Shown here: in pieces, positions 1 through 64,000 of the stretch
How positions within the stretch are numbered: position 1 is the first letter of the stretch
Layout: the number at the start of each line of letters is the position of its first letter
Virus record (IMG/VR): IMGVR_UViG_3300044625_001067
Coordinates: 124,001-188,000 of that record
Direction: 5' to 3' (one strand)
Length of the DNA: 64,000 nt
Program-made: the position numbers and the translations under genes
Notes under the pieces: model-generated
Seen by the model: only the letters and a program-made list of their open reading frames with translations
What the model was told of the DNA's origin: nothing
Database searches by the model: none

Positions 1-608
1 CGTTTGTCTCCTCTGCCGTCCTCGTCGTAGGCGTAACAATGAATGACATCACCGGGGCTAAGAGACTGCGTGAGGAGCCCAAACATACGTCTTACGGTGA
101 GTGCCGCTTTGACTTTGTCGCGAGGGTCTTCTATACTACCGTAGTCGTACTCGCCATTTACAAGAAAATCAACTTCCTTCGTGTTCCCCTTGAACTTTAG
201 GGAAACTTCGTCAAAGTCGTTCAGTCTTCTCTTTAAGGATACAAAAGTCTGGTTCGACACGACAACTGTGGACCCATCGTCTAAGTTTCGTATGTTGTTG
301 GCCTTGTCACGATTTAGGTTAAACCTCTTGATAGCAATATCTCGTCTTTCGGGCTCATCAACTAGCTTTTCATTAATCTGTTTGGTCCACCAGCGATCTT
401 CGTACTCTTGTTCCTGTTTCTCCTCGTCGGACCTCTTCACCGCCCTGCGCAGGATTTCCTTCGCCTGCTCTACACCTTTACGGCACTTTCCCGATGTCCC
501 GTACGCAGTACCGTCCTTCCTAACGCAACGTGCGAAGTCGAGCGTGTAACCCTCAGGCAAAAGTTGCGAGAGTTTTTGAAAACTTTCGTGAGAAAAAGAA
601 CTTTGCAC
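1..608 (-). CDS. hypothetical protein (3'-truncated by window) with N-terminal 'FARCVRKDGTAYGTSGKCRKG' Cys motif
   Basis: Manual translation: open frame from GTG at 608 to the window edge (MQSSFSHESF...DFARCVRKDGTAYGTSGKCRKGVEQ...). Absent from the ORF track because incomplete. Motif shared with 43659..44171. Confidence 0.8.
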   Translation of the reverse strand, partial: MQSSFSHESFQKLSQLLPEGYTLDFARCVRKDGTAYGTSGKCRKGVEQAKEILRRAVKRSDEEKQEQEYEDRWWTKQINEKLVDEPERRDIAIKRFNLNRDKANNIRNLDDGSTVVVSNQTFVSLKRRLNDFDEVSLKFKGNTKEVDFLVNGEYDYGSIEDPRDKVKAALTVRRMFGLLTQSLSPGDVIHCYAYDEDGRGDK

Positions 609-660
609 TTGAAGATGGCACTCTTACAAATTTACCCTCTTACCTGGAAATCATCCGTAA

Positions 661-732
661 AAGCTGTAGCAGGAATCGAACCTGCGACCCACTCCGTATG
701 AAAGAGCTGTTCTACCGCTGAACTATACAGCC
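661..732 (-). tRNA. trnM: tRNA-Met or Ile2 (CAT)
   Basis: Cloverleaf GGCTGTA/TACAGCT, loop TT-CAT-AC, T loop TTCGATT; no encoded CCA. Confidence 0.9.
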
Positions 733-779
733 TTGTTCCCGCCGTGTGGCGGGGTTTTGAACCAAGGTTTATTGTACCC

Positions 780-971
780 TCAGCTAAGATTCGTAAACGC
801 ACTGAGCTGCTTCAGGAGCCAAATAGAGTGAACAATTCCGCTCACGAACGCAACGCCAATGAGACCACTTACCCAACCGACTCTGCGTTCGTGCCGCATT
901 ATTTTTTCATCAGCAATCTCGCTGGCGATACGGGTTATTTCTGCCAGGGTGGGCGGGTCGAGGAGTGTCAT
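780..971 (-). CDS. small membrane protein
   Basis: 63 aa ORF with one hydrophobic segment, co-oriented with neighbours. Confidence 0.6.
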   Translation of the reverse strand: MTLLDPPTLAEITRIASEIADEKIMRHERRVGWVSGLIGVAFVSGIVHSIWLLKQLSAFTNLS

Positions 972-978
972 TGTTTGC

Positions 979-1251
979 TCAACATTTCATCCTGGTGGTC
1001 GATGTACGATGTTCTCCGTGCGCCGTAGGGTGTCCCGACTCTGGACACGTGGATTCACTCTGTGGCAACCCTGAGTGAAGCCTATTTAGGGCTTCTTGTT
1101 CTTTCGGGCCACCAAAGGAAGGGTCAATCTCGTGGTGGAAAACCATGCTCAAGTGGTTTCGAATCATTTGAACTCGCGTCGGTGTGAGTGTGACCGGTTC
1201 GGCAAGCTCGAAGAACCCTTGAAGCCAGTAGCAAAAGTCGCGTGATTTCAT
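979..1251 (-). CDS. hypothetical protein, 'F..WLQGF' paralog 1
   Basis: MKSRDFCYWLQGFFEL; motif shared with 1291..1503 and 2752..3162. Confidence 0.8.
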   Translation of the reverse strand: MKSRDFCYWLQGFFELAEPVTLTPTRVQMIRNHLSMVFHHEIDPSFGGPKEQEALNRLHSGLPQSESTCPESGHPTAHGEHRTSTTRMKC

Positions 1252-1290
1252 TTTGGTTTAGTACTGCAATAAGTTGTGTGAAGGTTCAAG

Positions 1291-1503
1291 TCAGCAGCGG
1301 TAAATTTCACCGTTCGGGCCGGTGCCGCCAGGACTCCACGGGGTCGTACCCGTGAGTGTCTCTGTGACGGGGGTATTGGCCGTGTCAGACTTCACCTTGT
1401 TCAGGTTACTCTTAATGAGACTCACTTGGGCCTCGTTCAGTTCTACACCTGTTACCCCAAGGATAAACCCTTGGAGCCATGTTGAAAATTCGTCTTTGTT
1501 CAT
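1291..1503 (-). CDS. hypothetical protein, 'F..WLQGF' paralog 2
   Basis: Start moved to ATG 1503 (MNKDEFSTWLQGFILG) by alignment with the paralogs. Confidence 0.75.
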   Translation of the reverse strand: MNKDEFSTWLQGFILGVTGVELNEAQVSLIKSNLNKVKSDTANTPVTETLTGTTPWSPGGTGPNGEIYRC

Positions 1504-1534
1504 TTTGTATGAAGATGTGAGTGAAGTGAAGAAG

Positions 1535-2704
1535 TTAGATTGAAGTGAGCCACCTCTCCCTCTCGTCGGACCTGAGAATGACTTGTTCGCCATCTTTGAC
1601 AGCTTCCTTTGCAATTTTGTAGAGGCCAATGGCGCGACGAAACACTTCAGCCGCATTCAGTCCAGTAATTTCCTGAATCTCGTGAAACTCTTGTGCGAGT
1701 TCGTCGCTCATTCTTACCTCAAAGTGGTTGCATGGAGTTGTAGGGCTGAGCAAAGATTCTTGGTCATACAGGGGCCACTCCTCCTTTTCTATATTGTCTT
1801 CTTCGGTGCGAACAACATCTTGGACAACTGAGAGAAGAATCTTGTGTCCGTCCAAGTCAGTGTTCTGGCTACCCTCGTGTCCCCCCGGAGTCCACAGCTT
1901 TCGGGTCTTGTCCATGAAAGTATCAAGGATAATCCCCTTTAGGCAGTCTGAGAGAAACTCTTTCAGGTTGCACAGTCTTTCTTCCTGGCTAAGGCTCTCT
2001 GCTGTCGCAATACTAAAGACAATATCATCAACATTTAACGATGAAGCCGTCCTGTTGCCACTAAACAGCCCAGACAGTAATTGCTCTGTAAACAACGAGC
2101 CTGACCAGTCTAAGATATACTTGATTTTGTGCAACTCGGGGAATTTTGCGGAAAATACCCAGGTTGGCCCATACCCGTTATTCCGGTCGTTGAAAGCCCT
2201 TTCAATTTTCTCAGCTATCGCTTCAATCTGTTTCAAACAGTCGTGGTAAGTGTAAGATTTTGAATCTTGGTAGTTGTATAACGAGAAGCGGTTCAGGACC
2301 CCGTCTACAACGTCTTTGCGCATCATCGTAAATTTCACTGGCCTATTGCCCCTGTGGCTGGAAACTTGAAGGCGGTCTTCGTGACAGGACTCGAAGAACT
2401 TATCAATGTCGAACTCGTCGCGCTTCACGGCGATGTCATGGTAGCTATTCGCTCCAACTTCAAGCTCAACGAGGTTCTTTCGTAAGCCATCGAGGAGGTA
2501 GGGAAGGCTAATGCCAGAGGAGTTCTCTCCGCCACCGTAATCGTCGTACACGCTGGTGAACGGCACAAGACACGGTGTGTAAAGGCAGCTGGAATAGCAA
2601 AAGTTGTCCTTGTTTACATTTTCCTCAAGAATAAACACATAGACTGGTTGCCCAGCATGAATGTGAAGATTGGATAGACCACAAGTTTTGTTCCAACTGC
2701 CCAT
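1535..2704 (-). CDS. hypothetical protein with C-terminal ribbon-helix-helix-like segment
   Basis: 389 aa ORF. C-terminal FEVRMSDELAQEF...AAEVFRRAIGLY resembles CopG/RHH and 23282..23617. Confidence 0.8.
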   Translation of the reverse strand: MGSWNKTCGLSNLHIHAGQPVYVFILEENVNKDNFCYSSCLYTPCLVPFTSVYDDYGGGENSSGISLPYLLDGLRKNLVELEVGANSYHDIAVKRDEFDIDKFFESCHEDRLQVSSHRGNRPVKFTMMRKDVVDGVLNRFSLYNYQDSKSYTYHDCLKQIEAIAEKIERAFNDRNNGYGPTWVFSAKFPELHKIKYILDWSGSLFTEQLLSGLFSGNRTASSLNVDDIVFSIATAESLSQEERLCNLKEFLSDCLKGIILDTFMDKTRKLWTPGGHEGSQNTDLDGHKILLSVVQDVVRTEEDNIEKEEWPLYDQESLLSPTTPCNHFEVRMSDELAQEFHEIQEITGLNAAEVFRRAIGLYKIAKEAVKDGEQVILRSDERERWLTSI

Positions 2705-2751
2705 TTTATTGTATTAGCGAGATGTGAAGTTTCGGTGAAGTTGTGCGCCAG

Positions 2752-3162
2752 TCAACAATTTAAGAGAGGAAGGTTCCAAGTTTGTGTTACAGCTGGCCCC
2801 CTATAAACGTACTTGTGGGGGTTCCAGGGTTCGATACCAGGGTGCCTGTAAGGGTTGTACGGAGTGGGGATTTGAACCGGGGCTTGCGGCGACCACGGAG
2901 AGGGTACGAAGGGCGAAAGAGGGACTTTCTTCTCCCGGTCTCTCAAGTACTCGTCGTAGACCCTGCGAAGTTCCTCCGATACTGAGTCGCTGGTGCGGCA
3001 ATCTGAGTCGGGATTAAAATGTGTAAAAACTGCGTGGAGCTTTTCTTTTAGGACAGAAAGCTGGTTGGATGTAAGTTCACTGCCAGCTCCCTCTAAGAAG
3101 CCTTGAAGCCAGATGCAAAATGTTGCCGGTGTTGTCTTCGGTTGTGTGTCTGTCATGGTCAC
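2752..3162 (-). CDS. hypothetical protein, 'F..WLQGF' paralog 3
   Basis: ATFCIWLQGFLEG...LTSNQLSVLKEKL with a Pro-rich tail. Confidence 0.8.
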   Translation of the reverse strand: MTMTDTQPKTTPATFCIWLQGFLEGAGSELTSNQLSVLKEKLHAVFTHFNPDSDCRTSDSVSEELRRVYDEYLRDREKKVPLSPFVPSPWSPQAPVQIPTPYNPYRHPGIEPWNPHKYVYRGPAVTQTWNLPLLNC

Positions 3163-3488
3163 TCGTCTAGGTTTTCACAAGGGTCATAGGGACTAGGCAC
3201 GCCTCGGATTGTATCAAGGTGCCACCACAGGGACTTTCCAGGCTTGTCACTTATTTCCGGGAACAACGCGATAAGGGCACTCCCTTCTTCCTGCGTTATC
3301 ACTTCTGCACGCCGAAAGCCGTTTCCTCGAAAGGGGTTACCATCCGAGTCGACAATGTCGTGTCTAACTTTGGTGTACTGAGTGAGGGGTTTATGGTAAG
3401 ATCCCACACAGAAATGATCACAGGGGTCGCCGTCGTCGTACTTGGTGGCGAGGACGTAGTCCCCTTCCTTTAGTGTTTCTCCCATCAT
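3159..3488 (-). CDS. hypothetical phage protein
   Basis: 3' part of ORF 3159..3704; start moved to ATG 3488 to avoid overlap with the upstream gene. Confidence 0.7.
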   Translation of the reverse strand: MMGETLKEGDYVLATKYDDGDPCDHFCVGSYHKPLTQYTKVRHDIVDSDGNPFRGNGFRRAEVITQEEGSALIALFPEISDKPGKSLWWHLDTIRGVPSPYDPCENLDE

Positions 3489-3489
3489 T

Positions 3490-3729
3490 CTATCTACTCT
3501 CAACAACAACGTAGTCTTTGAGCCGAGACTCTGGGATCGCTTTGGGATCCCCGTTCGCAAACATACGCTGGGCTGCCAGGTAGCCCCCAGTGCGCAAATG
3601 CGGTGTAATAAGATAGACCCTATAAAGGTTTCCATCCCGTTTGTTCCGGAAAACAGTGGTGTCGTCGCTACGTGGAGCTTTGTCAAAGGCAAACCCTCGG
3701 TCAACGAGTTGTTTCAGAGTTGTTTTCAT
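3490..3729 (-). CDS. hypothetical protein
   Basis: MKTTLKQLVDRGF..., ATG at 3729, tightly packed. Confidence 0.65.
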   Translation of the reverse strand: MKTTLKQLVDRGFAFDKAPRSDDTTVFRNKRDGNLYRVYLITPHLRTGGYLAAQRMFANGDPKAIPESRLKDYVVVESR

Positions 3730-3780
3730 GGGGATTTTAGAGGGGTTTATGGGGGCCACCAAGGAGGCAGCCCCGTGAGA

Positions 3781-4002
3781 CTAGGCGGATGGGGCCAACT
3801 CAACCCAGTATGCGGTTGGACATCCCTCTTCTCGGATTTTCGTGCTCACAACGAGTCCCTTTTTGACCAGACTCCCGAGAGTTCCGTTGGTGCTTAGGCT
3901 CTCATCGGCCAGCTCGTGTAGCCAACCTGATCCAGGTGCGTCCATACCTTTGGTAATGGAGTTCAGAAGGGAAGTTTCTTGGGGAGTGAGGGTGGCGGTC
4001 AT
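3781..4002 (-). CDS. hypothetical protein (winged-helix-like, low confidence)
   Basis: 73 aa ORF directly downstream of promoter cassette 4026..4090. Confidence 0.7.
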   Translation of the reverse strand: MTATLTPQETSLLNSITKGMDAPGSGWLHELADESLSTNGTLGSLVKKGLVVSTKIREEGCPTAYWVELAPSA

Positions 4003-4025
4003 GGCTGAGTTGGTTCGCTGTAATT

Positions 4026-4090
4026 ATTATACCGTTTCTGCGCCGCAGAAACAAGGGTGGAAACCGTCGGTTTAGGTTCGGTAAACCGCC
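4026..4090 (-). promoter_or_regulatory. repeated promoter cassette
   Basis: Two dyads 22 bp apart, TTGTTT-17-TATAAT, spacer dyad TTTCTGC-GGC-GCAGAAA. Confidence 0.85.
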
Positions 4091-4119
4091 CACTTTAGTG
4101 TAACCTTGCGACAGGGACC

Positions 4120-4359
4120 TCAGTCGTACTCGGCCAAAGTCACCTCCGGCTCATTTTGTACACCGTAGAAAACATTACCTTTTACAACTTCCCTGTGTGC
4201 TTCAAACTCCCATACGCTTACACTCTTCCCCTCATCGCCATCTATTTTACAGATAAGGGGTACCTCTAACGCTTTGTCCACAGCGTCTTCTTTGTCCACA
4301 GCGTCCACAATCATTATGACGCTCATTGTACAGGGGAGAATGACTTCGAACTTAGGCAT
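4120..4359 (-). CDS. hypothetical protein
   Basis: MPKFEVILPC..., ATG at 4359. Confidence 0.65.
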   Translation of the reverse strand: MPKFEVILPCTMSVIMIVDAVDKEDAVDKALEVPLICKIDGDEGKSVSVWEFEAHREVVKGNVFYGVQNEPEVTLAEYD

Positions 4360-4430
4360 GGTTTGACTTAGGTTGATAAGGGATGTGAGTTTAGGTTGCC
4401 CAGCGACACTATCACAGGTGGGTCCGCAAG

Positions 4431-4727
4431 TCAAGGTAAAACAGTGGCCCGGTACATCCAAGACGCGGAGTAATGCTGCAACTCAGCCAACTTGCTGAAC
4501 ATATCCTCCCGGTCAAGTTGGGCTTGCTTCCAGGCACCCTCTGAGTGAAAGTCCCGGGCGTCGCAAGTGGCGGCTGCCAGAGCCTCGCAGGCCCGGTTAA
4601 GCGCCTGGTGTGCAGCCTGGTACTCGTCGGCTAGCTCTCTAGCTCCAGTGCCGGAGCCTTCTGAGTGGGCCGTGGGCAGTTCATAAGGCTCTACGTATCT
4701 TTCTGCGGGAATAGAGTAGCGTGACAA
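4431..4727 (-). CDS. hypothetical protein
   Basis: 3' part of ORF 4431..4829; TTG start at 4727 is a guess that avoids overlap. Confidence 0.55.
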   Translation of the reverse strand: MSRYSIPAERYVEPYELPTAHSEGSGTGARELADEYQAAHQALNRACEALAAATCDARDFHSEGAWKQAQLDREDMFSKLAELQHYSASWMYRATVLP

Positions 4728-4750
4728 TTCACTTAGCAGGGTGGGGTGGT

Positions 4751-4948
4751 TTAGGGTCCAATACGCCGAGCAGGAACCACACGTAAACACTCTGGAGCGA
4801 CTACTCCGGCGGCAGCAAGCTCGTAGCAAGCTGACTCCGCGTCTCCTTCAGTGTGCCAGCGGTTGTCTCCTTCAGTGGCGCCATGGCCCAGGAAGCTGGG
4901 GTCGTCGGTCCATCCGAGAGTCTTAGACAAAGTTTCGATTTTAAACAT
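4751..4948 (-). CDS. hypothetical protein
   Basis: 65 aa ORF, ATG start, fits the packing. Confidence 0.65.
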   Translation of the reverse strand: MFKIETLSKTLGWTDDPSFLGHGATEGDNRWHTEGDAESACYELAAAGVVAPECLRVVPARRIGP

Positions 4949-4959
4949 GGGTCACGTAG

Positions 4960-5178
4960 TTAGGATTTAAGACACCAGTCGAACCTGCTAAACCTGTCAA
5001 TTTCGGCAGGGAAGTCATGTATTCCCCTCATTCTCGTAGCGTGTTTCCTTATGAAATCAGGGCAAACACGCGGATAGTCGGCTACCACCTTTTCAACTGC
5101 GGCTGTCCCATGATAGTCTAACCAAGACTGACTTTCTTTTAGTAGTCTAGTCCTTGTTTTCTCAGAAATCGGTACCAT
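4960..5178 (-). CDS. hypothetical protein
   Basis: 72 aa ORF, fits the packing. Confidence 0.6.
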   Translation of the reverse strand: MVPISEKTRTRLLKESQSWLDYHGTAAVEKVVADYPRVCPDFIRKHATRMRGIHDFPAEIDRFSRFDWCLKS

Positions 5179-5202
5179 GCGCCAATGCAGTGAGTTGGGG
5201 GC

Positions 5203-5418
5203 TCAGGTAGCTTTGCTACGCTTCAGCTGCTGTAACAAAATGTAGTGATTACCGCTGTTGGGCTTGCAATCTGAGTTGCCCATACAGAAGTCGAAGGCTT
5301 CGCAAAGCCGTCGAACTTCTGCGTCTGTCAGAAGTAGTCGGTGCAGCTTGGCGTCTGGAATCGGAAGAGTACCGTTGGTAAGGGTGCTGGCCAGACTGTT
5401 TCGCTTGTCTTTTGACAT
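5203..5418 (-). CDS. hypothetical protein
   Basis: ATG 5418 (MSKDKRNSL) lies just downstream of promoter cassette 5441..5505. Confidence 0.65.
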   Translation of the reverse strand: MSKDKRNSLASTLTNGTLPIPDAKLHRLLLTDAEVRRLCEAFDFCMGNSDCKPNSGNHYILLQQLKRSKAT

Positions 5419-5440
5419 GGAGGTTCCTTTCAACTCCTTT

Positions 5441-5505
5441 ATTATACCGTTTCTCCCCCGCAGAAACAAGGGGGGAAACCGTCAGTGTAGGTACGGTAAA
5501 CCGCC
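5441..5505 (-). promoter_or_regulatory. repeated promoter cassette
   Basis: Two dyads 22 bp apart, TTGTTT-17-TATAAT. Confidence 0.85.
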
Positions 5506-5524
5506 CCATTGGGCCGATTACAGC

Positions 5525-5944
5525 CTAAAACCCAAACTTCTTGATGGCTTCTCTTTCTTCGACTGTCAATTTGGCTAACGCACTACGGTGGGCGGCACGG
5601 TCTTTTCGTCTGGTCTCGTTAGCTTGCGTCCCCCTTTCAACACGAGAAGTCCATTCCTCGTCTGTTTCAGGACGATCACGAAAGTACCTTGTCTCAGCAC
5701 TACTTCGTGCTTCACCGTACTCGTCGAGATTAGCCGAGACAAAAGTATATATGTTGTCGAACCCCTTTTCTTTCACTCGCGTAAGGTAATCAACCACTTC
5801 TGCTATGCTCCCGGAAAAGATTTGGTCCGGGTAATCAGTGTGTATCCCGCGATAGGATGAATTCCATGTTGAAGAAAGAGGGGATTCTAACATCCACTCC
5901 CGAACGGTGTGGCGGGGATGAAATCTTGGGTTTGGGGTTTCCAC
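5525..5944 (-). CDS. hypothetical protein
   Basis: 139 aa ORF. Confidence 0.7.
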   Translation of the reverse strand: METPNPRFHPRHTVREWMLESPLSSTWNSSYRGIHTDYPDQIFSGSIAEVVDYLTRVKEKGFDNIYTFVSANLDEYGEARSSAETRYFRDRPETDEEWTSRVERGTQANETRRKDRAAHRSALAKLTVEEREAIKKFGF

Positions 5945-6009
5945 GTTGTTAATCGGTTTTAGTTTAAGGGTAGCTTTTACGGGCTACCCCGGAAGCCTTA
6001 AGCGTCGTG

Positions 6010-6462
6010 TCAGATGCAAGTTTGAGAGAGGATGTCAAGATTGGCATCGACCCACTCTTTCCCGTTGCTGTACACCTCGTCTTTAACCCCAATCGCAATA
6101 TAGTCAGGGTGGTACACTTTCGTGTCACCTTCAAGGGTCTCAAGGGTGATCTCGAAGCCGGGGGGCACGGCTACTATTTTGGCCAGAGCCTTGCGGCGAT
6201 ACACTCCCACTCCCGAGTTCGGCACAGTCTCTTCCCAGCTATCTGCAAAGATGTCAATCTTGCAAGGGTAGGGGTGGGACCCGTCTAAAGGTTCGAGTAC
6301 GTAATCGACCCCTTGAACCGCTGTCAAGTCTCCGTAAGACAAAGAGAAGACTTCTTCTCCAACCGCTTCACGTTTTTTCACCAAAGTCTTTCGACGGGCA
6401 AGGATCGGGGCACCGAACTGAGCTTCAACTTGGGCACCGGTTGAGAAAGTTAGTCGTTTCAC
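6010..6462 (-). CDS. hypothetical protein (PGDYG-like family, tentative)
   Basis: 150 aa ORF containing GDLTAVQGVDYVLEP...YPCKIDIF. Confidence 0.7.
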   Translation of the reverse strand: MKRLTFSTGAQVEAQFGAPILARRKTLVKKREAVGEEVFSLSYGDLTAVQGVDYVLEPLDGSHPYPCKIDIFADSWEETVPNSGVGVYRRKALAKIVAVPPGFEITLETLEGDTKVYHPDYIAIGVKDEVYSNGKEWVDANLDILSQTCI

Positions 6463-6509
6463 TGTTGTTTAAGTGTGAGGAGATGAATTGGCGTGCCCCC
6501 GAAGGGGAA

Positions 6510-6582
6510 AGTTCCAGGTCGGATTCGAACCGACGATACGGGCTTTGCAGGCCCGCGCCTTAGGCCGCTTGGCGACTGGAAC
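6510..6582 (-). tRNA. trnC: tRNA-Cys (GCA)
   Basis: GTTCCAG/CTGGAAC, loop CT-GCA-AA, U73 discriminator. Confidence 0.95.
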
Positions 6583-6709
6583 ATTAAACCCTGTTTAAGG
6601 GTGCCCAAGGGGGGAGTAAACTATTTAGAGCCGGACGGTGTTGAAGCATTCTGTACCAATCTAAGACGTGTTCGAGAGATAAGTTTCCAAAGGTGACACA
6701 TCAAAGACC

Positions 6710-7015
6710 TCAGTGGCTGGGGGATGATAACCCACAAACAGTACTTCCCGAAGGTATCGGCCTTGGTTTCTGCTCACGGGTTTGCCATTTCTTTTCGAGG
6801 AACTCAGTATCCCGCTGAATAATTTCGTTAAGCCTTTCGTAAAATCGTTCTAACTTTTGATCGACCTCTTCTCTGTCTAACGTCCGTGGCATACTGTAGC
6901 GACCCTTTTCTAGTGCGACTAATGCGTCACGAACTAAAGTTTTGAGAGATCCCACTTGACTCCCAAGATGATACATCTCGTCTCGCTGCTGGACCAGGGA
7001 ATTAATGTTTGCCAT
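6710..7015 (-). CDS. hypothetical coiled-coil protein
   Basis: 101 aa ORF. Confidence 0.7.
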   Translation of the reverse strand: MANINSLVQQRDEMYHLGSQVGSLKTLVRDALVALEKGRYSMPRTLDREEVDQKLERFYERLNEIIQRDTEFLEKKWQTREQKPRPIPSGSTVCGLSSPSH

Positions 7016-7046
7016 GACTTTGTAAGCGAAGGAACTTGGATTGAGA

Positions 7047-7283
7047 TCAGTTAAGCAATAATTGTTCTATTTGACCAAGGATGGACTCTGTATAACCGGC
7101 AATGAAGCCGTAGGCTTGCCTGGGGTCGGTTTCCCCCCGGACCCCTACACAACCGCATTCTGCGCAGTAGTGCTTTTTACGGGGCTTTTTAGGCCCGTCA
7201 GTTTGACCGGACAGAGCCTTGGACCGGGCTTCCTTCTCCGACTGAATGAGTCGGAGGATTTGTTGCTTGGTGGTGTCTTCCAT
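7047..7283 (-). CDS. hypothetical protein with CxxC
   Basis: 78 aa ORF directly after promoter cassette 7290..7354. Confidence 0.7.
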   Translation of the reverse strand: MEDTTKQQILRLIQSEKEARSKALSGQTDGPKKPRKKHYCAECGCVGVRGETDPRQAYGFIAGYTESILGQIEQLLLN

Positions 7284-7289
7284 GCACTT

Positions 7290-7354
7290 ACTATACCGTT
7301 TCTGCGGGGCAGAACCAAGCCGGGAAACCGGCCAAGGAAAGGCGGTTAACCGCC
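7290..7354 (-). promoter_or_regulatory. repeated promoter cassette
   Basis: Distal dyad is the perfect palindrome GGCGGTTAACCGCC (7341-7354); TTGGTT-17-TATAGT. Confidence 0.85.
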
Positions 7355-7409
7355 TTCAACCGAACGGGAACTTACAAACTCTTTTAGCTTCTGCAGGACT
7401 CCTATGGCG

Positions 7410-7775
7410 TTAAATCTGTGAAAAGACCAGGGCCAAGTAAGTGAGTTGGTGAAGAAGCTGGTCAATGCCGATGAGAACCCAGAACTCCTTGTTGGTGGGT
7501 GAGAGCCTTAGGGTTCGAGCGAGATTTTGCTTTAACCAGTCAATGTGATAGTGTAGCACACCATCAATCAACCCTAAGAGGATGGACTCGGTGGGAAAGA
7601 AGGGTAGGAACACGAGCATTGTTGCAAGTGCATGCTTCGCCGAGTGCTGTATTCCAACAGGATGGAGGTAGGTGCCCTTGTGCTTCACCTCGTCGTCTGT
7701 TTGCAACAACCAGTCCACAACAAAGTGCTTGACAAGGAGCAAAGTCACAAGGAGCAAGACTCGTGAGGAATCCAT
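7410..7775 (-). CDS. DUF3307-like membrane protein
   Basis: KHFVVDWLLQT...HSAKHALAT...LHYHIDWLK...IGIDQLLHQL motifs; ATG at 7775 chosen. Confidence 0.8.
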   Translation of the reverse strand: MDSSRVLLLVTLLLVKHFVVDWLLQTDDEVKHKGTYLHPVGIQHSAKHALATMLVFLPFFPTESILLGLIDGVLHYHIDWLKQNLARTLRLSPTNKEFWVLIGIDQLLHQLTYLALVFSQI

Positions 7776-7798
7776 ACAAATACTCGCACTCAAAGATA

Positions 7799-7869
7799 AG
7801 CCCCCAGCGAGAGTTGAACTCGCGTCTCCTCCTTACCAAAGAGGTACTCTGCCACTGAGCTATGGGGGC
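7799..7869 (-). tRNA. trnT: tRNA-Thr (GGT)
   Basis: GCCCCCA/TGGGGGC, loop TT-GGT-AA. Confidence 0.93.
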
Positions 7870-7984
7870 GTTCACCAGGAAGAACCTGGAAACCGGCACG
7901 GTAGCTACATACCTGAGATGCGAAGGCGCATTGCCAGATTTCCACATTGTGAAAACTTTGCCCTTCCTCCAGATTCAGAGCAAA

Positions 7985-8056
7985 TGGGAGATACTGGGAT
8001 CGAACCAGTGACGGCCTGTTTGTAGGACAGGTGCTCTACCGCTGAGCTAATCTCCC
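7985..8056 (-). tRNA. trnV: tRNA-Val (TAC), atypical C33
   Basis: GGGAGAT/ATCTCCC, loop CC-TAC-AA. Confidence 0.9.
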
Positions 8057-8087
8057 GATAAGGGGCAACTTTAATTGCCCGCGTATT

Positions 8088-8282
8088 TCAGTCCAGGAGG
8101 ACAAAAACGGAGTTTTGTATCACGTCCGACCCAAAGAAGACAGGACCGTCCTCCGTATCAAAATTGAAGTACTCAAGATCCTTCAGCTTAGTAGTTAACA
8201 TCTGGGTGAGTTCTTTCCTTTGGTTTAGGTGAAGATCCACATACACGAAGACCCCCATAGGGGTGATTGCTCTGATTTTCAT
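8088..8282 (-). CDS. hypothetical protein
   Basis: 64 aa ORF. Confidence 0.65.
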   Translation of the reverse strand: MKIRAITPMGVFVYVDLHLNQRKELTQMLTTKLKDLEYFNFDTEDGPVFFGSDVIQNSVFVLLD

Positions 8283-8297
8283 CGTTGGCTCTAGGGT

Positions 8298-8537
8298 TCA
8301 GGGGGCGAGTCGAAGGTAGTTAACTACCAGCTCAATAAAGAAGTCGTCGGTGTGCCCGTTCCCATGAATCTGAACAAACTCACGAAGCCGGTTCCGAATC
8401 TCACTGTGAGTTACAGTACCGTTGTCGAGAAGGTCAATTAGCTGTCCAGAAATGGACACGCAAAGCTCGTTCTCTTCACGAGCACTGAGGCACCGAATGC
8501 TGCCGAAGGAAGTTTCAGGCATTGGAGAGGAGTTCAT
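8298..8537 (-). CDS. hypothetical protein, paralog of 14840..15064
   Basis: Shared LSAR.E.ELCVSI.G.L..LL...TH.EI...HGNGH.DDFF. Confidence 0.8.
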   Translation of the reverse strand: MNSSPMPETSFGSIRCLSAREENELCVSISGQLIDLLDNGTVTHSEIRNRLREFVQIHGNGHTDDFFIELVVNYLRLAP

Positions 8538-8724
8538 GCTCGCGGCCTGCCTCGATCCCTGCGTCTAAGAGAGCCATAACAAGGGATAGAAACCTCGCTT
8601 GAGACACAGGGTCTGGGTCAATGTGGCTTTCGGAAAACCGCTTGACACGGTCAAGCAGACCGGGGGTTTCGTTTAGGGGCTTGACACGGTCAAGCAGACC
8701 GGGGGTTTCGTTTAGGGGGTCCAT
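8515..8724 (-). CDS. hypothetical protein with duplicated 13-aa unit
   Basis: PLNETPGLLDRVK twice; follows promoter cassette 8748. Confidence 0.65.
   Translation of the reverse strand: MDPLNETPGLLDRVKPLNETPGLLDRVKRFSESHIDPDPVSQARFLSLVMALLDAGIEAGREHELLSNA
8641..8718. repeat. perfect 39-bp tandem duplication
   Basis: cttgacacggtcaagcagaccgggggtttcgtttagggg at 8641-8679 and 8680-8718. Confidence 0.95.
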
Positions 8725-8747
8725 GGTGCTTTGGTTTCAGCCTAACT

Positions 8748-8812
8748 ACTATAGCGTGTCTGCGGCGCAGAAACAAGGGTGGAAACCGTCCGGGTTGGGG
8801 CGGTAACCCCTG
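8748..8812 (-). promoter_or_regulatory. repeated promoter cassette
   Basis: Two dyads 22 bp apart, TTGTTT-17-TATAGT. Confidence 0.85.
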
Positions 8813-8831
8813 CTATCCAAAGGTTAGGGCC

Positions 8832-9395
8832 TCAAGTTTGAAAACACCCGTAGTAGGCTCGTCCGTAGCACCCGAACTCGGACAGGTTGGTGGTGCAGCC
8901 TGGCTGGCCTATCCACTCATTGAGAGAAACTTCGGTGAGTTCGTGAGGGTGGCCATCGTGGGCAGGAACGTCAACCCACTCGAAAATTCGAAAAATCGGT
9001 GCGGCTCGCAGGGCGTTCCGAATGATTTTGGCGGGGTCTACGGTGTGCTGGAGGCAATTGTACATCCATACCTCGTCCCACCCTTCCTCTTCAATTTCTT
9101 CACCCAACGAAACTGAGACCGAGATATTTTTACTCGCGTACCGGTCAACGGTCCATTGGGGGTAGACAATTGGGTCTACAACTTTCCCTTCAGATAGGTT
9201 TACAGCTTTTAGGAGAAGACTACTCGGGCCACCCCCAATATCAAGGACTCTCTTTCCGGCCACGTCAAAACCGTAGTGAGTCTGACGCAATCCCATTAAT
9301 CGACCGTAGACAAACTGCTTCGTTTCTTCGTCGTAAGTATTGCAACAGTCGCCCCAATAGGCTTTTTCAAACTCATAGTCTTCGTCGTGACTCAT
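8832..9395 (-). CDS. class I SAM-dependent methyltransferase
   Basis: RVLDIGGGPSSLL motif I; ATG at 9395 (MSHDEDYEF). Confidence 0.8.
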   Translation of the reverse strand: MSHDEDYEFEKAYWGDCCNTYDEETKQFVYGRLMGLRQTHYGFDVAGKRVLDIGGGPSSLLLKAVNLSEGKVVDPIVYPQWTVDRYASKNISVSVSLGEEIEEEGWDEVWMYNCLQHTVDPAKIIRNALRAAPIFRIFEWVDVPAHDGHPHELTEVSLNEWIGQPGCTTNLSEFGCYGRAYYGCFQT

Positions 9396-9439
9396 TTTAG
9401 AGTACCGTGGTTTACGGGGGGTTTGCGCTAGCAAAACAA

Positions 9440-9522
9440 TGGGTGTGGTAAGGATTCGAACCTACGTGTGCATAACAAACCGGGTTACAGCCGGTTCCCT
9501 TCGACCGCTCGGGCACACACCC
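9440..9522 (-). tRNA. trnY: tRNA-Tyr (GTA)
   Basis: GGGTGTG/CACACCC, loop CT-GTA-AC, long variable arm. Confidence 0.93.
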
Positions 9523-9556
9523 TTTTACTTTGAGCTGTGACTCAAAGGTTGTACAA

Positions 9557-9605
9557 GATGATTGTTTTTCTACCAAAAAGAAATTTGTGAATCGCTGAAT
9601 CATCT
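9557..9605 (-). repeat. stem-closed CAGCGA loop element, copy 1
   Basis: AGATGATT...AATCATCT stem; identical to the copy at ~10345-10393. Confidence 0.8.
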
Positions 9606-9627
9606 TAGTTTTGCATTCGCAAAACAG

Positions 9628-9699
9628 TCCGAGAGGGGAATTTCGAAATCCCGACTTCTGGTTCCCAAAACCAGCGCTCTTCCTCTGAGCTACCCCCGG
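9628..9699 (-). tRNA. trnP: tRNA-Pro (TGG)
   Basis: CCGGGGG/CTCTCGG, loop TT-TGG-GA. Confidence 0.9.
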
Positions 9700-9759
9700 T
9701 TAGAGCCGTTTCGTCTTATATAGACCCGGACGGACAGACCGGGTGGGGTATTTCCCGAG

Positions 9760-9832
9760 TGGAACCATGGGGTTACGATCCCCATACCCCCTGCTTGCAA
9801 AACAGGTGCTCTACCAATTGAGCTATGGCCCC
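9760..9832 (-). tRNA. trnA: tRNA-Ala (TGC), atypical T loop ATCGTAA
   Basis: G3:U70, loop TT-TGC-AA. Confidence 0.88.
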
Positions 9833-9878
9833 TTGCGCTAAGCGTGTAACTTAGGTGTTTTACCCTACTAGGGGCAAA

Positions 9879-9950
9879 TTGCTCTACCAGGAGTCGAACC
9901 TGGGTCTCCCCCCTTATAATGGGGGCGTCCTACCGTTAGACTATGGAGCG
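9879..9950 (-). tRNA. atypical tRNA with TAT (Ile) anticodon
   Basis: Cloverleaf with CCCCC-ATTATAA-GGGGG arm; C1:A72 and C6:A67 mismatches; D arm identical to the tRNA-Trp here. Confidence 0.75.
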
Positions 9951-10152
9951 GAGCTCTCTTTATGCTAACGACTGCCAATCGTTTCGCAGAGAGGGTTGTT
10001 TACTTGGCGAGTACTCAACCTGGGACTCTCACCCTTTTGCAAGGTTGTTAGTTTCCCTATGCTAAATCCAACTACTTTCAAGGTCGGTGAACTTAGGCAT
10101 TTTCGTCACTTGCTCGGCGAATCCAACCGCTCAGGGCCCATAGCGGTTGGTA

Positions 10153-10224
10153 TCGGAATGGCCGGGATCGAACCGACGACTTCTCGCCCCCCAGACGAGC
10201 GCTCTCCCTCTGAGCTACATTCCG
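10153..10224 (-). tRNA. trnP: tRNA-Pro (GGG)
   Basis: CGGAATG/CATTCCG, loop CT-GGG-GG. Confidence 0.92.
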
Positions 10225-10242
10225 TTATAGACCGTTTACCCG

Positions 10243-10335
10243 CCACGGTCAAGGGGATTTACTTAACTCTCCAGCTAAAACTGTGAGCAGTGTCGGCACC
10301 ACTTTCTAAGTCAGTTCCGAAGCTTGTAACCGTGG
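10243..10335 (-). ncRNA. candidate multibranch structured RNA
   Basis: CCACGGT/ACCGTGG plus CAAG/CTTG closing helix; inner ACTTA/TAAGT, AGTG/CACT and CTC-CAG/CTG-GAG helices. Confidence 0.45.
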
Positions 10336-10344
10336 GGTTAAACA

Positions 10345-10393
10345 AGATGATTGTTTTTCTACCAAAAAGAAATTTGTGAATCGCTGAATCATC
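10345..10393 (-). repeat. stem-closed CAGCGA loop element, copy 2
   Basis: Identical to copy 1. Confidence 0.8.
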
Positions 10394-10433
10394 TTCGAAA
10401 ATGCTATCGCATTTCTACCCTGTTAAGGGAAGA

Positions 10434-10505
10434 TCGGAAATCTCGGCATCGAACCGAGTACTCACGGGCTTCAACCGTGCGCTTTACCCTTCAAGCTCAT
10501 TTCCG
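10434..10505 (-). tRNA. trnF: tRNA-Phe (GAA), atypical (G8, G37)
   Basis: CGGAAAT/ATTTCCG, loop TT-GAA-GC. Confidence 0.85.
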
Positions 10506-10564
10506 TTGTGTCCCAGGTTTGAACCCCGGAAATTTATCACCTTGGGTGGTACCCCGAAGGCAAA

Positions 10565-10635
10565 CTGGGCGCACGGGACTCGAACCCGCAACCTTCCCCA
10601 TCTCAGAGGACGCTCTGCCATTGAGCTAGCACCCA
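10565..10635 (-). tRNA. tRNA, anticodon undetermined
   Basis: Good acceptor (TGGGTGC/GCGCCCA, G73), D and T arms; anticodon arm TCCTC-TGAGAT-GGGGA has a 6-nt loop. Confidence 0.7.
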
Positions 10636-10737
10636 AAACTCCCTAGCACAGTATCTGCAAATACCATTTTAAGGAGGGTTAAGCAATTGCAGTCGCTTCA
10701 CCTGGGGACTTTCACCCGTTTCCCCGGTGTGGGGTCA

Positions 10738-10808
10738 CGATCCTGAGGGGACTCGAACCCCCCTTCACCGGTAGACAGCCGGTGGCCTTCCCTGACGGCA
10801 ACAGGACC
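10738..10808 (-). tRNA. trnD: tRNA-Asp (GTC)
   Basis: GGTCCTG/CAGGATC, loop CT-GTC-TA, G73. Confidence 0.9.
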
Positions 10809-10859
10809 ATATTCCCGGAGTAAATCCGGGAGGGGCCAGGAAACCACTCCTGGACTTTT

Positions 10860-11050
10860 GCTGGGCTAGAGCACAAACCTCGCCCACAGTGAGTTATCGG
10901 CTCATGTCAGGTATCTCACTAACCTTGCACCCCGCTCTTTTTCGTACACGGGGAGTCCCTTGAGCTGGGCACGCTGTATCTTTCTGGTTAGGGGGCCAAC
11001 AGTGCCCTTGCCCGCTTTACTGTATTCCTGACACCGCAACGTGGCGGTCG
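10860..11050 (-). ncRNA. candidate pseudoknotted structured RNA (~190 nt)
   Basis: TGTCAGG/CCTGACA, GGGCAC/GTGCCC, CCCCG/CGGGG, crossing CTAACC/GGTTAG and AGTGAG/CTCACT, TGGGC/GCCCA; no ORF. Confidence 0.55.
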
Positions 11051-11074
11051 GTTCTTGCTTAAGCGTTGAGGCAA

Positions 11075-11148
11075 CACCCTGGGATGGAGTTGAACCATCG
11101 ATCTTCCGGTTCGTAGCCGGACGCTCTAGTCCACTGAGCTACCAGGGC
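11075..11148 (-). tRNA. trnR: tRNA-Arg (ACG)
   Basis: GCCCTGG/CCAGGGT, loop CT-ACG-AA. Confidence 0.93.
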
Positions 11149-11176
11149 ATTGTTTTAAGTTCCCGTTAAGAGAACA

Positions 11177-11258
11177 TACCGACCGAGAGACTCGAACTCT
11201 CACTCCTTTCGGAACCTGATTTTGAGTCAGGCGCGACTACCAATTCCGCCAGGCCGGC
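11177..11258 (-). tRNA. trnL: tRNA-Leu (CAA)
   Basis: GCCGGCC/GGTCGGT, loop CT-CAA-AA, long variable arm. Confidence 0.95.
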
Positions 11259-11333
11259 AATGTTTAAATTTTCAAGTTGCCCCGGAAAACCGGGTCGGGG
11301 GGTGAGAAACAAAGCTCTCTCAACCACTCCTTT

Positions 11334-11378
11334 AGTATAACCGGTTTCGCCGTGGGGCGAAAGGGCGGTTTACCGTCC
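11334..11378 (-). promoter_or_regulatory. promoter cassette heading a tRNA operon
   Basis: Dyad GGCGGTTTACCGTC, TTTCGC-17-TATACT, followed by conserved leader GGTGGTTG...GGCAACTTGAAAATTT. Confidence 0.85.
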
Positions 11379-11393
11379 CTTTGCTGGGGGTCT

Positions 11394-11564
11394 TCAGGTT
11401 AATACGGTGTCCCACACCACCCCAGTAACTGCATCGACAATGTAAATGTCCTCACCAGTTGAGCGGGAAATGTCGCGAGCTGCGTTTATTGCCTCGCCGT
11501 AGCTTGGGTAGCTTTCACCCCCAACAGAATCCCCGGTCACGGCTTTCTTGAGATAAAAGGTCAT
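11394..11564 (-). CDS. hypothetical protein
   Basis: MTFYLKKAV..., downstream of promoter 11588. Confidence 0.6.
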   Translation of the reverse strand: MTFYLKKAVTGDSVGGESYPSYGEAINAARDISRSTGEDIYIVDAVTGVVWDTVLT

Positions 11565-11587
11565 GAGTTTGTTCCGGCTACAGTGCA

Positions 11588-11636
11588 ATCATAGCGCCTT
11601 TCCACCGAAGAGTAAAGGGCGGGTGACCGAACCGCC
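11588..11636 (-). promoter_or_regulatory. repeated promoter cassette
   Basis: TTTACT-17-TATGAT with an adjacent degenerate dyad. Confidence 0.7.
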
Positions 11637-11715
11637 ACCCGAAATTTCTCTCAAGTAGCGGGGTTACGCACCTACTATAGTGCTACCCTGGCAAAGTAAA
11701 CGTGAAACACGCAGG

Positions 11716-11886
11716 TTAGAGGTAAGCGGAGCCAAGGATCACTTGTTCGCTCAGTTCATTAGTTCTCTTCAAGACTTGAGCAGCTTTTAGGAACTTTAAC
11801 GCCACTATGGGGTTAAGCCCACGAGATTGCTTGTACTTCCCCATTAAAGAAAGGTAAAGTTTTTCCGAGTTAGTTAATGTATTCAT
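11716..11886 (-). CDS. hypothetical protein
   Basis: MNTLTNSEKLYLSL..., ATG at 11886. Confidence 0.6.
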   Translation of the reverse strand: MNTLTNSEKLYLSLMGKYKQSRGLNPIVALKFLKAAQVLKRTNELSEQVILGSAYL

Positions 11887-11905
11887 GAGGGGTTCTTTAG
11901 AAGAC

Positions 11906-13066
11906 TTACACACCCTTGTATAGGAGGCTAACTAGATCTTTAGCGTCCGCTTCCGAAAGTTTGGACCAAGGGCCTTGCTCAAAAGTCTTGAGTGGGGATT
12001 GTGTACCATGCATATATAGGGCAACCACCTCGTCTTCTGACAAACCGAACTTTTCTTTTAGTTGCTTATCAACTTGAAACCTGTTTCTTCTAACAGTTCC
12101 CAGTATAGGAAGGTCTTCTTCCAACTTTTTCACGGAGGGCTTCATACTAGCTTTGTCTACTCTATGCATACCCATGACTTTCCACTCACGGGTTTGCCAA
12201 TTTCCGTAATTACCTAAAATAGCTCCTGTAGCATCCGCAGGAACTAGGGCTTCTGACCCTTTCCCGTGCTCCATGCCGGGGAAGTAGAAGGCACCAAGGG
12301 ACTCGGCCAAGGAAGCTTTAAAGCTTTGTTGGGAAAGCCCGAAGTCCACCCACCTCCCCTTTCCTGTCTTCTCTTCTACAAACAGGTTTCCTGGGTGTGC
12401 GTCGTTGTGAGCTACACCTAGTCGATGGAGGTCTGCCAAAGCTTTCCAATAAATATCGGCTGCAGGTGTGCCGGATACTTTTTGTTCGGGATTAGTAGCG
12501 AGAGACTCTATATCTCGCCCTGGAACTTTAGTCATGGCTATTCTACCGTGCCTCAACCCCAAGTGCTCCATGCCCATTTCGTCTGTTCCTTGAGTCTTCA
12601 ATCTGCCGTTTAAGTCAGCGGCTATTAAGTCCGGGCCGAGATCTTTAGCTCCTACTTTCTTTAAAATACTTGCCTCATTCTCTCCGAGAATTCCTCTCTT
12701 TATATATTGCCCCTTTTCGTTCACGGTTACGAACCCGTAAGCACCGCGTCCGGCCACCTGAGCTACGCTGCCTTTCTTGTCGGACCAGTCTTCAAAATCA
12801 GGGTTACCTGTTCTTTTGAGAATTTTGCTCTCAAGTTTTTTGTCATAACTATGCTCGTTGGACATATCCCAATCTTCTCGTCTTGTTGCGGTATCCTTGA
12901 TTTTATTAGTTTTATCTACGTCTTTCGTTGCATTACCAGAAAGTTTATCCTCAATGGAAATCAAAGACTTTGAAACTTGTGGACTAAGAGTTGCAGAACA
13001 CTTTTTAGAACTTTGAACACAGGATGCCCCACAACTCTTTCCGGCTTTACAATTCTTCTTAGTCAT
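11906..13066 (-). CDS. protein kinase-like protein with N-terminal Cys motif
   Basis: GRGAYG Gly loop, LHRLGVAHNDAHPGN catalytic loop, VDFGL; N-terminal CKAGKSCGASCVQSSKKC. Confidence 0.85.
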   Translation of the reverse strand: MTKKNCKAGKSCGASCVQSSKKCSATLSPQVSKSLISIEDKLSGNATKDVDKTNKIKDTATRREDWDMSNEHSYDKKLESKILKRTGNPDFEDWSDKKGSVAQVAGRGAYGFVTVNEKGQYIKRGILGENEASILKKVGAKDLGPDLIAADLNGRLKTQGTDEMGMEHLGLRHGRIAMTKVPGRDIESLATNPEQKVSGTPAADIYWKALADLHRLGVAHNDAHPGNLFVEEKTGKGRWVDFGLSQQSFKASLAESLGAFYFPGMEHGKGSEALVPADATGAILGNYGNWQTREWKVMGMHRVDKASMKPSVKKLEEDLPILGTVRRNRFQVDKQLKEKFGLSEDEVVALYMHGTQSPLKTFEQGPWSKLSEADAKDLVSLLYKGV

Positions 13067-13121
13067 GTGTGTTTGCGCCGATAGCTTAACTTACCCTTAC
13101 GAGTGATCTTTTAGTTCTGTA

Positions 13122-13192
13122 CACGTGGTAGAGGATTCGAACCCCTACGGGGAGTTTTGGAGACTCCAGTCCTACCGTTAGACGAACCACGT
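13122..13192 (-). tRNA. trnW: tRNA-Trp (CCA)
   Basis: ACGTGGT/ACCACGT, loop CT-CCA-AA. Confidence 0.92.
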
Positions 13193-13216
13193 AGGTTTGA
13201 GTTTCGCGTTAGCGAA

Positions 13217-13298
13217 AGCGGGTAACAGGATTCGAACCTGCGTGAACTATTCGCCTCTTGTTTGGAAAACAAGTGCTCTACCGCTGAGCTATACCCGC
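13217..13298 (-). tRNA. trnG: tRNA-Gly (TCC) with 15-nt variable arm
   Basis: GCGGGTA/TACCCGC, loop TT-TCC-AA, variable region AGGCGAATAGTTCAC. Confidence 0.9.
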
Positions 13299-13329
13299 AT
13301 TTTACTTGAGTTTTTTCGTGAGAGAAAAG

Positions 13330-13402
13330 AGCGGTCGACGTGACTCGAACACGCGACTTTCTACTTGGAAGGAAGACACTCTACCGACTGAGTTACGACC
13401 GC
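13330..13402 (-). tRNA. trnG: tRNA-Gly (TCC)
   Basis: GCGGTCG/CGACCGC, loop CT-TCC-AA. Confidence 0.9.
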
Positions 13403-13438
13403 ATTTTGCTTTAGTGTAATTTTCGCGTAAGCGAAAAG

Positions 13439-13511
13439 GGTGATAGACGGGACTCGAACCCGCTAATTACTGGTTCACAACCAGTTGCCCATCCCTTAGG
13501 CTTCTACCACC
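13439..13511 (-). tRNA. trnH: tRNA-His (GTG)
   Basis: Encoded G-1:C73 pair, loop TT-GTG-AA. Confidence 0.92.
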
Positions 13512-13542
13512 ATTGTAGGGGAGTTTCTGACTAATTTAAGCT

Positions 13543-13589
13543 AGATGATTGTGTTTCCAATAACGAAGGAGTTAATTGCTGAATCATCT
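13543..13589 (-). repeat. stem-closed CAGCAA loop element, copy 3 (diverged interior)
   Basis: Same AGATGATT-CAGC.A...AATCATCT frame with a different inner sequence. Confidence 0.7.
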
Positions 13590-13610
13590 ACTTTTCTGCA
13601 GAGCAGAAAA

Positions 13611-13684
13611 TGGCGGACCGGGGAATTGAACCCCTGTTCCTCTGGGTTATGGGCCCAGCGTGACTACCGTGACACTCGTCCGCG
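13611..13684 (-). tRNA. trnfM: initiator-type tRNA-fMet (CAT), C33
   Basis: Unpaired C1:C72, GGG/CCC anticodon stem, loop CC-CAT-AA. Confidence 0.82.
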
Positions 13685-13735
13685 TTACACCTATACTATA
13701 GCGTTTTTAGCTAGGAGTAAACTTCTCAAGGCAAG

Positions 13736-13806
13736 TTCCTAAGATAGGATTCGAACCTATATAATCTCCTTCAAAGGGAGGTGTCCTTCCGTTAGACGAC
13801 TCAGGA
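13736..13806 (-). tRNA. trnQ: tRNA-Gln (TTG)
   Basis: TCCTGAG/CTTAGGA (U1:A72), loop CT-TTG-AA. Confidence 0.88.
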
Positions 13807-13881
13807 TCGGCTGCCTTAAGTAGGGAGGCTATTATAGCCCCCTAAGATGAAAGTAAACTCTTGGCTAAGGTAGCAAGGAAA

Positions 13882-14000
13882 GGAGCAAGGTTGGACTTGA
13901 ACCAACGGCTTGCTTTGCCCTCCAGCGTTACGGTCCTTTACCGAGGGTCTCTTGCGAGACTCAGAGGAGGTTGCCGCTCTACCAACTGAGCTACTTGCTC
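13882..14000 (-). ncRNA. tRNA-like RNA A (anticodon arm replaced by branched domain)
   Basis: Perfect acceptor GAGCAAG/CTTGCTC, canonical D and T arms, ~65-nt insert with two hairpins. Confidence 0.8.
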
Positions 14001-14050
14001 TTTGCACCCTGAATTAAGTCAAGGAGCTAGAGTTCTCCGTAAAGAGAACA

Positions 14051-14132
14051 TACCCGCCGGGAGACTCGAACTCCCACGCCTTTCGGCACTAGTTCCTAAA
14101 ACTAGCGTATATACCAGTTTCACCAGGCGGGC
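14051..14132 (-). tRNA. trnL: tRNA-Leu (TAG)
   Basis: GCCCGCC/GGCGGGT, loop TT-TAG-GA. Confidence 0.94.
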
Positions 14133-14160
14133 TTGACTGTGATCCCTATGAAAGGGAAAG

Positions 14161-14232
14161 AGCGAACGAAGGGATTTGAACCCTCGACATTCTCGTTGGC
14201 AACGAGGTACTCTACCGCTGAGTTACGTTCGC
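14161..14232 (-). tRNA. trnG: tRNA-Gly (GCC)
   Basis: GCGAACG/CGTTCGC, loop TT-GCC-AA. Confidence 0.95.
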
Positions 14233-14274
14233 ATTGCTCCTTGGAGCAGTTTTCTTCTGCTTTTACAGAAGGTA

Positions 14275-14362
14275 CGGAGAGAACAGGAATCGAACCTGCG
14301 CAGGGGGTCTCCCCCCTGTAACCGTTTTCAAGACGGTCTCCTCGTCCAGCCGGACTCTCTCC
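14275..14362 (-). tRNA. trnS: tRNA-Ser (TGA), atypical D arm
   Basis: GGAGAGA/TCTCTCC, loop CT-TGA-AA, 7-bp variable stem with GAGA loop. Confidence 0.88.
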
Positions 14363-14411
14363 AGTTACCGTAGCACGGTAAGTTTTAGCTAGAAAACCGG
14401 AAGGTTTTCAA

Positions 14412-14570
14412 TGGGAAATGTTGGATTTGAACCAACGCTCTCTCAACTGATCAGGTTGTGAGCGTGCTGTTACAAAGGCGAAGGTCGGGGATCAATCCGC
14501 CATTCGACACTCGTACTGAAGCACTCACCTGGGTAATGTGCCCAGGGCTCTACCGCTGAGCTAATTTCCC
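14412..14570 (-). ncRNA. tRNA-like RNA B (~95-nt variable region)
   Basis: Acceptor GGGAAAT/ATTTCCC, canonical D and T arms, arm CCTGGG-CACATTA-CCCAGG, large structured insert. Confidence 0.8.
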
Positions 14571-14637
14571 GTTAACTCTGTTGACCGGAATTGAATCGGT
14601 CCCTGAACGTGCTGCCGTTTTTCTGCAAAGCAGAAAA

Positions 14638-14709
14638 TGGGGCATCTCGGATTCGAACCGAGGACTGACCGGTTAAAAGCCGGATACTCTACCGCTGAGT
14701 TAATGCCCC
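14638..14709 (-). tRNA. trnK: tRNA-Lys (TTT)
   Basis: GGGGCAT/ATGCCCC, loop CT-TTT-AA. Confidence 0.95.
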
Positions 14710-14792
14710 CCGTATTAAATTTTCAAGTTGCCTTTTGCTTTCGCAAAAGCGGGGAGGAGGTGAAGGCGAAGCCCTCTCTCAACCACCCCTTT

Positions 14793-14836
14793 AGTATAAC
14801 CGGTTTCGCCGAAAGGTGAAAGGGCGGGAAACCGCC
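14793..14836 (-). promoter_or_regulatory. promoter cassette heading a tRNA operon
   Basis: Dyad GGCGGGAAACCGCC, TTTCAC-17-TATACT, conserved leader. Confidence 0.85.
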
Positions 14837-14839
14837 GTA

Positions 14840-15064
14840 TCAAAGGGTGAACTCAAATACAACCTTGCGAACAAAGAAATCGTCAAGGTGCCCGTTGCCG
14901 TACATCCTGACGCAGTCCTGCAGCTTCGCAAGAATCTCGTCGTGGGTGGGAGCGGATGCCCCCTCTTCCAAAAGCTCGGTGAGTTCTCCAGCGATGGAGA
15001 CACAAAGTTCGTGCTCCTTACGAGCACTCAACCCTTTAAGGGTGCCGAAAGTTGCTTGAGCCAT
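14840..15064 (-). CDS. hypothetical protein, paralog of 8298..8537
   Basis: ATG 15064 (MAQATFGTLKGLSARKEHELCVSI). Confidence 0.8.
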   Translation of the reverse strand: MAQATFGTLKGLSARKEHELCVSIAGELTELLEEGASAPTHDEILAKLQDCVRMYGNGHLDDFFVRKVVFEFTL

Positions 15065-15095
15065 TTTGACTTGGAGGACCAACGGTAACAATTTA

Positions 15096-15161
15096 AGTTT
15101 AGCTGGTTTCACCGTGAAGCGAAAGGGTGGGAAACCGCCCCGGTTCGTTCGGTTAACTGAG
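15096..15161 (-). promoter_or_regulatory. repeated promoter cassette
   Basis: TTTCGC-17-TAAACT with dyads upstream. Confidence 0.7.
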
Positions 15162-15176
15162 CGAGTCACGGAGCAA

Positions 15177-15247
15177 AGCCCTGCCAGGGAATCGAACCCT
15201 GCTCTGCAGTTTACAAAACTGCTGCATCACCACAATGCTTGAAGGGC
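15177..15247 (-). tRNA. trnT: tRNA-Thr (TGT)
   Basis: Loop TT-TGT-AA; one acceptor mismatch. Confidence 0.85.
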
Positions 15248-15277
15248 ATTTTCCTTGTAGTTCTTCGGGGAGAACAA

Positions 15278-15366
15278 CGGAAGATGTGAGATTCGAACTC
15301 ACGGAGCTGCTTGCGCAGCTCAACGGTTTAGCAAACCGTCGCCTTCAACCACTCGGCCAATCTTCC
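15278..15366 (-). tRNA. trnS: tRNA-Ser (GCT)
   Basis: GGAAGAT/ATCTTCC, loop TT-GCT-AA, long variable arm. Confidence 0.94.
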
Positions 15367-15386
15367 AAAATTTCTCGTTAGAGAAA

Positions 15387-15459
15387 TTGCCCCAACCGGA
15401 TTCGAACCGGTATTTCCACCTTGAGAGGGTAGCGACCTAAGCCATTAGTCGATGAGGCC
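15387..15459 (-). tRNA. trnE: tRNA-Glu (CTC)
   Basis: Loop CT-CTC-AA, G1:A72 mismatch. Confidence 0.88.
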
Positions 15460-15496
15460 GTTTTCTGCGAAAAACAGAGAGTTTGCTTAAGCAAAG

Positions 15497-15569
15497 TAGG
15501 AATGACAGGATTCGAACCTGTGTATCTCGGTAATCGGCCGAAGGTATTAGGCCACTATACGACATTCTC
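15497..15569 (-). tRNA. trnI: atypical tRNA-Ile (GAT), C33/U37
   Basis: Loop CC-GAT-TA, weak acceptor end. Confidence 0.7.
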
Positions 15570-15630
15570 AGAAAACGAGCAGTTACGTATGATGCTCAGC
15601 ACAGGTTCCCCAGCAAAAGGGCTGAGAGGA

Positions 15631-15702
15631 TGGGAGCACTCGGGAACGACCCGAGGGCCTTTTCCGTGTCAAAGAAACGCTCTACCACTGAGCTATGCTC
15701 CC
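15631..15702 (-). tRNA. trnV: tRNA-Val (GAC), atypical T loop GTCGTTC
   Basis: GGGAGCA/TGCTCCC, loop TT-GAC-AC. Confidence 0.87.
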
Positions 15703-15813
15703 AACCGGAGCAGTCACGCTCCGTACCTAGTTTCCTATAATTGCCTACTCGTGTCATCGCGGAAGTTGACGAAACTTCTAGAACTTTCGGCTCAAGTGGT
15801 GTTAGGCACCTGA

Positions 15814-15968
15814 TTAAAGTGGAGAGACTCGAACTCCCATAGCAGGATTACGTCTAGCTGTCACCTGCACGGTGGTTGCAACCATGAGCTAGGAGGTTGC
15901 TATTTGTTCACAACCCCATCCGTATTGGCTGAATCCACACCGCCGTATACCAATTCCGGCACACTTTG
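15814..15968 (-). ncRNA. tRNA-like RNA C (Leu-type body, expanded anticodon and variable arms)
   Basis: AAAGTG/CACTTT acceptor, Leu-type D arm CCG-GAATTGGTATA-CGG, T arm GGGAG-TTCGAGT-CTCTC, ~65-nt insert closed by GGTG/CACC, GCAGG/CCTGC variable stem. Confidence 0.78.
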
Positions 15969-16027
15969 TTCTTAGCGTTTGAGGAGAACCTGAAGTAGGT
16001 CCCTCTTCTTTCTCTCTGTAAGAGAAA

Positions 16028-16100
16028 CTGGAGTGGGAGGGTTCGAACCTCCAACGAAGCGGTTAACAGCCGCACGATCTGCCAATTGATCTACACCCCA
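16028..16100 (-). tRNA. trnN: tRNA-Asn (GTT)
   Basis: TGGGGTG/CACTCCA, loop CT-GTT-AA. Confidence 0.92.
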
Positions 16101-16252
16101 TTGAGCCCTGCATTACGGCAGAGGGTACTAAGAAGCACTCCGGGGTCGCGAGCGTCCCCATACGAGTAGGAATCGTTACTGAAACCGGTTATTACTGTCC
16201 CTTAAGTTGCAAACCGACAACCTCGCTTAAGGAATTTTCGCGAGTGCGAAAA

Positions 16253-16325
16253 TGGAGACAATCGGAATTGAACCGATCACAAGTCGCTTGCGAAGCGTCC
16301 TCGCCACCCTGGAACATGTGCCCCC
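16253..16325 (-). tRNA. trnA: tRNA-Ala (CGC), atypical D arm
   Basis: G3:U70, loop TT-CGC-AA. Confidence 0.8.
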
Positions 16326-16431
16326 GTTTTCCTATCGGAAAACAAAAGTTAGCCGATAGGGGACAGAGCGTCTCACCTCTGCGAGGAACGTTTCAGTTCG
16401 TTTTCCCCTTAGGGAAGTTGCCCGAAGGCAA

Positions 16432-16504
16432 TGGGTTTGGTGGGATTCGAACCCACAACATACCGGGTAAGAGCCGGTTACTCTGCCAATTGAGCTACAA
16501 ACCC
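16432..16504 (-). tRNA. trnK: tRNA-Lys (CTT)
   Basis: GGGTTTG/CAAACCC, loop CT-CTT-AC. Confidence 0.94.
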
Positions 16505-16567
16505 GAACCCCAAGTTTAGAAAGCACCATCGCAGGTACTTGGGCAACCTTTTTCGCTAACGCGAAAA

Positions 16568-16640
16568 TGGGAACGGCCTGATTTGAACAGGCGGCCTATC
16601 GGTTATCAACCGATTGCTCTTACCGCTGAGCTACGCTCCC
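16568..16640 (-). tRNA. trnI: tRNA-Ile (GAT)
   Basis: GGGAGCG/CGTTCCC, loop TT-GAT-AA. Confidence 0.93.
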
Positions 16641-16715
16641 TTGGTACTAAATTGTCAAGTTGCCCCCCGGAAACCGGGTCAGTAAGGAAAGCGGAAGCTT
16701 TCCAACCACCCCTTT

Positions 16716-16759
16716 AGTATAACCGGTTTTGCCGTAGGGCGAAAGGGCGGTTTACCGCC
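16716..16759 (-). promoter_or_regulatory. promoter cassette heading a tRNA operon
   Basis: Dyad GGCGGTTTACCGCC, TTTCGC-17-TATACT, conserved leader. Confidence 0.85.
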
Positions 16760-16817
16760 CCCTTCACCCCTGGTCAACATTGAAGTATTCACTCAGGAAT
16801 GCTTGCGTAAGCAAACA

Positions 16818-16892
16818 TGGCGAGAGGCAGGATTTGAACCTGCGATCTCCAGCTTATGAGACTGGCGAGATACCGGGCTTCTCCACTCCGCT
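16818..16892 (-). tRNA. trnM: tRNA-Met (CAT)
   Basis: Loop CT-CAT-AA; acceptor needs a 1-nt bulge. Confidence 0.82.
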
Positions 16893-16948
16893 ATAAAGAC
16901 CTAGTATTTCAGTTCGGTTTTCGTTTTACGAAAAATGCCCAAGGGCAA

Positions 16949-17056
16949 TGGGTATGGACAGGATTCGAACCTGCAATGCCAGAGGCGACTGCTGTACTTA
17001 CAGCCCACTATTCCCAAGAACCGTGTACACAATTCCTGCTTCAGTGAGACATACCC
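16949..17056 (-). ncRNA. tRNA-like RNA D (Tyr-derived, expanded D arm, 4-nt anticodon loop)
   Basis: GGGTATG/CATACCC acceptor, T arm GCAGG-TTCGAAT-CCTGT, long hairpin in the D position, GCTGT-AAGT-ACAGC arm, GCC-TCT-GGC variable arm. Confidence 0.72.
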
Positions 17057-17079
17057 GTGAAGTTTCCGATAGGAAACAA

Positions 17080-17162
17080 TGGGAGCGGTAGGATTCGAAC
17101 CTACGAAGCATTGAGCAACCGGGTTACAGCCGGTCTCCTTTGACCACTCGGAGAACACTCCC
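17080..17162 (-). tRNA. trnY: tRNA-Tyr (GTA)
   Basis: GGGAGTG/CGCTCCC, loop CT-GTA-AC. Confidence 0.93.
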
Positions 17163-17169
17163 ATTTTGC

Positions 17170-17358
17170 TCTGCAGACACTGCTTTGGGTTGAGCCACCC
17201 CCTACTTTGTATCTCTAAAGTAGTAAAATAGGTTCTTCTAATTGCGGTTTTAACCGCATAACGAGAGAAGTTTTTGGATTTCGAAGAAACCTTTGCACCC
17301 CTTAAACTACCCAAGCATGGAGCTCAGGGGCTGAGTCGAACAGCCATTTCTCTCTTTT
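17170..17358 (-). ncRNA. possible circularly permuted tRNA-like/tmRNA-like element
   Basis: Orphan T arm GGCTG-TTCGACT-CAGCC followed by ...GAGCTCCA; downstream GGGGTGCAAAGGTTTC and several hairpins. Confidence 0.35.
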
Positions 17359-17377
17359 ATTTTCGCGTGAGCGAAAA

Positions 17378-17458
17378 TGGGTCAGGTGGGACTCGAACCC
17401 ACGGTGTTTGTATATCCGGTTAAAAGCCGGGACCTGTCGCCGCTAAGGTAACTGACCC
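17378..17458 (-). tRNA. trnK: atypical tRNA-Lys (TTT) with 12-nt variable loop
   Basis: GGGTCAG/CTGACCC, loop CT-TTT-AA, variable TATACAAACACC. Confidence 0.8.
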
Positions 17459-17533
17459 ATGGTGTTAAATTGTCAAGTTGCCTCCCGCAAGAGCGGAAGC
17501 GAGGCGGAAGCCGAGCTTCCCAACCACCCCTTT

Positions 17534-17576
17534 ACTATAGCGTTTTTCACCGGGCAAGTAAAGCGGGGAAACCGCC
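17534..17576 (-). promoter_or_regulatory. promoter cassette heading a tRNA operon
   Basis: TTTACT-17-TATAGT, dyad, conserved leader. Confidence 0.85.
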
Positions 17577-17616
17577 CTCTTGAACCCCCAGTCGCAAGCT
17601 AGCTTAGCGCACCCTC

Positions 17617-17850
17617 TCAAAAGTAAACCTTTTTAAGGCTGTCGAATACTTCTGCAATCTCGGTGAATCCTAGATAGCGAACGAAGTCCACAAGGAGACC
17701 GTCGGCTTTCACGTGGTCACTCTTTATGTCCCCGATCGTATTTACTTCTTGACTCTCTCTAATCTGATTCAAGTCTTTCAGTGTCTGTTGGGCTTTGAGA
17801 AAGTTTTCAACTTTCTGCTCAATTAAGTAACGTTCGGTATGGTCTTCCAT
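17617..17850 (-). CDS. hypothetical protein
   Basis: 77 aa ORF. Confidence 0.7.
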   Translation of the reverse strand: MEDHTERYLIEQKVENFLKAQQTLKDLNQIRESQEVNTIGDIKSDHVKADGLLVDFVRYLGFTEIAEVFDSLKKVYF

Positions 17851-17884
17851 AATTCTCGCGTGGTTTGCGTAAAGTGAGTATAGG

Positions 17885-18040
17885 TCAGTAACCAGCTTTC
17901 TCTAGAGCTTCGCGTACCCTGTCGATTTCGTCGTCCCAAGCGTACATTCCATCTAAGCTGACTAGCCTTGCGGTCAAGGCATCAAAAGCCAGCAAAATCT
18001 CTTTGCTGTCACGTTCGTTAGCTTTGGTTTCGTTGGACAT
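17885..18040 (-). CDS. hypothetical protein
   Basis: ATG 18040 (MSNETKANE) downstream of promoter 18066. Confidence 0.6.
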   Translation of the reverse strand: MSNETKANERDSKEILLAFDALTARLVSLDGMYAWDDEIDRVREALEKAGY

Positions 18041-18065
18041 GGCGTTGACGGGTTTGACTGTGGTA

Positions 18066-18109
18066 ACTATAGCGGTTTTCACAGGGGAAGTAAAGCCGGG
18101 AAACCGCCC
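18066..18109 (-). promoter_or_regulatory. repeated promoter cassette
   Basis: TTTACT-17-TATAGT, dyad GCCGGGAAACCGCC. Confidence 0.85.
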
Positions 18110-18116
18110 TGCTAGC

Positions 18117-18518
18117 TCAGTTCCAGGGTGCAAACAATTCGCCGCTCCCGTACCCAGTTAGCGTATTCATTACTCGACCCCACCACGAGGTTCTTCGATT
18201 AAGGACTCTGCGTGCCTGGGCGTAAGAGACGGAGGGCACGGATACCTCCGTGACACCGTTGTTCGAGCGAAAGGAAACCCAGTGTCCCACCCACTTCCAA
18301 GGGCTAACCAGAACTGCGTCCCCGTTGCTGCCAAGGTAAGCACTCTCACAGAAGACTATATAAGAGTATTCTCCTACTTCTTCGCCTGTCTCAGGGTGAT
18401 TGAAGTGTGTGGTCACCGTAACCTGCTTGTCTGAGTGATTGTCAATCGAAAACAATGTAGTTTTCTCGATGAGCGAAGGTTTTGTGGAGAACATTGGTTT
18501 GCTTGTGTGTACTAACAA
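18117..18518 (-). CDS. hypothetical protein
   Basis: 133 aa ORF; alternative ATG at 18494. Confidence 0.7.
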   Translation of the reverse strand: MLVHTSKPMFSTKPSLIEKTTLFSIDNHSDKQVTVTTHFNHPETGEEVGEYSYIVFCESAYLGSNGDAVLVSPWKWVGHWVSFRSNNGVTEVSVPSVSYAQARRVLNRRTSWWGRVMNTLTGYGSGELFAPWN

Positions 18519-18524
18519 TGGAGG

Positions 18525-18713
18525 TTAGACTCCGAACTTAACCTTCTCAACTTCGAACCAGTCCCCGTCGTCTTCTGGAGGTTCATTCGGTAAGCCAAGG
18601 TTGAAGCCAGCTGTCAAAGCAGAGACCTCAGTTGAATGGGCAGAGACGAGTCGGCTTTTCCGAATGTCAAAGTCTCCCCATCTGAAAATTAGGAGGACGA
18701 AAATGTGGTCCAT
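18525..18713 (-). CDS. hypothetical protein
   Basis: ATG 18713 (MDHIFVLLIF) downstream of promoter 18740. Confidence 0.6.
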   Translation of the reverse strand: MDHIFVLLIFRWGDFDIRKSRLVSAHSTEVSALTAGFNLGLPNEPPEDDGDWFEVEKVKFGV

Positions 18714-18739
18714 TGTGAGCTGGTGATACTTGCCTTTAA

Positions 18740-18783
18740 AGTATACCGTGTCTGCCGAGCAGGAACAAGGGCGGGAAACCGCC
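18740..18783 (-). promoter_or_regulatory. repeated promoter cassette
   Basis: TTGTTC-17-TATACT, dyad GGCGGGAAACCGCC. Confidence 0.85.
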
Positions 18784-18819
18784 CTTAACGGGACTGTCAA
18801 CCCTACAACCCGTACAAGC

Positions 18820-19260
18820 TTACGGCATTGTGCGATTGAAAAAGTCGTAGCCAGGGTAGTCTCCTCCCCAACTGAAAAATTCGTAAGTGATGTCCTTAAA
18901 CTTCCGGGTACTCGCCAGCTTCTGGTCAATAGACCAGCCGTATTGAAGAAGATTGTAAAGGCTCCTGGCGAACCCTTGATGGAGTCTCAGGAGAAAAACT
19001 GCCTCGTCCGTTCCTTGAACCTTACGAACTTTCCACAGGGCTTTTAGTAGCTTTTCGCACGCCTCATAGAGAACTTTAAACCGTCTTTTCTTACCTACAG
19101 GAAAAATCTTGTACTTTTCGTAGTTTGCTTCCGCCTCAATTACGTCTGCGTGGGCAGTCTCAAAGTCTAGGTCGTTGTCAGCAACCATGAAGAAATTCCC
19201 TGAGACAATCCCACCAGAGCACTCTGTTGGCAGAGCGATGGTGTCGTAGTTGATTTTCAT
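18820..19260 (-). CDS. hypothetical protein
   Basis: ATG 19260 (MKINYDTIAL). Confidence 0.7.
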   Translation of the reverse strand: MKINYDTIALPTECSGGIVSGNFFMVADNDLDFETAHADVIEAEANYEKYKIFPVGKKRRFKVLYEACEKLLKALWKVRKVQGTDEAVFLLRLHQGFARSLYNLLQYGWSIDQKLASTRKFKDITYEFFSWGGDYPGYDFFNRTMP

Positions 19261-19305
19261 GGTTAAATTCGGAGTTTCCAGGGACAAGGTGTAAACTGAG
19301 TCGAG

Positions 19306-19476
19306 TTAAAGCATTGGGAGGGGTTTCAACAGGACCCCGTCGTACCCCTCATCGGTAAGCTCCTGCCGGTACGCTTCAGCGTCCCTCTTATGCACAAAAA
19401 GACGCAGACGGGAATCTTCGAAACCAAAGGAGTCAACAAACCCGTAAGGTTCGATCATTACCGCAAAAACTTCCAT
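19306..19476 (-). CDS. small hypothetical protein (56 aa)
   Basis: Manual translation MEVFAVMIEPYGF...KPLPML; directly after promoter 19515; below the ORF-track cutoff. Confidence 0.6.
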   Translation of the reverse strand: MEVFAVMIEPYGFVDSFGFEDSRLRLFVHKRDAEAYRQELTDEGYDGVLLKPLPML

Positions 19477-19514
19477 GTCCTTTTCCCTGAGGGGCGGTGT
19501 TGCCCTGTGTGTAT

Positions 19515-19579
19515 ATTATAGCGTTTCTGCCGAGCAAACCAAGCTGGAAAACCGCCTTATGGGGGTAGGGTTTACCGCC
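19515..19579 (-). promoter_or_regulatory. repeated promoter cassette (last minus-strand copy)
   Basis: TATAAT, TTGGTT (16-bp spacing), two dyads. Confidence 0.75.
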
Positions 19580-19592
19580 CTTTACGCAGTAA

Positions 19593-19888
19593 AGACCGCC
19601 CTCTTTACATGGAAACACGGAAGGCACTGTTGAGGCTCCAGTCACGAACGCCGAAGGAGACGATCTTGACGACTTGACGAGCTGGGGGAATACGACGGTG
19701 AGAAGGATGGGGTGTGGTCGGACCAGGACCCTAAGTTTGATGGGGTGAACGTTGAGTCCACACACTCCCTGGCGAAGCTACTCACATCAAGTGTTATGGA
19801 GCCTATCATGGAGATCATGTTCGGTTCTGACAACGTCATAGTTGCGACTCGTGCCGGATTTAGTGTAGACCAAGCGGACCACGACTGA
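19593..19888 (+). pseudogene. 5'-truncated, frameshifted remnant of a phage hypothetical gene
   Basis: Startless frames ...LHGNTEGTVEAPVTNAEGDDLDD and, shifted, LDELGEYDGEKDGVW...MFGSDNVIVATRAGFSVDQADHD*; protein-like acidic composition. Confidence 0.45.
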
Positions 19889-19904
19889 CTTGGTGAAGGG
19901 GTTG

Positions 19905-19969
19905 AACGGTTAACCCCCACCCTAGGGCGGTTTACCCCCCTTTGTTCTGCTCCACAGAAACGGTATAGT
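19905..19969 (+). promoter_or_regulatory. repeated promoter cassette (first plus-strand copy)
   Basis: Two dyads 21 bp apart, TTTGTT-17-TATAGT. Confidence 0.8.
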
Positions 19970-19993
19970 TAAAGGGTCAATCAGACAACGAAA

Positions 19994-20524
19994 ATGCTTA
20001 CCCAAACTGCTCAGCCCCTTAATAAGCAGCACGCTGGACAAATTCTCCTTCGTGCTACGCGATTCCTGACTGCACCCACCCTAAGCCCCCGACCCGACGG
20101 GTCTGTGAGAGATGTGGCACTCGACACCCGCTGGCTGGGGCGAGACCTTGTGCGTGAGGTCTTTCGGGGCCGAACTGCTGACGAAACGGATGGAAAGTAC
20201 GTGGACGTTGTTACGGACAACGGTAAAAGACTGCGAGTGTTCACTCGCGTCATTTCACGTAGAGCCGATAACGCACTGGTCGCTTGTGCGAACTCTGCTG
20301 AGATAAGCCCCATCAACTTCGCAACTGAAGCGGATAAGCCAGACTCAGTCTTGCTCGTTGCTGTAAACCCTCAGCGAAACACTGTTGACGTATTTGACTT
20401 CCCCCTTGAAGACCGAGGCGGGAAGAAAGTGACCAGGGAGACCTTGGCCGTGTCCTGGTCTGTGAAAAAACAGAATTACGGTAAGCACCAAGCAAAGCTC
20501 ACGTACAGCTACAAAGCTAACTGA
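19994..20524 (+). CDS. hypothetical protein
   Basis: 176 aa ORF after promoter. Confidence 0.8.
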   Translation: MLTQTAQPLNKQHAGQILLRATRFLTAPTLSPRPDGSVRDVALDTRWLGRDLVREVFRGRTADETDGKYVDVVTDNGKRLRVFTRVISRRADNALVACANSAEISPINFATEADKPDSVLLVAVNPQRNTVDVFDFPLEDRGGKKVTRETLAVSWSVKKQNYGKHQAKLTYSYKAN

Positions 20525-20560
20525 TCTGCTAGTCTCTAGCAGCACTTTCACCGGGCAAGT

Positions 20561-20626
20561 GACGGTTAACCGAACCTTTCGAGGACGGTTTCCCCGCTTG
20601 CCTTTTCAACCGTAAGACGCTATAGT
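20561..20626 (+). promoter_or_regulatory. repeated promoter cassette
   Basis: Two dyads 23 bp apart, TTGCCT-17-TATAGT. Confidence 0.85.
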
Positions 20627-20632
20627 AGGTGT

Positions 20633-21238
20633 ATGGAACTAAAATCAACCCTTTCTGAGTCGTTCTTTCACCGGTTCTGCCCAGATCCCACGGTGATGTA
20701 CGATCTTGGAGAGATTTACGCAGAATTTAACGCCCGCTACTTCACTGGGAACTTACCACTTCTTCCTTGTAAGATTCGGACAGACGAAAACGGAGAAACT
20801 TGGTCGCGATACGACACCCTAAAGTGGGATGGTCGCATGGGTCGCAGAATTCTTGGCACATACAAAACGTCTGCACGACGTGGGTTCGGAACAATTCGCC
20901 TCTCTCGCGTAATTGCAGGTGACCCTGTAAAAACACGAAGCGTCCTCCTGCACGAGATGCTTCACAAGTATCTTGATCTTGAGCGCCGAGACGACGGTAT
21001 TAAGGGTCACGGTGAAAATTTCGTATCCGAAGCAAAGAGAATCAACGAACTTTGTGAAAGCACCAGAGTTAAGCACCGCATTCAATTCTACGACGAAGAG
21101 ATCACACAAGATCAACCGTTCGTCATACCCGAGCTTTTGGATGACAAAGTTAATTGTAGCAAAGATCTAGACATTGCTCGAAACATGCAGTCTGTGATGA
21201 GGGCCGCGTTCTCACAAAAATTCGAGTACTTTCAGTGA
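20633..21238 (+). CDS. SprT-like zinc metalloprotease domain protein
   Basis: FNARYF...IRLS...VLLHEMLH...GHGENF SprT pattern. Confidence 0.8.
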   Translation: MELKSTLSESFFHRFCPDPTVMYDLGEIYAEFNARYFTGNLPLLPCKIRTDENGETWSRYDTLKWDGRMGRRILGTYKTSARRGFGTIRLSRVIAGDPVKTRSVLLHEMLHKYLDLERRDDGIKGHGENFVSEAKRINELCESTRVKHRIQFYDEEITQDQPFVIPELLDDKVNCSKDLDIARNMQSVMRAAFSQKFEYFQ

Positions 21239-21278
21239 TACCTTCGGGTCTCTTTTTATTTCAACCAAAACATGTACT

Positions 21279-21620
21279 ATGAGACCTAAACAAGAACAAT
21301 TGAACGAATGGGGAGAACGTTACTTCTGTGAAGACCAGTCTAAAACCGAACTTTTTGTGCAAGAGGTGGCAGAGTGGGTAGTCAAGGAAATTGCACAGGA
21401 GTTTGACAGGAAAGAACAAGCAGGTGCAAAAGGTTACGGGCCGAGTCTTCCCGCTAAGCTAGTACGACAGTTTGGTTCGCCATCTGGCCCAACACTCAAG
21501 CAGCTTTCCTTGCTTGCTCTAAACGAACTTGTGCCTGTCGAGGACAGGGAGAAAAGTTCATACAAGCTGCTGTTAACCGTTATTTCAACCTTGCCCGAGA
21601 CACCAACCAATACTCTTTAA
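21279..21620 (+). CDS. hypothetical protein
   Basis: 113 aa ORF. Confidence 0.7.
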   Translation: MRPKQEQLNEWGERYFCEDQSKTELFVQEVAEWVVKEIAQEFDRKEQAGAKGYGPSLPAKLVRQFGSPSGPTLKQLSLLALNELVPVEDREKSSYKLLLTVISTLPETPTNTL

Positions 21621-21738
21621 GAGTGTGTGATTGATGTTAATTAGTGACACCTTTTACTAGGGTCAACTCTTTTGTTCAGTCGCAAGAAAAAGAGCCAGTT
21701 AACATCGTTGGGTAATAATTCCTCCCGATCAACCAAAG

Positions 21739-23226
21739 ATGACATTTGTGACAGAAAACTTAACGAAGAGTTCTAAAGCTGCTTCGAACGGAAATGGAAA
21801 ATGCAACGATAACTGTTCTGTGAGTGAAGCCGTTGTCTGTGATTTACGCTCTCGCCCGGAACCTCGTCGAATTGACCTCGACAAACTATACGAGTGCGAC
21901 CCGAAAGACTATATTGGCTATTTTGCCGACGAAACCTCTTACGACAACCTTATTCAAGAAGACTGCGACGTTTATGTGGGCGGAGTGAAAGTTGTTGCCT
22001 TTCGTAAGGCACTTTTTCCGAAGCTGCGCGATGGTTCGAAAGGTAGCCCGGAAACTTGGAAATACTTCCGCTGGGCAGCAAGAGACTTGTACTCAGACCA
22101 ACGAGGCCTAGTTGCTGGTAGAGAACTAACTACCCAACTCGAGATAAGGGTAACCAACGGTATTCTAAACTTCTTCAAGAAGGCGATGGCCGGTCAAGTC
22201 ACTGACGTGGAAGAGGCACTGAAAATTGCTTCTCTCTCCCCCGACATGTCAAAGCTCACTGTCCGAGTGAATGATGTTAAAAAGGACTTCCCAGAAATTG
22301 AGAAAGCTTTAGAATCTATCGAGAAGGAACTTCGCAAGAAAACGCTGAGCGAAGAAAGAAAGGTAGAGCTGAAGGAAGCGAAGGGTAGAGAACTTGCGAA
22401 GTGGTTCCCGACTTGGCTGTCTGAGACTTGGAGTGCATCTACGGATAAGGTTTCTGAGGCGAAACGTGCCGACGACAGGTATGTGGGAAAACAATACCGT
22501 TCAAACAAGTGCTATTCCAACGTGATTGGTGCTTTTGATAGGGGTGCACGTAACCCTTACGGTCGTTTGACCGCAACAACTGTAAAAGACTATGAGGGGT
22601 TCGTAAGCCACACGGATATTTATCAGACCGCGTGCTCTGCGCTCAAAGAGACCTTGAACACTCCGGAAAACCCTCGGTGGGACCTCCTTCACGAACGGTT
22701 CAGTAACGTGAAAGACCCGCACTATAACCTCTTCGGTACGGTGTTCACTGCCCTTACGTTAAACTGGAACTTCCGCTGTGCGATGCACTATGATGGAAAT
22801 AACTGCGAAGGTGGTATTGCCGTTCTTACTGCAATTACTCAGGGCGAATATGACGGTCACTACCTTGTGTTCCCTGAAATTCGTTGCGCTTTTGACCTTC
22901 GCGACGGAGATTTCATTGCAGGCGACAACCAGGGCTTGATTCACGGCAACACCGCGATGATCCCTAAAACTCCGGACGCTGAACGAGTTTCGTTCGTTTT
23001 CTATTCACGAGAGCGCATGACCGCTCTTGACGATATGGAGTGTGAGGAGTGCCGCCGAGATTTCATGCGATACGCAGCAGACAACCACAAGGAATACGGA
23101 AAGGGTCACAAGACATGGAATGGTGTCTGGAGCGGAATGTGGAAATCACCGGAATGGATGACGTATAAAGCCGAACACGGCATGGAACGTTGCTCAAATA
23201 CTAACTATTGGGGCACCGATAATTGA
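21739..23226 (+). CDS. 2OG-Fe(II) dioxygenase, TET/JBP family (copy 1)
   Basis: FTALTLNWNFRCAMHYD (HxD), IHGNT (distal His), ERVSFVFYSRE (2OG Arg), YLVFPE; matches the JBP/TET pattern. Confidence 0.85.
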   Translation: MTFVTENLTKSSKAASNGNGKCNDNCSVSEAVVCDLRSRPEPRRIDLDKLYECDPKDYIGYFADETSYDNLIQEDCDVYVGGVKVVAFRKALFPKLRDGSKGSPETWKYFRWAARDLYSDQRGLVAGRELTTQLEIRVTNGILNFFKKAMAGQVTDVEEALKIASLSPDMSKLTVRVNDVKKDFPEIEKALESIEKELRKKTLSEERKVELKEAKGRELAKWFPTWLSETWSASTDKVSEAKRADDRYVGKQYRSNKCYSNVIGAFDRGARNPYGRLTATTVKDYEGFVSHTDIYQTACSALKETLNTPENPRWDLLHERFSNVKDPHYNLFGTVFTALTLNWNFRCAMHYDGNNCEGGIAVLTAITQGEYDGHYLVFPEIRCAFDLRDGDFIAGDNQGLIHGNTAMIPKTPDAERVSFVFYSRERMTALDDMECEECRRDFMRYAADNHKEYGKGHKTWNGVWSGMWKSPEWMTYKAEHGMERCSNTNYWGTDN

Positions 23227-23281
23227 GTCCTAAAGACTACCAAAGTGGCATTTAACGAACGAAAACACAGGATTACTAACT

Positions 23282-23617
23282 ATGGACACAAACAAACAGC
23301 TTAACGGTGGCGATGCGGAGCGGCAAGTTGCCTCGGGGAGTATTGAACCCAGTGAAGCAACAACCGCCATTACAGTGGAACTCCCGGTAAACTTCGCTGA
23401 GGCTTTTCGAGCACTTGCTGAACGAGAGGAGTTGTCGGAGAGTAACCTTATTGTACGATCGCTCGGGCTCTACTCCGTTGCATCTCAAGCCGAGAGTGAA
23501 GGGTACGGACTGACGTTTACTCGTATTGAGGGAACCAACGACCTGACCGCCAAGGAAGCAATTCGCGTCGAAGATGAGCCCGCGTCTAACTTGATCCTTC
23601 CTGGAAATAGGCAATGA
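23282..23617 (+). CDS. ribbon-helix-helix-like protein
   Basis: ITVELPVNFAEAFRALAERE..SESNLIVRSLGLY; similar to the C-terminus of 1535..2704. Confidence 0.6.
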   Translation: MDTNKQLNGGDAERQVASGSIEPSEATTAITVELPVNFAEAFRALAEREELSESNLIVRSLGLYSVASQAESEGYGLTFTRIEGTNDLTAKEAIRVEDEPASNLILPGNRQ

Positions 23618-25101
23618 TCCGAGAGGTAATATCAAAAGAGTTACAGTCAAGGGTCGAACCCTTACAGATTGATAGGGGTGCTCTTGAAAACTGCCCTCGC
23701 AGTGAATATATTGGACAATTCCCTAAGGCGACAGACTATGACCGCGTAATCGATGAAGACTGTGATGTTTACGTCTCAGGTGTAAAAGTCTTGTCCTTCA
23801 GGAAAGCTCTTTTCCCACTTCTTTCCGAGGGTTCTTCCAAACAGAAGGAGACTTGGGACTTTTTCCGAGCAGCTTCAAAAGAAGTTTACGGCACCCAAAG
23901 AGGTGTCGTTGCGGGCACAGAGTTTACAACTCGCCCCGAATCACGCTTAACCAAAGGACAGGTTGCCTTTTTCGCTAGTGCTTCAGTGGGCTTGATCACA
24001 ACGCTCGCTCAAGCGCGAGAAACCCTAGAAAGTTCGGATGAGCTCACCAGCAAGACTCTGAAAATCAAATACGTGAAGAAAGACTACCCCGAACTTGCGG
24101 AGAAAATGAAACCGTTAGAGGCGGAAATTCGCACACTGAACTCCGGAGACCCGAAACCAGAAAGTCTGAGAAACCAGAGAAGAGAACAGCTTTGGGGTTG
24201 GTTCGAACCTTGGTTACTAGAAGTTTGGCTGCCCTCAGAAAACAAAGTAGAAGAAGTTAAAAAAGTTCTAAACACTTACATAAGTTCCCAGTTGAACTTT
24301 AACCACTGCTACAGTAACGTCCTTGGGGCGATTGACCGTGGGGCTAGATTTCCCTACGGTCGTTTAAGCGGAACCACTCAGAGATACTATGAGCAGTTCT
24401 CAAAATACAGAGACATTTATTACACAGCCTGCGAAGGTTTCAGGTACAATTTTCCGGAGACTTGGGTCAAAGTCAAGGAAGTGATTTCGAGGGCTAAAGA
24501 CCCTAACTACAACTTGTTCGGCACTGCCTTTACGAGTGTAACCGTAAATTTCAATTTCAAGACTGCCTACCACGTTGACAAGAACAATTTGAAAGGGGGT
24601 ATGTCCGTCTTAACTGCTTTTACAAAAGGTGTTTATGAAGGTCACTACTTAGTGTTTCCCGAAGTGAGATTGGCCTTCAATTTAAGAGACGGGGACTTCA
24701 TCGTAGGGGATACTCAAACTTTGCTCCATGGTAACAGCCCCATGACAAAACTTACTGAAGATGCTGAGCGGGTTTCTCTGGTTTTCTACTCACGAGAGAA
24801 CATGAACCGATTGGACGATCTTGAGTGCGAAGAATGCCGAAAACAGTTCATGAAGTTTTCACTTCAGTCTCTGAAAGAACGGGGCAAAGATCATAAAGAT
24901 TGGAGAGGTGTTTGGCAAGGTATGTGGACTTCTCAAGAATGGCTAGACTTTAGAAAAGAAAGAAACTTGGAACACTGTTCAAACTCTAATTGGCAGCTTT
25001 CCTCGCCGTACGAGAACGAAGTTACGAAAGAGGTGAAGTTGTTCAAGGATGATCCAGGCGAAGGGTGGAAACTCGTACAAGTGTTTACACAAGATCGGTA
25101 A
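23614..25101 (+). CDS. 2OG-Fe(II) dioxygenase, TET/JBP family (copy 2)
   Basis: [33 protein letters not shown]; collinear with copy 1 along its length. Confidence 0.85.
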
Positions 25102-25157
25102 ACCGCCCTGAAGCCTTCGGCTTCCCCCTTGTTTCTGCTTCGCATAAATGCTATGAT
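25094..25157 (+). promoter_or_regulatory. repeated promoter cassette
   Basis: TTGTTT-17-TATGAT; distal dyad ATCGGTAAACCGCC. Confidence 0.75.
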
Positions 25158-25162
25158 TGTTT

Positions 25163-25760
25163 TATGGAAATCTACTTCAGCACAGACGTTGAGACCGACG
25201 GACCGATCCCCGGACCTAACAGCATGCTTTCGCTCGGGTCGGCTGCGTTTTCCCCTGAAGGAAAACTCCTAAGCACCTTCTCGGTGAACCTAGAGACCCT
25301 CCCCGGAGCCGAACCGGACCCCACTACCCAAGCGTGGTGGGAGTCTCACCCGGAGGCCTACAGAGCCTCTCGGGAGCATACCCGGAGTCCGGACCAAGCC
25401 ATGTTGCTCTTCTCGGGTTGGGTTGGCCAGACCGTGAAAGCTAACAGTAACCAAGATTCAGGTGGCCGGAAAGCCTTGCCCGTATTCGTGGGTTTTCCTG
25501 CAGGGTTTGACTTTCTTTTCGTGTATTGGTACCTTATTCGGTTCACTGGACAGTCCCCATTTAGCTTCTCGGCGATTGACGGTAAGACCTATGCTATGGC
25601 CTTGCTCAAAAGAGGATACCGGGAGTCCACAAAACGAAACTACCCAAAGGAGTGGTTTCCCATCGAAAACAAGCATACTCACATCGCTGTAGAGGATGCC
25701 ATTGAACAAGGTCGTATTTTCTGCAATATGCTTCGATCCAATCTTAACATCCTACCTTAG
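25163..25760 (+). CDS. DEDDh-type 3'-5' exonuclease
   Basis: [22 protein letters not shown] motifs; ATG 25163 after promoter. Confidence 0.85.
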
Positions 25761-25939
25761 TGACTAACAAAGTTAAAGATTACTGCGAAAAACTTAGCTT
25801 GTCCCTGAAGTTAAGGGGAGAGGGAAACGAGGACGCGGAGGAGGCCTTGCTCGACGAGCTTGACCTTCTGTGGCTGAAGTTGTCAAGAGAAGAGGCCCAG
25901 TGGGTTAATGCCAATATACTGTCGTTGTTACCTAACTAA
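25760..25939 (+). CDS. small hypothetical protein (59 aa)
   Basis: Manual translation; GTG overlaps the upstream stop. Confidence 0.55.
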   Translation: MTNKVKDYCEKLSLSLKLRGEGNEDAEEALLDELDLLWLKLSREEAQWVNANILSLLPN

Positions 25940-25948
25940 TTACCCACC

Positions 25949-26713
25949 GTGACGAAAAATCCTACTTTCCTACTCCAGTCCGGAGGACCACTACAAATCG
26001 AAAAGGTTGCGTGTAGTTTCTCCTGTTACCCTGTCCAATATTGCTCGTTTTATGATCTGTCGAAGTTAGACCCTAAAGGTTTCATGGCTACATTGATTCC
26101 TGTGGGATCGGTGGAATTTGTTCAAGCTTACAGTGAACACGCAGGTGTTGTGCTACCTGAAGACTTTTCTTACGGACACGGTGGGGAACTGGAAAAGTAC
26201 CTTATGAGGTCCGTTCGACAAGGAGTGTACGGTGAAGCAACCTTGGAAGACTTTGTGAAGCCAACCGCAATAAAGTTGTTTACCGGGGACATCAAGAGAG
26301 AGCTCGAACTGAAGATACCTGGACTAATTTCTGATAACACTTCAGTGTGGATCTCTCAGGCTGTGCTTTTTGAGTCGGAATTTAGGTTCTACATTCACGA
26401 CTTCATTGGGGGCGGTAAAATTCAGGGGTGGTCGCGGTATGACGACAAGCCCGTAAGAAACCCAGAACCCGACTTCGGCCTGATTGAAGAGATTATGGGT
26501 GTGCTAGAGGCAAATATTGCGCCCGGTGCTTACACGATTGACATCGGCTGGAGGCCTGACCTGAATCGGTACTGCCTAGTTGAACTTAACGATGCGTGGT
26601 CACTGGGATTTTACGAAAATAGTGACCCGCAATCAAACCCTCCAACTCGACAGCAGTACGCTGACATGCTGGTGTCTCGCTGGAGACAAATTACCTTTTG
26701 CAACCTAGTGTAA
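25949..26713 (+). CDS. ATP-grasp domain protein (DUF4343/R2K-like)
   Basis: FVKPTAIKLFTG, ESEFRFYI, YTIDIG, LVELNDAWSLGFY. Confidence 0.75.
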   Translation: MTKNPTFLLQSGGPLQIEKVACSFSCYPVQYCSFYDLSKLDPKGFMATLIPVGSVEFVQAYSEHAGVVLPEDFSYGHGGELEKYLMRSVRQGVYGEATLEDFVKPTAIKLFTGDIKRELELKIPGLISDNTSVWISQAVLFESEFRFYIHDFIGGGKIQGWSRYDDKPVRNPEPDFGLIEEIMGVLEANIAPGAYTIDIGWRPDLNRYCLVELNDAWSLGFYENSDPQSNPPTRQQYADMLVSRWRQITFCNLV

Positions 26714-26801
26714 CCACTGGATAACACAGTCGGAGATAAGAGGACGCGGCAAACGTCTACTCTTGACGCTCCGACAACAGTCACATCAACTGCACTCAAA
26801 T

Positions 26802-27629
26802 ATGGACTATCAGATTGCCATCCCAACTTACGGAAGGCCCGATGGAGTGAAGAAACTCACTCTAAATTACCTTGAAAAAACAGACATTAATTGTTCCCAC
26901 GTGACTTTGTTCGTGGCAAACGATGAAGAGAAGGAAATTTACCAGAGTTCAAACCCTACATACAATATCGTTGTTGGTGAAAAGGGTTTGACAAAACAAC
27001 GTCACTTCATCTCTAACTTTTACGACAAAGGGACTCCTGTTTTTTCGTTCGACGACGACGTTAGCGCCGTTGAGGAACTTGAGCTCTTAAAAGACCTTGA
27101 GGGGACTCAGAAGCCACTTGACCACCCGTGTCGCCTGAAAACCGTGGTGGAACTCTCGGATCTTATCGATCGCGGCTTCCGAATGTCCAAGCGGCGCAAT
27201 ATTGGCCTGTTCGGTTTCTATGCCGTTCGCAACAAGGGTTTTCTTCACCCAAAGGTGACTGTGGGACTCAAGTTCATTATGGGCCACGCATTCGGTTTCT
27301 ACGCAGGCGACCCAGCCTTTGATCTAATCGCTGAGTACAGTATGAAGGACGATTACTTCTTGTCTCTGTACCACACTGTTAATGGAAACGGAACACTGCG
27401 ATTCGACAACATCTGTGTGAAAGCTAAACAGCACACAGGCGGTGGCGGAACCTGCGAAGACCTGGAGCGAAAGCTTCAGATTAATAACCAAACCGTAGAG
27501 AAACTTTGTGCTGAGTTTCCGGACCTCGCGAGTCCAAAGAGCCGTCGAACAAAGGATGAGTGGCTTTCCCGGTACTCTGAAATCCGCCTCAAAACAATCA
27601 CAAACGAGACAATCTCAGTGCTTAACTGA
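26802..27629 (+). CDS. TET-associated (GREB1-like) GT-A glycosyltransferase
   Basis: IAIPTYGR, GLTKQR, FSFDDD (DxD), KDDYFLSL, GGGG motifs; ATG 26802. Confidence 0.82.
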   Translation: MDYQIAIPTYGRPDGVKKLTLNYLEKTDINCSHVTLFVANDEEKEIYQSSNPTYNIVVGEKGLTKQRHFISNFYDKGTPVFSFDDDVSAVEELELLKDLEGTQKPLDHPCRLKTVVELSDLIDRGFRMSKRRNIGLFGFYAVRNKGFLHPKVTVGLKFIMGHAFGFYAGDPAFDLIAEYSMKDDYFLSLYHTVNGNGTLRFDNICVKAKQHTGGGGTCEDLERKLQINNQTVEKLCAEFPDLASPKSRRTKDEWLSRYSEIRLKTITNETISVLN

Positions 27630-27636
27630 GCACCAA

Positions 27637-27679
27637 GGCGGTTTTCCGCCCTTTACTGTAAGCTCCTCTCCCCTATGTT
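27637..27679 (+). promoter_or_regulatory. repeated promoter cassette
   Basis: Dyad GGCGGTTTTCCGCC, TTTACT-16-TATGTT. Confidence 0.65.
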
Positions 27680-27700
27680 TAGAACAGCTTCCGGCTACCA

Positions 27701-28057
27701 ATGATTCCCGACCCAAAGAAAACCATAGTTTTCGATGTTGACGACACCATCCTCACAACAGAAAACCGCGATTACGAAAACTCTCTACCGAAGATGGAAG
27801 TAATTGTGGGTATGCGAGCAATGAAGGACGCAGGGTGGACGATCATCTTGAATACAGCGAGGGGAATGGGTCGTTCAGACGGTGACATCGAAAGTGTTAG
27901 ACAAGAAGTTATCGAGGAAATCGAAAAGTTCTGCACTAAATTCGATGTACCCTACGATACCATCTTGGTTGGAAAACCTTGGGCGGCATACTACGTAGAC
28001 GACAAAGCAATGACTCCCGCTCAGTTCTCCGCAAAATATAAGGAAATCGCACAATGA
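27701..28057 (+). CDS. HAD phosphatase (capsule-biosynthesis phosphatase-like)
   Basis: VFDVDDTI, TARGM, GKP, YYVDDKA. Confidence 0.85.
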   Translation: MIPDPKKTIVFDVDDTILTTENRDYENSLPKMEVIVGMRAMKDAGWTIILNTARGMGRSDGDIESVRQEVIEEIEKFCTKFDVPYDTILVGKPWAAYYVDDKAMTPAQFSAKYKEIAQ

Positions 28058-28767
28058 AGAACGCACTCATTCTTGCTGCCGGTCGTAGTACTCGGTTTGG
28101 CCGAAACAAACTTGAGGAAAAGTTTGACGGGGTGTCACTTCCTTACCTGGCTGCCAAGTTCGCTCTTGAAAACGGTGCGGAAAACATCTATCTGACGCTC
28201 TCGCGCTCGGCGATTAAGACCGACGGGACTCGCATTTACCACCCTGTTCTAGATGAAGTTTCCAAGATTTGCGACCCGATTGTTCGTTTCCAGAGTGAGG
28301 AAACTTACGGACCAGGCGCTGCGATCACTACGTGGGCAGGCGTGATCAACGGCCCACTCACTGTGCTGTTTGGGGATAATTACTACCACGGAACGATCCC
28401 CCCTGCCGAACGAGTTTTACTTGGCTCTGACCTTGAGAACTCAGTGTGGTTTTCATACCTTCATAAGTCACTAAATCCACGAAATCTTCAACTCGCCACA
28501 GTAATCGACAACTATGTGATTGAAAAACCACACGGACAACTCGAAGGCCGTTACTTCTGTGGTTTTGTCCGTTTCCCTGCGGGATACCTTGACACCATTG
28601 GTGACCTTCGCAAGAGCGACCGTGGCGAGGTTGAAATTACGGATATGATAAACATGGCGGAGCATCGTCAAGCAGTATCACTTTCTTCCATGGGTGTGAT
28701 ATGGGGAGACTTAACTTACGAGGCGGATTGCGCTCGCATTCGGGAGCTTGTTAGTGAAGGGAAGTAG
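28054..28767 (+). CDS. sugar-1-phosphate nucleotidyltransferase (RmlA-like)
   Basis: ILAAGRSTRF, GDN, IEKP, SDRGEVEITD. Confidence 0.87.
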   Translation: MKNALILAAGRSTRFGRNKLEEKFDGVSLPYLAAKFALENGAENIYLTLSRSAIKTDGTRIYHPVLDEVSKICDPIVRFQSEETYGPGAAITTWAGVINGPLTVLFGDNYYHGTIPPAERVLLGSDLENSVWFSYLHKSLNPRNLQLATVIDNYVIEKPHGQLEGRYFCGFVRFPAGYLDTIGDLRKSDRGEVEITDMINMAEHRQAVSLSSMGVIWGDLTYEADCARIRELVSEGK

Positions 28768-29500
28768 TGGGGCCACCCTGGATTTCTCTGGGGATTTCAT
28801 ACGGAAAAAGTGTAAGGATGCCGGTGAGCAGTGCGAGTGGTTTCGCATTGCTTCTCGGTATACCTTGGCACCAAGTGTTCGCCTCCCGCAAACAATCTGT
28901 GTGTCGGACTCAGACTACGACATTGAGTTTATTGAAGGTGTTTGTGGAACACAAATTGAATCTACACGTTTGATTGACACTTTGGTAGACCAGGTCTTCC
29001 TTTGGTCTAAGCTCCCTGCGTCAAGACACACGGACTGGGGGTCTTACAAAGAGCGTCTTCACTTAGAGCACGTTTCTCTGACAGACAGCGAGATAGTTCG
29101 TCGAACTTTCGATTTCCTCGACGAAATAGTTCCACTACCTTCCTCCTTCTCGCATGGTGACCTAACGCTTGAAAACATCATTGTAGAAAATAACGGGGGA
29201 ATAGTTCTGATCGACCCTAATTTCAAGACTAATTTGTTTCAGTCTTACGTTCTCGACTTAGGTAAATTGCTACAGTCTGTCCACAGCGATTATCACCGGT
29301 TGTTCAAATCACACCCAGGATGTGACCCTGCGCCTCTGTGCGCCCACTTGAGACAACGGCTAGGCAAACCCTTATGGACTCAGGCGCTGGCCGCTGAGAT
29401 ATCGCACGTGATCCGCCTGCGCAAGTACCGCCCTTCCGCCCAGTGGCCGACGGTCGACCGGCTGTTGGGGCAGCTGCTGGCTGAAGCCCATGGATGTTAA
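28748..29500 (+). CDS. APH/choline-kinase-fold phosphotransferase (putative sugar kinase)
   Basis: SHGDLTLENII and LIDP motifs; coupled to the nucleotidyltransferase. Confidence 0.82.
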   Translation: MLVKGSSGATLDFSGDFIRKKCKDAGEQCEWFRIASRYTLAPSVRLPQTICVSDSDYDIEFIEGVCGTQIESTRLIDTLVDQVFLWSKLPASRHTDWGSYKERLHLEHVSLTDSEIVRRTFDFLDEIVPLPSSFSHGDLTLENIIVENNGGIVLIDPNFKTNLFQSYVLDLGKLLQSVHSDYHRLFKSHPGCDPAPLCAHLRQRLGKPLWTQALAAEISHVIRLRKYRPSAQWPTVDRLLGQLLAEAHGC

Positions 29501-29602
29501 CCTTACCCTCGCGGTGCGGTCCACCCACTTTCGACAACTTAATAGCATTATTATTACGACCCCAAGCTTGAATACCGTACTCCGCAACGACGAAACTAAG
29601 CA

Positions 29603-30121
29603 ATGTCAAACTCCCAAGACCTAATTGAGAAGCTTAAAGACCAGATAGCGTTCCTAACCGCTGAGCTCGAACGGGCCCAACGAAAGTCAAATTCCCTTTG
29701 GAGCCAAATTCAAGGTGCATTTCTCCAGGAAGGCAACGACGAAGAGAACGCAGACTTTTGGGCCGACAAAATTTCGCAGATTTTATCTGAGTGGGTTCAC
29801 ACTCAGCGAACGAGCCTGTCCCAGAAGATAGTAGAAACAGGAACAATGCCCCCCTATACCGACTGTCTCAACCACCTTGTGGTCAGTCTTTCGCCCCCTG
29901 GGTCAGCTCCCCCGAGCCTTCCCCCTGAGTTCACAGAGCTTACCAACACTCCCTCACCTGGACCAACTTTCAGTCCAACAGGCTTGGAAGCACCGGCTTA
30001 CGGGGGCCTGTCCGCAGACGCGCAAGTGGGACCGCCGAAAGAGCGCAAGATCGGGGTGCCCAAGGCTATTCCCGGTGCGGTACCATTGCCGTTGCCTCCA
30101 CTTTCAGAGGGTTCCCCTTAA
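29603..30121 (+). CDS. hypothetical protein with Pro-rich C-terminus
   Basis: 172 aa ORF. Confidence 0.7.
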   Translation: MSNSQDLIEKLKDQIAFLTAELERAQRKSNSLWSQIQGAFLQEGNDEENADFWADKISQILSEWVHTQRTSLSQKIVETGTMPPYTDCLNHLVVSLSPPGSAPPSLPPEFTELTNTPSPGPTFSPTGLEAPAYGGLSADAQVGPPKERKIGVPKAIPGAVPLPLPPLSEGSP

Positions 30122-30137
30122 GCGGATCTTTTGCTAA

Positions 30138-30205
30138 GGCGGTTTCCCGGTTGCTCTGGGGGCGGTTTACCCTCCTTTGTTTCTGCAGCGCAGAAACGGT
30201 ATACT
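30138..30205 (+). promoter_or_regulatory. repeated promoter cassette
   Basis: Two dyads, TTGTTT-17-TATACT, spacer dyad TTTCTGC-AGC-GCAGAAA. Confidence 0.88.
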
Positions 30206-30229
30206 AAGTACGTTGAAAGCAAATTTCCA

Positions 30230-30514
30230 ATGGAAACTCATCAAGTCACGATCACTTTGTCCCTTAAGCTAGAGGGAGACCCGAGCACTCAAGACATTGC
30301 TAACGCCGCTGCTGCCAGCATGCGAGAACTGCCCCCTTTCCTTGAGGAAGGGTGGCTAAATAGCGTCCAACCCCCATTAAAGAAATTAACTCTTACTCCT
30401 AACCCCAACGCAAAGTGGTTCTTCAGTGTCACAAAGCTTCCACTCACCCCTGTGACTTCCTCTCGTGATTCTACACACGACTGCTACAAGGGTCGCTCAC
30501 CGATGGGTTTTTAA
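30230..30514 (+). CDS. hypothetical protein
   Basis: ATG 30230 (METHQVTITL) after promoter. Confidence 0.6.
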   Translation: METHQVTITLSLKLEGDPSTQDIANAAAASMRELPPFLEEGWLNSVQPPLKKLTLTPNPNAKWFFSVTKLPLTPVTSSRDSTHDCYKGRSPMGF

Positions 30515-30614
30515 AGTTCAGTCCAAGGGCGATAGATAATCGTACGAACGTTAGTTTATTCCCCGCATTCACCAATGGTTTCCGGGGATTCTCTCTAAGC
30601 GAGTCATTTGCTTA

Positions 30615-30679
30615 GGCGGTTTCCCGTTCACCCTGGGGCGGTTTCCCGGCTTGTCTCTGCGGAGCAGAAACGGTATACT
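30615..30679 (+). promoter_or_regulatory. repeated promoter cassette
   Basis: Two dyads 22 bp apart, TTGTCT-17-TATACT. Confidence 0.88.
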
Positions 30680-30712
30680 TAGTGTAACTCCCGAGTCAAG
30701 TACCCAACAACA

Positions 30713-31003
30713 ATGCTAAACCTTAAAGTTTCAAACCGAATCACAGCTGCTGAAGCTTCACAGAGGTTTGTAACTCCCCCGGACCCACAAGCTAACCCTG
30801 AAACCGTGAGGAGATTTTTGGAGCACTGCTACAAAGCCATACGTGAGGATATTAGTAGGGGTTACGGTGTCAAGTATACGAACGTTTACCTTGGAGACTG
30901 CGATTACTCCACTAAAGGGGAAGTTGCTAGAGTTCTAGAAGAAGAAGAAGACGGGTACAAGGTTAGACTAGTTGGGACCCTTCACATTTTAATTTCCTGG
31001 TAA
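30713..31003 (+). CDS. hypothetical protein
   Basis: 96 aa ORF after promoter. Confidence 0.7.
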   Translation: MLNLKVSNRITAAEASQRFVTPPDPQANPETVRRFLEHCYKAIREDISRGYGVKYTNVYLGDCDYSTKGEVARVLEEEEDGYKVRLVGTLHILISW

Positions 31004-31032
31004 TTTAATCACAACTACTTAACCTTGAAACC

Positions 31033-31575
31033 ATGGCAACTATTTACAAACCACCGGCACAGCTACCCCCTTTCTCATCGAGGCTCAGTGTATTTCTTGC
31101 AGGTTCAATAGAAATGGGCTCTGCACCCGACTGGCAAGCTGACCTCGAACGTAGTCTTGCTGACATTGACATTGACATTTACAATCCGCGACGCGACGAT
31201 TGGGACCCAACTTGGGTTCAAAGCGCCGATAACCCGGTGTTTCGAGAGCAGGTTGAGTGGGAGCTTGATGCCCTAGAGATGGCTGGCATGGTTGTCATGT
31301 ATCTGGCACCGGGTACCATTAGTCCTGTTTCTTTGCTCGAACTTGGCTTCGTCGCCGGATTCGGTTTCTACGCTGTCAGAAAAACGGTTGTGTGTTGCCC
31401 AGAGGGGTTCCACCGCAAGGGTAACGTTGACATTTTCTGTGGCCAATACGGAATTCCCCAGGTTTCAAGTCTTGACGGGCTTGAACTGGCTATACGACGA
31501 GAAAATGCAAGGGTACAGAAACTCAAGTCTCATGGGAATCGTGGGAGCATTGAGACGAGAAACCCTGGAGAGTAA
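31033..31575 (+). CDS. nucleoside 2-deoxyribosyltransferase-like protein
   Basis: VFLAGSIEMG, NPRRDDWD, QVEWELDAL, SPVSLLELG. Confidence 0.85.
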   Translation: MATIYKPPAQLPPFSSRLSVFLAGSIEMGSAPDWQADLERSLADIDIDIYNPRRDDWDPTWVQSADNPVFREQVEWELDALEMAGMVVMYLAPGTISPVSLLELGFVAGFGFYAVRKTVVCCPEGFHRKGNVDIFCGQYGIPQVSSLDGLELAIRRENARVQKLKSHGNRGSIETRNPGE

Positions 31576-31577
31576 GC

Positions 31578-31937
31578 ATGACCGGCACCACCTTTAACTA
31601 TCCACCCCATTTACCCGACTTCGATGACATGGACCCGGACGGTGCCATTGAAGTTTTGTTAGGGGAAGACGAGGACGGGTACCAACATACTCGTTTCGAG
31701 AGCGTGGCCTACTACCGGAACACAGGAAAGACCCACCCTTGGCGTCACACCAAAGACTGGGCTCCTCGCTCAAACTACACCGAGGAGGACTTTACCTGGG
31801 CTTTGTCGAGAATTTTGAACACAGTTACCTGTTCTCGTGACCTTCGTAGCAAGGGCCTTGGGCTCACCGACGACGAATGCCGACGCATATACTCAATGCG
31901 GGACCGGGCTAGGGAGGTAGCGAAGCACGATGGGTGA
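31578..31937 (+). CDS. hypothetical protein
   Basis: 119 aa ORF. Confidence 0.7.
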   Translation: MTGTTFNYPPHLPDFDDMDPDGAIEVLLGEDEDGYQHTRFESVAYYRNTGKTHPWRHTKDWAPRSNYTEEDFTWALSRILNTVTCSRDLRSKGLGLTDDECRRIYSMRDRAREVAKHDG

Positions 31938-31993
31938 CCGGTTGCTCCGGGGCGGTTTCCCGCCTTGTTTTCTCGAAGAGAAAACGCTATAGT
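31929..31993 (+). promoter_or_regulatory. repeated promoter cassette
   Basis: Dyad GGCGGTTTCCCGCC, TTGTTT-17-TATAGT, spacer dyad TTTTCTC-GAA-GAGAAAA. Confidence 0.88.
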
Positions 31994-32023
31994 AGTTACA
32001 AGACAAACGCTCCCGAGAAAGAC

Positions 32024-32485
32024 ATGAAAGGACAACTCCTCAATAAAATGCTGGTACTGGCGACCAACTCCCACGCCGATCAGTACGACAAGGGTGGCAA
32101 CCCTTACATTTTGCACCCGCTCAAGGTGATGCATTACCTGAAGACCGACGATGTTGAGCTTCAGTGCATTGCGCTCGGTCACGACATTATTGAAGACACC
32201 AAGGTCACTTACGCAGATTTACGTGATCAGGGGTTCACTGCCCGAATTATCGAAGGCATTCGATGCCTAACGAAAGCACCGGGGGAAACCTACGAAGAGT
32301 ACAAGTTCCGTGTTTTCTCAAACGAAGACGCCATGAGAGTGAAGCTCTGTGACTTGAGGCACAATACTGACGTTCGGCGTCTGAAAGGTGTCACCGATGG
32401 GGACATTGCTCGAACTGTAAAGTACCATGTTTTCTACCTGGAGATTATGGCCCGGCTACCGAAAATTGACGAAGGTGATTCTTGA
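32024..32485 (+). CDS. HD-domain protein, RelA/SpoT hydrolase (Mesh1/SAH)-like
   Basis: HADQYDKGGNPYILHP, ALGHDIIEDT, VKLCDLRHN; ATG 32024. Confidence 0.85.
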   Translation: MKGQLLNKMLVLATNSHADQYDKGGNPYILHPLKVMHYLKTDDVELQCIALGHDIIEDTKVTYADLRDQGFTARIIEGIRCLTKAPGETYEEYKFRVFSNEDAMRVKLCDLRHNTDVRRLKGVTDGDIARTVKYHVFYLEIMARLPKIDEGDS

Positions 32486-32832
32486 GGAGAATTAATCGAG
32501 TTCGCAAAAAGCCAGAATGCTACAGCCCCGGCAGGGCCAAGTCCTACACCGAAATTGCAGAGAACGACTGCTTTACGTGCCCTGAAAGAGTAACTTGCCT
32601 TGAATTTGTTGCTGAAGTTAAGGAAATGGTTGCTGCCGGTGTGTCAACCAGTCACCGTCCCCCACCACTCCCTACCCCTGAGCAAATCATTGCACTGGCT
32701 GAGTCTACGGACCTAGTCTACGTGAATAACTACGGATGCGTCTATTCACCCTACGTTGAAGATACAGATATTCGCGACATCGTGGTGAATTTTGCCATCA
32801 AGCTCCTATACACTTACGGTAACTTGCCATGA
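32482..32832 (+). CDS. hypothetical protein
   Basis: 116 aa ORF overlapping the upstream stop. Confidence 0.6.
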   Translation: MRRINRVRKKPECYSPGRAKSYTEIAENDCFTCPERVTCLEFVAEVKEMVAAGVSTSHRPPPLPTPEQIIALAESTDLVYVNNYGCVYSPYVEDTDIRDIVVNFAIKLLYTYGNLP

Positions 32833-33263
32833 CTGACCCCTCAAAGCCCAAACTAACTTACCTCAAGCCTGTCAAGGAGTACAAGAAACTCGATTGCGTA
32901 CTCCCTTTTCGTTATTTGTATTGGAATACTCTAGAGGAACTGAATACACAGCTTGAAGAGTTCAAAGAAAAACTTAACCAGTTTAAGGAAGAGGGTTGGG
33001 AGGGCATTATGGATAACTACGATGAAGGCCACCCTGTGGTCAATCTCTATAAAACTCACTTCGTAGAAGACGAGGAGTACGACAGGGCAATTACTGTTGC
33101 CTTGCAAAATAAGCCTAGTTGGGATGATTTAGAAGAAGAGGTGATGGCCATCGGACTTCCCCTTTGGGAGTGTGACTATCAATATGAATGGACGTTTTTC
33201 TACCACACTGACCCCTCTAATTGCAGTTTTGTCGAAAACAGACCCAAAACTAATGACAACTGA
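32829..33263 (+). CDS. hypothetical protein
   Basis: 144 aa ORF, ATGA coupling. Confidence 0.7.
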   Translation: MTDPSKPKLTYLKPVKEYKKLDCVLPFRYLYWNTLEELNTQLEEFKEKLNQFKEEGWEGIMDNYDEGHPVVNLYKTHFVEDEEYDRAITVALQNKPSWDDLEEEVMAIGLPLWECDYQYEWTFFYHTDPSNCSFVENRPKTNDN

Positions 33264-33543
33264 ACAAAACCTAAAGGAACCCATAGAAATCCTACTCAGA
33301 GTCTTGCTGGCGGGACACACCGTTACTGACGTAACGGGGCAGGAATATGGTATGGACGACGATGGGCGCCTTTGCATAAAAGCAAACCGGTTCCCCCCTG
33401 AATCCACCCCCAGTAAAGACCCCGAGAAAACATGGCTACAAATACCTTGTGATGTATCTGAGCTGAAGACGATCGCCGACAGGATTGGCCGTGATACCCT
33501 TTGGTTGAAGGCTTGCGAAGTTTCAATGAGATCTCTATTATGA
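33253..33543 (+). CDS. hypothetical protein
   Basis: ATG 33253 (MTTEQNLKEP). Confidence 0.7.
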   Translation: MTTEQNLKEPIEILLRVLLAGHTVTDVTGQEYGMDDDGRLCIKANRFPPESTPSKDPEKTWLQIPCDVSELKTIADRIGRDTLWLKACEVSMRSLL

Positions 33544-33794
33544 CCCACTCCGAAGAGGAGCGAGCTAGACGCGTAAAGCTATCTAAGCTGGCTACAGATA
33601 GTGCCAAAACCACTCTGAAAAGGGGAGATAGGCTACGAGTAACCAGGTGTCCCGGCACAAAGCGATGGGTTACATTCGACCATTGGGATGGATACTGGAT
33701 CGTGACCAAGTCTGGAATCGACGATATTCATGCAATTAACGTTGACAGGGTTAACACTGAGAGTGTTGACTTTACTACGAAAGGGGAGCAATGA
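33540..33794 (+). CDS. hypothetical protein
   Basis: ATGA coupling at 33540. Confidence 0.7.
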   Translation: MTHSEEERARRVKLSKLATDSAKTTLKRGDRLRVTRCPGTKRWVTFDHWDGYWIVTKSGIDDIHAINVDRVNTESVDFTTKGEQ

Positions 33795-34372
33795 GTAACT
33801 GCCCGGACTGGCTGAAGCCCTTTCAACGAGAAACAGAAGCTCTGGCTGCCCAAAATGCTGCGTTCAGAGAAGAAACTGAGAGAATTAGACGAGAAAATGA
33901 CGCGTACCGTCTCAAACAAGACACTCAACTCCGGGCACTCCGGGATCTTAATCGAAATCCGGAAAAAGTCAAACAAGTCTTCGAGTCCTCTAGATTTAAG
34001 ATTAAATCAACGACAACGACAGCACCTTGCGACCCGAACAAACATACAGGTCGCACTACTCGACTGCTCAAGGAAGCCTATAGCCTCGCCTCAGAGGGGA
34101 GGGCAGTTTATGTCCTGGGTCATCAAGAGAGCCACGCAAGTTCCCTGGAATTTATGTTCAACCAACTGTTCGGGTTGGGGGAATCAAGGAGGTTGGGGGT
34201 GAAGTTCGAGACTCCATGTGGGCTACCAAACTTTGACTTCAGAACAATGACACTCGGGAGAGGGGCTCACCCGAACTGCTGCGTTTTAGTCGATCATTAC
34301 ACGATTGAGTCTCACTATGCTAGAATGCTTCAGGAACTTCACCGGTTTGACGCACCTTCGGACACCAATTAG
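33791..34372 (+). CDS. hypothetical protein with degenerate P-loop-like segment
   Basis: 193 aa; HTGRTTRLL and VLVDH. Confidence 0.7.
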   Translation: MSNCPDWLKPFQRETEALAAQNAAFREETERIRRENDAYRLKQDTQLRALRDLNRNPEKVKQVFESSRFKIKSTTTTAPCDPNKHTGRTTRLLKEAYSLASEGRAVYVLGHQESHASSLEFMFNQLFGLGESRRLGVKFETPCGLPNFDFRTMTLGRGAHPNCCVLVDHYTIESHYARMLQELHRFDAPSDTN

Positions 34373-34424
34373 TAGTGCCCCGAAAGAATCCGCAGGGTAA
34401 ACCTTATAGCCCTGACATAACACG

Positions 34425-34829
34425 ATGGATCACTCAGCACCTTTTGACCCGAGAACTGTTGCGGAAAGAATCCGAGACAACAATGCTGTTCTGCAATCGG
34501 TAGCTGAAAGCTATACTCTCGTGTCAAAAGCAGACTTGTACGACACAGAGCAAGCTACAGCTTTCCTTGAGATTGACTCCGACGAAAGTGTAAGTAACTG
34601 GCTTGAAGGCGGGTACTTTCCCGGTGCTTTTCAGTCTGATGGGAGGTGGTTGTTCCCACTCGCGTCACTCATCAAGGTGAGGGAGCGGTTAGATGAACTT
34701 CAGTACAATAACAAACATCGGCTTCTAACCCTTGAAACTGAACCCGAGGACTACTGCAAAGTTTGCGGTGGAATCCCTGTCTTCCTGCCGAATAAGTTGG
34801 GGGTCCTAGCTAGAAACACAACAATTTAA
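34425..34829 (+). CDS. HTH_17/excisionase-like DNA-binding protein
   Basis: YDTEQATAFLEI...VSNWLEGGYFPGA...GRWLFP. Confidence 0.65.
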   Translation: MDHSAPFDPRTVAERIRDNNAVLQSVAESYTLVSKADLYDTEQATAFLEIDSDESVSNWLEGGYFPGAFQSDGRWLFPLASLIKVRERLDELQYNNKHRLLTLETEPEDYCKVCGGIPVFLPNKLGVLARNTTI

Positions 34830-34854
34830 CTCAGGCCACACGCGCCAAGACACC

Positions 34855-35124
34855 ATGCAATCCGTTAAACCTCTCGCAAACGAAACCGAGTACGACCTTG
34901 CCCTTAAGGACATCGACCGCTACTGGGACGCTTCGAAGGGTAGCCCCGAGTACAACCGGTTAGAGACCTTGATAATTTTGGTAGAGGAATACGAGGCTAA
35001 GCACTGGCCCGTTGCGCCTCCAGACTCAACGAGTCTTGGGGAGTTGGCCGAACGACTCCAGTCGCTGGTGGCGGGTGTCCAAGTCGACCTCGACGAGAAC
35101 CTATCGCCGGACGAGACCGACTAG
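34855..35124 (+). CDS. protein resembling the N-terminal part of HigA-type antitoxins (no HTH)
   Basis: KPLANETEYDLAL...GSPEYNRLETLIILVEEYEAKHWPVAPPD. Confidence 0.6.
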   Translation: MQSVKPLANETEYDLALKDIDRYWDASKGSPEYNRLETLIILVEEYEAKHWPVAPPDSTSLGELAERLQSLVAGVQVDLDENLSPDETD

Positions 35125-35196
35125 AAGACCACGCCAGGGAACCTTTACCTCGACTCCGGTCCAGCATACTAATTCACACCCCTAAACCACTGAAAA

Positions 35197-35790
35197 ATGA
35201 GAAACGCCACAATATACACTCTAACTAAAACGGTCGTACCCGTTTATGACAATGACAAATACGTCAGGTACGCTCCACTCTTAGACCCTGACGAGCTATT
35301 CCGCATACCTACAGATGACCCGGATAACGAGGTTTTACTCACGAGGAAGAATCACGTAGAAAGTCTCCCACTACACGAGGTTGGTTTCTGCTCAAGTTTA
35401 CCTCTTCATGATCTTCCTGAGGTTGAACGTTTATACTTAGAGAGTTACGATGAGGGTCGGAAGTCCGGGATCTACGACCCCTCCTACCTTCACTTATTTG
35501 CGATTGAGCCTCAGACCGAGAAGATTTTATCCACCTACATTAACTCCAAACTCCGTAATAAGGTGGTTAAGCTTGAAGACACAATATACGACCAAGGGCA
35601 GAAACTTTGGACGCTAGGGCGAAACCTTGAGAAGTCCCAGAATGATGCTCGTGCCTTAGCAAACTCCCTTAAGGTTACTGAAGGGAGGTTAGAACGGTAC
35701 AGAAAAGAACCGCTGCTCAAGAGACTATGGATTGCCCTTCGACTCCGGCAAGACGGTTCTAACTGTGCGACCTTGATGCCACACTTTTAA
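35197..35790 (+). CDS. hypothetical protein
   Basis: 197 aa ORF. Confidence 0.75.
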   Translation: MRNATIYTLTKTVVPVYDNDKYVRYAPLLDPDELFRIPTDDPDNEVLLTRKNHVESLPLHEVGFCSSLPLHDLPEVERLYLESYDEGRKSGIYDPSYLHLFAIEPQTEKILSTYINSKLRNKVVKLEDTIYDQGQKLWTLGRNLEKSQNDARALANSLKVTEGRLERYRKEPLLKRLWIALRLRQDGSNCATLMPHF

Positions 35791-35820
35791 CTCATTTGAG
35801 CAAACACCGAAGGTTCTAGT

Positions 35821-36012
35821 ATGGAAGAAACTGACTACAAGACAGAGTATATGAGAATTTCAACCCTTGTCGGGTCGCAATTCCCAGAATGCGAAGTTAC
35901 TACGCCAGATATGGTAATACTTTTGATACACGAAAACGACACGTTGCGTATGGCACTAAATTTACCCACGAGACGTGAGGTTCTTTCCAAACTTGACAAG
36001 TTTTACGAATGA
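35821..36012 (+). CDS. hypothetical protein
   Basis: 63 aa ORF. Confidence 0.65.
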   Translation: MEETDYKTEYMRISTLVGSQFPECEVTTPDMVILLIHENDTLRMALNLPTRREVLSKLDKFYE

Positions 36013-36728
36013 CAAACCGAGAAGAAAGAATTAAACTCCAAACAACCGTTACAGCAGTGATTCATCAGGAAGGCCCATGGTGGGTGGGCCGGACTGAAGA
36101 GATTCCAAGGGTGGTTGCCCGGTGGCGTACTAGTGCGGGGTGTTTACACTACCTTGAGAAGGCGCTACGTGGTGAATCAGCGAGTACACTTGACAGCTGG
36201 TCACCACAACCACAAACCCTTGAGCAAGTTGACGAAGGACTGCGCACAGCGTTTCGAGAGTCCCTAAAAGAGTGGGCTTTGACTAAAGATGATGTCCCCC
36301 TTATTGGACCGAGAGTGTCTAATCCACTTGAACAAAATTCCGACGCAATGACTCAGCACAATCCGATTGAAGTCCCCGACGAACTAGTTCATAGTTGGTG
36401 GCCTAGCGAGGGGTATTATGAGCGAGATGGTGATCTAAACATCCTCGCCGACAAAGCCGCACAATGGGGCGCCGACCAGGAGCTTGCTGCTTGCTGCGAC
36501 TGGTTGCGCCTCCAAGAAGATCCTCAGTTTAGTTCCGACGACGGGTGGGTGGGTAAAGACCAGGAACTTCGTGAAGCACGCAGGCCCAACGTACCTACAC
36601 TTAATGAAATCGCCCTGCAATTCATGGGGACTATTGTGAAAGACGGACGGTACCTACCCGAGATTACAAGCACTATTGTGAAAGCTTTGATAGAAGGTGG
36701 CAAAGCTCTAAAAGAGCTCAATGGCTGA
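36009..36728 (+). CDS. hypothetical protein
   Basis: 239 aa ORF, ATGA coupling. Confidence 0.75.
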   Translation: MTNREERIKLQTTVTAVIHQEGPWWVGRTEEIPRVVARWRTSAGCLHYLEKALRGESASTLDSWSPQPQTLEQVDEGLRTAFRESLKEWALTKDDVPLIGPRVSNPLEQNSDAMTQHNPIEVPDELVHSWWPSEGYYERDGDLNILADKAAQWGADQELAACCDWLRLQEDPQFSSDDGWVGKDQELREARRPNVPTLNEIALQFMGTIVKDGRYLPEITSTIVKALIEGGKALKELNG

Positions 36729-36957
36729 TAGATTGTACAAACAGGGGTGCCCGTGCTTTTATTGTGTCAAGGAAAGGGCAAACGCCACAGCGCAACCTTT
36801 GGTTCACCCTATGGCCGTTTGTCCAACTTGCGGCAACAAAAGGTGTCCAAAAGGAACTCACCACTCGTTCAACTGCAGCGGAAGCAACGAAGCAGGGCAG
36901 TTGGGAAGCCGCTACACCTTACCTAGCATTACACACACTAACCTTTCTCCAGCATGA
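36721..36957 (+). CDS. Cys-rich hypothetical protein
   Basis: CPCFYC...CPTCGNKRCPKGTHH. Confidence 0.7.
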   Translation: MADRLYKQGCPCFYCVKERANATAQPLVHPMAVCPTCGNKRCPKGTHHSFNCSGSNEAGQLGSRYTLPSITHTNLSPA

Positions 36958-37163
36958 CGACGCAAGTACCCGTACCCTTTACCGAGCGGTACCCTGGACC
37001 GGAAGACTGTAGTACAAACGGGGAGTTTTGGGTGTTTTGCCCAGGAATCGGTTGTAGAGATTGTTGGACACTCATGCGGTACGACAGCCAGAACTTAGAA
37101 TCTCGAGAGAAATACGGTCTCACTCATTGGTTGCCATACAACTCAATACCCTGCCCTGTTTAA
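36954..37163 (+). CDS. hypothetical protein
   Basis: 69 aa; THWLPY motif shared with the next gene. Confidence 0.7.
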   Translation: MTTQVPVPFTERYPGPEDCSTNGEFWVFCPGIGCRDCWTLMRYDSQNLESREKYGLTHWLPYNSIPCPV

Positions 37164-37164
37164 G

Positions 37165-37530
37165 ATGAACTTGCGTGACGCACGAGAGAAAGCCTTGCAG
37201 ATTTCTGCTGAAACTGAGCATGGCTTATTGAAGGATAGAGAAGCTGAGAGTAAGCTCTACAGAGCTGCTCCCGGTGAAACCTTTGACCCTGTAAGTGTTT
37301 CTGACCGTCTACCTAAACTTTCCGATTCTGACGCCGAAGAACTATGTTGGTGGTGGAGAACCGACGCCGACGGGTCAGCAGTTGAGGGTATGTGGGAAAT
37401 GCTACAATTTGACTGGCCAGTTAGAAAATATAACCTCTCAGGGAGCGGTTACAACTACACACACTGGCTGCCACACTGGGCCATTGTAAATCCTAATGCC
37501 TCCTTAGTTAAAGAACATGGCAAACAATAG
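37165..37530 (+). CDS. hypothetical protein
   Basis: 121 aa; PVSVSDRLP...THWLPH. Confidence 0.7.
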   Translation: MNLRDAREKALQISAETEHGLLKDREAESKLYRAAPGETFDPVSVSDRLPKLSDSDAEELCWWWRTDADGSAVEGMWEMLQFDWPVRKYNLSGSGYNYTHWLPHWAIVNPNASLVKEHGKQ

Positions 37531-37717
37531 ACAATGCTCAACTTGTTTTTACTCAGTTTCTACCCTAGTTATAAACCCTGTACTAGCCTCGATTCCTAAC
37601 ACACACGGCCTGGTAGCGGAACGAATTTCCACAAAGTGCCACATACAAGGTCCACCGAAGGAAGTCAATGCCGATAAAGATTGGTTCTACCAGTGGCGAT
37701 CCAGAGACCGCATATGA
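37517..37717 (+). CDS. hypothetical protein
   Basis: 66 aa ORF with CxxC. Confidence 0.55.
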   Translation: MANNRQCSTCFYSVSTLVINPVLASIPNTHGLVAERISTKCHIQGPPKEVNADKDWFYQWRSRDRI

Positions 37718-37784
37718 AAAAGGCGACGAACTTTACCGGAAAAATCCCAAGCTATACTACCGGCATAGTTAACCGTAGACCCCC

Positions 37785-37964
37785 ATGCTCGCCCTACTTG
37801 CCGTAACTTACCTGCTTGTGGGCTTTGCAAGGCTCCTTTCCGCACTCCCAGACTACGATCTACCGGTTATCGGGCACAGAGTAAGAATTTTGGACGTCTG
37901 TGGTCACGTTTTACTCTGGCCCTGCCCAGCAACCGCAAAGTTTCTAAGGAAGCTACGCCGTTGA
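37785..37964 (+). CDS. small membrane protein (59 aa)
   Basis: Manual translation MLALLAVTYLLVGF... Confidence 0.5.
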   Translation: MLALLAVTYLLVGFARLLSALPDYDLPVIGHRVRILDVCGHVLLWPCPATAKFLRKLRR

Positions 37965-38022
37965 CCCGCTGATCCGGAACCTGGCTCCGCTCATTTAAAC
38001 TTGAACACCACTAGACCCCAAG

Positions 38023-38406
38023 ATGAACGAAAAAACACCTCTACAGCAACTCCAAGAATGGCAAGAGCTTTGTGACCACTTTCGAACCTTGCACACGAAA
38101 GGTGTCGCTGCCCCCGAAAACTCACTGAGTGTTGGAGTTGAGGGGTACATAGATCCTCTTTCCAGGGAAACCACACTAGAAGCAGGGTGGACCCTAAATG
38201 GAAAGAAATTCACACGATCTACAACTTTCTCAACCATTTTATCGGAGTACAAAAACGGGCGGTGTGAGGAGAGTGCAGAAGCCGTTTCAAGACTCGCCGG
38301 ACTAATTGCTAAAGATGTCACAAGGGGGCTCGAAGAAGAAATGTACCGTCTTTTGCTGTCGTCTCCCAATTCAGTCCTACCTCGAAACTTTGCGCCACCG
38401 GAATAG
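38023..38406 (+). CDS. hypothetical protein
   Basis: 127 aa ORF. Confidence 0.65.
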   Translation: MNEKTPLQQLQEWQELCDHFRTLHTKGVAAPENSLSVGVEGYIDPLSRETTLEAGWTLNGKKFTRSTTFSTILSEYKNGRCEESAEAVSRLAGLIAKDVTRGLEEEMYRLLLSSPNSVLPRNFAPPE

Positions 38407-38430
38407 TCCTGTGTCCTTCCCTGTGTAAAG

Positions 38431-38495
38431 TACGGTTGACCGTTTACTTCGAGACGGTTTCCCGCCTTTACTTCCCTGGTGAAAACCGGCATACT
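38431..38495 (+). promoter_or_regulatory. repeated promoter cassette
   Basis: Two dyads 22 bp apart, TTTACT-17-CATACT. Confidence 0.8.
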
Positions 38496-38531
38496 TAGTG
38501 AAAGATGGCCTAACACGTGGGGGGCGAAGCA

Positions 38532-38759
38532 ATGAGCAAAAGCTGCGGGTCTTGTGTCTACTACACCAAGTGGAAAAAAGATTCCCTTGTGCAATCAAAC
38601 GGCGGTGAAGGAGGTGAGTTAGCATCGGGACTGTGTGAGTTTCTCGACACACGCACAAAGCCCGACTGGGGTCACAGCTGCCCACACTGGGTTGGTAAGC
38701 GATACGACCGGACCTCCTTGAAAAGGCAAACACTGAGCGAAATCAACGAGAATGATTAA
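38532..38759 (+). CDS. Cys-rich hypothetical protein
   Basis: MSKSCGSCVYY...GLCEF...CPHW. Confidence 0.7.
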   Translation: MSKSCGSCVYYTKWKKDSLVQSNGGEGGELASGLCEFLDTRTKPDWGHSCPHWVGKRYDRTSLKRQTLSEINEND

Positions 38760-39267
38760 CCGAACTTTGATAGCGAGAATCCAGAGCTACTACCCGAACT
38801 GGTTCCAGGACACGAATTGGAGTGACGAGGACGTTCTCGATGCCATTGCCATAGCAAAGCGTGTTGAGTCCGGAGAAGAAAAAACATATTCCTTTGAGGA
38901 AGCAATGGAAGATCTCGAACTCACCGGGGAACTTGGGTTGGTGACCCGCACCGAGAGGGGATTTGAGGTCATTGACTTTCAAGATCTATACAACAAGGAG
39001 TGCAGCCTGCAACAAAGCTCCCTTGCCGTTTATTGGGAGCCAGGGACGTCTGCGGTTTGGTTGGGCCAAGGGGAAGATAGAATGCACCTTGGGGAAGAAC
39101 AGGTTCAGTCCCTGGTTACTGTTTTGCAAAGGTGGCTGGACACAGGTTCTTTCATTCCCTACCCTACTACAGAAGTATCACCCCTCTCAAAACTTGCTGG
39201 GCGCCTTAAGAACATTTTTGGGCTTGCCTTAAGACCACTCAAATCACTTACAAACCGAAACCAATGA
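38752..39267 (+). CDS. hypothetical protein
   Basis: 171 aa ORF. Confidence 0.7.
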   Translation: MINRTLIARIQSYYPNWFQDTNWSDEDVLDAIAIAKRVESGEEKTYSFEEAMEDLELTGELGLVTRTERGFEVIDFQDLYNKECSLQQSSLAVYWEPGTSAVWLGQGEDRMHLGEEQVQSLVTVLQRWLDTGSFIPYPTTEVSPLSKLAGRLKNIFGLALRPLKSLTNRNQ

Positions 39268-39557
39268 CTTACGATGAAAAGACCCTTCAGTGTATTAAAG
39301 AGATTGGGGAGAAGGTTGATCTTAGGTTGGTTCAGGAATTCACCCTTGAGCAAGAGAGCTTTTTAAGGGCCATCCTGAAACAGGAAACCTTAGCAGCTTT
39401 GGACGAGGGATTAGCCCTTGCGGTTCAAATGATAAGGGAATCCCCACCTGGCTTAACTCGTGACCAACTGGCTAATTTAATTGAGAACTGTATTGGCGAC
39501 AAAAGAGCCTTAGAAGTTGTTTTACCCTCACTGGATCTTTTAACGACCCTAGACTAG
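39264..39557 (+). CDS. hypothetical protein
   Basis: 97 aa ORF, ATGA coupling. Confidence 0.7.
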   Translation: MTYDEKTLQCIKEIGEKVDLRLVQEFTLEQESFLRAILKQETLAALDEGLALAVQMIRESPPGLTRDQLANLIENCIGDKRALEVVLPSLDLLTTLD

Positions 39558-39579
39558 TTTAAAACCAAATGGAAGCTTA

Positions 39580-39780
39580 ATGACACTACACCCTTACAGC
39601 TATTACACAAAGCCCGAAGAGTGGCAAACGTGTTACACCAAGCATTCAGAAGACAGAGAGTCTCCGACTCTGTGTTACGAAGACCTAATTGACACCATTG
39701 TAGACCTTTACGAAAAGATCGCTAAGCTAGAGGCGAGGCTGGACCAAGAAGACACCTATAGGCACGAACAAAATGACTGA
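39580..39780 (+). CDS. hypothetical protein
   Basis: 66 aa ORF. Confidence 0.65.
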   Translation: MTLHPYSYYTKPEEWQTCYTKHSEDRESPTLCYEDLIDTIVDLYEKIAKLEARLDQEDTYRHEQND

Positions 39781-40060
39781 CGGGGACAAACTACTTGCTG
39801 ACTACGACTCCGAAATTTACGGAGAATATACACCCCTGGAACCACTTACTGTTGCATCTCTAATTGAGAGTCACAGACACTTAAGACAAAAAAACTTAGA
39901 GTGGCACGGGGCGTATAACGAAGCAGGAAGAGAAGGTTATGAGCAAGGTTACTCCTTTGGACTGAAGAAGGCAACAGAAGCCATGATCATGATCGAAGAC
40001 CTTCGCAAAATGACTATTCAGGAACTTGCAAATCTAATCGGAGACGAGAATGCCTACTGA
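39773..40060 (+). CDS. hypothetical protein
   Basis: 95 aa ORF. Confidence 0.7.
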   Translation: MTDGDKLLADYDSEIYGEYTPLEPLTVASLIESHRHLRQKNLEWHGAYNEAGREGYEQGYSFGLKKATEAMIMIEDLRKMTIQELANLIGDENAY

Positions 40061-40292
40061 GTCATCTGAGAGCCTAAGTCCTGATGCACAGTCAATAGAC
40101 GATGCTTTTAACGGGTACCATGAGCTGGTGAATCGTCGTGTAAAGATTGCCGCCGTACTCCGCGCAATTGCTGAGCTGTGCGAGCCCGACCTTGTGTTCG
40201 GGTTAAAGACAATTCGCCAGGGGAAACTAATATCTCTTGCCATCGAACTTGAGGGGTCAACGTCTCTCATTACACCTTCAAACAATGATTAA
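40050..40292 (+). CDS. hypothetical protein (AA.LRA motif, similar to 41349..41582)
   Basis: LSPDAQ..DDAF...IAAVLRAIA...IAIELEG. Confidence 0.7.
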   Translation: MPTESSESLSPDAQSIDDAFNGYHELVNRRVKIAAVLRAIAELCEPDLVFGLKTIRQGKLISLAIELEGSTSLITPSNND

Positions 40293-40524
40293 AACTCAAA
40301 TCTCTAGGTTTTCTCTGGTTCAAGAAACTGAACAAACAGGAGTACCTGAGGTCTGGCTTAACGAACTAGAAGAGACTTTACAGTCTTTATTTTTGACTAC
40401 GGTCGAAGAGTTACAACGGTACCACGAAAGTGATGCCGACACCACGGCAAGCGACGAGCTTGCTCGGGTAATCGTCACCAACAAAGTGATTGACTACCTT
40501 AATTCATTTAGTTCAGCTGAATGA
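40285..40524 (+). CDS. hypothetical protein
   Basis: ATG 40285. Confidence 0.6.
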   Translation: MIKTQISRFSLVQETEQTGVPEVWLNELEETLQSLFLTTVEELQRYHESDADTTASDELARVIVTNKVIDYLNSFSSAE

Positions 40525-40535
40525 GCTAAAACACT

Positions 40536-40558
40536 AGCCCCTTAACGGGGGCTTTTTT
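40536..40558 (+). terminator. intrinsic terminator
   Basis: AGCCCC-TTAACG-GGGGCT followed by a T run. Confidence 0.8.
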
Positions 40559-40675
40559 GTCCAGCAATTCCGCTGACACAGACTCCTCCTATGACTCAAA
40601 CACACTAACATAAGATAATGGTAACCGCAGAAGTTTACGCAGCAGCACAAAAGAAAGCTAGCATTCGGGGGCACA

Positions 40676-40906
40676 ATGGCTGAGAAAACTTTTCCGCTAC
40701 AAGTAGTTGGGGTTGAGTATGAATGCGACGAGTGTGAAAGTGGAACAATGCAGCCTTACGGCACCGTTGCCTGGCTAACTGAACCCCTACAATACCCGCA
40801 CAGGTGCTCAACCTGCGGAGCAACTAGGGGGCTTCCCGAGAAGTACCCCACCGTGCGTCACTTACGCATACTACCCGTCGATGACATTCCTGTTGATGAA
40901 TGGTGA
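40676..40906 (+). CDS. zinc-ribbon protein
   Basis: CDEC...HRCSTC. Confidence 0.75.
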   Translation: MAEKTFPLQVVGVEYECDECESGTMQPYGTVAWLTEPLQYPHRCSTCGATRGLPEKYPTVRHLRILPVDDIPVDEW

Positions 40907-40911
40907 AGTAA

Positions 40912-41271
40912 ATGAGTAGCATCCCTGGTCTCACCCTTGAGTCCTACGTAATGTGGAACCATAATCTTGTCGTTATTGGGTATCTCAGTGCAAACACATC
41001 TCTTCAGATTGCTGAAGCACTCGGAGTAAACACCCGCAGGGTAAGCCTATCCAAGGCGCAATTTGACACGATCCTCGCGATTTACGAACCGTACCGAACA
41101 ACCGTGGAGACCCGGTTGGAAGACTTTGACGAAGAGACTCAGTCGTGGCGAACCTACGCTGGTTCCTGCTTCAATGACATAGAGGACGCCATTGGAGACG
41201 AGGTGTCACTGACTTTACACAATTTTTCTACTGAGAGGGCCATGAAACAACTGCCAGGCGACAATGTTTGA
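40912..41271 (+). CDS. hypothetical protein
   Basis: 119 aa ORF. Confidence 0.65.
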   Translation: MSSIPGLTLESYVMWNHNLVVIGYLSANTSLQIAEALGVNTRRVSLSKAQFDTILAIYEPYRTTVETRLEDFDEETQSWRTYAGSCFNDIEDAIGDEVSLTLHNFSTERAMKQLPGDNV

Positions 41272-41348
41272 AATTTTGTACCCAACTCTGGGCACGATTG
41301 CCAGTTGTTTCTTGCTGTCCATTCTAATTATCAACTTTCTGGGAATAA

Positions 41349-41582
41349 ATGACTAAGCACAAACTCAGCCCTGAAGCCGAAGCCGCATGGAACGCCTACT
41401 GCGATGTTGCAGACCGAATCGGAGTTTTTGAAGACACCGGGGAAGCACTAGCTGCTTTTCTTCGAGAACTGATAACGCAGATTGAATTTCGAGGTGAACT
41501 CGGACTTACACCGCTTGGCGCACACGGGCACTACCAAGAGAAGTTGTACGCGATTGCAACTGAGTTGGATGGGTACGGTTAA
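41349..41582 (+). CDS. hypothetical protein
   Basis: LSPEAEAAWNAY...LAAFLRE...IATELDG; similar to 40050..40292. Confidence 0.7.
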   Translation: MTKHKLSPEAEAAWNAYCDVADRIGVFEDTGEALAAFLRELITQIEFRGELGLTPLGAHGHYQEKLYAIATELDGYG

Positions 41583-41638
41583 CCGCTTGCTCTGGGGCGG
41601 TTTCCCGGCTAGGTTTCTCGAAGGGAAACCGGTATAGT
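41574..41638 (+). promoter_or_regulatory. repeated promoter cassette
   Basis: Two dyads 22 bp apart, TAGGTT-17-TATAGT. Confidence 0.8.
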
Positions 41639-41674
41639 TGCCTTATACGTACTCGCGCAGACTCAACTTTTAAC

Positions 41675-42451
41675 ATGCAACCGGCAGACTTTTACGTTCG
41701 ACTTTCGAAGTCCATTGAGTGGCTCGGGTCTATTTCCTCCAACGGTGGTGTTCTTGAAACTATTTGTCCGGAAATCACGTTCGTCACATCCGCGCACGAG
41801 TTCCGGTCCGAAATCAGGCGCATAGCCAAACGGGACGACTTTCACTCTCCTGAAGAGGGTTGGCCCTGGAAATGGAAAACCAGCGCATCTACCGACTTTT
41901 GCTATGTCTTTACGAAGGACCAAGTGGAGGTCTACAAGTTTGGCCGAAAGAGGTCTTTCACCGAAGACGACACCGCCGTATACTCTAGCCGAAAAGACAC
42001 TTGGTTCCCGGACATGTCGAGTGCTAAGAGCACGGTTAGCCTCTCCGGCACTAGTACTCCAAAACTAGAGTATCTTGAGCTATCCGCAGAAGTGCGGTAC
42101 TGGGGAGACGCGACAGTCAATGAGACGATTGATAAAGAGGGGACACTCATCCCTTTAAGGACCGGTAAATGTTGGACTCCAACAATTCGCCTGAAAGACG
42201 GCCAGGTAATGGAGTGGCCCTACGGAGTCACCGCCGAAATTTACTACAAAGTGTGCGACCAAGGTGAGTACTGGCTCAGAGACTCGGAGCACCGCTTATT
42301 TAAGTACCGTGGGGAGTACGTTCCTGACGAGTATTTGTGCAAAGGTGACGCGGGGTTCGGCGACTACATTATCTTGTCTATCGACAAAGCCGGTAAAGTT
42401 CGAAACTGGTGGCGACCGAAATTCAAGGCGAACGAGTGGGAGGCTGTATGA
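41675..42451 (+). CDS. two-domain hypothetical protein
   Basis: 258 aa; WPWKWKTS in the first half, YVPD...GFGDYIILSID..G in the second. Confidence 0.8.
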   Translation: MQPADFYVRLSKSIEWLGSISSNGGVLETICPEITFVTSAHEFRSEIRRIAKRDDFHSPEEGWPWKWKTSASTDFCYVFTKDQVEVYKFGRKRSFTEDDTAVYSSRKDTWFPDMSSAKSTVSLSGTSTPKLEYLELSAEVRYWGDATVNETIDKEGTLIPLRTGKCWTPTIRLKDGQVMEWPYGVTAEIYYKVCDQGEYWLRDSEHRLFKYRGEYVPDEYLCKGDAGFGDYIILSIDKAGKVRNWWRPKFKANEWEAV

Positions 42452-42528
42452 GCTATCCCACAGGTATTAAGGAAGATTGTCCCATAACATTTCGCCTAGC
42501 ATTTTCTAGGTAACACTACTGCAACACA

Positions 42529-43635
42529 ATGAAAACAAAAACCGCAAAAACCGCAGCAACTGTCTTGGCTTTGACTTTCGCCTTAGCAACCCTGCTCTCG
42601 GCAACACCGGCACTCGCAGCGTCAGCCGGACGAATAAGCGGACGGAGCTTTCGCAGTTCGTCTAGCTATAACCGACCATCTCGGTCCCCAAGTTATAAGA
42701 GTAGCCGCTCCAGCTCTCCAAGCTATAGGGCCTCTCCCTCACCGGTGCTAAGAAGCATCCCTGCACCGGGGCTGAGTAGAAGTTCAAGCTACTACGGTGG
42801 CGGCCCTTCGAGAGCGTACCGAAAAACACTACCCTATAGCAACCCCGGAAACAACAGAACGAACATTATTGTCATGCCGGACATGACACCGAACGTTTAT
42901 CCGATTGCTCCTCCACTTTATTCGTCGCAAGTGGCACCAGTGCCGCAAACACCTGTGAGCCCTGCGTTCTTTTTCGTACTCCTTGCTGTGTTGGGGGCTG
43001 GGGGCTTGGCTATCTTTCTGCTGGCTGGGGGTTGGGACGACTTTGTGAGCCCATGGGTGAGTACTCAGCGGGACAAGCTTAGAAAGACGACCGTGGTGAG
43101 GCAGCGAGTGGCCTTGCTCGCCTCTGCAAAGGACCTACAAACAGACCTAATACGACTCGCTCGGCGAGGGGACACGGACAGTGCTGAGGGTCTCTCGAAG
43201 ATCCTGCAAGAAACTTCCCTCGCCCTTCTTCGCCACCCCGACAAAGTTGTTTACGCGTGGAGCAGTACTGAGCAGGTGGCGTCAGGAGAGGCAGAAAGCC
43301 GATTCGACCAACTTTCCATGGAAGAACGCTCGAAGGCATCAGAGGAAGTTCTCACGAATGTGGGCGGGAGCATCTCAGAGCGTAAGGTCAAACCACAAAG
43401 AGACGTCACGGAAAACGAGTATATCCTTGTGAGCGTGCTTGTGGCATCGGACCGAAAGCTGGGTCTCAAACTGTCGGACTCGCATGAGAGCCTAAACGCC
43501 AATCTTGTAACCCTTGGTTCAGTCTCTCCTGAGGATCTGGTGGCACTGGAAGTTATTTGGCAGCCCGAAGACGAGTTTGATGTTCTGTCAAAGGATGAAC
43601 TTTTGAGCCTGTACCCTGACTTGAACGTGCTTTAA
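42529..43635 (+). CDS. DUF1517 family protein (cyanobacterial / plant FLAP1-like)
   Basis: Signal peptide, ASAGRISGRSF, one TM segment, then RGDTDSAEGL..ILQETSLALLRHP...FDQLSMEERSK..EYILV..ALEVIWQP. Confidence 0.85.
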   Translation: MKTKTAKTAATVLALTFALATLLSATPALAASAGRISGRSFRSSSSYNRPSRSPSYKSSRSSSPSYRASPSPVLRSIPAPGLSRSSSYYGGGPSRAYRKTLPYSNPGNNRTNIIVMPDMTPNVYPIAPPLYSSQVAPVPQTPVSPAFFFVLLAVLGAGGLAIFLLAGGWDDFVSPWVSTQRDKLRKTTVVRQRVALLASAKDLQTDLIRLARRGDTDSAEGLSKILQETSLALLRHPDKVVYAWSSTEQVASGEAESRFDQLSMEERSKASEEVLTNVGGSISERKVKPQRDVTENEYILVSVLVASDRKLGLKLSDSHESLNANLVTLGSVSPEDLVALEVIWQPEDEFDVLSKDELLSLYPDLNVL

Positions 43636-43658
43636 GGAGGGGTAAAATAAAAACATAG

Positions 43659-44171
43659 GTGAACCCCCTCGTAACTTTCACACTTCCACCCATGAACAAA
43701 CTCGACCACTGTTACCTCGAAGCCCTTTCAGAAGCACTGAAAGGTAACTTAGGCGAAGCTTTAGAACTCCGCAATGAAGCGGATGCGTTAGCATCCGAAG
43801 GCTTCGCCTTCTCCGAAAATTACGGGAATAAATACCCATTCATTGAAGAAGCGGTGAATACACTCCTTGGCTCTTTTGACTTTACAAGATGTGTCCGAGC
43901 CGACGGCTCGGCCTATGGTACACGAGGAAAGTGTAAGAAGGGTACCGAACAGAGCTCAGCCAAGGGTCCGAATAGTATTTACGGGGACATTCACGAGACC
44001 ATTCTTAGAGGGCTTGAAAAACAGAGCTCAGTCAAGGTTCCGACTAGTGTTCTAAAGGCCCGTATTAGAAGGCTTGAAAAAGCTATGGACGACACCTATT
44101 CAACTACAGAACAAGAGAGAATTTCCACAGCCATTCGGAAACTCAAGAAGACAATAGATGAAGCAGGTTAG
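43659..44171 (+). CDS. hypothetical protein with 'FTRCVRADGSAYGTRGKCKKG' motif
   Basis: Motif shared with 1..608; alternative ATG at 43692. Confidence 0.8.
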   Translation: MNPLVTFTLPPMNKLDHCYLEALSEALKGNLGEALELRNEADALASEGFAFSENYGNKYPFIEEAVNTLLGSFDFTRCVRADGSAYGTRGKCKKGTEQSSAKGPNSIYGDIHETILRGLEKQSSVKVPTSVLKARIRRLEKAMDDTYSTTEQERISTAIRKLKKTIDEAG

Positions 44172-44183
44172 GGCAAAAGAAAG

Positions 44184-44199
44184 AAAAAAAAAAAAAAAA
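44184..44199. repeat. 16-nt poly(A) tract
   Basis: Direct reading; intergenic. Confidence 0.9.
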
Positions 44200-44269
44200 G
44201 TCTAACTAAACCCCTTCTGAAGAAAAACTCCCCAAAGCTACAAACAATGAAAGAAACATAAGACTAGCA

Positions 44270-44461
44270 ATGGATCGTCGTAGTTTGGCGTTGATGAAGC
44301 AAATCTCGAAAGAACTAAACAAAGACGAGGGAAGTTTAGAGGTTTTAAAAGAACTAAGCAAACGACAAAAAACTGATGAAAAGTTTACAGCTTTGCGTTC
44401 CAGAGCTGTAGAAATTGTTAAAGGACTAAGGGCACAACAAAAGAAAAAGACAGACCTTTGA
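44270..44461 (+). CDS. basic hypothetical protein
   Basis: 63 aa ORF. Confidence 0.55.
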   Translation: MDRRSLALMKQISKELNKDEGSLEVLKELSKRQKTDEKFTALRSRAVEIVKGLRAQQKKKTDL

Positions 44462-44471
44462 CTGGGGTTAA

Positions 44472-44669
44472 ATGAAAGGGGAAAGTGCCACTTGGCAGTG
44501 GGGTGACGAGCTACAAGAACGAAAGCTACCGTCTCCTGAGGAACAAGCCTTAGCTGACGCCGAGCACTCACTGCGAATGGTAGCGGCAGGCCTACAGCTA
44601 GAAAAAGCGGATAACCGCCCTGAGCGGGGCGGTTTAGGCCCTTGCTTTAACGCGACAAACACGCTATAA
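44472..44669 (+). CDS. hypothetical protein
   Basis: 65 aa ORF; the 3' end runs through a promoter cassette. Confidence 0.45.
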   Translation: MKGESATWQWGDELQERKLPSPEEQALADAEHSLRMVAAGLQLEKADNRPERGGLGPCFNATNTL

Positions 44670-44670
44670 T
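44606..44670 (+). promoter_or_regulatory. repeated promoter cassette
   Basis: Two dyads 22 bp apart, TTGCTT-17-TATAAT. Confidence 0.8.
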
Positions 44671-44692
44671 AGTTTTTGTTTGGGGAACCACT

Positions 44693-45328
44693 GTGAAAAT
44701 CAGATTCATCGGTGATGTTCATTGCAAATGGTCGAAGTATGAGAAGCTAATTAGAGAATGCAACCGCTCTCTTCAAGTCGGGGACTTCGGTGTGGGTTTC
44801 ATCGACCCGAAGACCGAGAAGCCATACAGCAGCCCACCCTACGACGCGATGTCAAAAGGCGAGCACTTTTTCGTACGAGGAAACCACGACAGTCCCGGTG
44901 CCTGCAAAAGACACCCTTACTGGGTGAAAGACGGGGGCTCGATGTTCGGGCGCGACGACATTTTTTGTGTGGGTGGAGCTTACTCCATCGATAGGGACCG
45001 ACGCACAGAGCGCTACGACTGGTGGCCTGACGAAGAGCTTTCTTACGGCGAGCTTTGCAACATTACGGACGCGTATGAGCTTGTGAAGCCGAAGGTTGTC
45101 GTCACGCATGAGTGCCCGGACTCTGTAATTTCTCTGGTTTGTCACAAAGTGGGGATGCACAAATTTGACATCCCTTCGGTAACACGAAGGTGTTTTGACA
45201 ACATGCTCGAGATTCATAAACCGGACCTTTGGATTCATGGCCACTGGCATCTAAATCACCATACGGTGTACAAAGGTGTGGAATTTATTGGTCTTGGTGA
45301 GCTATCCTTCCTCGACATGGACGTTTAA
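44693..45328 (+). CDS. calcineurin-like metallophosphoesterase
   Basis: IGDVH, VGDFG, RGNHD, VTHECP, HGHWH. Confidence 0.9.
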   Translation: MKIRFIGDVHCKWSKYEKLIRECNRSLQVGDFGVGFIDPKTEKPYSSPPYDAMSKGEHFFVRGNHDSPGACKRHPYWVKDGGSMFGRDDIFCVGGAYSIDRDRRTERYDWWPDEELSYGELCNITDAYELVKPKVVVTHECPDSVISLVCHKVGMHKFDIPSVTRRCFDNMLEIHKPDLWIHGHWHLNHHTVYKGVEFIGLGELSFLDMDV

Positions 45329-45456
45329 TCAAGCCCCCACTCATAGGGAACGTCGTACGAAGGTCAATTACAAGGAATCTACACCGCTATACTAAGTTTG
45401 TGGCCCCCCCTTCTTTCTACCTATAAGCCTTAAATCAAAACCACCATTAAAGCAAA

Positions 45457-46026
45457 ATGACAACAGTAATTAACCTCTTCGGCGGGTCCGGTTGCGGAAA
45501 ATCAACCACAGCTGCGCTCCTCTTCGCCAGAATGAAGCTGGCCGGCATTCACGTTGAACTTGTAAGAGAGTATGTGAAGTACTGGGCGTGGAACGACCGC
45601 AAAGTGCGTGAGTGGGACCAACTCTACCTCCTCGGTAAGCAAAGCGCCTACGAGAGCATGCTGTACGGCAAAGTTGACTACATTGTTACCGACAGCCCTA
45701 TACTTCTGGCAGGAATCTACCAAGACTACCGGTCTCAAGGCAAAGACACGTACGTAAGTTCCGCCGCTCAATCCTTCATGGCTCACGCAGAGGAAAGGGG
45801 TGTAACGTACAAGAATTTCTTCCTAAATCGCATCAAGCCCTTCGACCCTCGCGGACGTTACGAAACCGAAGACCAAGCCAAAAGAGTTGACGAGTTTGTC
45901 TACGACTATCTGTGCAAGTACAGTGGGTTCCGTCCAATCTCAATATCTGGACCGGACGAACGCAGGGACACAGAGATTTTGAGCTATCTTGGTGAGCTAC
46001 ATTTTAAGGAGGCTCCCTCGCTGTGA
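45457..46026 (+). CDS. P-loop nucleotide kinase (NadR/AAA_28-like)
   Basis: NLFGGSGCGKST, VTDSPILL, GRYETE. Confidence 0.85.
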   Translation: MTTVINLFGGSGCGKSTTAALLFARMKLAGIHVELVREYVKYWAWNDRKVREWDQLYLLGKQSAYESMLYGKVDYIVTDSPILLAGIYQDYRSQGKDTYVSSAAQSFMAHAEERGVTYKNFFLNRIKPFDPRGRYETEDQAKRVDEFVYDYLCKYSGFRPISISGPDERRDTEILSYLGELHFKEAPSL

Positions 46027-46208
46027 CACTAACTTTCCGAGAACTTTTAGAAAGTTTGCAGACTTTTGCTAACGATGACCTGGACAAGGACGCTACTGTG
46101 GAGGTAGACGGGGAATTTTTTGGAGTGTCGCACTTTGGAGTGTCCACCTGTTTGGATGACACACCGCTTGATGAAGGGCACCCCTTTCTTTCAACTGCAA
46201 CAAGGTAA
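46023..46208 (+). CDS. hypothetical protein
   Basis: 61 aa ORF, GTGA coupling. Confidence 0.6.
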   Translation: MTLTFRELLESLQTFANDDLDKDATVEVDGEFFGVSHFGVSTCLDDTPLDEGHPFLSTATR

Positions 46209-46221
46209 AGTGTTGCCTTAG

Positions 46222-46264
46222 GATGGTTCCCCGGCTTGCTTTGCTGGGGCAAAACAGCTATAAT
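46222..46264 (+). promoter_or_regulatory. repeated promoter cassette
   Basis: TTGCTT-17-TATAAT with a degenerate dyad. Confidence 0.75.
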
Positions 46265-46287
46265 ACGCTCATAAATCCTGAAAACCA

Positions 46288-46464
46288 ATGTCATACAACC
46301 CGGACTCAGATACCTACCCCTTCAACGACAGCGAGACTCTGTTAAACTTCCTGGACCGTCTTCTACTGGAGTCCGTGTCGTGCGAAGGAGGCCTTGTGCC
46401 CCTCACTTCTTCTCGGTTTCAACGCCTTTCCAGGCTTGTTGAAGGTGTCTCAATTGACGATTGA
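46288..46464 (+). CDS. small hypothetical protein (58 aa)
   Basis: Manual translation MSYNPDSDTYPF...; after promoter. Confidence 0.55.
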   Translation: MSYNPDSDTYPFNDSETLLNFLDRLLLESVSCEGGLVPLTSSRFQRLSRLVEGVSIDD

Positions 46465-46486
46465 CCTTGACCCCCGTTGGGCGGTG

Positions 46487-46550
46487 AGCGGTTAGCCCCC
46501 TTGCCTTGGGCGGTTTCCCCGTTTGTTTTCCAGAAGGAAAACGCTATAGT
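46487..46550 (+). promoter_or_regulatory. repeated promoter cassette (last copy in window)
   Basis: Two dyads 22 bp apart, TTGTTT-16-TATAGT. Confidence 0.82.
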
Positions 46551-46574
46551 ATTTACGTGACCTTCGAAGAACCA

Positions 46575-46841
46575 ATGTCATTCAACCCAGACTGGGCTTC
46601 ACCTCCAGGGTCTATCGTAAGGGAGTTACGTCTGGAGCGTAGAATTTCTCTTCACGACTTTGCGGGAGAAACAGGGTTAACCGTACCCGAAGTTCTTGAA
46701 CTTGAGGAAGGGAACCTTCGCATCGACCCTCATCTAGCGGAGCGCCTTGAGTACGTGTTCGGACAACCAACTGAAAAGTTTTGGCTCACCCTTCAACTAA
46801 ACTACGACAATGACCTTAAAAGAGGAAGAAAGCATGATTGA
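46575..46841 (+). CDS. HigA/VapI-like XRE-family HTH protein
   Basis: PPG..VRE....SLHDFA...GL...LEEGNLRID..LAERLE.VFG...FWLTLQ.NYD; ATG 46575. Confidence 0.8.
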   Translation: MSFNPDWASPPGSIVRELRLERRISLHDFAGETGLTVPEVLELEEGNLRIDPHLAERLEYVFGQPTEKFWLTLQLNYDNDLKRGRKHD

Positions 46842-47109
46842 GCTACTTGTAACGGAGAACAAAAGTATTGATCCCGCACGATTTTACCGAAACCGAGTTC
46901 GTGTCTTTCTCGATAGAAACTACAACTATGGTATGTGGGTAGACGAAGACAAATTGTTTGACCTTTTGTCGCTGGAGCAGAAAAAACAGTACCTTGTTGA
47001 CAGATCCTCTAGTGGATGCAAGTACAATGTTACACGAGAGGTAGCACAGAGGGTTCTTGCAGTGGGACACACTCACCTCAGTAAGCAGAAACTTCGCCCA
47101 TGCTTGTGA
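46834..47109 (+). CDS. hypothetical protein
   Basis: ATG 46834. Confidence 0.65.
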   Translation: MIELLVTENKSIDPARFYRNRVRVFLDRNYNYGMWVDEDKLFDLLSLEQKKQYLVDRSSSGCKYNVTREVAQRVLAVGHTHLSKQKLRPCL

Positions 47110-47315
47110 CTCCTCGCAGGGTCGGTGACGCTGCTAGAAAAGTTATTGAGACACTTCGCGAGCTTGGTCTATCCCACTTGTACAAAGAGGACCAAGTTCT
47201 GAGAGAGATGCTGGAAAAGTTTAACAGCAAGGACTCGTGGGGTTGGACCTCCCAGACTCTTGCCGATCACTGGCTGCAGAGCAATGGCTTGTGGGATTTG
47301 AACGACAATAATTAA
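47100..47315 (+). CDS. hypothetical protein
   Basis: 71 aa ORF. Confidence 0.6.
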   Translation: MLVTPRRVGDAARKVIETLRELGLSHLYKEDQVLREMLEKFNSKDSWGWTSQTLADHWLQSNGLWDLNDNN

Positions 47316-47361
47316 TACACCCTTCTTTAACAACCAAATTAGCTCAGCAATTACCCTTGAA

Positions 47362-49383
47362 ATGACAAACACTGTCAATGTAAACCTAGTCCAGCAAATT
47401 CAGGACGATTACCTTGCCTACTCGCTCAGTGTAATCGTGGGGCGAGCATTCCCCCGGTACACGGACGGGTGTAAGAGTATCTCTCGACGCATTGTAACAG
47501 CCATGAAGTGGCTCAACTTGAAGCCGGACGGTCGCTACATGAAGAGCGCTAGGGTAGAGGGGGAGGTTATGGGTAAATTGAGCCCCCACGGCGGAAGCTA
47601 CAGCTCTATTGTCACTTTGGCTGCCCCATGGAATAATATGGCCCCGCTCGTAGACGGGCACGGGAATTGGGGGTCTTCGACAGACTCTGCGGCGTCGTCA
47701 AGGTACACTGAGTGCAAGCTCTCCCCTTTCGCCTGGGACTGCCTCCTCGACGACTCAGAAACCTGGGAGACGATGTCAAACTACGACGGTACGCTGCAGG
47801 AGCCAATCGAGTTGAACGCAAAGATCCCTTACGTTTTGCTCAATGGTCAAGAGGGCATTGGCGTGGGATACGCCTGTAAAATCGCCTCTCACAGTCTCCG
47901 TTCGATTGTTGAAGCAACCAAGCTGGTTTGCAAGGAAGCAACAACGTTTGAGGCACGCGCAGAGAACCTACGAAAAGCACGGGAGGTTCTCTCCCCTGAC
48001 TTTCCAACTGGGACCCAGATTGTAAAAGACGATCAGTTGGAACAGTACTCACTAACAGGTATTGGCAGCATTCGCTGCATGGCGAAGGTTGAGATTGGTA
48101 CCCAGACCCGTAGTGGAAAGGCAAAGGACCGTCCTTCCTTATCCTTTACGAACTTACCGCCAGGAACCAATCCTGAGAAAATCGGTGAGCAAGTGAAAAA
48201 TGAGGTTGAGAAGGGAAGGATTGATGGTGTCGCTGAAGTCAATGACCTGTCCGATCTTACGGGGGACTGCGTTCAAATTGTGGCCAAGCCCGGTGTGAGC
48301 CCGGAAAAGCTAAGAGATCAACTTTACGCCTACACAGACCTTGATTCCAAGTTTTCAGCGAGAACCTTAGTTATCGACGGCACGAAGCCCGTAGAGCTCT
48401 CCCCGGTGGAAATTGTAGAGAAATGGGTGACATGGAGGTTGGGTAGATTACAAGTTAAATTCGAGAATGAGCTCACTCATCGAGAGGCTCGCCTGGAAAT
48501 TGTTCAGGGACTGCTCAAGGCCATTGACACGATGGACTTGATTATTAAGCGTATTCGTGCGGCAAAAGACAAGTCTGAGGCGAAAGTCGCTCTAACGACT
48601 GCACCTCTGAAGTTCTCGGATAAGCAAGCTGAGGCCATTCTAGACATGCGCTTGCGCCAGCTTACGAACCTTGATCAAAACGATCTTATTGTCGAAGATA
48701 ACTACCTTCAAGGCCGGATTCAAGAGCTGGTAGAGCTGTCCAGCGACGAAACCAGAGGGACTACCGCGAGACAAGTGTATATGCTCAATGAGCTGACCGA
48801 GATAGGAAAACGCCACGGAGAGGCTCGCCGAAGCCCCCTCATAGACCCCCCAACTGGCGGTGTGACCCGTGCTCCTGGGGAAAGCGTGAAGCGCCCTGCA
48901 GCCGCACCAAAGCCACGATTCCTGAAGATTGACTCGAAGAAGGGCACTGTTGAGCAGGTGAAAGGGCCACGTGGAGCTCTTGTCGTAGACCCCAAAGACA
49001 AGGTTATTCTTATGACTGAGGACGGGACACTGAAAAAGGTGTCAGCAACCTTCAAGGGAGTTATCTCAACAGCGTACTCCGCTGTTTGCTTGGCGAAGAA
49101 GGAGTCCGACGTTTCCTCGAAAAAGTACCTAGTTGTGCTCGAACTCGACGGGCAGCTCAAGGCACTGACCCTGAGCGGAGAAGACCTTTGCAAGGTGACG
49201 AGTAAAGGCAAGAGATGGCTACCCGAAGGTTCCACACTGAGGCACTTTGGAGAGGGGGGTTTCACCCTGGACTGGGTTTCAACTCGAAAGAAGGCAATGA
49301 AACTCGACCTGTCAGTAAAGCTCGGGAAGCCGGGGGGCAAAGGAATTAAAGTCGCAAATATAGATGAGGTGAAACTACCTTAG
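47362..49383 (+). CDS. gyrA: type IIA topoisomerase subunit A (GyrA/ParC-like)
   Basis: DYLAYSLSVIVGRA, DGCK, KSAR, SPHG, LVDGHGNWGS, ASSRYTE (catalytic Tyr), LLNGQEGIGVG; short C-terminal domain. Confidence 0.92.
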   Translation: MTNTVNVNLVQQIQDDYLAYSLSVIVGRAFPRYTDGCKSISRRIVTAMKWLNLKPDGRYMKSARVEGEVMGKLSPHGGSYSSIVTLAAPWNNMAPLVDGHGNWGSSTDSAASSRYTECKLSPFAWDCLLDDSETWETMSNYDGTLQEPIELNAKIPYVLLNGQEGIGVGYACKIASHSLRSIVEATKLVCKEATTFEARAENLRKAREVLSPDFPTGTQIVKDDQLEQYSLTGIGSIRCMAKVEIGTQTRSGKAKDRPSLSFTNLPPGTNPEKIGEQVKNEVEKGRIDGVAEVNDLSDLTGDCVQIVAKPGVSPEKLRDQLYAYTDLDSKFSARTLVIDGTKPVELSPVEIVEKWVTWRLGRLQVKFENELTHREARLEIVQGLLKAIDTMDLIIKRIRAAKDKSEAKVALTTAPLKFSDKQAEAILDMRLRQLTNLDQNDLIVEDNYLQGRIQELVELSSDETRGTTARQVYMLNELTEIGKRHGEARRSPLIDPPTGGVTRAPGESVKRPAAAPKPRFLKIDSKKGTVEQVKGPRGALVVDPKDKVILMTEDGTLKKVSATFKGVISTAYSAVCLAKKESDVSSKKYLVVLELDGQLKALTLSGEDLCKVTSKGKRWLPEGSTLRHFGEGGFTLDWVSTRKKAMKLDLSVKLGKPGGKGIKVANIDEVKLP

Positions 49384-49473
49384 GACGAAAAACGGAGTGA
49401 AACCGGGTAAAATTGGGTACGGGACTTTACGTAGGATCTTGCCCGGCTAAACTCTTAATAGTTGAACAGAACC

Positions 49474-50019
49474 ATGACTGTAGTCTATCCGGTTTCCAGG
49501 TTACTTTCAAACCCCCGAATTTTCCTAGCTATCTCAAATCATTTGGGAGGAGTTCTAGATGCAGAGGTACTGAGAGACGTTTTTTACGAACTCCTGGAAG
49601 TAGAAATTAACGGGTCTCCTGACGAAGAATGTGAGTTTTCCGCAGAAGAGGCGTGCTTTGAAGTTGAGGAGGACGGGCTTGTTTACCATATCTACTTTGA
49701 CACGGGTGCGTCGTTCAAACTCGAAGTTACAGAAGACGGTTTCCACCCTCAAATTTCCACCGAGTTTGAGTTGGCGACAGCATCTGCAGTGAACAACCGG
49801 CTCATCTCAGCAATCGAAGACTCCCACCCGGAGCTCAAAGACGATATTTCGTTCGAGCACCCCCCAACACCGGGAAACAGCTTCTTAAGTTCAAAAGACG
49901 GGGAAGGATTCTCCGGTAGTTTTCACCTTCGATCGGACCCCGACAAAAAGTTTTCCTTTACAATAACCTCAGTAGACCCTGAGTCTGACCACTTAGAAGC
50001 CAAAATCAAACCCCTTTAA
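49474..50019 (+). CDS. acidic hypothetical protein
   Basis: ATG 49474 within ORF 49462..50019. Confidence 0.75.
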   Translation: MTVVYPVSRLLSNPRIFLAISNHLGGVLDAEVLRDVFYELLEVEINGSPDEECEFSAEEACFEVEEDGLVYHIYFDTGASFKLEVTEDGFHPQISTEFELATASAVNNRLISAIEDSHPELKDDISFEHPPTPGNSFLSSKDGEGFSGSFHLRSDPDKKFSFTITSVDPESDHLEAKIKPL

Positions 50020-50031
50020 AGCGAAACACCC

Positions 50032-50898
50032 ATGATGGATAACATAGTGTTTGCAACCGATAGCATGAGGTCTTCGGTTTCTTCACTCAAGAAAAAAATA
50101 TCAAATTTCAAGATCAGCATCGAACAACTCAGTTCGGAAGTAGAAAAAATTGATACAAAGTTTGACAAGCTTTTAACACAAACTGAGATATACAAGGCTA
50201 AGCTAGAACGAGAAATGGGTCGCGAGGTGAGGCGTCTTGAGCTTGAACTTACCAAGCTTCGAAAACAAGTGAAAGAGTCACTCCCCCCTGAATCTCCTTT
50301 GGAGGACGAGACAGAGCTCGGAATAGCGTCAACACTTGCCATTATCGAGTGCCTTCTGAGGCATATCTGCGAAGGAGCAGACGACTTTAGGCTAATGAGC
50401 TACTCCTTCCTCTTCCCGGCTGTGATAGAAAGAGTTGCATCGTCTGACGACCCCGCGTACTTCATGGAAACTCTCCCAGAGTCTGCACAAGTTGTGATTG
50501 ACCGGGGGAGGCAGTACGTTGCATACCTAAGAGGAGACTGCAAAACTCACGTCACAGATCCCGACGCATGGGAGCAATACATAGACCAAGTTACAGACTG
50601 GTGGAGGAACGACGCTCTTCCTTTGCTTTACGGGCAACGAGACGAACAATGGGACACAGACGTCCCGCTCTCTCTTGTTGAGATTCTAATGTGGCGTGAC
50701 GAACCGGGTGAGCGACCCCTACACTTCTCACCGATTTTCGACGCCTACGAAACCTACAAGCTTCACAAAGACGCTGTTTACACAAGCAGCGGTGTTCGAG
50801 CTTTCGACCTAAAAATGCACAAATTCGACTCCGGAGCCCCCGAGGAAGAAGTGAAGCCCCCAGTCATTCTGACACGACCTGTTTACAGGAAGCCTTAA
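50032..50898 (+). CDS. hypothetical protein with N-terminal coiled coil
   Basis: 288 aa ORF. Confidence 0.8.
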   Translation: MMDNIVFATDSMRSSVSSLKKKISNFKISIEQLSSEVEKIDTKFDKLLTQTEIYKAKLEREMGREVRRLELELTKLRKQVKESLPPESPLEDETELGIASTLAIIECLLRHICEGADDFRLMSYSFLFPAVIERVASSDDPAYFMETLPESAQVVIDRGRQYVAYLRGDCKTHVTDPDAWEQYIDQVTDWWRNDALPLLYGQRDEQWDTDVPLSLVEILMWRDEPGERPLHFSPIFDAYETYKLHKDAVYTSSGVRAFDLKMHKFDSGAPEEEVKPPVILTRPVYRKP

Positions 50899-50954
50899 AG
50901 CTTCCGATACGACAACCCCCCCTACGATAAACTAAATCATAACAATTCAACGAC

Positions 50955-53885
50955 ATGAGAACCAGCGAACTCGGCTACCCTGTCCTGTCTACCCCACTGC
51001 ACACTAAGGTTTTCGGCAAACAAAAGGCAGCTTCAATGGGAGTTAAGGCACGTCAAAAGGCCGAGCGACTCTTAAAGCAATTTGGTATATCTGTCCCTGT
51101 TGATCACCCGGACAACCTGTACGATGGTCCCTTGCCCCTTCCAAGCTTAAGGGGTAGCAATTTACAGGAGCACTTTGAAAACATAGCAACAGAGCAGGTA
51201 GGGGTGTACAAAACCCTTGCGAATTCTCTAGCGGGGTGCAAACTCCCAAAACTCCCTGCAGTTTCCGACTTCGTCTATCAGGCGGGATGGACACGCTATG
51301 AGTTTGTAGACGGAAAGTTTCTTGTAGAGTCCGTACCATGCCCACTCGAAGAAGCTTTCACGTACGACACTGAAACCTTCGTAAAAGCGGGTGCGTTTCC
51401 GATTATTGGGACGGCGCTAAGTGAAAAAGCAACCTACATTTGGCTCGCGGCAGAGCTTATTGACCCAACCATACCGGAGGAAGAGTGGGACCAACACGAT
51501 CTCATTCCCATTGGTGAGAACAGGTTTGTAGCGGGACACAATATTAGCTACGACCGAGTGAGAACACGGGAAGGATACTCACTTAGCCGTAACAAGCCTG
51601 AAAACTTCTACTTTGACACACTCTCCGCGCATATTGGAGTGTCGGGTTTGGCCTCAGGTCAACGGTGGTTGTACCTTCTTGCGGCGAAAGACCCCGAAAA
51701 CCTGACTGAAGAGGAAAAGAGAAAACTCAGGTATGCTCCAAAGTGGCTAGACGAGGGATCAACAAACAGTTTGGTGCAATGCTACAACTTTCACGTTTAC
51801 GAGGTTCGTAAGTACTTCGGCGATGACACTGTCCGCCCACTCAACCAAGGGGACAAAAAGGTACGGGACATTTTTGTAGACGCTACGCATATCTCGCAAA
51901 TCACCGCAGTTCTTGAGAAGGCCGTAGAATACGCGGTAAGGGATGCTTTTTACACGGCGGAGCTTTTTCAGGCTTTGTGGCCGAAGTATCTCGATAGCAC
52001 TCCCTCAATGGTGGGCCTTTGCGGCCACTACCACTTAAACGGCTCGGTCGTACCCCTGGTAGAAAACTGGGCTGAGTGGATTCAGAACACAGAAAGAGTG
52101 TTCCATGAGCACAGCCAGGAAATGACTGAGTTGTGCAGGGAGCTCGTATGGAAGACGTACAACGAGTGGAAGGCTGTCCTCAACAGCGTGGAGGACCCGG
52201 AGCGGGGCCTCGCGAAAGCACAGGAGTGGGCAGAGCAAGACCCTTGGGTGTCTCAGCTTAATTGGGAGCTTTGGAGTAGAAAAGGTAAGTACGCGTGGGT
52301 CCCTACTTGGGTGCAACCCTTTGTGAAAGATCCGCAACAACACATCGGAGTGAAGTCTCAATTGGCTCACTTGCTGTTGAAGCTCAAATACGAGGGATCA
52401 CACATTGTTCAAACCAAAACAGAGGGCTGGTGCTACTACGATGAAACAGGTAGCCTTGTAAAAGTTCCCCACCCCAAAGGAACCGGGGATAATACCGGAG
52501 TGTTACTCAGCAAGGACTTTGTCCAAGATATGGAAACCGGGAGGCTAAGTAGCGATCTCCCTGAAGCTAAGAGAGCTCTGGAGATTTCAAACGCTATTTC
52601 TTACTGGACTTCTGTTCGTAAGCGGGTGATGGACCGGATCTTCCTCCGCGCTGAAAACCCGCATGGTTCATCCGCCCTGGTGACTCTTCCTGAGATTCTC
52701 TGCCACGGAACGGTAACTCGCAGAACAGTTGAAAGCTTGATGGCAACCATGTGCTCCACGAAAAACTGGAGAATTGGCACGGAGTTGAAAACACGAGTGC
52801 AGGCCCCCGAAGGCTGGAAAATTGTAAGCGCCGACTACGATGGTCAAGAGCTTCAGATCGCATCCATATACAGCGATACTTGGGAAGGTGGCTTTGTCGG
52901 GTGCTCGCCGATGGGGTACAACGTCCTGTCTGGGTCCAAGGAAAACGGCACTGATCCTCACACCGCTCTTGCTCGTGCTATTCTCCCTGAGATGTATAAG
53001 GGGCTTGTGTGGGACAGGAAGCTAGGAATTTGTTACAGTCATGAGAGTGAACCGTTGAATGTACCAAATTGTGTAAAGGCTGGAGAAAAATGGTTAAGCC
53101 CAATTGAACCCCAGTTGTACAAACTCCTGGCGAAAGCCAGAGACCTGAGTAAGATTGTCGGTTTTGCAACCTTGTACGGGGGGAGCGTAAGAGCCCTGAG
53201 CACTCCAATTCGACGAACTTTTCCTGAGAAAGGAGAGAGAGAAGTTAAGGATTTCGCACTGAAAGCACTGTCCTCGAAAAAAGGTGTTCTTGTGAATGGA
53301 GTGTATGAAGGTGGTTCTGACTCCGGCGCATTCAACTTGATGGAGCAAATATCCATGAAGACAAAGGTCCCTCAGCTACCCTGCCTTGGTACCAAAATTT
53401 CGACTGCAATGCGACCTGCGGCAGTTGGGACCGACTTTAGGACAGGACGCACAAACTGGGCCATCCAGGCATCGGGTGCCGAAATTCTATCCATAACGCT
53501 CACGGCTGTCGCGTGGCTAGCGGAAGAGTACAAAATTCCCTACCGCTTCATTATCAGCATTCATGATGAACTCCACTTCATGACCCCTGAGAGGTACGCC
53601 ACTCAGTTTGCCGTGCTGTTTCAAATTGCCCATCTTTATACCTGGGCGAATTTCCATAGCGCAATGGACATACCGGAGCTTCCACTGAGTCGTGCTTTCT
53701 TCTCCTCAGTAGCAATTGACTCTCGGATTCGTAAGTCCCCAAAAGAGTGCACGGTAACACCTTCAAACCCCCACGGTGCGAAAGAACCTAACGGAGTTGA
53801 GTACTCGATGACCGAACTCGGTGAGATTGGGGCTGTAGACAAGCTAAAGACACGATACGAAGCTATTCAAAAAGGATTGATTTGA
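50955..53885 (+). CDS. family A DNA polymerase, mitochondrial Pol gamma-like
   Basis: Exo motifs YDTET, GHNISYDR; HGTVTRR, IGTELK..VQAPEGWKIVSADYDGQEL, GTDPH, GFATLYGG, RTNWAIQASGAEIL, ISIHDEL. Confidence 0.92.
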   Translation: MRTSELGYPVLSTPLHTKVFGKQKAASMGVKARQKAERLLKQFGISVPVDHPDNLYDGPLPLPSLRGSNLQEHFENIATEQVGVYKTLANSLAGCKLPKLPAVSDFVYQAGWTRYEFVDGKFLVESVPCPLEEAFTYDTETFVKAGAFPIIGTALSEKATYIWLAAELIDPTIPEEEWDQHDLIPIGENRFVAGHNISYDRVRTREGYSLSRNKPENFYFDTLSAHIGVSGLASGQRWLYLLAAKDPENLTEEEKRKLRYAPKWLDEGSTNSLVQCYNFHVYEVRKYFGDDTVRPLNQGDKKVRDIFVDATHISQITAVLEKAVEYAVRDAFYTAELFQALWPKYLDSTPSMVGLCGHYHLNGSVVPLVENWAEWIQNTERVFHEHSQEMTELCRELVWKTYNEWKAVLNSVEDPERGLAKAQEWAEQDPWVSQLNWELWSRKGKYAWVPTWVQPFVKDPQQHIGVKSQLAHLLLKLKYEGSHIVQTKTEGWCYYDETGSLVKVPHPKGTGDNTGVLLSKDFVQDMETGRLSSDLPEAKRALEISNAISYWTSVRKRVMDRIFLRAENPHGSSALVTLPEILCHGTVTRRTVESLMATMCSTKNWRIGTELKTRVQAPEGWKIVSADYDGQELQIASIYSDTWEGGFVGCSPMGYNVLSGSKENGTDPHTALARAILPEMYKGLVWDRKLGICYSHESEPLNVPNCVKAGEKWLSPIEPQLYKLLAKARDLSKIVGFATLYGGSVRALSTPIRRTFPEKGEREVKDFALKALSSKKGVLVNGVYEGGSDSGAFNLMEQISMKTKVPQLPCLGTKISTAMRPAAVGTDFRTGRTNWAIQASGAEILSITLTAVAWLAEEYKIPYRFIISIHDELHFMTPERYATQFAVLFQIAHLYTWANFHSAMDIPELPLSRAFFSSVAIDSRIRKSPKECTVTPSNPHGAKEPNGVEYSMTELGEIGAVDKLKTRYEAIQKGLI

Positions 53886-53893
53886 GACTAACT

Positions 53894-54091
53894 ATGAAAA
53901 CACCCATCAAGATCAAAAAGCCACGAGTTCAATCCGCAGACATATACCCATGCAGAACAAAAGTAGGCATGTACTGGTGGCCGATCCCGTTTGACAAGAA
54001 CGGAAGATTCATCCCGTCGTCTGTGGACTGTTTGTACTCACAAGAGTACTTCTCCCAAGGTGATGCAATTCGCATGCTTCGTTCTCTATAA
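53894..54091 (+). CDS. hypothetical protein
   Basis: ATG 53894. Confidence 0.65.
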   Translation: MKTPIKIKKPRVQSADIYPCRTKVGMYWWPIPFDKNGRFIPSSVDCLYSQEYFSQGDAIRMLRSL

Positions 54092-54108
54092 CTAACAAGA
54101 GCTTAATT

Positions 54109-55128
54109 GTGGGACACTACTTAGAAAAGCTACTAAAGTGGTTGGGGTTTGGTTCCTATGAGAGGGACTCAGTTTGCGCAGATTCGGGTAGCTCTATCGA
54201 GTTTTTAGAAAGCTGTGACGACTTTCTTGAGTGGGTGAATAACCCGACCACGTCTATCGCCGATCTTGAAAATTACGGAAAAGACAATCCCATAACATTT
54301 TTTGATAAAACCCTAACTTTCCCACCAAACCCATCGAAAGGGCAAATATACCACTGTCCAGCCGAGGGTAGGAGGTATATTTGGATGGAGACCGCGAGTA
54401 GCTCAAACTGGGTGCCCCTGCTCGACCAAGCTTGTGTCTCACCTTTGGGGAGTCTTGTGCAGGGGTCCGGTGGTGCAGGTGGTGCTGGCGTAGTTAGTCT
54501 TATGCAGGGGTCCGGTGGCGCGGCGGGTGCGACGGGGATAGAGCTCGCGTACACTCCGTGGAACTACCTACCACCCACAAAAGCTGTTACAATTCTGGCG
54601 CACGAGAGCGGCGACAGCAACCACCCACCTTCGGGATCCTACATAGATGGTTCCACATGGGTTCACCCGTTGTCAGAAGAATCCCACCTACTTGTACTTG
54701 TGGTGAAAGAGGGTAAATGGCGGCTCACTCATGAGTCAGCCGAAGAGTTAGAGACCTACTTGCGTTTGTATCCCAACACAAGATTCAACACTTACTTGAC
54801 CGATGCGCAAATTAGAGATGCTGTGAAGTTACTCCTGCTCAACACCCTTGGGAGTTCAGGTATATCGGACTACAACAGTTTAACTAAGCAGTTTGCAATT
54901 AGGGATGGAAAAGAGTCCTGGAGTTTATTTTGGGAGTTTTTACACGACCTAACCCCTTCTGCTTTTGTTGGGGATATAGAAAAGACTCGTATAGAGAAGG
55001 GGTTAAAGGGAAGGGAGTACGACCACTGGCTGGAGCGACAACCACTGACAAAACTCAATTCTCAAGAAGTAAAACAGCAGAAAATGCTCCATAAGCTGAA
55101 GAGAAGAGGTGCATTTATCAACCTTTAG
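54109..55128 (+). CDS. hypothetical protein with FP.NP..GQ.Y...W module and Gly-rich linker
   Basis: 339 aa ORF. Confidence 0.75.
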   Translation: MGHYLEKLLKWLGFGSYERDSVCADSGSSIEFLESCDDFLEWVNNPTTSIADLENYGKDNPITFFDKTLTFPPNPSKGQIYHCPAEGRRYIWMETASSSNWVPLLDQACVSPLGSLVQGSGGAGGAGVVSLMQGSGGAAGATGIELAYTPWNYLPPTKAVTILAHESGDSNHPPSGSYIDGSTWVHPLSEESHLLVLVVKEGKWRLTHESAEELETYLRLYPNTRFNTYLTDAQIRDAVKLLLLNTLGSSGISDYNSLTKQFAIRDGKESWSLFWEFLHDLTPSAFVGDIEKTRIEKGLKGREYDHWLERQPLTKLNSQEVKQQKMLHKLKRRGAFINL

Positions 55129-55150
55129 CCAACTTTCACACTTCCTTAAC

Positions 55151-55366
55151 ATGCCGTTCCCTATCCCCCTAGACCCTGACTTTCGGAAAGAAGTCATACA
55201 GAGTTGGATCGAAGACATTTACGATCGCCTAGGTGGTGGTGACGTAGAAAGTGCGAAGAAAAGTTGGGAAATAGCAAATAATCTTTATCTCTCCCTCCCA
55301 GTTGGGCAGGGGGATTTTTTCATTGAGGAAAGGCTCTTAGAAGCTAGGGTAAAACTAGAGCGGTAA
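55151..55366 (+). CDS. hypothetical protein
   Basis: ATG 55151. Confidence 0.65.
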   Translation: MPFPIPLDPDFRKEVIQSWIEDIYDRLGGGDVESAKKSWEIANNLYLSLPVGQGDFFIEERLLEARVKLER

Positions 55367-55381
55367 AGATACAACATCACC

Positions 55382-55705
55382 ATGCGAACTGTAACTACAG
55401 AACCAAACCCACCCGCAGAACCAAACACCCGTCACGATCTTCTAACCTTTAGCGGAGCCTTGTCGGACGGAAGGCAGATCACAGTTCGTGAAATGACTGG
55501 ACGAGACCTGCTCTATATCGAGGACGAATTGTCGGCACTCGGGGAGACACGGCAGAGCTTTCACCTTGTTGAACGACTAAACGTGGGGCCTGAAAAAGTG
55601 TCCTTTGACGAAGTTGCAGACATGGGTGCTCGAGACCTGAAGGTTGTAGTCGGGTTGATTAAACAGGCTAACGGGTCCGACGAAGAAAAGAAAGACCCAA
55701 AATAA
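55382..55705 (+). CDS. tail assembly chaperone (gpG/Mu gp41-like)
   Basis: LSDGRQITVREMTGRDL...VSFDEV.DM..RDL; ends at a slippery site. Confidence 0.75.
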   Translation: MRTVTTEPNPPAEPNTRHDLLTFSGALSDGRQITVREMTGRDLLYIEDELSALGETRQSFHLVERLNVGPEKVSFDEVADMGARDLKVVVGLIKQANGSDEEKKDPK

Positions 55706-56127
55706 CCGTTGAAGAACTCGAAGACTTTTCCTTTTTAGTCTCAGTAGGGCGAAACAAGGCAGTTCATGTTCGGGACATTGTTCCGAAAGACTTTATCTTC
55801 GCCAGAGTTCTACAAGACAAGGGTTTAAGTGCTATGGGGCTACTTGTCAGGTTAATAAAGAACCCTGAAAGTCTTGAGACTTTATCTTCCACCAACTTTC
55901 GAGCCCTCTACAAGTGGGTCACGGATAATATTCTCAACGAGAGTATTCTCACTCCGGAAAGTTGGATGGAGATTTCGTTTCACTTGAACAAGCAACGCTG
56001 GGACGGCGGAATAGACTGGTTGGACTCTCAACCAATGGCACGAATAAAGCGCATGATTGAAATAAACCAGAAAGTCGCTGAGCAGCAGCAAGACGAGATC
56101 AAAAAGTCAAGGAGAGCAGGCCGCTAA
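55696..56127 (+). CDS. -1 frameshift extension of tail chaperone (G-T-type fusion 55382..56127)
   Basis: Slippery C CCA AAA at 55696-55702 just before TAA; the -1 frame is open from 55696 through ORF 55834..56127. Confidence 0.7.
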   Translation, partial: PKITVEELEDFSFLVSVGRNKAVHVRDIVPKDFIFARVLQDKGLSAMGLLVRLIKNPESLETLSSTNFRALYKWVTDNILNESILTPESWMEISFHLNKQRWDGGIDWLDSQPMARIKRMIEINQKVAEQQQDEIKKSRRAGR

Positions 56128-56537
56128 TGTTCAAGTTTAACCTAAGAACACCTTTCAGAGGTGAGCCATTCAACCCGAATTGGTGGGAACCAACGAAGTT
56201 AGAGTGGGCTCCTGTACTCCTAAACGAAAACAAACCGTACTGGAAGAACCAAACTGACACGAACGGTCGAGCCTGGCGCCCACTTACAACACAGTACCGT
56301 GCTTGGAAGAGAAAGCAGTACGGCGATCTCCCAATTCTCAGGGTAACAGGAAAGATGCAGGATACTGCAAAAGTCTTATCTTACCTTAAAAACGATCGCT
56401 TTGCGGTCCTTACAACTAGTGTAGGACCCTACCACCAGTTTGGTACAAAAAACATGGCTGCAAGGCCGTGGATGGGGGTGCCTAAGTCATCTCTCGAAAA
56501 ACTTTCAGGAATCGCCTGGAAACACATTCTCAATTAA
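56127..56537 (+). CDS. phage virion morphogenesis protein (Mu gpG-like)
   Basis: W.PL...Y..WK....PIL..TGKM...YHQFGTKNM.ARPWMG. Confidence 0.82.
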   Translation: MFKFNLRTPFRGEPFNPNWWEPTKLEWAPVLLNENKPYWKNQTDTNGRAWRPLTTQYRAWKRKQYGDLPILRVTGKMQDTAKVLSYLKNDRFAVLTTSVGPYHQFGTKNMAARPWMGVPKSSLEKLSGIAWKHILN

Positions 56538-56546
56538 CTCATCACC

Positions 56547-56960
56547 ATGACAAAGACAAGAGCGAAGGACGACAAGGGACAATTTCTTGGAGACAACCCC
56601 GCAACGCCGGACGTAGACGAGGCGTGGGTCGAAGACAAGAGCGAAGTTGCACCTGCCGAGGGGAACAACGCCGATTCAACCGTTGAGGACAAGGTTGAGA
56701 AACTGTCGCAAGAGCCCGCCACGGTGGAGATTAAGACATCTGAAACGACCGCAGTGAAAGAAAAGCAGAGCAAGGAGTCCATTGAAGCTTCCGTACAAGA
56801 AAAGCTCTCAAAAAGACTAGACGGTGAAGTAGACCCCTTCATCCCGTCGGCACAGCTTCAAAAGGAAGTTAAAGAGATTGCAAGTCAGGAGGGTTTCCAA
56901 CTCACACGTGGAACCGAAGCTGGTGCGGCTCTCATGGCCCGCGCACGTAGGTCTGCTTAA
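56547..56960 (+). CDS. hypothetical virion-region protein
   Basis: RAKDDKGQFLGDNPATPDVDEAW motif. Confidence 0.75.
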   Translation: MTKTRAKDDKGQFLGDNPATPDVDEAWVEDKSEVAPAEGNNADSTVEDKVEKLSQEPATVEIKTSETTAVKEKQSKESIEASVQEKLSKRLDGEVDPFIPSAQLQKEVKEIASQEGFQLTRGTEAGAALMARARRSA

Positions 56961-56962
56961 TC

Positions 56963-57325
56963 GTGAAATCATTTGTCTTCCAACCTGGAATGACCTGGAG
57001 AAAGCTAGGGTACGGGTTTCACTCGGACTCCTTGGCTTACCGGGAAGTTCTAAACTACAACCCCAAGTGGTCTGTCGTTGAGCTCCCCCCTCCAGGAACA
57101 GTTCTTCAAGAGGGGGCAAACACAGCAGGGTCAGGGGCATCACAGCAGTCCCCAATATTCGGTAGAAGTTCAGGGCAGACATCCTTGGACTTCTACCCCT
57201 TTTCAAGCGAAGCAGAATACTTTTTGTCCTTGTCATCCTACAATCGGTCCGCCCTTCGTGAAGTGAGCAGGTTGAACGGGTGGTCACTCGATAGCTCCGA
57301 AGTTGTTACCGGACAGGTAGGGTAA
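56963..57325 (+). CDS. tail X/LysM-like protein
   Basis: PGMTWRKLGY....AYREVLNYNP......LPPPG. Confidence 0.6.
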   Translation: MKSFVFQPGMTWRKLGYGFHSDSLAYREVLNYNPKWSVVELPPPGTVLQEGANTAGSGASQQSPIFGRSSGQTSLDFYPFSSEAEYFLSLSSYNRSALREVSRLNGWSLDSSEVVTGQVG

Positions 57326-57423
57326 AACCTCCAGGTATACACCCTAAACCTTTGGCCTACGGGCACCACCGCCGGACTTATCCTCGCCGGCACAAAGGTA
57401 AGGAAAAGGAGGAATCTACCCAA

Positions 57424-60400
57424 ATGGCAACTTTTTCTTTCGGCACCGGTATAGTCCCCGGAGCACCAGGTACATATATCAACGAGCGTGTTGGAAATGT
57501 AGCTTCCGCAGGTATTGCCTCGTTCAACACAACTTACATGTTGGTTGAAACTGAGGAAGACGTCACTGTCGCACGTTTCCCATTCAACACACCAGTTCCA
57601 GTATCTTCACTAACTGACTACAAAGCCTTGGTAGGGAAAGTTCCCGAAGCCCGAATCCCACTTCTTAGCTACAACTGTGTGAATGCATTCTTTTTGAATG
57701 CGCAAGTTGGCGATCTTCGAGTAGTTCGTGTTGGAACTCCAAACCAGATCGTAGAAATTGAGATTCTTCCGTCGGGCTCCAAGATTAGTAGCACCGGCCT
57801 TCCATCTACCCTTAAAGCTGGCGACGTAGTTTATGCACAGCTCATCTTAAACGGATTGAAGCTTGTTGCTGGAGACGGCTCAAACGGATACACATCCGAA
57901 GGGGAATGGCTCGGCGTGCCAACAGTAATTCCTGTTGATTACATTTCCGGTGACAAGGTCAATAACCGCAAAATTTCTGCCGCAATTTCAAGCTCAATCG
58001 CCGCAGCTATTCAAAGTAATCCAAGTGTAAGCAGTGCCATATTCGTTCGTGACTCGGGCCTCGCAAACGATTTGCTCCCTTCCTCAAACTCGGAAAGCGG
58101 CTACGTAACAATTGCAGCAGCCACCTACGACGGGAGTGTTTCCGTAGTAACCGAGCAGCTGCCAGTTGGAGCGCAAAAGGTCTTAATGCAGACCGCGTAC
58201 AGTATTCAAAATGTCGTTGGCCTTCAAAACAATCTTGAGCGAGTTCCTCAGGATTACGTTCAGTGTATTAACACTGCCTTTGACGGACAAGCAAACCAAG
58301 GGTACCTTGTAACTCCCACCGCGTACGCTCAGTTCGACGCCGAAGGCCGGTCCCTAGTTGGAGCAGCAGCTGCCGCACACTGCCAGGACAACAACTTTAT
58401 GTGGATGGCCGCAGCAGACCCAGGCTCCTTTCTTGTTACCGACGTAAACAAGTACAAAGAGTACACTCCGCATCAGCCCGCAGAAGACCTTGTAACCGAC
58501 AACCTGTACCTGGTTGATAACGCCATCTATCAGTGGAAGGGTGAAGAAGTAACATACGACCGTCTAAAACACCAGACCCTAGTTCCCGGCTACGACCCTA
58601 AGGTTGCTGTTCAGTCGTCAGTGGAGGGAGTAGCGGAGGGCGAAACTGTTGGCCTCCTAGACTTAGCCAAGTTCACAGTCACATCCTCTGCCTCTCTAGC
58701 AAACCGGGGAGTCTTCGCCCTGGGGTCAAGCACAGTTTGGCCGGTAGACTACCAGATTCAACGAGTAACATTGAGTGGCCTTGGCGCGGATTTTCTGCCC
58801 CTACTTCCACTTGGAGAAACCTCAACTGAGGTGTACTTCGTAGCACCCCCACTTTCCAGTGCCCAATACGGAACGTACCCATCAGACGGACAAGTACAAT
58901 ACGTGTATATCGCACAAACTTCTACTCAAGCTGTGTCAATTCTGGCTGAAGTTACAGCCTTGGGAGGTACCAGTGCTGCATTAAACGCACCTTTAACTCC
59001 CTCCGGAGCATTCAGTGTTGCATCCCCAACTTCAAGTACAGCTCAAGCGACTTACACCACACCCCAGTGGGATTTACCTGCAACTATTGAGGGTCAGACC
59101 TCAAACTTGATTCACAATCTGACTGGTGCTCCTGCTTTTGTGAACACTCTCCACTTACCTGGAAGCTTACAGAACACCACCGATGACTACCGCCTATCCT
59201 TTGTAAGCCGCTCACTATTCAACCCCTCAACTGTGCTTTCCTCAAGCACTGTCCCAGGATACACCGGTGCCGCTTCCTTCGGAGTAACATCTCACAAATT
59301 AGTTAACGGACAGAAACTTTTCTTTACTAAGCCCATTCTGGCAGGCGCTGCAACCCTCTTTAAGGCAACAGTTAGAAACAATCTACAAGCTTATTATGTT
59401 AAGGTAATTGACCCCGATAAGTTTGTACTTGCAACTTCTAGCTCCAACTACCTTGCAGGTTCTTACGTTCCCTATCCTGTTGGGATGGTAAGCATTTCCA
59501 CGAGTCCCACCATCTTATACACTTCGGTCCTGGGCGGTGGGTTAACTACTGTAAACCTCTCGGAGTTGAGCGTTGTTCCGTTGGTTCGAGGGAGAAAGTA
59601 CGGACTGGCTTCGGGTACAATCGCAGACCGTGCGTACGATCACAACTTGCTCACGGCGAACGACGATCCAACTGTATCCCTGTACCTGAACTCAAGTCCT
59701 TTAGTTATTGGGTCGGAGCACGTCTACCCGTACGGTGAAACTGCTAACGCGGGGTGGTTACCCTCTTTAGAACTTGTGGGGCCTGGGGAAACCTCAACGA
59801 GTGTTGAGAACTTTCTTTGCACCCCCACTGTGGACCAAAACTTCTCCTCGGAAGCACACATCGTCCCGGTGATTGATCCGATTTTCGGAGGAAACTTCAG
59901 CGCAAGTACCACTGTTGTCCTCGGAACGCTTGCTTCTGTAACGCCATACGTCACCGCTTGTGGTCTCCTCGTTGACAGCACTGGAGTTGAAATTCAAGCA
60001 GCTCTCTCAAAATTGAGCGGAGTTTATTTTAACGTTACGGTTGCACCGGCGAACTCCGTTGCCCCTGACGGAGTTACACGAGTCGTTGTCGGGGACAGGT
60101 TGGCGGTTACATTTGACGGCTCATCCTACAGTTGGGTTGTTGTGCCGGCGAACACCCTTGGCGGTGACTTGAGCACAGTTTCCACTGTTTGTTACGGTTC
60201 ACAAGTTGAATTTGCCCTCACTCCTGAACAAACACCAAGCGCAAATCTGTGGAGATTCGAGACCATCACGTCTACCGAAATTATCGACGAAGCACTTCGT
60301 GGTGTTGGATTTGCAGGCGAACCCCAAGCTGTGTTTATCGAAGCAGGTGTTGACAATGTCAATAGACTATTCGAGGACAGCCAGCGCTACTTCAATGCCT

Positions 60401-61077
60401 TTGGCTTCATCGCTTTCTACGGCCCATACGTGGAGAACTCGGCAGGACAATTTGTCTCCCCCTCACCGTATGTGACCGGTATCGCAGCTCGCCGTTACCG
60501 CTCTGAAGGATTCCAGTTCCCACCTGCAGGTACCAAGTACCAACTCGCAGACGCTGCTGGCGTTCAAATTTCTGTGAACTCGGCTCAGCAAAACTTGCTC
60601 AACCCTGACGGCTGCAATGTTCTTCGTTCCTTGCCAGGGTACCCCAACACTGCGGTGTTTGTCTGGGGTGGCCGCACTCGAATCAAAAAGGCAGTTGCGG
60701 ATCAGCGTAAGTTCCAATTTGTGAACACTCGTGTGATTCAGAATGTTGTTTACGGTTCTCTTCGCAATGCTTTCGACAACCAGATCTTCTCGGTTGTTGA
60801 CGGGTTTGGTATTGTGTTCAACCAAATTGTTTCTATTGGGAACAGCGTTCTGAGCCAGCTTTACCTCTCCGGTGCACTCTTCGGTGCGAGACCCTCAGAC
60901 GCATTCCAAGTGATTTGTGACGAGCGCATTAACAGCGGAGACAACCTCGAGAACGGTGTTGTGTTTGTGAAGGTGTTTGACACCCCCGTACCAACACTGG
61001 AAAGAATCGAGGTTGATCTTATTCGCGTCTCTGTTGGCCAAATGAACAGAGAACTTGATTCTCAGGGCCTAGGTTGA
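57424..61077 (+). CDS. contractile tail sheath protein (unusually large)
   Basis: APGTYINE N-terminus; C-terminal PS..V.GI...GFQFPPAG, N.L..G.NV, VWGGRT, FVNTRVI, FQVICDERIN. Start moved to ATG 57424. Confidence 0.9.
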   Translation: MATFSFGTGIVPGAPGTYINERVGNVASAGIASFNTTYMLVETEEDVTVARFPFNTPVPVSSLTDYKALVGKVPEARIPLLSYNCVNAFFLNAQVGDLRVVRVGTPNQIVEIEILPSGSKISSTGLPSTLKAGDVVYAQLILNGLKLVAGDGSNGYTSEGEWLGVPTVIPVDYISGDKVNNRKISAAISSSIAAAIQSNPSVSSAIFVRDSGLANDLLPSSNSESGYVTIAAATYDGSVSVVTEQLPVGAQKVLMQTAYSIQNVVGLQNNLERVPQDYVQCINTAFDGQANQGYLVTPTAYAQFDAEGRSLVGAAAAAHCQDNNFMWMAAADPGSFLVTDVNKYKEYTPHQPAEDLVTDNLYLVDNAIYQWKGEEVTYDRLKHQTLVPGYDPKVAVQSSVEGVAEGETVGLLDLAKFTVTSSASLANRGVFALGSSTVWPVDYQIQRVTLSGLGADFLPLLPLGETSTEVYFVAPPLSSAQYGTYPSDGQVQYVYIAQTSTQAVSILAEVTALGGTSAALNAPLTPSGAFSVASPTSSTAQATYTTPQWDLPATIEGQTSNLIHNLTGAPAFVNTLHLPGSLQNTTDDYRLSFVSRSLFNPSTVLSSSTVPGYTGAASFGVTSHKLVNGQKLFFTKPILAGAATLFKATVRNNLQAYYVKVIDPDKFVLATSSSNYLAGSYVPYPVGMVSISTSPTILYTSVLGGGLTTVNLSELSVVPLVRGRKYGLASGTIADRAYDHNLLTANDDPTVSLYLNSSPLVIGSEHVYPYGETANAGWLPSLELVGPGETSTSVENFLCTPTVDQNFSSEAHIVPVIDPIFGGNFSASTTVVLGTLASVTPYVTACGLLVDSTGVEIQAALSKLSGVYFNVTVAPANSVAPDGVTRVVVGDRLAVTFDGSSYSWVVVPANTLGGDLSTVSTVCYGSQVEFALTPEQTPSANLWRFETITSTEIIDEALRGVGFAGEPQAVFIEAGVDNVNRLFEDSQRYFNAFGFIAFYGPYVENSAGQFVSPSPYVTGIAARRYRSEGFQFPPAGTKYQLADAAGVQISVNSAQQNLLNPDGCNVLRSLPGYPNTAVFVWGGRTRIKKAVADQRKFQFVNTRVIQNVVYGSLRNAFDNQIFSVVDGFGIVFNQIVSIGNSVLSQLYLSGALFGARPSDAFQVICDERINSGDNLENGVVFVKVFDTPVPTLERIEVDLIRVSVGQMNRELDSQGLG

Positions 61078-61079
61078 AA

Positions 61080-61361
61080 ATGAGTGAGTTAACAGACAAG
61101 GAAGTAAATCTACAGATTCCTGACTCACTCTTCCTTTCACTTACAAGAAAAGCAAAACAGCAGGGTGTCTCAATTGAGGCACTCTGTGTTTCTCTACTTG
61201 AAGGAGAGCAAGTTTTCGTAGAGCCGTCCCTATACCCCTCAATGGGTAATGGGGACTTACGAGCGGAAATTCAAAAGCTTATGCAAAGCTCTCTACCGAA
61301 AGACGAGGTAAATAAGCGAGTGCGGAAGTTAGAAGCACAACTCTTAAGGCTAATACGATGA
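61080..61361 (+). CDS. CopG/RHH-like protein
   Basis: VNLQIPDSLFLSLTRKAKQQGVSIEALC. Confidence 0.65.
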   Translation: MSELTDKEVNLQIPDSLFLSLTRKAKQQGVSIEALCVSLLEGEQVFVEPSLYPSMGNGDLRAEIQKLMQSSLPKDEVNKRVRKLEAQLLRLIR

Positions 61362-61735
61362 CGGTACCACAAACTTTATCGCCGTCAGTGCGAGGCTTGT
61401 CTTACCCGTTGAGGGTGTTGAACGGAAACTTAGCCACAAGTACGGACTATGACTTGAAGACGCAGGAAATTCGAAGTGTCGTTGAAACGAGGTTCTTTGA
61501 GCGAGTAATGAGGGCGGACTACGGCGTCGGAGACCACACCCTCGACATAATCGACCCCGGACAAATTAACTCAGAGTTTCAAAATTCGATACAAACCCAT
61601 GTGTCCGGGTTGTCGTCCCTCGTCGTGAAAGGGGACTGGATCACCTCGGGAGAGGACGGAATATACAAAGTGTACATAATTTACCAAGTCAACGGAATTC
61701 CTCAACCGCCGCTCGAATTCTCCCTCGGAAACTAA
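61358..61735 (+). CDS. baseplate wedge protein gp25/gpW-like
   Basis: GLSYPLRV..G...QEIRSVVET...ERVMRADYG. Confidence 0.82.
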   Translation: MTVPQTLSPSVRGLSYPLRVLNGNLATSTDYDLKTQEIRSVVETRFFERVMRADYGVGDHTLDIIDPGQINSEFQNSIQTHVSGLSSLVVKGDWITSGEDGIYKVYIIYQVNGIPQPPLEFSLGN

Positions 61736-61795
61736 GCGGGTAAAACCTACACAGGAAATAAATGCCGAAACCAAAACGTGTGAAAAGAGGTAACT

Positions 61796-63307
61796 TTGGC
61801 AAATAGGTTTAAGACTGCCCCGGTACCAAAGGGAGAGATTTCAAGTTATACGAGCGACCCCTATAACTTATCCAGTATTTACATGTTTGGGAGCTCTTCT
61901 CCCTTTACTGGATCCGGAAATAGCATCGTTCGACCAAGTGACGACCTTCTCATCCAGAAGGGAGGGAACCGTGCGCTTTCCGTCTATCAGCGGCTTTTCT
62001 TTGACGAGCACGTACAAAGTTCGTTCTCAAAGTTAGTTCAAGAGGTTGTATCGAGACCGTGGTACGTTGAGGAATACAGCTCAAAGCCTGGCGATACTGC
62101 AGTAAGGGACTTCGTAGCAGAAATCCTCGAAGAACTACCCTTAGATGAGATATATAAGGGACTTGCTGAAGCTCTTATCGTGGGGTTTAGTGTTGGCGAA
62201 ATAATGTGGAAGAAATCAAAACGCGGGGTAATACCCTTTGACATTAGAATTAGAGACCAGCGCCGATTTGTTTTCCAAGAAGCGGAAGACTCACAAACAG
62301 GCTTCACAATGAGGTGCTTAACCTTCAATCGTATGTTTGAGGGGGTTGAGCTCCCTGCTCGAAAATTCGTCGTAAATCGCTACTGGACTCAGCACAACGG
62401 GGACCCATACGGAACTTCGCTAGGGCGAGTTCTTTACCCCCTGGTGAAATTCCGGAGAAGAGCCCTTGAGTCCTACGTTCTCTATGGGGACCGGTATGCG
62501 ACACCCACAGCTGTTGCGACCGCACCCCTAAGCGCGTCTTCTGCTGAAATTGACACGATCTATGATCATATCTCAAACTTATCTCAGGAAACTGCGCTTA
62601 TTTTGCCGGAAGGGTACAAGCTTGAGTTTGTTAACCCGAGCGGAACTCCGGATGTGTTTAAGGGACTGATTGACTATATCGACAAGGAAATTAGCCTCAT
62701 ACTTTGCGGGGAAAACGAGGCTGGGCAAGCTGAGTCTGGATCCAGAGCTTCTTCGCAGGTTGCAAACGTTGTTCGAGTTGTGAAGGCAGCGGAAATTTCC
62801 GAAGCGATCTCTCACACTCTGACTCGCACTCTGGTACGATGGATTGTAGACCTTAACTTCGGTGTAGACGTTGCAGCGCCAACCCTCACAAGGGAGTTTC
62901 GAATTGAGGAGTCTTCCCTCACTGCCACCGACCTGGGTTCCCTTATCGACAAGGGGTACAAACCGCGTAGGGAGTGGGTTGAGAGGCATTTTCGTATTGA
63001 GCTTGAAGACGAAGCTCCTGAGTTCATGACGAAAGAGGAAGAAGGGAATACCACCTATAGCCCTGACGAGGACGAGGACCTTTACGGATCTATTTTTGGT
63101 GCTGACGGGGAGTACCCCGAAGGAAGTCTGGAGGACGAGCCGGAGGGTGGCGACGAGCCAAAGCCGGAGGAAGAACCATCTGGTGAGCAAACCACGTACA
63201 ACCCTGAAGAAGACGGAAACCTTTACGACTCAGTGTTCGGGAATGACTTAGAACCCGCTGAAGAAGGCGAAAAGAAGGGTAAAAACGTGTATGAGTACAA
63301 CGAGTAG
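61796..63307 (+). CDS. portal protein, DUF935 (Mu gp29-like)
   Basis: D.HV.S...V.SRPW, ALIVGFSVGEIMW, NPYG.SLGR..Y, YGDRYATP, ISLILCG; acidic C-terminal tail. Confidence 0.88.
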   Translation: MANRFKTAPVPKGEISSYTSDPYNLSSIYMFGSSSPFTGSGNSIVRPSDDLLIQKGGNRALSVYQRLFFDEHVQSSFSKLVQEVVSRPWYVEEYSSKPGDTAVRDFVAEILEELPLDEIYKGLAEALIVGFSVGEIMWKKSKRGVIPFDIRIRDQRRFVFQEAEDSQTGFTMRCLTFNRMFEGVELPARKFVVNRYWTQHNGDPYGTSLGRVLYPLVKFRRRALESYVLYGDRYATPTAVATAPLSASSAEIDTIYDHISNLSQETALILPEGYKLEFVNPSGTPDVFKGLIDYIDKEISLILCGENEAGQAESGSRASSQVANVVRVVKAAEISEAISHTLTRTLVRWIVDLNFGVDVAAPTLTREFRIEESSLTATDLGSLIDKGYKPRREWVERHFRIELEDEAPEFMTKEEEGNTTYSPDEDEDLYGSIFGADGEYPEGSLEDEPEGGDEPKPEEEPSGEQTTYNPEEDGNLYDSVFGNDLEPAEEGEKKGKNVYEYNE

Positions 63308-63311
63308 CAAA

Positions 63312-64000
63312 GTGTTTTCAAAACGTGTTCATGTTTTTACGGCGGGACCCCAGGTTTCTGCCCAGGGCGTAGAAAGGGACTTCACACCCCAAGACCTTCA
63401 GCAAGTTGTTGATTCCTACGACCCCCAAACACATGAGGCACCCCTTGTTATTGGTCATACTGGGGACAACGACAGTGTTCCTTCTTTTGGGTGGGTCAAA
63501 AAGTTGGTCAGAAGCGGAGAGAAGCTATACGCAGACGTTGACTTCACTGACACTGCTAAAGATTTAGTGAAAAAAGGGCATTACCGCAAAGTCTCCATAT
63601 CCTTCTACTCTCCAAACTCTCCAATTAACCCGCATGAGGGACAGTGGAGCGTTCGGCACTTGGCACTTTTGGGAGCGTCGCCCCCTGCGGTTAAGGGCCT
63701 GGAGCCTTTCTCGTTCTCTGAGGAAGGTGACGGAGTGTTCAACTTCGCTTCAGCCCTCTCTCCCGAAGACATCTTTGACGATGAGCTCGGCCCCACACTT
63801 CTTGTTGAGCGAGGCCCGTTGGAAATCCTAAAGGAAAAGCTTGAGGAAATTCGTGGAGACATGAGTTCTTCTCTTCAAGAGCTACAAGAAAACCAAGACG
63901 ATCAGACTGAAACAGACGTCGATTCGACACAAACTACAAATTCGGCGGATGAAAGTACCGCCCCCGAAAACCCTAACCAGCAATTTTCCGAAATGAAAAA
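63312..64000 (+). CDS. Mu-like prohead protease (3'-truncated by window)
   Basis: Manual translation from GTG 63312: VHVFTAG...EAPLVIGH...SFGWV...YRKVSISFY...LALLGASPPAVKGL. Confidence 0.88.
   Translation, partial: MFSKRVHVFTAGPQVSAQGVERDFTPQDLQQVVDSYDPQTHEAPLVIGHTGDNDSVPSFGWVKKLVRSGEKLYADVDFTDTAKDLVKKGHYRKVSISFYSPNSPINPHEGQWSVRHLALLGASPPAVKGLEPFSFSEEGDGVFNFASALSPEDIFDDELGPTLLVERGPLEILKEKLEEIRGDMSSSLQELQENQDDQTETDVDSTQTTNSADESTAPENPNQQFSEMK

What the first reader, a model, noticed from the sequence alone, without database searches (positions are those of the whole stretch)
16949..17056. tRNA-like RNA D: Tyr-derived element with long D-arm hairpin and collapsed anticodon loop
It sits immediately downstream of tRNA-Tyr (17080-17162) and retains Tyr hallmarks: GGGT.TG acceptor, CTGTAA, and a short paired variable arm. 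But the D position holds TCACT...AGTGG enclosing a ~10-bp hairpin (AGGAATTGTG/CACGGTTCTT), and CTGTAA is folded into GCTGT-AAGT-ACAGC with a 4-nt loop. It looks like a duplicated tRNA remodelled with compensating structure rather than simple decay (inference).
Basis: partly seen in the sequence, partly recalled or inferred. Interest (0 to 1): 0.62.

Follow-up and report, generated by a model that had tools for sequence, protein, structure and literature searches.

The report
Odd tyrosine tRNA with optional hairpin
This is a real, evolutionarily maintained but non-standard tyrosine-type tRNA gene in the tRNA array of a 277-kb freshwater phage; its anticodon loop is intact rather than collapsed, and the long hairpin in its D-loop is an add-on that some strains carry, some lack, and one relative has replaced with a different hairpin at the same spot.

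Summary
The 108-nt element at 16949-17056 (minus strand) exists as described, 22 nt downstream of tRNA-Tyr. Seven distinct versions recovered from lake metagenomes and viral contigs show a conserved cloverleaf: 98.5% of cells pair, and six stem pairs outside the hairpin carry compensatory changes (acceptor, D, anticodon and T stems). It is therefore not a decaying pseudogene. Bacterial tyrosine identity marks (G1-C72, A73, G34-U35-A36, stem-loop extra arm) are invariant. The family-specific model scores the phage's two canonical tRNA-Tyr genes next best. Departures from a standard tRNA are an extra connector nucleotide, a bulged U in the T-stem, C37, and A33 in the window's allele only. ARAGORN does not call it, and Rfam scores stay below threshold (25.6 of 29 bits without the hairpin). 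The D-loop hairpin lies just 5' of G18G19. It is present in two versions, absent in four, replaced by an unrelated hairpin in one, and polymorphic within one lake sample. Most likely it is an auxiliary tRNA-Tyr variant linked to conflict over tRNA-Tyr, either a nuclease-insensitive spare or a decoy. Expression and charging are untested.

The parts
16949..17056 (-). Whole element D: 108-nt non-canonical tRNA-Tyr(GUA)-like gene (RNA position p = 17057 minus window coordinate)
   Evidence: seven-sequence alignment A3; structure counts; models R1/R2 score it at about 100 bits
17050..17056 (-). Acceptor stem, 5' strand GGGUAUG (pairs with 16950-16956)
   Evidence: 100% paired in 7 sequences; compensatory changes at pairs 2-106 (GC>AU, L065) and 7-101 (GC>AU, L066)
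17047..17049 (-). Connector UCU: 3 nt where standard tRNAs have 2
   Evidence: Invariant; Rfam's alignment of the L049 version places an inserted nucleotide here
17043..17046 (-). D-stem, 5' strand CACU (pairs with 17006-17009 AGUG)
   Evidence: 100% paired; compensatory changes at 13-49 (CG>UA) and 14-48 (UA>CG, UG)
17015..17038 (-). Type-1 hairpin inserted in the D-loop immediately 5' of the conserved GG; 10 bp with 3 G.U pairs and loop GUAC
   Evidence: Missing as a 25-nt deletion in a co-occurring strain. Absent in L049, L048, L066 and L064, near-identical in L065, and replaced by an unrelated hairpin in L050. Unique in the 277-kb genome
17010..17014 (-). D-loop 3' part GGAAU, with invariant GG aligned to G18 G19
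   Evidence: G43 and G44 invariant; Rfam's alignment puts them on the model's GG
17000..17005 (-). Anticodon stem, 5' strand GGCUGU (pairs with 16987-16992 GCAGUC)
   Evidence: 97.6% paired; 55-67 UA>CG compensatory; 53-69 GU>AU and 57-65 UG>UA single-sided changes
16993..16999 (-). 7-nt anticodon loop AAGUACA; anticodon GUA at 16995-16997; A33 in this allele (U33 in the other six versions); C37 and A38 invariant
16975..16986 (-). Extra (variable) arm GCC-UCU-GGC followed by AUU
   Evidence: Stem invariant, loop U/A variable; treated as the variable-region insert in Rfam's alignment
16957..16974 (-). T-arm GCAGG-UUCGAAU-CCUG(U)C with one extra nucleotide (bulged U99 with a G83-C100 pair, or G83.U99 plus an unpaired C100)
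   Evidence: compensatory change at 84-98 (CG>UA) in L064; canonical tRNA-Tyr 9440-9522 also has a bulged U in this strand
16949..16956 (-). Acceptor stem 3' strand CAUACCC plus discriminator A73; no encoded CCA
17057..17078 (-). Spacer between tRNA-Tyr and the element: small hairpin GUUUCC-UAU-CGGAAAC followed by UUCAC; the same leader precedes the element in L048, L066 and L065
17079..17163 (-). Canonical tRNA-Tyr(GUA) directly upstream
   Evidence: ARAGORN; Rfam 39.1 bits; second-best hit of model R1 at 49 bits
9440..9522 (-). Second canonical tRNA-Tyr(GUA). Its acceptor GGGUGUG/CACACCC differs from the element's by one compensatory pair, and it also has a bulged U in the T-stem

Best explanation
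Element D is a functional, selectively maintained member of a small family of non-canonical class-II tRNA-Tyr(GUA) paralogs, carried as a movable cassette in the tRNA arrays of a freshwater, cyanophage-related group of large phages. Shown here: it has a conserved cloverleaf with covarying acceptor, D, anticodon and T stems, an intact 7-nt anticodon loop with invariant G34-U35-A36-C37-A38, and the bacterial tyrosine identity set. It also has three fixed departures from a standard tRNA: a 3-nt connector, a bulged U in the T-stem, and C37. The long 'D-arm' is a 25-nt hairpin inserted into the D-loop just 5' of G18G19. It is optional: present or absent between strains, and replaced by a different hairpin in one lineage. 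Inferred: the RNA is transcribed with the array, trimmed at G1 and A73, given CCA (the phage encodes a CCA-adding-type nucleotidyltransferase) and tyrosylated by the host TyrRS. It then serves beside the phage's two ordinary tRNA-Tyr genes as an auxiliary tRNA-Tyr. Its altered anticodon loop (C37 instead of the modifiable A37, with changeable positions 31/32/33/39) would make it a poor substrate for host enzymes that recognise or cut tRNA-Tyr, in the way phage tRNAs are known or proposed to escape tRNA-directed defence. The hairpin would be a tolerated or arms-race decoration at the solvent-exposed corner of the elbow.
For: Structure and selection. On 7 distinct sequences, 98.5% of cells pair and 12 pairs have double changes, six of them outside the hairpin (2-106, 7-101, 13-49, 14-48, 55-67, 84-98). 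No shuffle of 500 reaches the observed score, and slid controls pair at only 36-42%.

Conservation. Core identity to the window is 83-92% in arrays whose same-anticodon tRNAs have a median identity of only 69-79%. The 3' flank diverges right after A108.

Tyr relationship. Model R1 scores the two canonical tRNA-Tyr genes at 49 and 45.5 bits, against 32.5 bits or less for all other tRNAs. R2 gives about 52 bits for the canonical Tyr genes in G019 and G020. The acceptor stem and the bulged U in the T-stem are shared with tRNA-Tyr 9440-9522.

Identity elements. A73, U35, G1-C72 and the long arm (PMC9976931) are all invariant.

Near-canonical core. The hairpin-less L049 version aligns end to end with Rfam's tRNA model at 25.6 bits.

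Optional hairpin..

Phage CCA-adding-type enzyme..

Variation. It is concentrated at loop positions 32/33 and the closing pair 31-39, while positions 34-38 are invariant.

Precedent. Phage tRNA-Tyr overcomes the tRNA-Tyr-depleting retron-Eco7 PtuAB (PMC11555353), and anticodon-loop mutations are proposed to evade anticodon nucleases (PMC10264068).
Against: No direct evidence of transcription, processing, CCA addition or charging. Contigs from RNA libraries cover parts of the element (16872-17014; 17049-17164), but DNA carry-over cannot be excluded.

C37 never occurs among the phage's 49 called tRNAs. A pyrimidine at position 37, and A33 in the window's own allele, should weaken decoding (established tRNA knowledge).

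Two canonical tRNA-Tyr genes already cover decoding.

An engineered insert between C16 and G18 of E. coli tRNA-Tyr, the same spot, was not stably expressed (PMC5397188). That insert was much larger than 25 nt.

Only 7 sequences are available, and parts of them were ascertained with patterns taken from the element itself. No host and no tRNA-Tyr-directed nuclease is known for this system.
Confidence: 0.5

Rival explanations
1. tRNA-Tyr decoy or sponge. The RNA keeps the shape and the 34-38 loop face of tRNA-Tyr so that it binds a host tRNA-Tyr-directed nuclease or modification enzyme. It is not meant to decode. The type-1 hairpin may display a second anticodon-loop-like motif (UGUACA).
For: Positions 34-38 are invariant while U33, which is critical for decoding, is A in the window's allele and position 32 varies. 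C37 is absent from all 49 called tRNAs. Two canonical tRNA-Tyr genes already exist, and the element always co-occurs with one. Sequence conservation is unusually high for a phage tRNA, as expected for several sequence-specific contacts. The type-1 hairpin apex and 3' arm, UGUGUACA-CGGU, match the L048-type anticodon arm at 12 of 13 positions, p about 0.001-0.002. Distribution is patchy and cassette-like, as for anti-defence genes.
Against: All elements needed for charging and an L-shape of canonical dimensions are kept, including G18G19 and the T-loop, which a decoy for the anticodon loop alone would not need. Six of seven versions have U33. The type-2 hairpin has no anticodon-like motif. No target enzyme is known.
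Confidence: 0.25
2. Non-translational stable tRNA-like RNA with another role (regulatory, processing-related or a protein handle), like the small stable RNAs of unknown function in the T4 tRNA cluster (recalled from memory, not tested).
For: It is not called by ARAGORN or by Rfam at threshold. The same array holds several other conserved tRNA-like RNAs of 73-159 nt with large insertions.
Against: The complete Tyr identity set and an invariant GUA in a 7-nt loop would be unexplained.
Confidence: 0.12
3. Decaying duplicate of tRNA-Tyr: a pseudogene with no function.
For: Indels, including the 25-nt hairpin and single-nucleotide indels, separate co-occurring strains. Against the close relative L049 the element differs more (93% core identity) than neighbouring tRNAs do (99-100%). 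Gene finders reject it.
Against: Six compensatory double changes fall in four different stems, and only 3 of 205 cells are unpaired. Identity is 83-92% across arrays where canonical tRNAs are about 70-79% identical. Differences cluster in loops and not in stems or the T-loop. The element is retained next to different neighbours.
Confidence: 0.05
4. The hairpin is an intervening sequence removed from the precursor, so the mature RNA is an ordinary-sized tRNA.
For: Removing the 25 nt restores a standard D-arm. Hairpin-less alleles exist.
Against: No splicing system for such a short D-loop insert is known in bacteria or their phages (general knowledge). No group I or II intron model matches. Hairpin-less alleles are DNA variants in DNA runs, not spliced products.
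Confidence: 0.03

Closest known systems
Bacterial-type class II tRNA-Tyr(GUA), including the phage's own two copies (17079-17163 and 9440-9522)
   Same: 7-bp acceptor with G1-C72, A73, GUA anticodon in a 7-nt loop, stem-loop extra arm, G18G19, and T-loop UUCGAAU. The acceptor differs from the 9440 copy by one compensatory pair, and both have a bulged U in the 3' strand of the T-stem.
   Different: 3-nt connector, C37 instead of A37, A33 in this allele, a D-loop hairpin in some alleles, sub-threshold Rfam scores and no ARAGORN call.
Phage tRNAs proposed or shown to counter tRNA-targeting defence: T5 tRNA-Tyr against retron-Eco7 PtuAB (PMC11555353), T5 tRNA-Lys against PARIS (PMC11464382), and anticodon-loop mutations (PMC10264068)
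   Same: A phage-encoded extra copy of a tRNA with an altered anticodon loop, sitting in a large tRNA array.
   Different: Those are structurally ordinary tRNAs. Here the body is also non-standard and carries optional expansions, and no defence system or host is known. The functional link is inference only.
Naturally non-canonical tRNAs: tRNA-Sec, selC* tRNA-Cys, tRNA-Pyl, allo-tRNA (review PMC7609411)
   Same: Individual oddities have precedents: a bulge in the T-stem (A51a of selC* tRNA-Cys), a 6-bp anticodon stem abutting the D-stem (tRNA-Pyl, tRNA-Sec), and altered connector length. The tRNA-Sec model gives 33.4 bits on the L064 version.
   Different: The anticodon is GUA, not UCA or CUA. 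The acceptor is 7 bp, not 8 or 9. The score is below gathering (47). That review describes no hairpin inserted in the D-loop.
Engineered tRNA-aptamer fusions (Spinach-tRNA-Tyr, PMC5397188)
   Same: A structured insert placed in a loop of tRNA-Tyr. The D-loop site tested, between C16 and G18, is the same site as the natural hairpins.
   Different: The engineered D-loop fusion, with a large insert of roughly 100 nt, was not detectably expressed, and only the V-loop fusion worked. Here the natural inserts are 24-26 nt, and type 1 is retained in two diverged phages.

Membership tests
tRNA (Rfam RF00005 / ARAGORN cloverleaf) | 7-bp acceptor stem closing the molecule, with an unpaired discriminator | tested here: met
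   100% paired in 7 sequences with two compensatory pairs
tRNA (Rfam RF00005 / ARAGORN cloverleaf) | D-arm with a 3-4 bp stem and a loop containing G18G19 | tested here: met
   4-bp covarying stem and invariant GG aligned to the model's GG; the window allele adds a 24-nt hairpin inside the loop
tRNA (Rfam RF00005 / ARAGORN cloverleaf) | Anticodon stem with a 7-nt loop, U33 and a purine at position 37 | tested here: not met
   The 7-nt loop is conserved, but position 37 is C in all 7 versions and position 33 is A in the window allele
tRNA (Rfam RF00005 / ARAGORN cloverleaf) | T-arm with a 5-bp stem and GTTCRANYC loop, stacked directly on the acceptor stem | tested here: inconclusive
   The loop and 5 pairs are present, but one extra nucleotide (bulged U99 or unpaired C100) is invariant. 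An accepted tRNA-Tyr of the same phage also has a T-stem bulge
tRNA (Rfam RF00005 / ARAGORN cloverleaf) | Score at or above the curated threshold, or a call by the gene finder | tested here: not met
   Window allele: no RF00005 match at E<=10. L049 allele: 25.6 bits against a threshold of 29. ARAGORN calls none of the versions
Bacterial tRNA-Tyr identity | A73, U35 (with G34 and A36), G1-C72 and a long extra arm (PMC9976931) | tested here: met
   All invariant in A3. Actual tyrosylation is not testable with these tools
Bacterial tRNA-Tyr identity | Closest relatives among tRNAs are tRNA-Tyr genes | tested here: met
   R1 scores Tyr at 49 and 45.5 bits, all others at 32.5 or less. R2 scores Tyr at about 52 bits in G019 and G020
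tRNA pseudogene | Unconstrained decay: stems broken, no compensatory change, less conserved than functional tRNAs | tested here: not met
tRNA-Sec (RF01852) | UCA anticodon, 8/5 or 9/4 acceptor/T helices, 6-bp D-stem, score of 47 or more | tested here: not met
   GUA anticodon and 7-bp acceptor; 15.7 bits (window) and 33.4 bits (L064 version)
Intron-containing tRNA (group I or bulge-helix-bulge) | An insert with intron-type structure that is removed from the RNA | tested here: inconclusive
   No intron family match, and the 24-nt insert is far smaller than a group I intron. Removal from the RNA is not testable here. Hairpin-less forms are DNA alleles
Dispersed palindromic repeat / miniature mobile element (for the hairpin) | Multiple copies in the genome | tested here: not met
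   Only the one copy within 6 substitutions in the 277-kb genome

The most novel reading that the evidence does not exclude
A phage-borne family of tRNA-Tyr mimics that tolerates, or exploits, interchangeable hairpin modules plugged into the D-loop next to G18G19. In type 1 the module may be a copied anticodon stem-loop. The family would act as an anti-defence RNA, either a decoy or an uncleavable spare, against host systems that deplete tRNA-Tyr. This would be the first natural tRNA scaffold with a modular D-loop expansion, and an RNA-based counter-defence beyond simple tRNA replacement.
Probability: 0.25. Interest if true: 0.8.

Novelty: new variant of a known kind. Interest (0 to 1): 0.6.

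Why it matters
Phage tRNA arrays are being reinterpreted as counter-measures against host systems that destroy tRNAs. This element shows that such arrays can hold conserved genes that standard tRNA finders miss. It also shows that a tRNA-Tyr body can evolve fixed oddities (C37, a T-stem bulge, a longer connector) and accept swappable hairpins in the D-loop, a site where an engineered insert failed. If the RNA is charged and used, it widens the known structural tolerance of the translation machinery and offers a natural scaffold for tagging tRNAs. If it is a decoy, it is a new kind of RNA anti-defence. Either way, tRNA counts in uncultured phages are underestimated.

Tried and rejected
1. DNA similarity of the element plus tRNA-Tyr against 50,697 phage records gave no match. 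The 9-kb array gave only short generic tRNA hits.

2. The exact pattern built on the 'collapsed' hairpin plus T-loop found nothing in viral contigs, because relatives differ in exactly that hairpin. The 25-mer from the T-arm and acceptor also found nothing in viral contigs, but found 5 metagenome contigs.

3. Neighbouring proteins, the 386-aa kinase-like ORF and the 77-aa ORF, found no relatives.

4. Relatives were reached through the DNA polymerase.
- G001 is about 95% identical from window position 19642 onward but lacks the array at that place.
- G002's contig starts inside the array, and where it can be compared (the Pro-Met junction) it has no element.
- G003, a complete genome, has no homolog.

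5. The genome contigs pattern scan gave two hits, in an Azospirillum and a Prevotellaceae assembly. Neither matches model R2, so both are chance.

6. Hairpin as a dispersed repeat: rejected, single copy.

7. Phage-encoded TyrRS or RtcB ligase: none found.

8. Expression: contigs from RNA libraries overlap the element, but they cannot show transcription, ends or strand.

9. Hairpin types 1 and 2 as homologous: considered unlikely. They share only 3 of 10 pairs, while the rest of the RNA is about 90% identical.

Full report
**Setting.** The window is bases 124001-188000 of a 277,244-bp IMG/VR virus record estimated 98% complete. Its DNA polymerase is 57% identical to that of Synechococcus phage S-CBWM1 and about 34% identical to those of S-TIM5-like cyanophages. 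Public runs that hold the stretch are lake or freshwater metagenomes from 19 studies. The minus strand between about 660 and 17460 carries 34 ARAGORN-called tRNAs. The whole genome has 49 tRNAs plus a permuted tmRNA.

**Observation.**
- Acceptor GGGUAUG/CAUACCC followed by A.
- A D-position stem enclosing a 10-bp hairpin with three G.U pairs.
- GCUGUAAGUACAGC at the anticodon position.
- A small GCC-UCU-GGC arm.
- A textbook T-loop, UUCGAAU.

Canonical tRNA-Tyr (17079-17163) lies 22 nt upstream. The fold is better than chance (MFE -41.2 kcal/mol, z = -3.1). ARAGORN does not call the element, Rfam reports nothing at gathering score, and a sensitive scan gives no tRNA match at E<=10. RNAfold itself is split. 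The MFE has a 6-bp stem with a 7-nt loop, AAGUACA.

**Finding relatives.** Direct DNA searches and neighbouring proteins failed. Polymerase-based relatives were mostly fragments.
- G001 is about 95% identical from window position 19642 onward but has no array there, so the array lies in a variable region.
- Laying Logan contigs of four runs on 16300-17700 showed a co-occurring strain in two lake DNA runs. In it the element lacks 25 nt at about 17015-17040, which is exactly the hairpin, and has two 1-nt deletions and G65>C.
- The window form is present in the same sample at lower depth (2.8 against 22.5).
- Pattern scans then recovered full copies: L052 (identical), L049, L048, L050 and a partial L051 from metagenomes, and L064, L065, L066 from viral contigs using a pattern from a different part of the RNA.

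This gives seven distinct sequences, aligned without ambiguity as A3.

**What the comparison shows.**

1. The cloverleaf is under selection. With the 7-nt-loop structure, 98.5% of 205 cells pair, and 12 pairs have changes on both sides. Six of these lie outside the hairpin:
- acceptor 2-106 and 7-101 (GC>AU);
- D-stem 13-49 (CG>UA) and 14-48 (UA>CG);
- anticodon stem 55-67 (UA>CG);
- T-stem 84-98 (CG>UA).

No shuffle of 500 reaches the observed score, and slid controls pair at only 36-42%.

2. The anticodon loop is not collapsed. Four of its five pairs are broken in some sequence, and none covaries. Helix 52-57/65-70 is 97.6% paired with one compensatory and two single-sided changes. The loop is N32-U33-G-U-A-C37-A38. 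GUACA is invariant and U33 is present in six of seven versions; only the window allele has A33.

3. It is Tyr-type. G1-C72, A73, G34-U35-A36 and a stem-loop extra arm are invariant. These are the bacterial tyrosine identity elements (PMC9976931). The family model scores the phage's two canonical tRNA-Tyr genes at 49 and 45.5 bits, against 32.5 or less for all other tRNAs. The same holds in two other phages. The acceptor differs from tRNA-Tyr 9440-9522 by one compensatory pair.

4. The core is near-canonical but not canonical. Without the hairpin, the L049 version aligns end to end with Rfam's tRNA model at 25.6 bits, against a threshold of 29. The alignment shows an inserted nucleotide in the 8-9 connector, a bulged U99 in the T-stem (G83 pairing with C100), and C37. 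The L064 version scores 33.4 bits on tRNA-Sec (threshold 47), because its 6-bp anticodon stem abuts the D-stem and it has a long arm. Either way, the D and anticodon helices stack to ten layers, as in a normal tRNA (my inference from the alignments). A bulged U in the T-stem also occurs in the accepted tRNA-Tyr at 9440-9522 (47.9 bits). C37 occurs in none of the phage's 49 called tRNAs.

5. It is not a pseudogene. Core identity to the window is 83-92% in five arrays whose same-anticodon tRNAs have a median identity of 69-79%. Against the near-identical array L049, whose tRNAs are 99% identical, the element differs at six core positions. All six lie in the D-loop or at 57-59/65, the 5' side of the anticodon loop and its closing pair. 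The combination of slow overall change with fast change at a few loop positions fits either targeted diversification or relaxed constraint at exactly those sites.

6. It behaves as a cassette. Its neighbours are:
- Tyr|D|Met in the window and L049;
- Tyr|D|Ile in L048 and L066;
- Pro|D|Met in L065;
- Ala|D in L064, where the contig ends 20 nt downstream of the element;
- a 73-nt tRNA-like gene|D|Gly in L050.

G002 has the Pro-Met junction without the element. In every record where it could be checked, the element co-occurs with a canonical tRNA-Tyr. The complete genome G003 has neither.

**The hairpin.** It sits between the A16-equivalent position and the invariant GG that aligns with G18G19.
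- Type 1 (window, L052, L065) is 10 bp with three G.U pairs, so it is an RNA-level helix on the minus strand.
- Type 2 (L050) is a 9-bp, near-perfect palindrome of unrelated sequence, in the same register and of the same length. Both alleles total 108 nt.
- Four versions have plain D-loops of 7-11 nt.
- Closest relatives differ in hairpin state: window against L049, and L050 against L064. Both states coexist in one lake sample. Gain and loss are therefore frequent.
- The hairpin is single-copy in the genome.
- The apex and 3' arm of type 1 (UGUGUACA-CGGU) match the anticodon arm of the L048/L066 allele (UGUGUACAGCGGU) at 12 of 13 positions, with p about 0.001-0.002 against shuffles before correcting for the arms tried. 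It may therefore be a copied anticodon arm. Type 2 shows no such match.
- An engineered Spinach insert at this same site in E. coli tRNA-Tyr was not stably expressed, whereas a V-loop insert was functional (PMC5397188). The natural hairpins are about four times smaller.

**Mechanism.** Shown: this is a selected tRNA-Tyr-like RNA gene with an intact anticodon loop and optional D-loop hairpins.

Inferred: it is transcribed within the array and trimmed at the conserved ends. It receives CCA, since none is encoded and the phage has a PolyA_pol/CCA-adding-family gene (68 bits). It would be charged by the host TyrRS, since the phage has none.

I consider it most likely an auxiliary tRNA-Tyr tied to conflict over tRNA-Tyr. 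Phage tRNA-Tyr is known to overcome a tRNA-Tyr-depleting retron effector (PMC11555353). Altered anticodon loops are proposed to evade anticodon nucleases, including colicin E5, which targets GUN-anticodon tRNAs (PMC10264068).

Whether it acts as an uncleavable spare (my first choice, 0.5 including the descriptive part) or as a decoy (0.25) cannot be decided here. C37, A33 in this allele and the presence of two ordinary Tyr genes favour the decoy. Full retention of charging and L-shape elements favours the spare.

**Comparison and novelty.** Each single oddity has a precedent in known non-canonical tRNAs: a T-stem bulge in selC* tRNA-Cys, and 6-bp anticodon stems in tRNA-Pyl and tRNA-Sec (PMC7609411). 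That review and my literature searches turned up no natural tRNA with a hairpin inserted in the D-loop and no C37 tRNA-Tyr. I therefore rate it a new variant of a known kind: phage-encoded, non-canonical tRNA.

**Limits.**
- Only seven sequences are available.
- Two discovery patterns came from the element itself, but the second pattern did not include the acceptor, D-arm or T-arm, where most covariation was seen.
- There is no proof of expression.
- The host is unknown; the phage's cyanophage-like polymerase hints at a cyanobacterium.

Noticed in passing
window 14412-14570 (-): A 159-nt tRNA-like gene with canonical acceptor, D and T arms, an anticodon arm CUGGG-CACAUUA-CCCAG (CAU with A33 and U37), and a structured insertion of about 85 nt in the variable region. 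It is a natural analogue of engineered V-loop fusions. ARAGORN does not call it.
   Followed up: partly
window 13882-14000 (-); L049:5240-5358: A 119-nt tRNA-like gene with normal D and T arms and about 46 extra nt in the anticodon region. The L049 ortholog scores 45 bits on Rfam's tRNA model.
   Followed up: partly
window 16253-16325 (-); L040 (G002) ~190-262: A 73-nt tRNA-like gene with an odd D region and a loop UUCGCAA (CGC; UGC in G002), conserved with 3 differences. ARAGORN misses it in the window. A similar gene precedes element D in L050.
   Followed up: partly
window 15814-15968 (-); L040 ~880-1040: An RNA of about 155 nt ending in a T-arm and closed by an acceptor-like helix, CAAAGUG/CACUUUA. 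G002 has UGAAGUG/CACUUCA, a compensatory change. Its nature is unknown.
   Followed up: partly
window 16028-16100 vs L049:3151-3231, L052:839-919, L050:5108-5189: tRNA-Asn(GUU) exists as a 73-nt form and as an 81-82-nt form with an extra variable-arm hairpin (GUC-GAAA-GAC). L052 is identical to the window at element D but carries the 81-nt Asn, so single tRNA genes are swapped like cassettes between otherwise identical arrays.
   Followed up: partly
window 17377-17459 (-), 13217-13298 (-): tRNA-Lys(UUU) of 83 nt with a 13-nt variable loop; L049 and L048 have an unrelated 73-74-nt Lys(UUU) at that place. tRNA-Gly(UCC) of 82 nt has an extra arm. Loop expansions are common in this array.
   Followed up: partly
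window 10737-10809, 15496-15569 (-); G000:43675-43747: Both tRNA-Asp(GUC) genes have U37, and one tRNA-Ile(GAU) has C33 and U37. With C37 in element D, several GUN-anticodon tRNAs of this phage carry a pyrimidine at position 37.
   Followed up: no
window 660-19640 vs G001: A relative with 99% identical DNA polymerase is collinear at about 95% identity from window position 19642 onward. It has unrelated sequence in place of the whole tRNA array and the small ORFs at 17617-19287, so the array is a variable island.
   Followed up: yes
G000:104340-104723 (-), outside the window: ARAGORN calls a permuted tmRNA with tag peptide ANNIVKFERIAVAV.
   Followed up: no
G000:30395-30814 (+), outside the window: An ORF of the PolyA_pol / CCA-adding nucleotidyltransferase family (68 bits). 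This fits tRNA genes that lack an encoded CCA.
   Followed up: partly
L040 (G002) ~3150-3360; L041 (G003) ~9765-9900 (-): A conserved stretch of about 155-200 nt ending in a T-arm and acceptor (..CCAGGUUCGAUUCCCUGGUUGGGGCA). It looks like a tRNA interrupted by a long insert, possibly a group I intron. At the corresponding place the window has an uninterrupted tRNA at 13611-13684 that scores just above Rfam's threshold (31 bits against 29) and that ARAGORN does not call.
   Followed up: no
window ~16641-16665 and ~17460-17480 (-); 16703-16761: The motif GGCAACUUGACAAUUUA recurs just upstream of two tRNAs. A 59-nt intergenic segment (16703-16761) recurs in many other contigs at high depth, including RNA libraries, and twice in one 6-kb contig.
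   Followed up: no
window 21739-23226 (+), 23614-25101 (+), 11906-13066 (-): Next to or inside the array are a Tet/JBP-type 2OG oxygenase, a protein of phrog_24024 with weak queuine tRNA-ribosyltransferase (DpdA-like) similarity, and a 386-aa protein with weak kinase-fold matches.
   Followed up: no
window 17319-17345 (-): An isolated T-arm-like hairpin, GGCUG-UUCGACU-CAGCC, with no convincing acceptor stem, between tRNA-Lys and tRNA-Tyr. One DNA run shows a variant that skips 17238-17359.
   Followed up: no

What the first reader, a model, noticed from the sequence alone, without database searches (positions are those of the whole stretch)
21739..25101. Two tandem, equal-length (495 aa) TET/JBP paralogs with diverged active-site neighbourhoods
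Both keep HxD...H...R and a large helical insertion, but they differ next to the metal ligands (WNFRCAMHYDGNN versus [13 protein letters not shown]). Retention of both suggests division of labour: T versus 5mC, different sequence contexts, or successive oxidation steps (inference).
Basis: partly seen in the sequence, partly recalled or inferred. Interest (0 to 1): 0.62.

Follow-up and report, generated by a model that had tools for sequence, protein, structure and literature searches.

The report
Core and accessory phage TET/JBP dioxygenases
A 277-kb lake-water phage carries two diverged TET/JBP DNA-base dioxygenases beside a sugar-attachment gene set: one is the conserved core enzyme, and the other is an optional, laterally exchanged extra copy missing from most of the nearest relatives.

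Summary
ORFs 21739-23226 (TET-1) and 23614-25101 (TET-2) are 495-aa paralogs, 49% identical (E 1e-170). Both pass Pfam Tet_JBP, keep HxD...H...R, fold confidently (pLDDT 93/95) and match CcTet, NgTET1, CMD1 and TET2.

The equal length is a coincidence. TET-1 has an N-terminal extension and TET-2 a C-terminal beta unit. A 111-aa RHH-like ORF lies between them.

The 98%-complete genome has no C5-methyltransferase, no ThyA-family enzyme and no ParB. A TET-associated glycosyltransferase and a sugar-activation set lie downstream. Related phages carry AADT and 5hmU-kinase-like genes there instead. Thymine, oxidised to 5hmU and then glycosylated, is therefore the likely target.

TET-1 is the ortholog of the single TET in S-CBWM1-like phages. 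TET-2 belongs to a derived clade with a long stem and fixed changes beside the metal site (G353K, N397T, W343F, E357K). It is under purifying selection (dN/dS about 0.07).

TET-2 is also dispensable. It is cleanly absent from 6 of 9 near-identical contigs, truncated in another, and its dS shows recent lateral exchange.

Division of labour is plausible, most likely a different thymine context. T versus 5mC is unlikely.

The parts
21739..23226 (+). TET-1: core TET/JBP (5mYOX) Fe(II)/2OG dioxygenase, 495 aa. Metal and 2OG residues are H350 (22786-22788), D352 (22792-22794), H402 (22942-22944) and R416 (22984-22986). It has an N-terminal Cys-containing extension (C22, C26, C34, C53).
   Evidence: Pfam PF12851 at 50.6 bits. 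AF2 pLDDT 93.1. Foldseek top hits are CcTet, NgTET1, CMD1 and TET2. It is the ortholog of the single TET of S-CBWM1 (57.8% identity; trees). It is intact in every relative examined.
23282..23617 (+). Small ORF of 111 aa with a weak ribbon-helix-helix resemblance. Its stop overlaps the TET-2 start codon.
   Evidence: Pfam RHH_1 E 0.041, below the cut-off. It is conserved in relatives with or without TET-2. It is absent from L026, L027 and S-CBWM1.
23614..25101 (+). TET-2: accessory TET/JBP paralog, 495 aa. Key residues are H320 (24571-24573), D322 (24577-24579), H372 (24727-24729) and R386 (24769-24771). Clade-fixed changes are K323, T367, F313 and K327. It has a C-terminal three-strand unit at about residues 461-495.
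   Evidence: Pfam PF12851 at 67.9 bits. AF2 pLDDT 94.7. Foldseek gives the same TET hits. It lies in a monophyletic clade with a long stem. dN/dS is 0.04-0.07. It is absent from 6 of 9 near relatives.
25110..25124 (+). Terminator-like hairpin just after the TET-2 stop.
   Evidence: Consensus scan. The TET-2-less relatives have a comparable hairpin directly after the small ORF.
20633..21238 (+). SprT-like protein, the conserved left neighbour of the TET locus in all related phages.
   Evidence: Pfam PF10263 E 1.4e-9. Synteny is shown.
25164..25760 (+). DEDD-type exonuclease (Rv2179c-like). It is a backbone gene, not specific to the modification pathway.
   Evidence: Pfam PF16473 E 1.1e-5, just under the cut-off; phrog_255 exonuclease. 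It occurs with R2K and p172 without any TET in L038.
25949..26713 (+). R2K-clade ATP-grasp protein, a backbone gene.
   Evidence: Pfam R2K_3 E 2.7e-19 and R2K_2 E 2.5e-18. It is present without TET-2 in six near relatives and without any TET in L038 and L042.
26763..27629 (+). TET-associated glycosyltransferase (TAGT), the predicted consumer of the hydroxymethyl base.
   Evidence: Pfam PF20691 E 4.9e-10, over the cut-off; phrog_842. It is 62% identical to S-CBWM1 gp010.
27701..29500 (+). Sugar-activation set of three genes: a HAD-IIIA phosphatase-like protein (27701-28057), a sugar-1-phosphate nucleotidyltransferase-like protein (28054-28767) and a protein-kinase-fold (APH-like) kinase (28748-29500).
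   Evidence: Pfam, PHROG and NCBIfam hits, mostly below the curated cut-offs. The three genes are syntenic with S-CBWM1 gp011-gp013.

Best explanation
The locus is a post-replicative pyrimidine hypermodification pathway of a freshwater phage of 277 kb or more that resembles cyanophage S-CBWM1.

TET-1 is the core 5-methylpyrimidine dioxygenase. It most likely oxidises thymine in phage DNA to 5-hydroxymethyluracil. The downstream TET-associated glycosyltransferase then glycosylates this base, using an NDP-sugar supplied by the phage kinase, nucleotidyltransferase and phosphatase. The product would be a base-J-like base.

TET-2 is a second enzyme that should be catalytically competent. It belongs to an old, derived paralog clade with a remodelled and more basic surround of the metal centre, a strongly diverged helical insertion and a C-terminal beta unit. 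It is an optional add-on that is gained, lost and swapped between related phages. Its most likely role is to oxidise thymines in sequence contexts or DNA forms that TET-1 serves poorly, raising the density or range of modified sites.

Shown: paralogy, fold, catalytic residues, context, phylogeny, selection, presence/absence and lateral exchange. Inferred: the substrate (T), the product, and the difference in site preference.
For: Family and fold.

Thymine rather than 5mC:
- The own genome (98% complete) has no PF00145 and no PF00303 match, but does encode ThyX.
- The complete S-CBWM1 genome has no PF00145 match either.
- Orthologous loci in related phages carry ADDT/AADT (PF18724), Ploopntkinase3 (PF18751) and GATase_6 next to the same TETs. 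PMC13229309 names this as the thymidine-hypermodification machinery linked to phage T-dioxygenases, and reports that only 6% of 5mYOX pathways co-occur with a C5-MT.

Glycosylation: TAGT plus the sugar-activation genes, syntenic with S-CBWM1.

TET-1 is the core enzyme: single-copy phages carry the TET-1 type, and TET-1 is intact everywhere.

TET-2 is functional but accessory:
- All 28 family-invariant residues are kept.
- dN/dS is 0.04-0.07.
- The clade spans 58-94% identity.
- It is absent from 6 of 9 near relatives, all with one homologous empty site.
- dS between the window and L009/L010/L013 is 0.45-0.73 for TET-2, against 1.4-4.8 for TET-1, SprT and Exo.

Differentiation:
- Clade-fixed substitutions lie beside HxD and the distal His.
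- Identity is 30% in the helical insertion against 66% in the core, and core net charge is -1 against -6.
- PMC13229309 shows that phage T-dioxygenases differ in site preference (YTY against NTR) and that the variable insertion is essential.
- Tandem TET pairs arose independently at least twice (L021).

Contigs from RNA libraries lie on both genes.
Against: - No biochemical result exists for this family.
- PMC13229309 notes that some ParB-less Clade C1 enzymes showed no activity on T or 5mC in E. coli.
- The base-contact inference rests on a weak profile alignment to TET2 (E 0.0046) and on residue roles recalled from the TET2 literature.
- The models' coordinates could not be inspected, so the positions of the TET-2-specific changes relative to DNA are not shown.
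- The frequent loss of TET-2 is equally compatible with redundancy.
- RNA-library contigs do not prove transcription.
Confidence: 0.5

Rival explanations
1. Redundant or dosage copy. TET-2 does the same reaction on the same sites as TET-1 and merely raises activity. It is on its way to being lost.
For: TET-2 is absent from 6 of 9 near relatives. It is truncated in L009 and possibly frameshifted in L010 and L013. The base-contact-equivalent residues are identical in both paralogs.
Against: The clade is old (members down to 58% identity). It is under strong purifying selection (dN/dS about 0.07). It has a long stem with substitutions fixed in 20-21 of 21 members next to the metal site. It is being re-acquired by lateral exchange. 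The frameshifts in L010 and L013 lie in homopolymer runs and may be sequencing errors.
Confidence: 0.2
2. Successive oxidation. TET-1 makes 5hmU and TET-2 takes it on to 5fU or 5caU (or the reverse), giving a second chemical handle, possibly for the neighbouring R2K ATP-grasp ligase.
For: Every TET-2-bearing locus examined also has R2K within a few genes. PMC13229309 reports that phage T-dioxygenases can oxidise iteratively.
Against: R2K persists unchanged in the six TET-2-less near relatives. It also occurs with Exo and p172 but no TET at all in L038 and L042. The co-occurrence is therefore explained by a shared backbone. The T1372/Y1902-equivalent pair (T340/Y422) is invariant in both paralogs. 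L024 carries a TET-2-type gene as its only TET in the 15 kb held.
Confidence: 0.08
3. Different base. TET-2 acts on 5mC installed on phage DNA by host methyltransferases, or on RNA m5U/m5C, while TET-1 acts on T.
For: Some phage 5mYOXs have dual T and 5mC activity (PMC8256090). A 34-gene tRNA array and RNA-repair-type genes lie near the locus, both here and in S-CBWM1.
Against: There is no C5-methyltransferase in the genome. The residues aligned to the TET2 base contacts are the same in both paralogs and across both clades. The neighbouring AADT and 5hmU-kinase-like genes in relatives point to DNA thymine.
Confidence: 0.08
4. Heteromer. TET-1 and TET-2 work as one complex with asymmetric roles.
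For: The only support is the tandem arrangement and shared operon-like context.
Against: TET-1 occurs alone in most near relatives and in S-CBWM1. TET-2 pairs with a different (FAR-clade) TET in L023 and L025, and stands alone in L024. No complex prediction was run.
Confidence: 0.05

Closest known systems
Phage thymine dioxygenases (5mYOX Clades C1/C2; O'Toole et al. 2026, PMC13229309)
   Same: Both are Pfam Tet_JBP enzymes of phages with no adjacent C5-methyltransferase. Both are linked to glycosyltransferases or to AADT, P-loop kinase and GATase genes, and both have an essential variable insertion. The ParB-independent type also has no ParB in the genome.
   Different: These proteins are much longer (about 480-495 aa), with an N-terminal domain and an insertion of about 110 residues. 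They come as a core plus an accessory paralog pair. I found no mention of tandem paralogs in that paper or in Burke 2021.
Phage 5mC dioxygenases TET43/TET14 with C5-MT and glycosyltransferases (Burke et al. 2021, PMC8256090)
   Same: The logic is the same: post-replicative oxidation of a 5-methylpyrimidine followed by glycosylation.
   Different: Those enzymes depend on an adjacent phage C5-methyltransferase. None exists in this 98%-complete genome.
Synechococcus phage S-CBWM1 gp009 cluster (NC_048106)
   Same: The order SprT, hypothetical, TET, TAGT, HAD, nucleotidyltransferase, kinase is syntenic. Its TET is 57.8% identical to TET-1, and a tRNA array lies nearby.
   Different: It has a single TET and lacks TET-2, the small ORF, Exo and R2K. 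The TET is annotated 'putative SNF2 DNA repair protein', which looks like a mis-annotation.
Kinetoplastid base J pathway (JBP1/JBP2 plus the glucosyltransferase JGT)
   Same: Two paralogous thymine hydroxylases act on DNA, followed by glycosylation of 5hmU (established knowledge).
   Different: JBP1 and JBP2 differ by accessory domains (a J-binding domain and an SNF2 domain), which are absent here. No direct sequence or structure comparison with the JBP catalytic domain was possible with these tools.
Eukaryotic TETs with solved structures (CcTet, NgTET1, CMD1, human TET2)
   Same: They are the best structural matches for both models (Foldseek E 1e-7 to 5e-10). HxD, the distal His, the 2OG Arg, and the Thr and Tyr of the active-site scaffold align.
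   Different: Sequence identity is 10-22%. The position of TET2 H1904 is an invariant Arg here (R424/R394). The insertions and termini are unrelated.

Membership tests
TET/JBP (Pfam PF12851, 5mYOX superfamily) | Profile match above the curated gathering score | tested here: met
   TET-1 scores 50.6 bits and TET-2 67.9 bits against a 34.9 cut-off. A six-frame search of the genome finds exactly these two copies.
TET/JBP (Pfam PF12851, 5mYOX superfamily) | Fe(II) triad HxD...H and 2-oxoglutarate-binding Arg | tested here: met
   H350/D352/H402/R416 in TET-1 and H320/D322/H372/R386 in TET-2. The His, Asp and His are invariant in 69 homologs. They align with TET2 H1382/D1384/H1881/R1896.
TET/JBP (Pfam PF12851, 5mYOX superfamily) | Double-stranded beta-helix fold closest to solved TET structures | tested here: met
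   AF2 pLDDT is 93.1 and 94.7. The top Foldseek PDB hits are CcTet, NgTET1, CMD1 and TET2, ahead of FTO and AlkB.
TET/JBP (Pfam PF12851, 5mYOX superfamily) | Oxidation of a 5-methylpyrimidine in nucleic acid | not testable with these tools
   This needs expression and LC-MS or in vitro assays.
Phage T-dioxygenase pathways (O'Toole 2026) | No cognate C5-methyltransferase | tested here: met
   PF00145 is absent from the own genome, from complete S-CBWM1 and from three partial relatives. PF00303 is also absent.
Phage T-dioxygenase pathways (O'Toole 2026) | Linkage to 5hmU-consuming enzymes (AADT, P-loop 5hmU kinase, GATase) or to glycosyltransferases | tested here: met
   TAGT is in the window. 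ADDT, Ploopntkinase3 and GATase_6 lie beside orthologous TETs in L009, L010, L023 and L026-L029.
Phage T-dioxygenase pathways (O'Toole 2026), ParB-dependent subclass | Co-occurring ParB-like activator | tested here: not met
   PF02195 has no match in the genome. No ParB appears in the gene lists of the related loci.
Phage T-dioxygenase pathways (O'Toole 2026) | Placement in Clade C1 or C2 by phylogeny with the characterised 5mYOX enzymes | not tested
   The characterised sequences are not held as text and may not be typed in.
Phage 5mC-dioxygenase pathways (Burke 2021, Clades A/B) | Adjacent phage C5-methyltransferase supplying 5mC | tested here: not met
Base-J-like glycosylated hmU system | Thymine hydroxylase plus a glycosyltransferase acting on 5hmU in DNA | tested here: inconclusive
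   Both gene types are present and syntenic. The base and the sugar are unknown.

The most novel reading that the evidence does not exclude
TET-2 is not merely a second thymine hydroxylase with another site preference. It makes a chemically different mark, for example by further oxidising 5hmU to 5fU or 5caU, or by oxidising host-installed 5mC. On this reading, TET-2-plus and TET-2-minus strains of one phage population carry different modified bases. That would be a laterally exchangeable 'epigenetic serotype' cassette.
Probability: 0.12. Interest if true: 0.75.

Novelty: new variant of a known kind. Interest (0 to 1): 0.45.

Why it matters
Phage TET/JBP enzymes and their link to thymine hypermodification are already described. 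Three things here are not in the papers I could read.

1. A distinct, long (about 490 aa) TET lineage splits into a core enzyme and an old accessory clade with fixed changes around the metal site.
2. The accessory copy is a presence/absence polymorphism within one natural lake population, and it moves between phage lineages independently of its flanks.
3. The same TET backbone is coupled to interchangeable downstream chemistries: a glycosyltransferase cassette or an amino-acid-transferase and kinase cassette.

The naturally occurring plus and minus haplotypes offer a ready-made comparison for finding what determines site choice in DNA thymine dioxygenases. They also give two related enzymes for testing specificity swaps. 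A 2021 survey noted no TET/JBP in the cultured jumbo phages it covered (PMC7824862); this 277-kb virus has two.

Tried and rejected
1. TET-2 functionally coupled to the R2K ATP-grasp (5caU amide idea). This was attractive at first because all ten TET-2 loci have R2K. It was rejected as evidence after an R2K-seeded scan found R2K without TET-2 in six near relatives, and with no TET at all in L038 and L042.

2. Pseudogenisation of TET-2 in L010 and L013. The breaks are single-base deletions in A or T runs and may be sequencing errors. Only the L009 truncation and the clean absences are counted.

3. Near-identical DNA in cultured phages: none found by megablast.

4. Matching the contigs to those studied by O'Toole et al.: no supplementary text is held.

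5. Literature on ATP-grasp enzymes in hmU hypermodification: no paper found. One search failed on a disallowed term.

6. A profile search against PDB sequences gave only a weak TET2 match (E 0.0046). Fold searches were needed for a clear answer.

7. NCBIfam gives no name for either TET.

8. Not done. The costly exhaustive protein search was not run, because the family was already settled. Complex prediction was not run, because I make no binding claim. The AF2 models' coordinates could not be read, so the TET-2-specific residues were not mapped in three dimensions.

No alternative genetic code was used.
Full report
**Observation.**
- The window is bases 124001-188000 of a 277,244-bp IMG/VR virus record estimated 98% complete.
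- ORFs 21739-23226 (TET-1, P0001) and 23614-25101 (TET-2, P0002) are both 495 aa. They are 49% identical over 463 aa, E 1e-170.
- Both exceed the Pfam Tet_JBP gathering score and match PHROG 24024 over their full length. They are the only Tet_JBP matches in the genome.
- The quoted motifs and HxD...H...R are present.
- The genes are separated by a 111-aa ORF with weak ribbon-helix-helix resemblance. Its stop overlaps the TET-2 start.
- The identical length is fortuitous. The alignment is offset by 26 residues. TET-1 has a partly disordered N-terminal extension with a CxxxC...C motif. TET-2 has a C-terminal three-strand unit.

**Family and structure.**
- An alignment of 69 homologs has 28 invariant columns, and both paralogs keep all of them.
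- A profile of the family aligns weakly but sensibly with human TET2. The equivalences are H350/D352 = H1382/D1384, N355 = N1387, H402 = H1881, R416 = R1896, Y422 = Y1902 and R424 = H1904.
- AF2 models are confident: pLDDT 93.1 and 94.7.
- Foldseek ranks CcTet, NgTET1, CMD1 and TET2 above FTO and AlkB for both models.
- The helical insertion spans about residues 140-250. It is the most diverged part, 30% identical against 66% in the catalytic core.

**Context and likely substrate.**
- Downstream lie a DEDD exonuclease, an R2K ATP-grasp protein and a TET-associated glycosyltransferase. After these come a HAD phosphatase-like protein, a sugar-1-phosphate nucleotidyltransferase-like protein and an APH-like kinase.
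- The genome has no C5-cytosine methyltransferase, no ThyA-family enzyme and no ParB. It does have ThyX.
- The closest cultured phage, Synechococcus phage S-CBWM1, has the syntenic set SprT, hypothetical, TET, TAGT, HAD, nucleotidyltransferase, kinase, with a single TET. It has no C5-methyltransferase either.
- In more distant relatives the same TETs sit beside GATase_6, ADDT/AADT (PF18724) and a Ploopntkinase3 kinase (PF18751).
- O'Toole et al. (PMC13229309) link exactly these genes to phage thymine dioxygenases. They report that only 6% of 5mYOX pathways have a C5-MT.
- I therefore infer T to 5hmU on DNA, followed by glycosylation.

**Phylogeny.**
- A word search returned 72 homologs.
- Two trees (LG+C20 PMSF, and LG+G4 with extra rows) agree.
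- TET-2 and 20-21 relatives form a clade with SH-aLRT 100 and a long stem of 0.5-0.8 changes per site. This clade sits in an unresolved trio with the TET-1 clade and the S-CBWM1 clade.
- Single-copy phages carry the TET-1 type. The S-CBWM1 TET is 57.8% identical to TET-1 and 43.7% to TET-2.
- In other contigs TET-2 is paired with a TET of a different clade (L023, L025). In L024 it is the only TET in the 15 kb held.
- A 249-kb contig (L021) has an independent tandem duplication in the outgroup clade.
- The TET-2 clade has fixed changes beside the metal ligands:
  - W343F;
  - the x of HxD changed to V/L;
  - G/A353K in 21/21;
  - C356L;
  - E357 changed to K/H/R;
  - N397T in 21/21;
  - G399T;
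  - P409K.
- The residues aligned with the TET2 base contacts and with the Thr-Tyr scaffold are unchanged.

**Population genetics.**
- TET-1 and TET-2 are both under purifying selection, with dN/dS 0.04-0.07.
- A scan seeded with the R2K protein, which is blind to TET-2, found nine near-identical contigs. Three carry TET-2 and six lack exactly window 23612-25163. All six share one homologous empty site. All keep TET-1 (96-98% aa), the small ORF, Exo, R2K and the glycosylation set.
- In L009, codons of about 11-103 of TET-2 are replaced by unrelated sequence. L010 and L013 have homopolymer frameshifts that may be errors.
- Synonymous divergence between the window and L009/L010/L013 is 0.45-0.73 for TET-2. 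It is 1.9-2.6 for TET-1 and 1.4-4.8 for SprT and Exo. Against L007 the order reverses, 0.56 against 0.30. TET-2 therefore has its own, laterally exchanged history.

**Reads.**
- The stretch occurs in many lake-water metagenomes.
- An independent 1738-nt contig spans both TET-2 junctions without a difference.
- Contigs from RNA libraries lie on TET-1 and on three parts of TET-2.
- One RNA-library contig carries the empty-site sequence, so both haplotypes coexist.
- Contigs cannot prove transcription.

**Interpretation.**
- TET-1 is the core oxidase of a thymine hypermodification pathway.
- TET-2 is a competent, selected but dispensable accessory oxidase. Its differences lie around, not in, the catalytic and base-contact positions, and in the variable insertion.
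- Characterised phage T-dioxygenases differ in site preference (YTY against NTR) and reach only partial modification. Given this, a complementary sequence or DNA-form preference is the most economical reading.
- The idea that TET-2 feeds the ATP-grasp enzyme was tested and weakened.
- Redundancy, stepwise oxidation, another base and a heteromer remain as rivals.

**Novelty.**
- The enzymes are new members of a known superfamily in a known type of pathway.
- The core-plus-accessory paralog structure, its strain-level polymorphism and its lateral exchange were not mentioned in the papers read.
- The swapping of downstream cassettes between R2K and the conserved 172-aa gene was likewise not mentioned.

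**Limits.** There is no biochemistry. The clades of Burke and O'Toole could not be matched. The residue roles in TET2 come from my own knowledge of that literature. The model coordinates could not be inspected.

Noticed in passing
window 660-17459, minus strand: An array of 34 tRNA genes covering most amino acids lies just upstream of the modification locus. S-CBWM1 also has a tRNA array near its TET cluster.
   Followed up: partly
window 23282-23617; L009 about 7706-7990: An RHH-like small ORF sits between the two TETs and is translationally coupled to TET-2. In L009 a different RHH-like stretch has replaced the first 100 or so codons of TET-2. Whether either regulates or targets the TETs is unknown.
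   Followed up: partly
window 25164-30121; L009, L010, L023, L026, L027, L038: Exo, R2K and a 172-aa gene form a conserved backbone. Between R2K and the 172-aa gene, related phages carry either the TAGT, HAD, nucleotidyltransferase and kinase cassette, or the GATase, p319, AADT and P-loop kinase cassette, or nothing (L038). This looks like a swap site for DNA-modification modules.
   Followed up: partly
L021 4315-5679 and 7440-8849; L043: A 249-kb viral contig has an independent tandem pair of distant TETs next to GATase and AADT genes. Unlike the window's genome, it has a C5-methyltransferase elsewhere on the contig.
   Followed up: partly
L004 3729-5165 (S-CBWM1 gp009); L005 6953-8281 (Cr30); Stenotrophomonas phage DLP_6: The TET homologs of cultured phages are annotated 'putative SNF2 DNA repair protein'. 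They have a Tet_JBP domain and no SNF2 domain was seen. This is probably an annotation carried over from JBP2.
   Followed up: no
window 50955-53885: A family A DNA polymerase whose exonuclease domain matches the mitochondrial (pol-gamma-type) DNApol_Exo model at E 1e-61.
   Followed up: no
window 42529-43635: A 368-aa protein with a strong DUF1517 match (E 1e-54). From memory, this family is mainly found in cyanobacteria and plastids. It is a possible host-derived gene and fits a cyanobacterial host.
   Followed up: no
window 31033-32485: A nucleoside 2-deoxyribosyltransferase-like gene (E 2e-32) and a weak HD-domain gene lie a few genes after the modification cluster. They may belong to nucleotide-pool handling.
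   Followed up: no
window 11906-13066, minus strand: A 386-aa ORF with weak protein-kinase and ABC1-like matches sits inside the tRNA array.
   Followed up: no
whole record (277,244 bp): A 2021 survey of jumbo phages stated that TET/JBP hydroxylases were absent from those characterised (PMC7824862). This uncultured virus of 277 kb or more carries two.
   Followed up: partly
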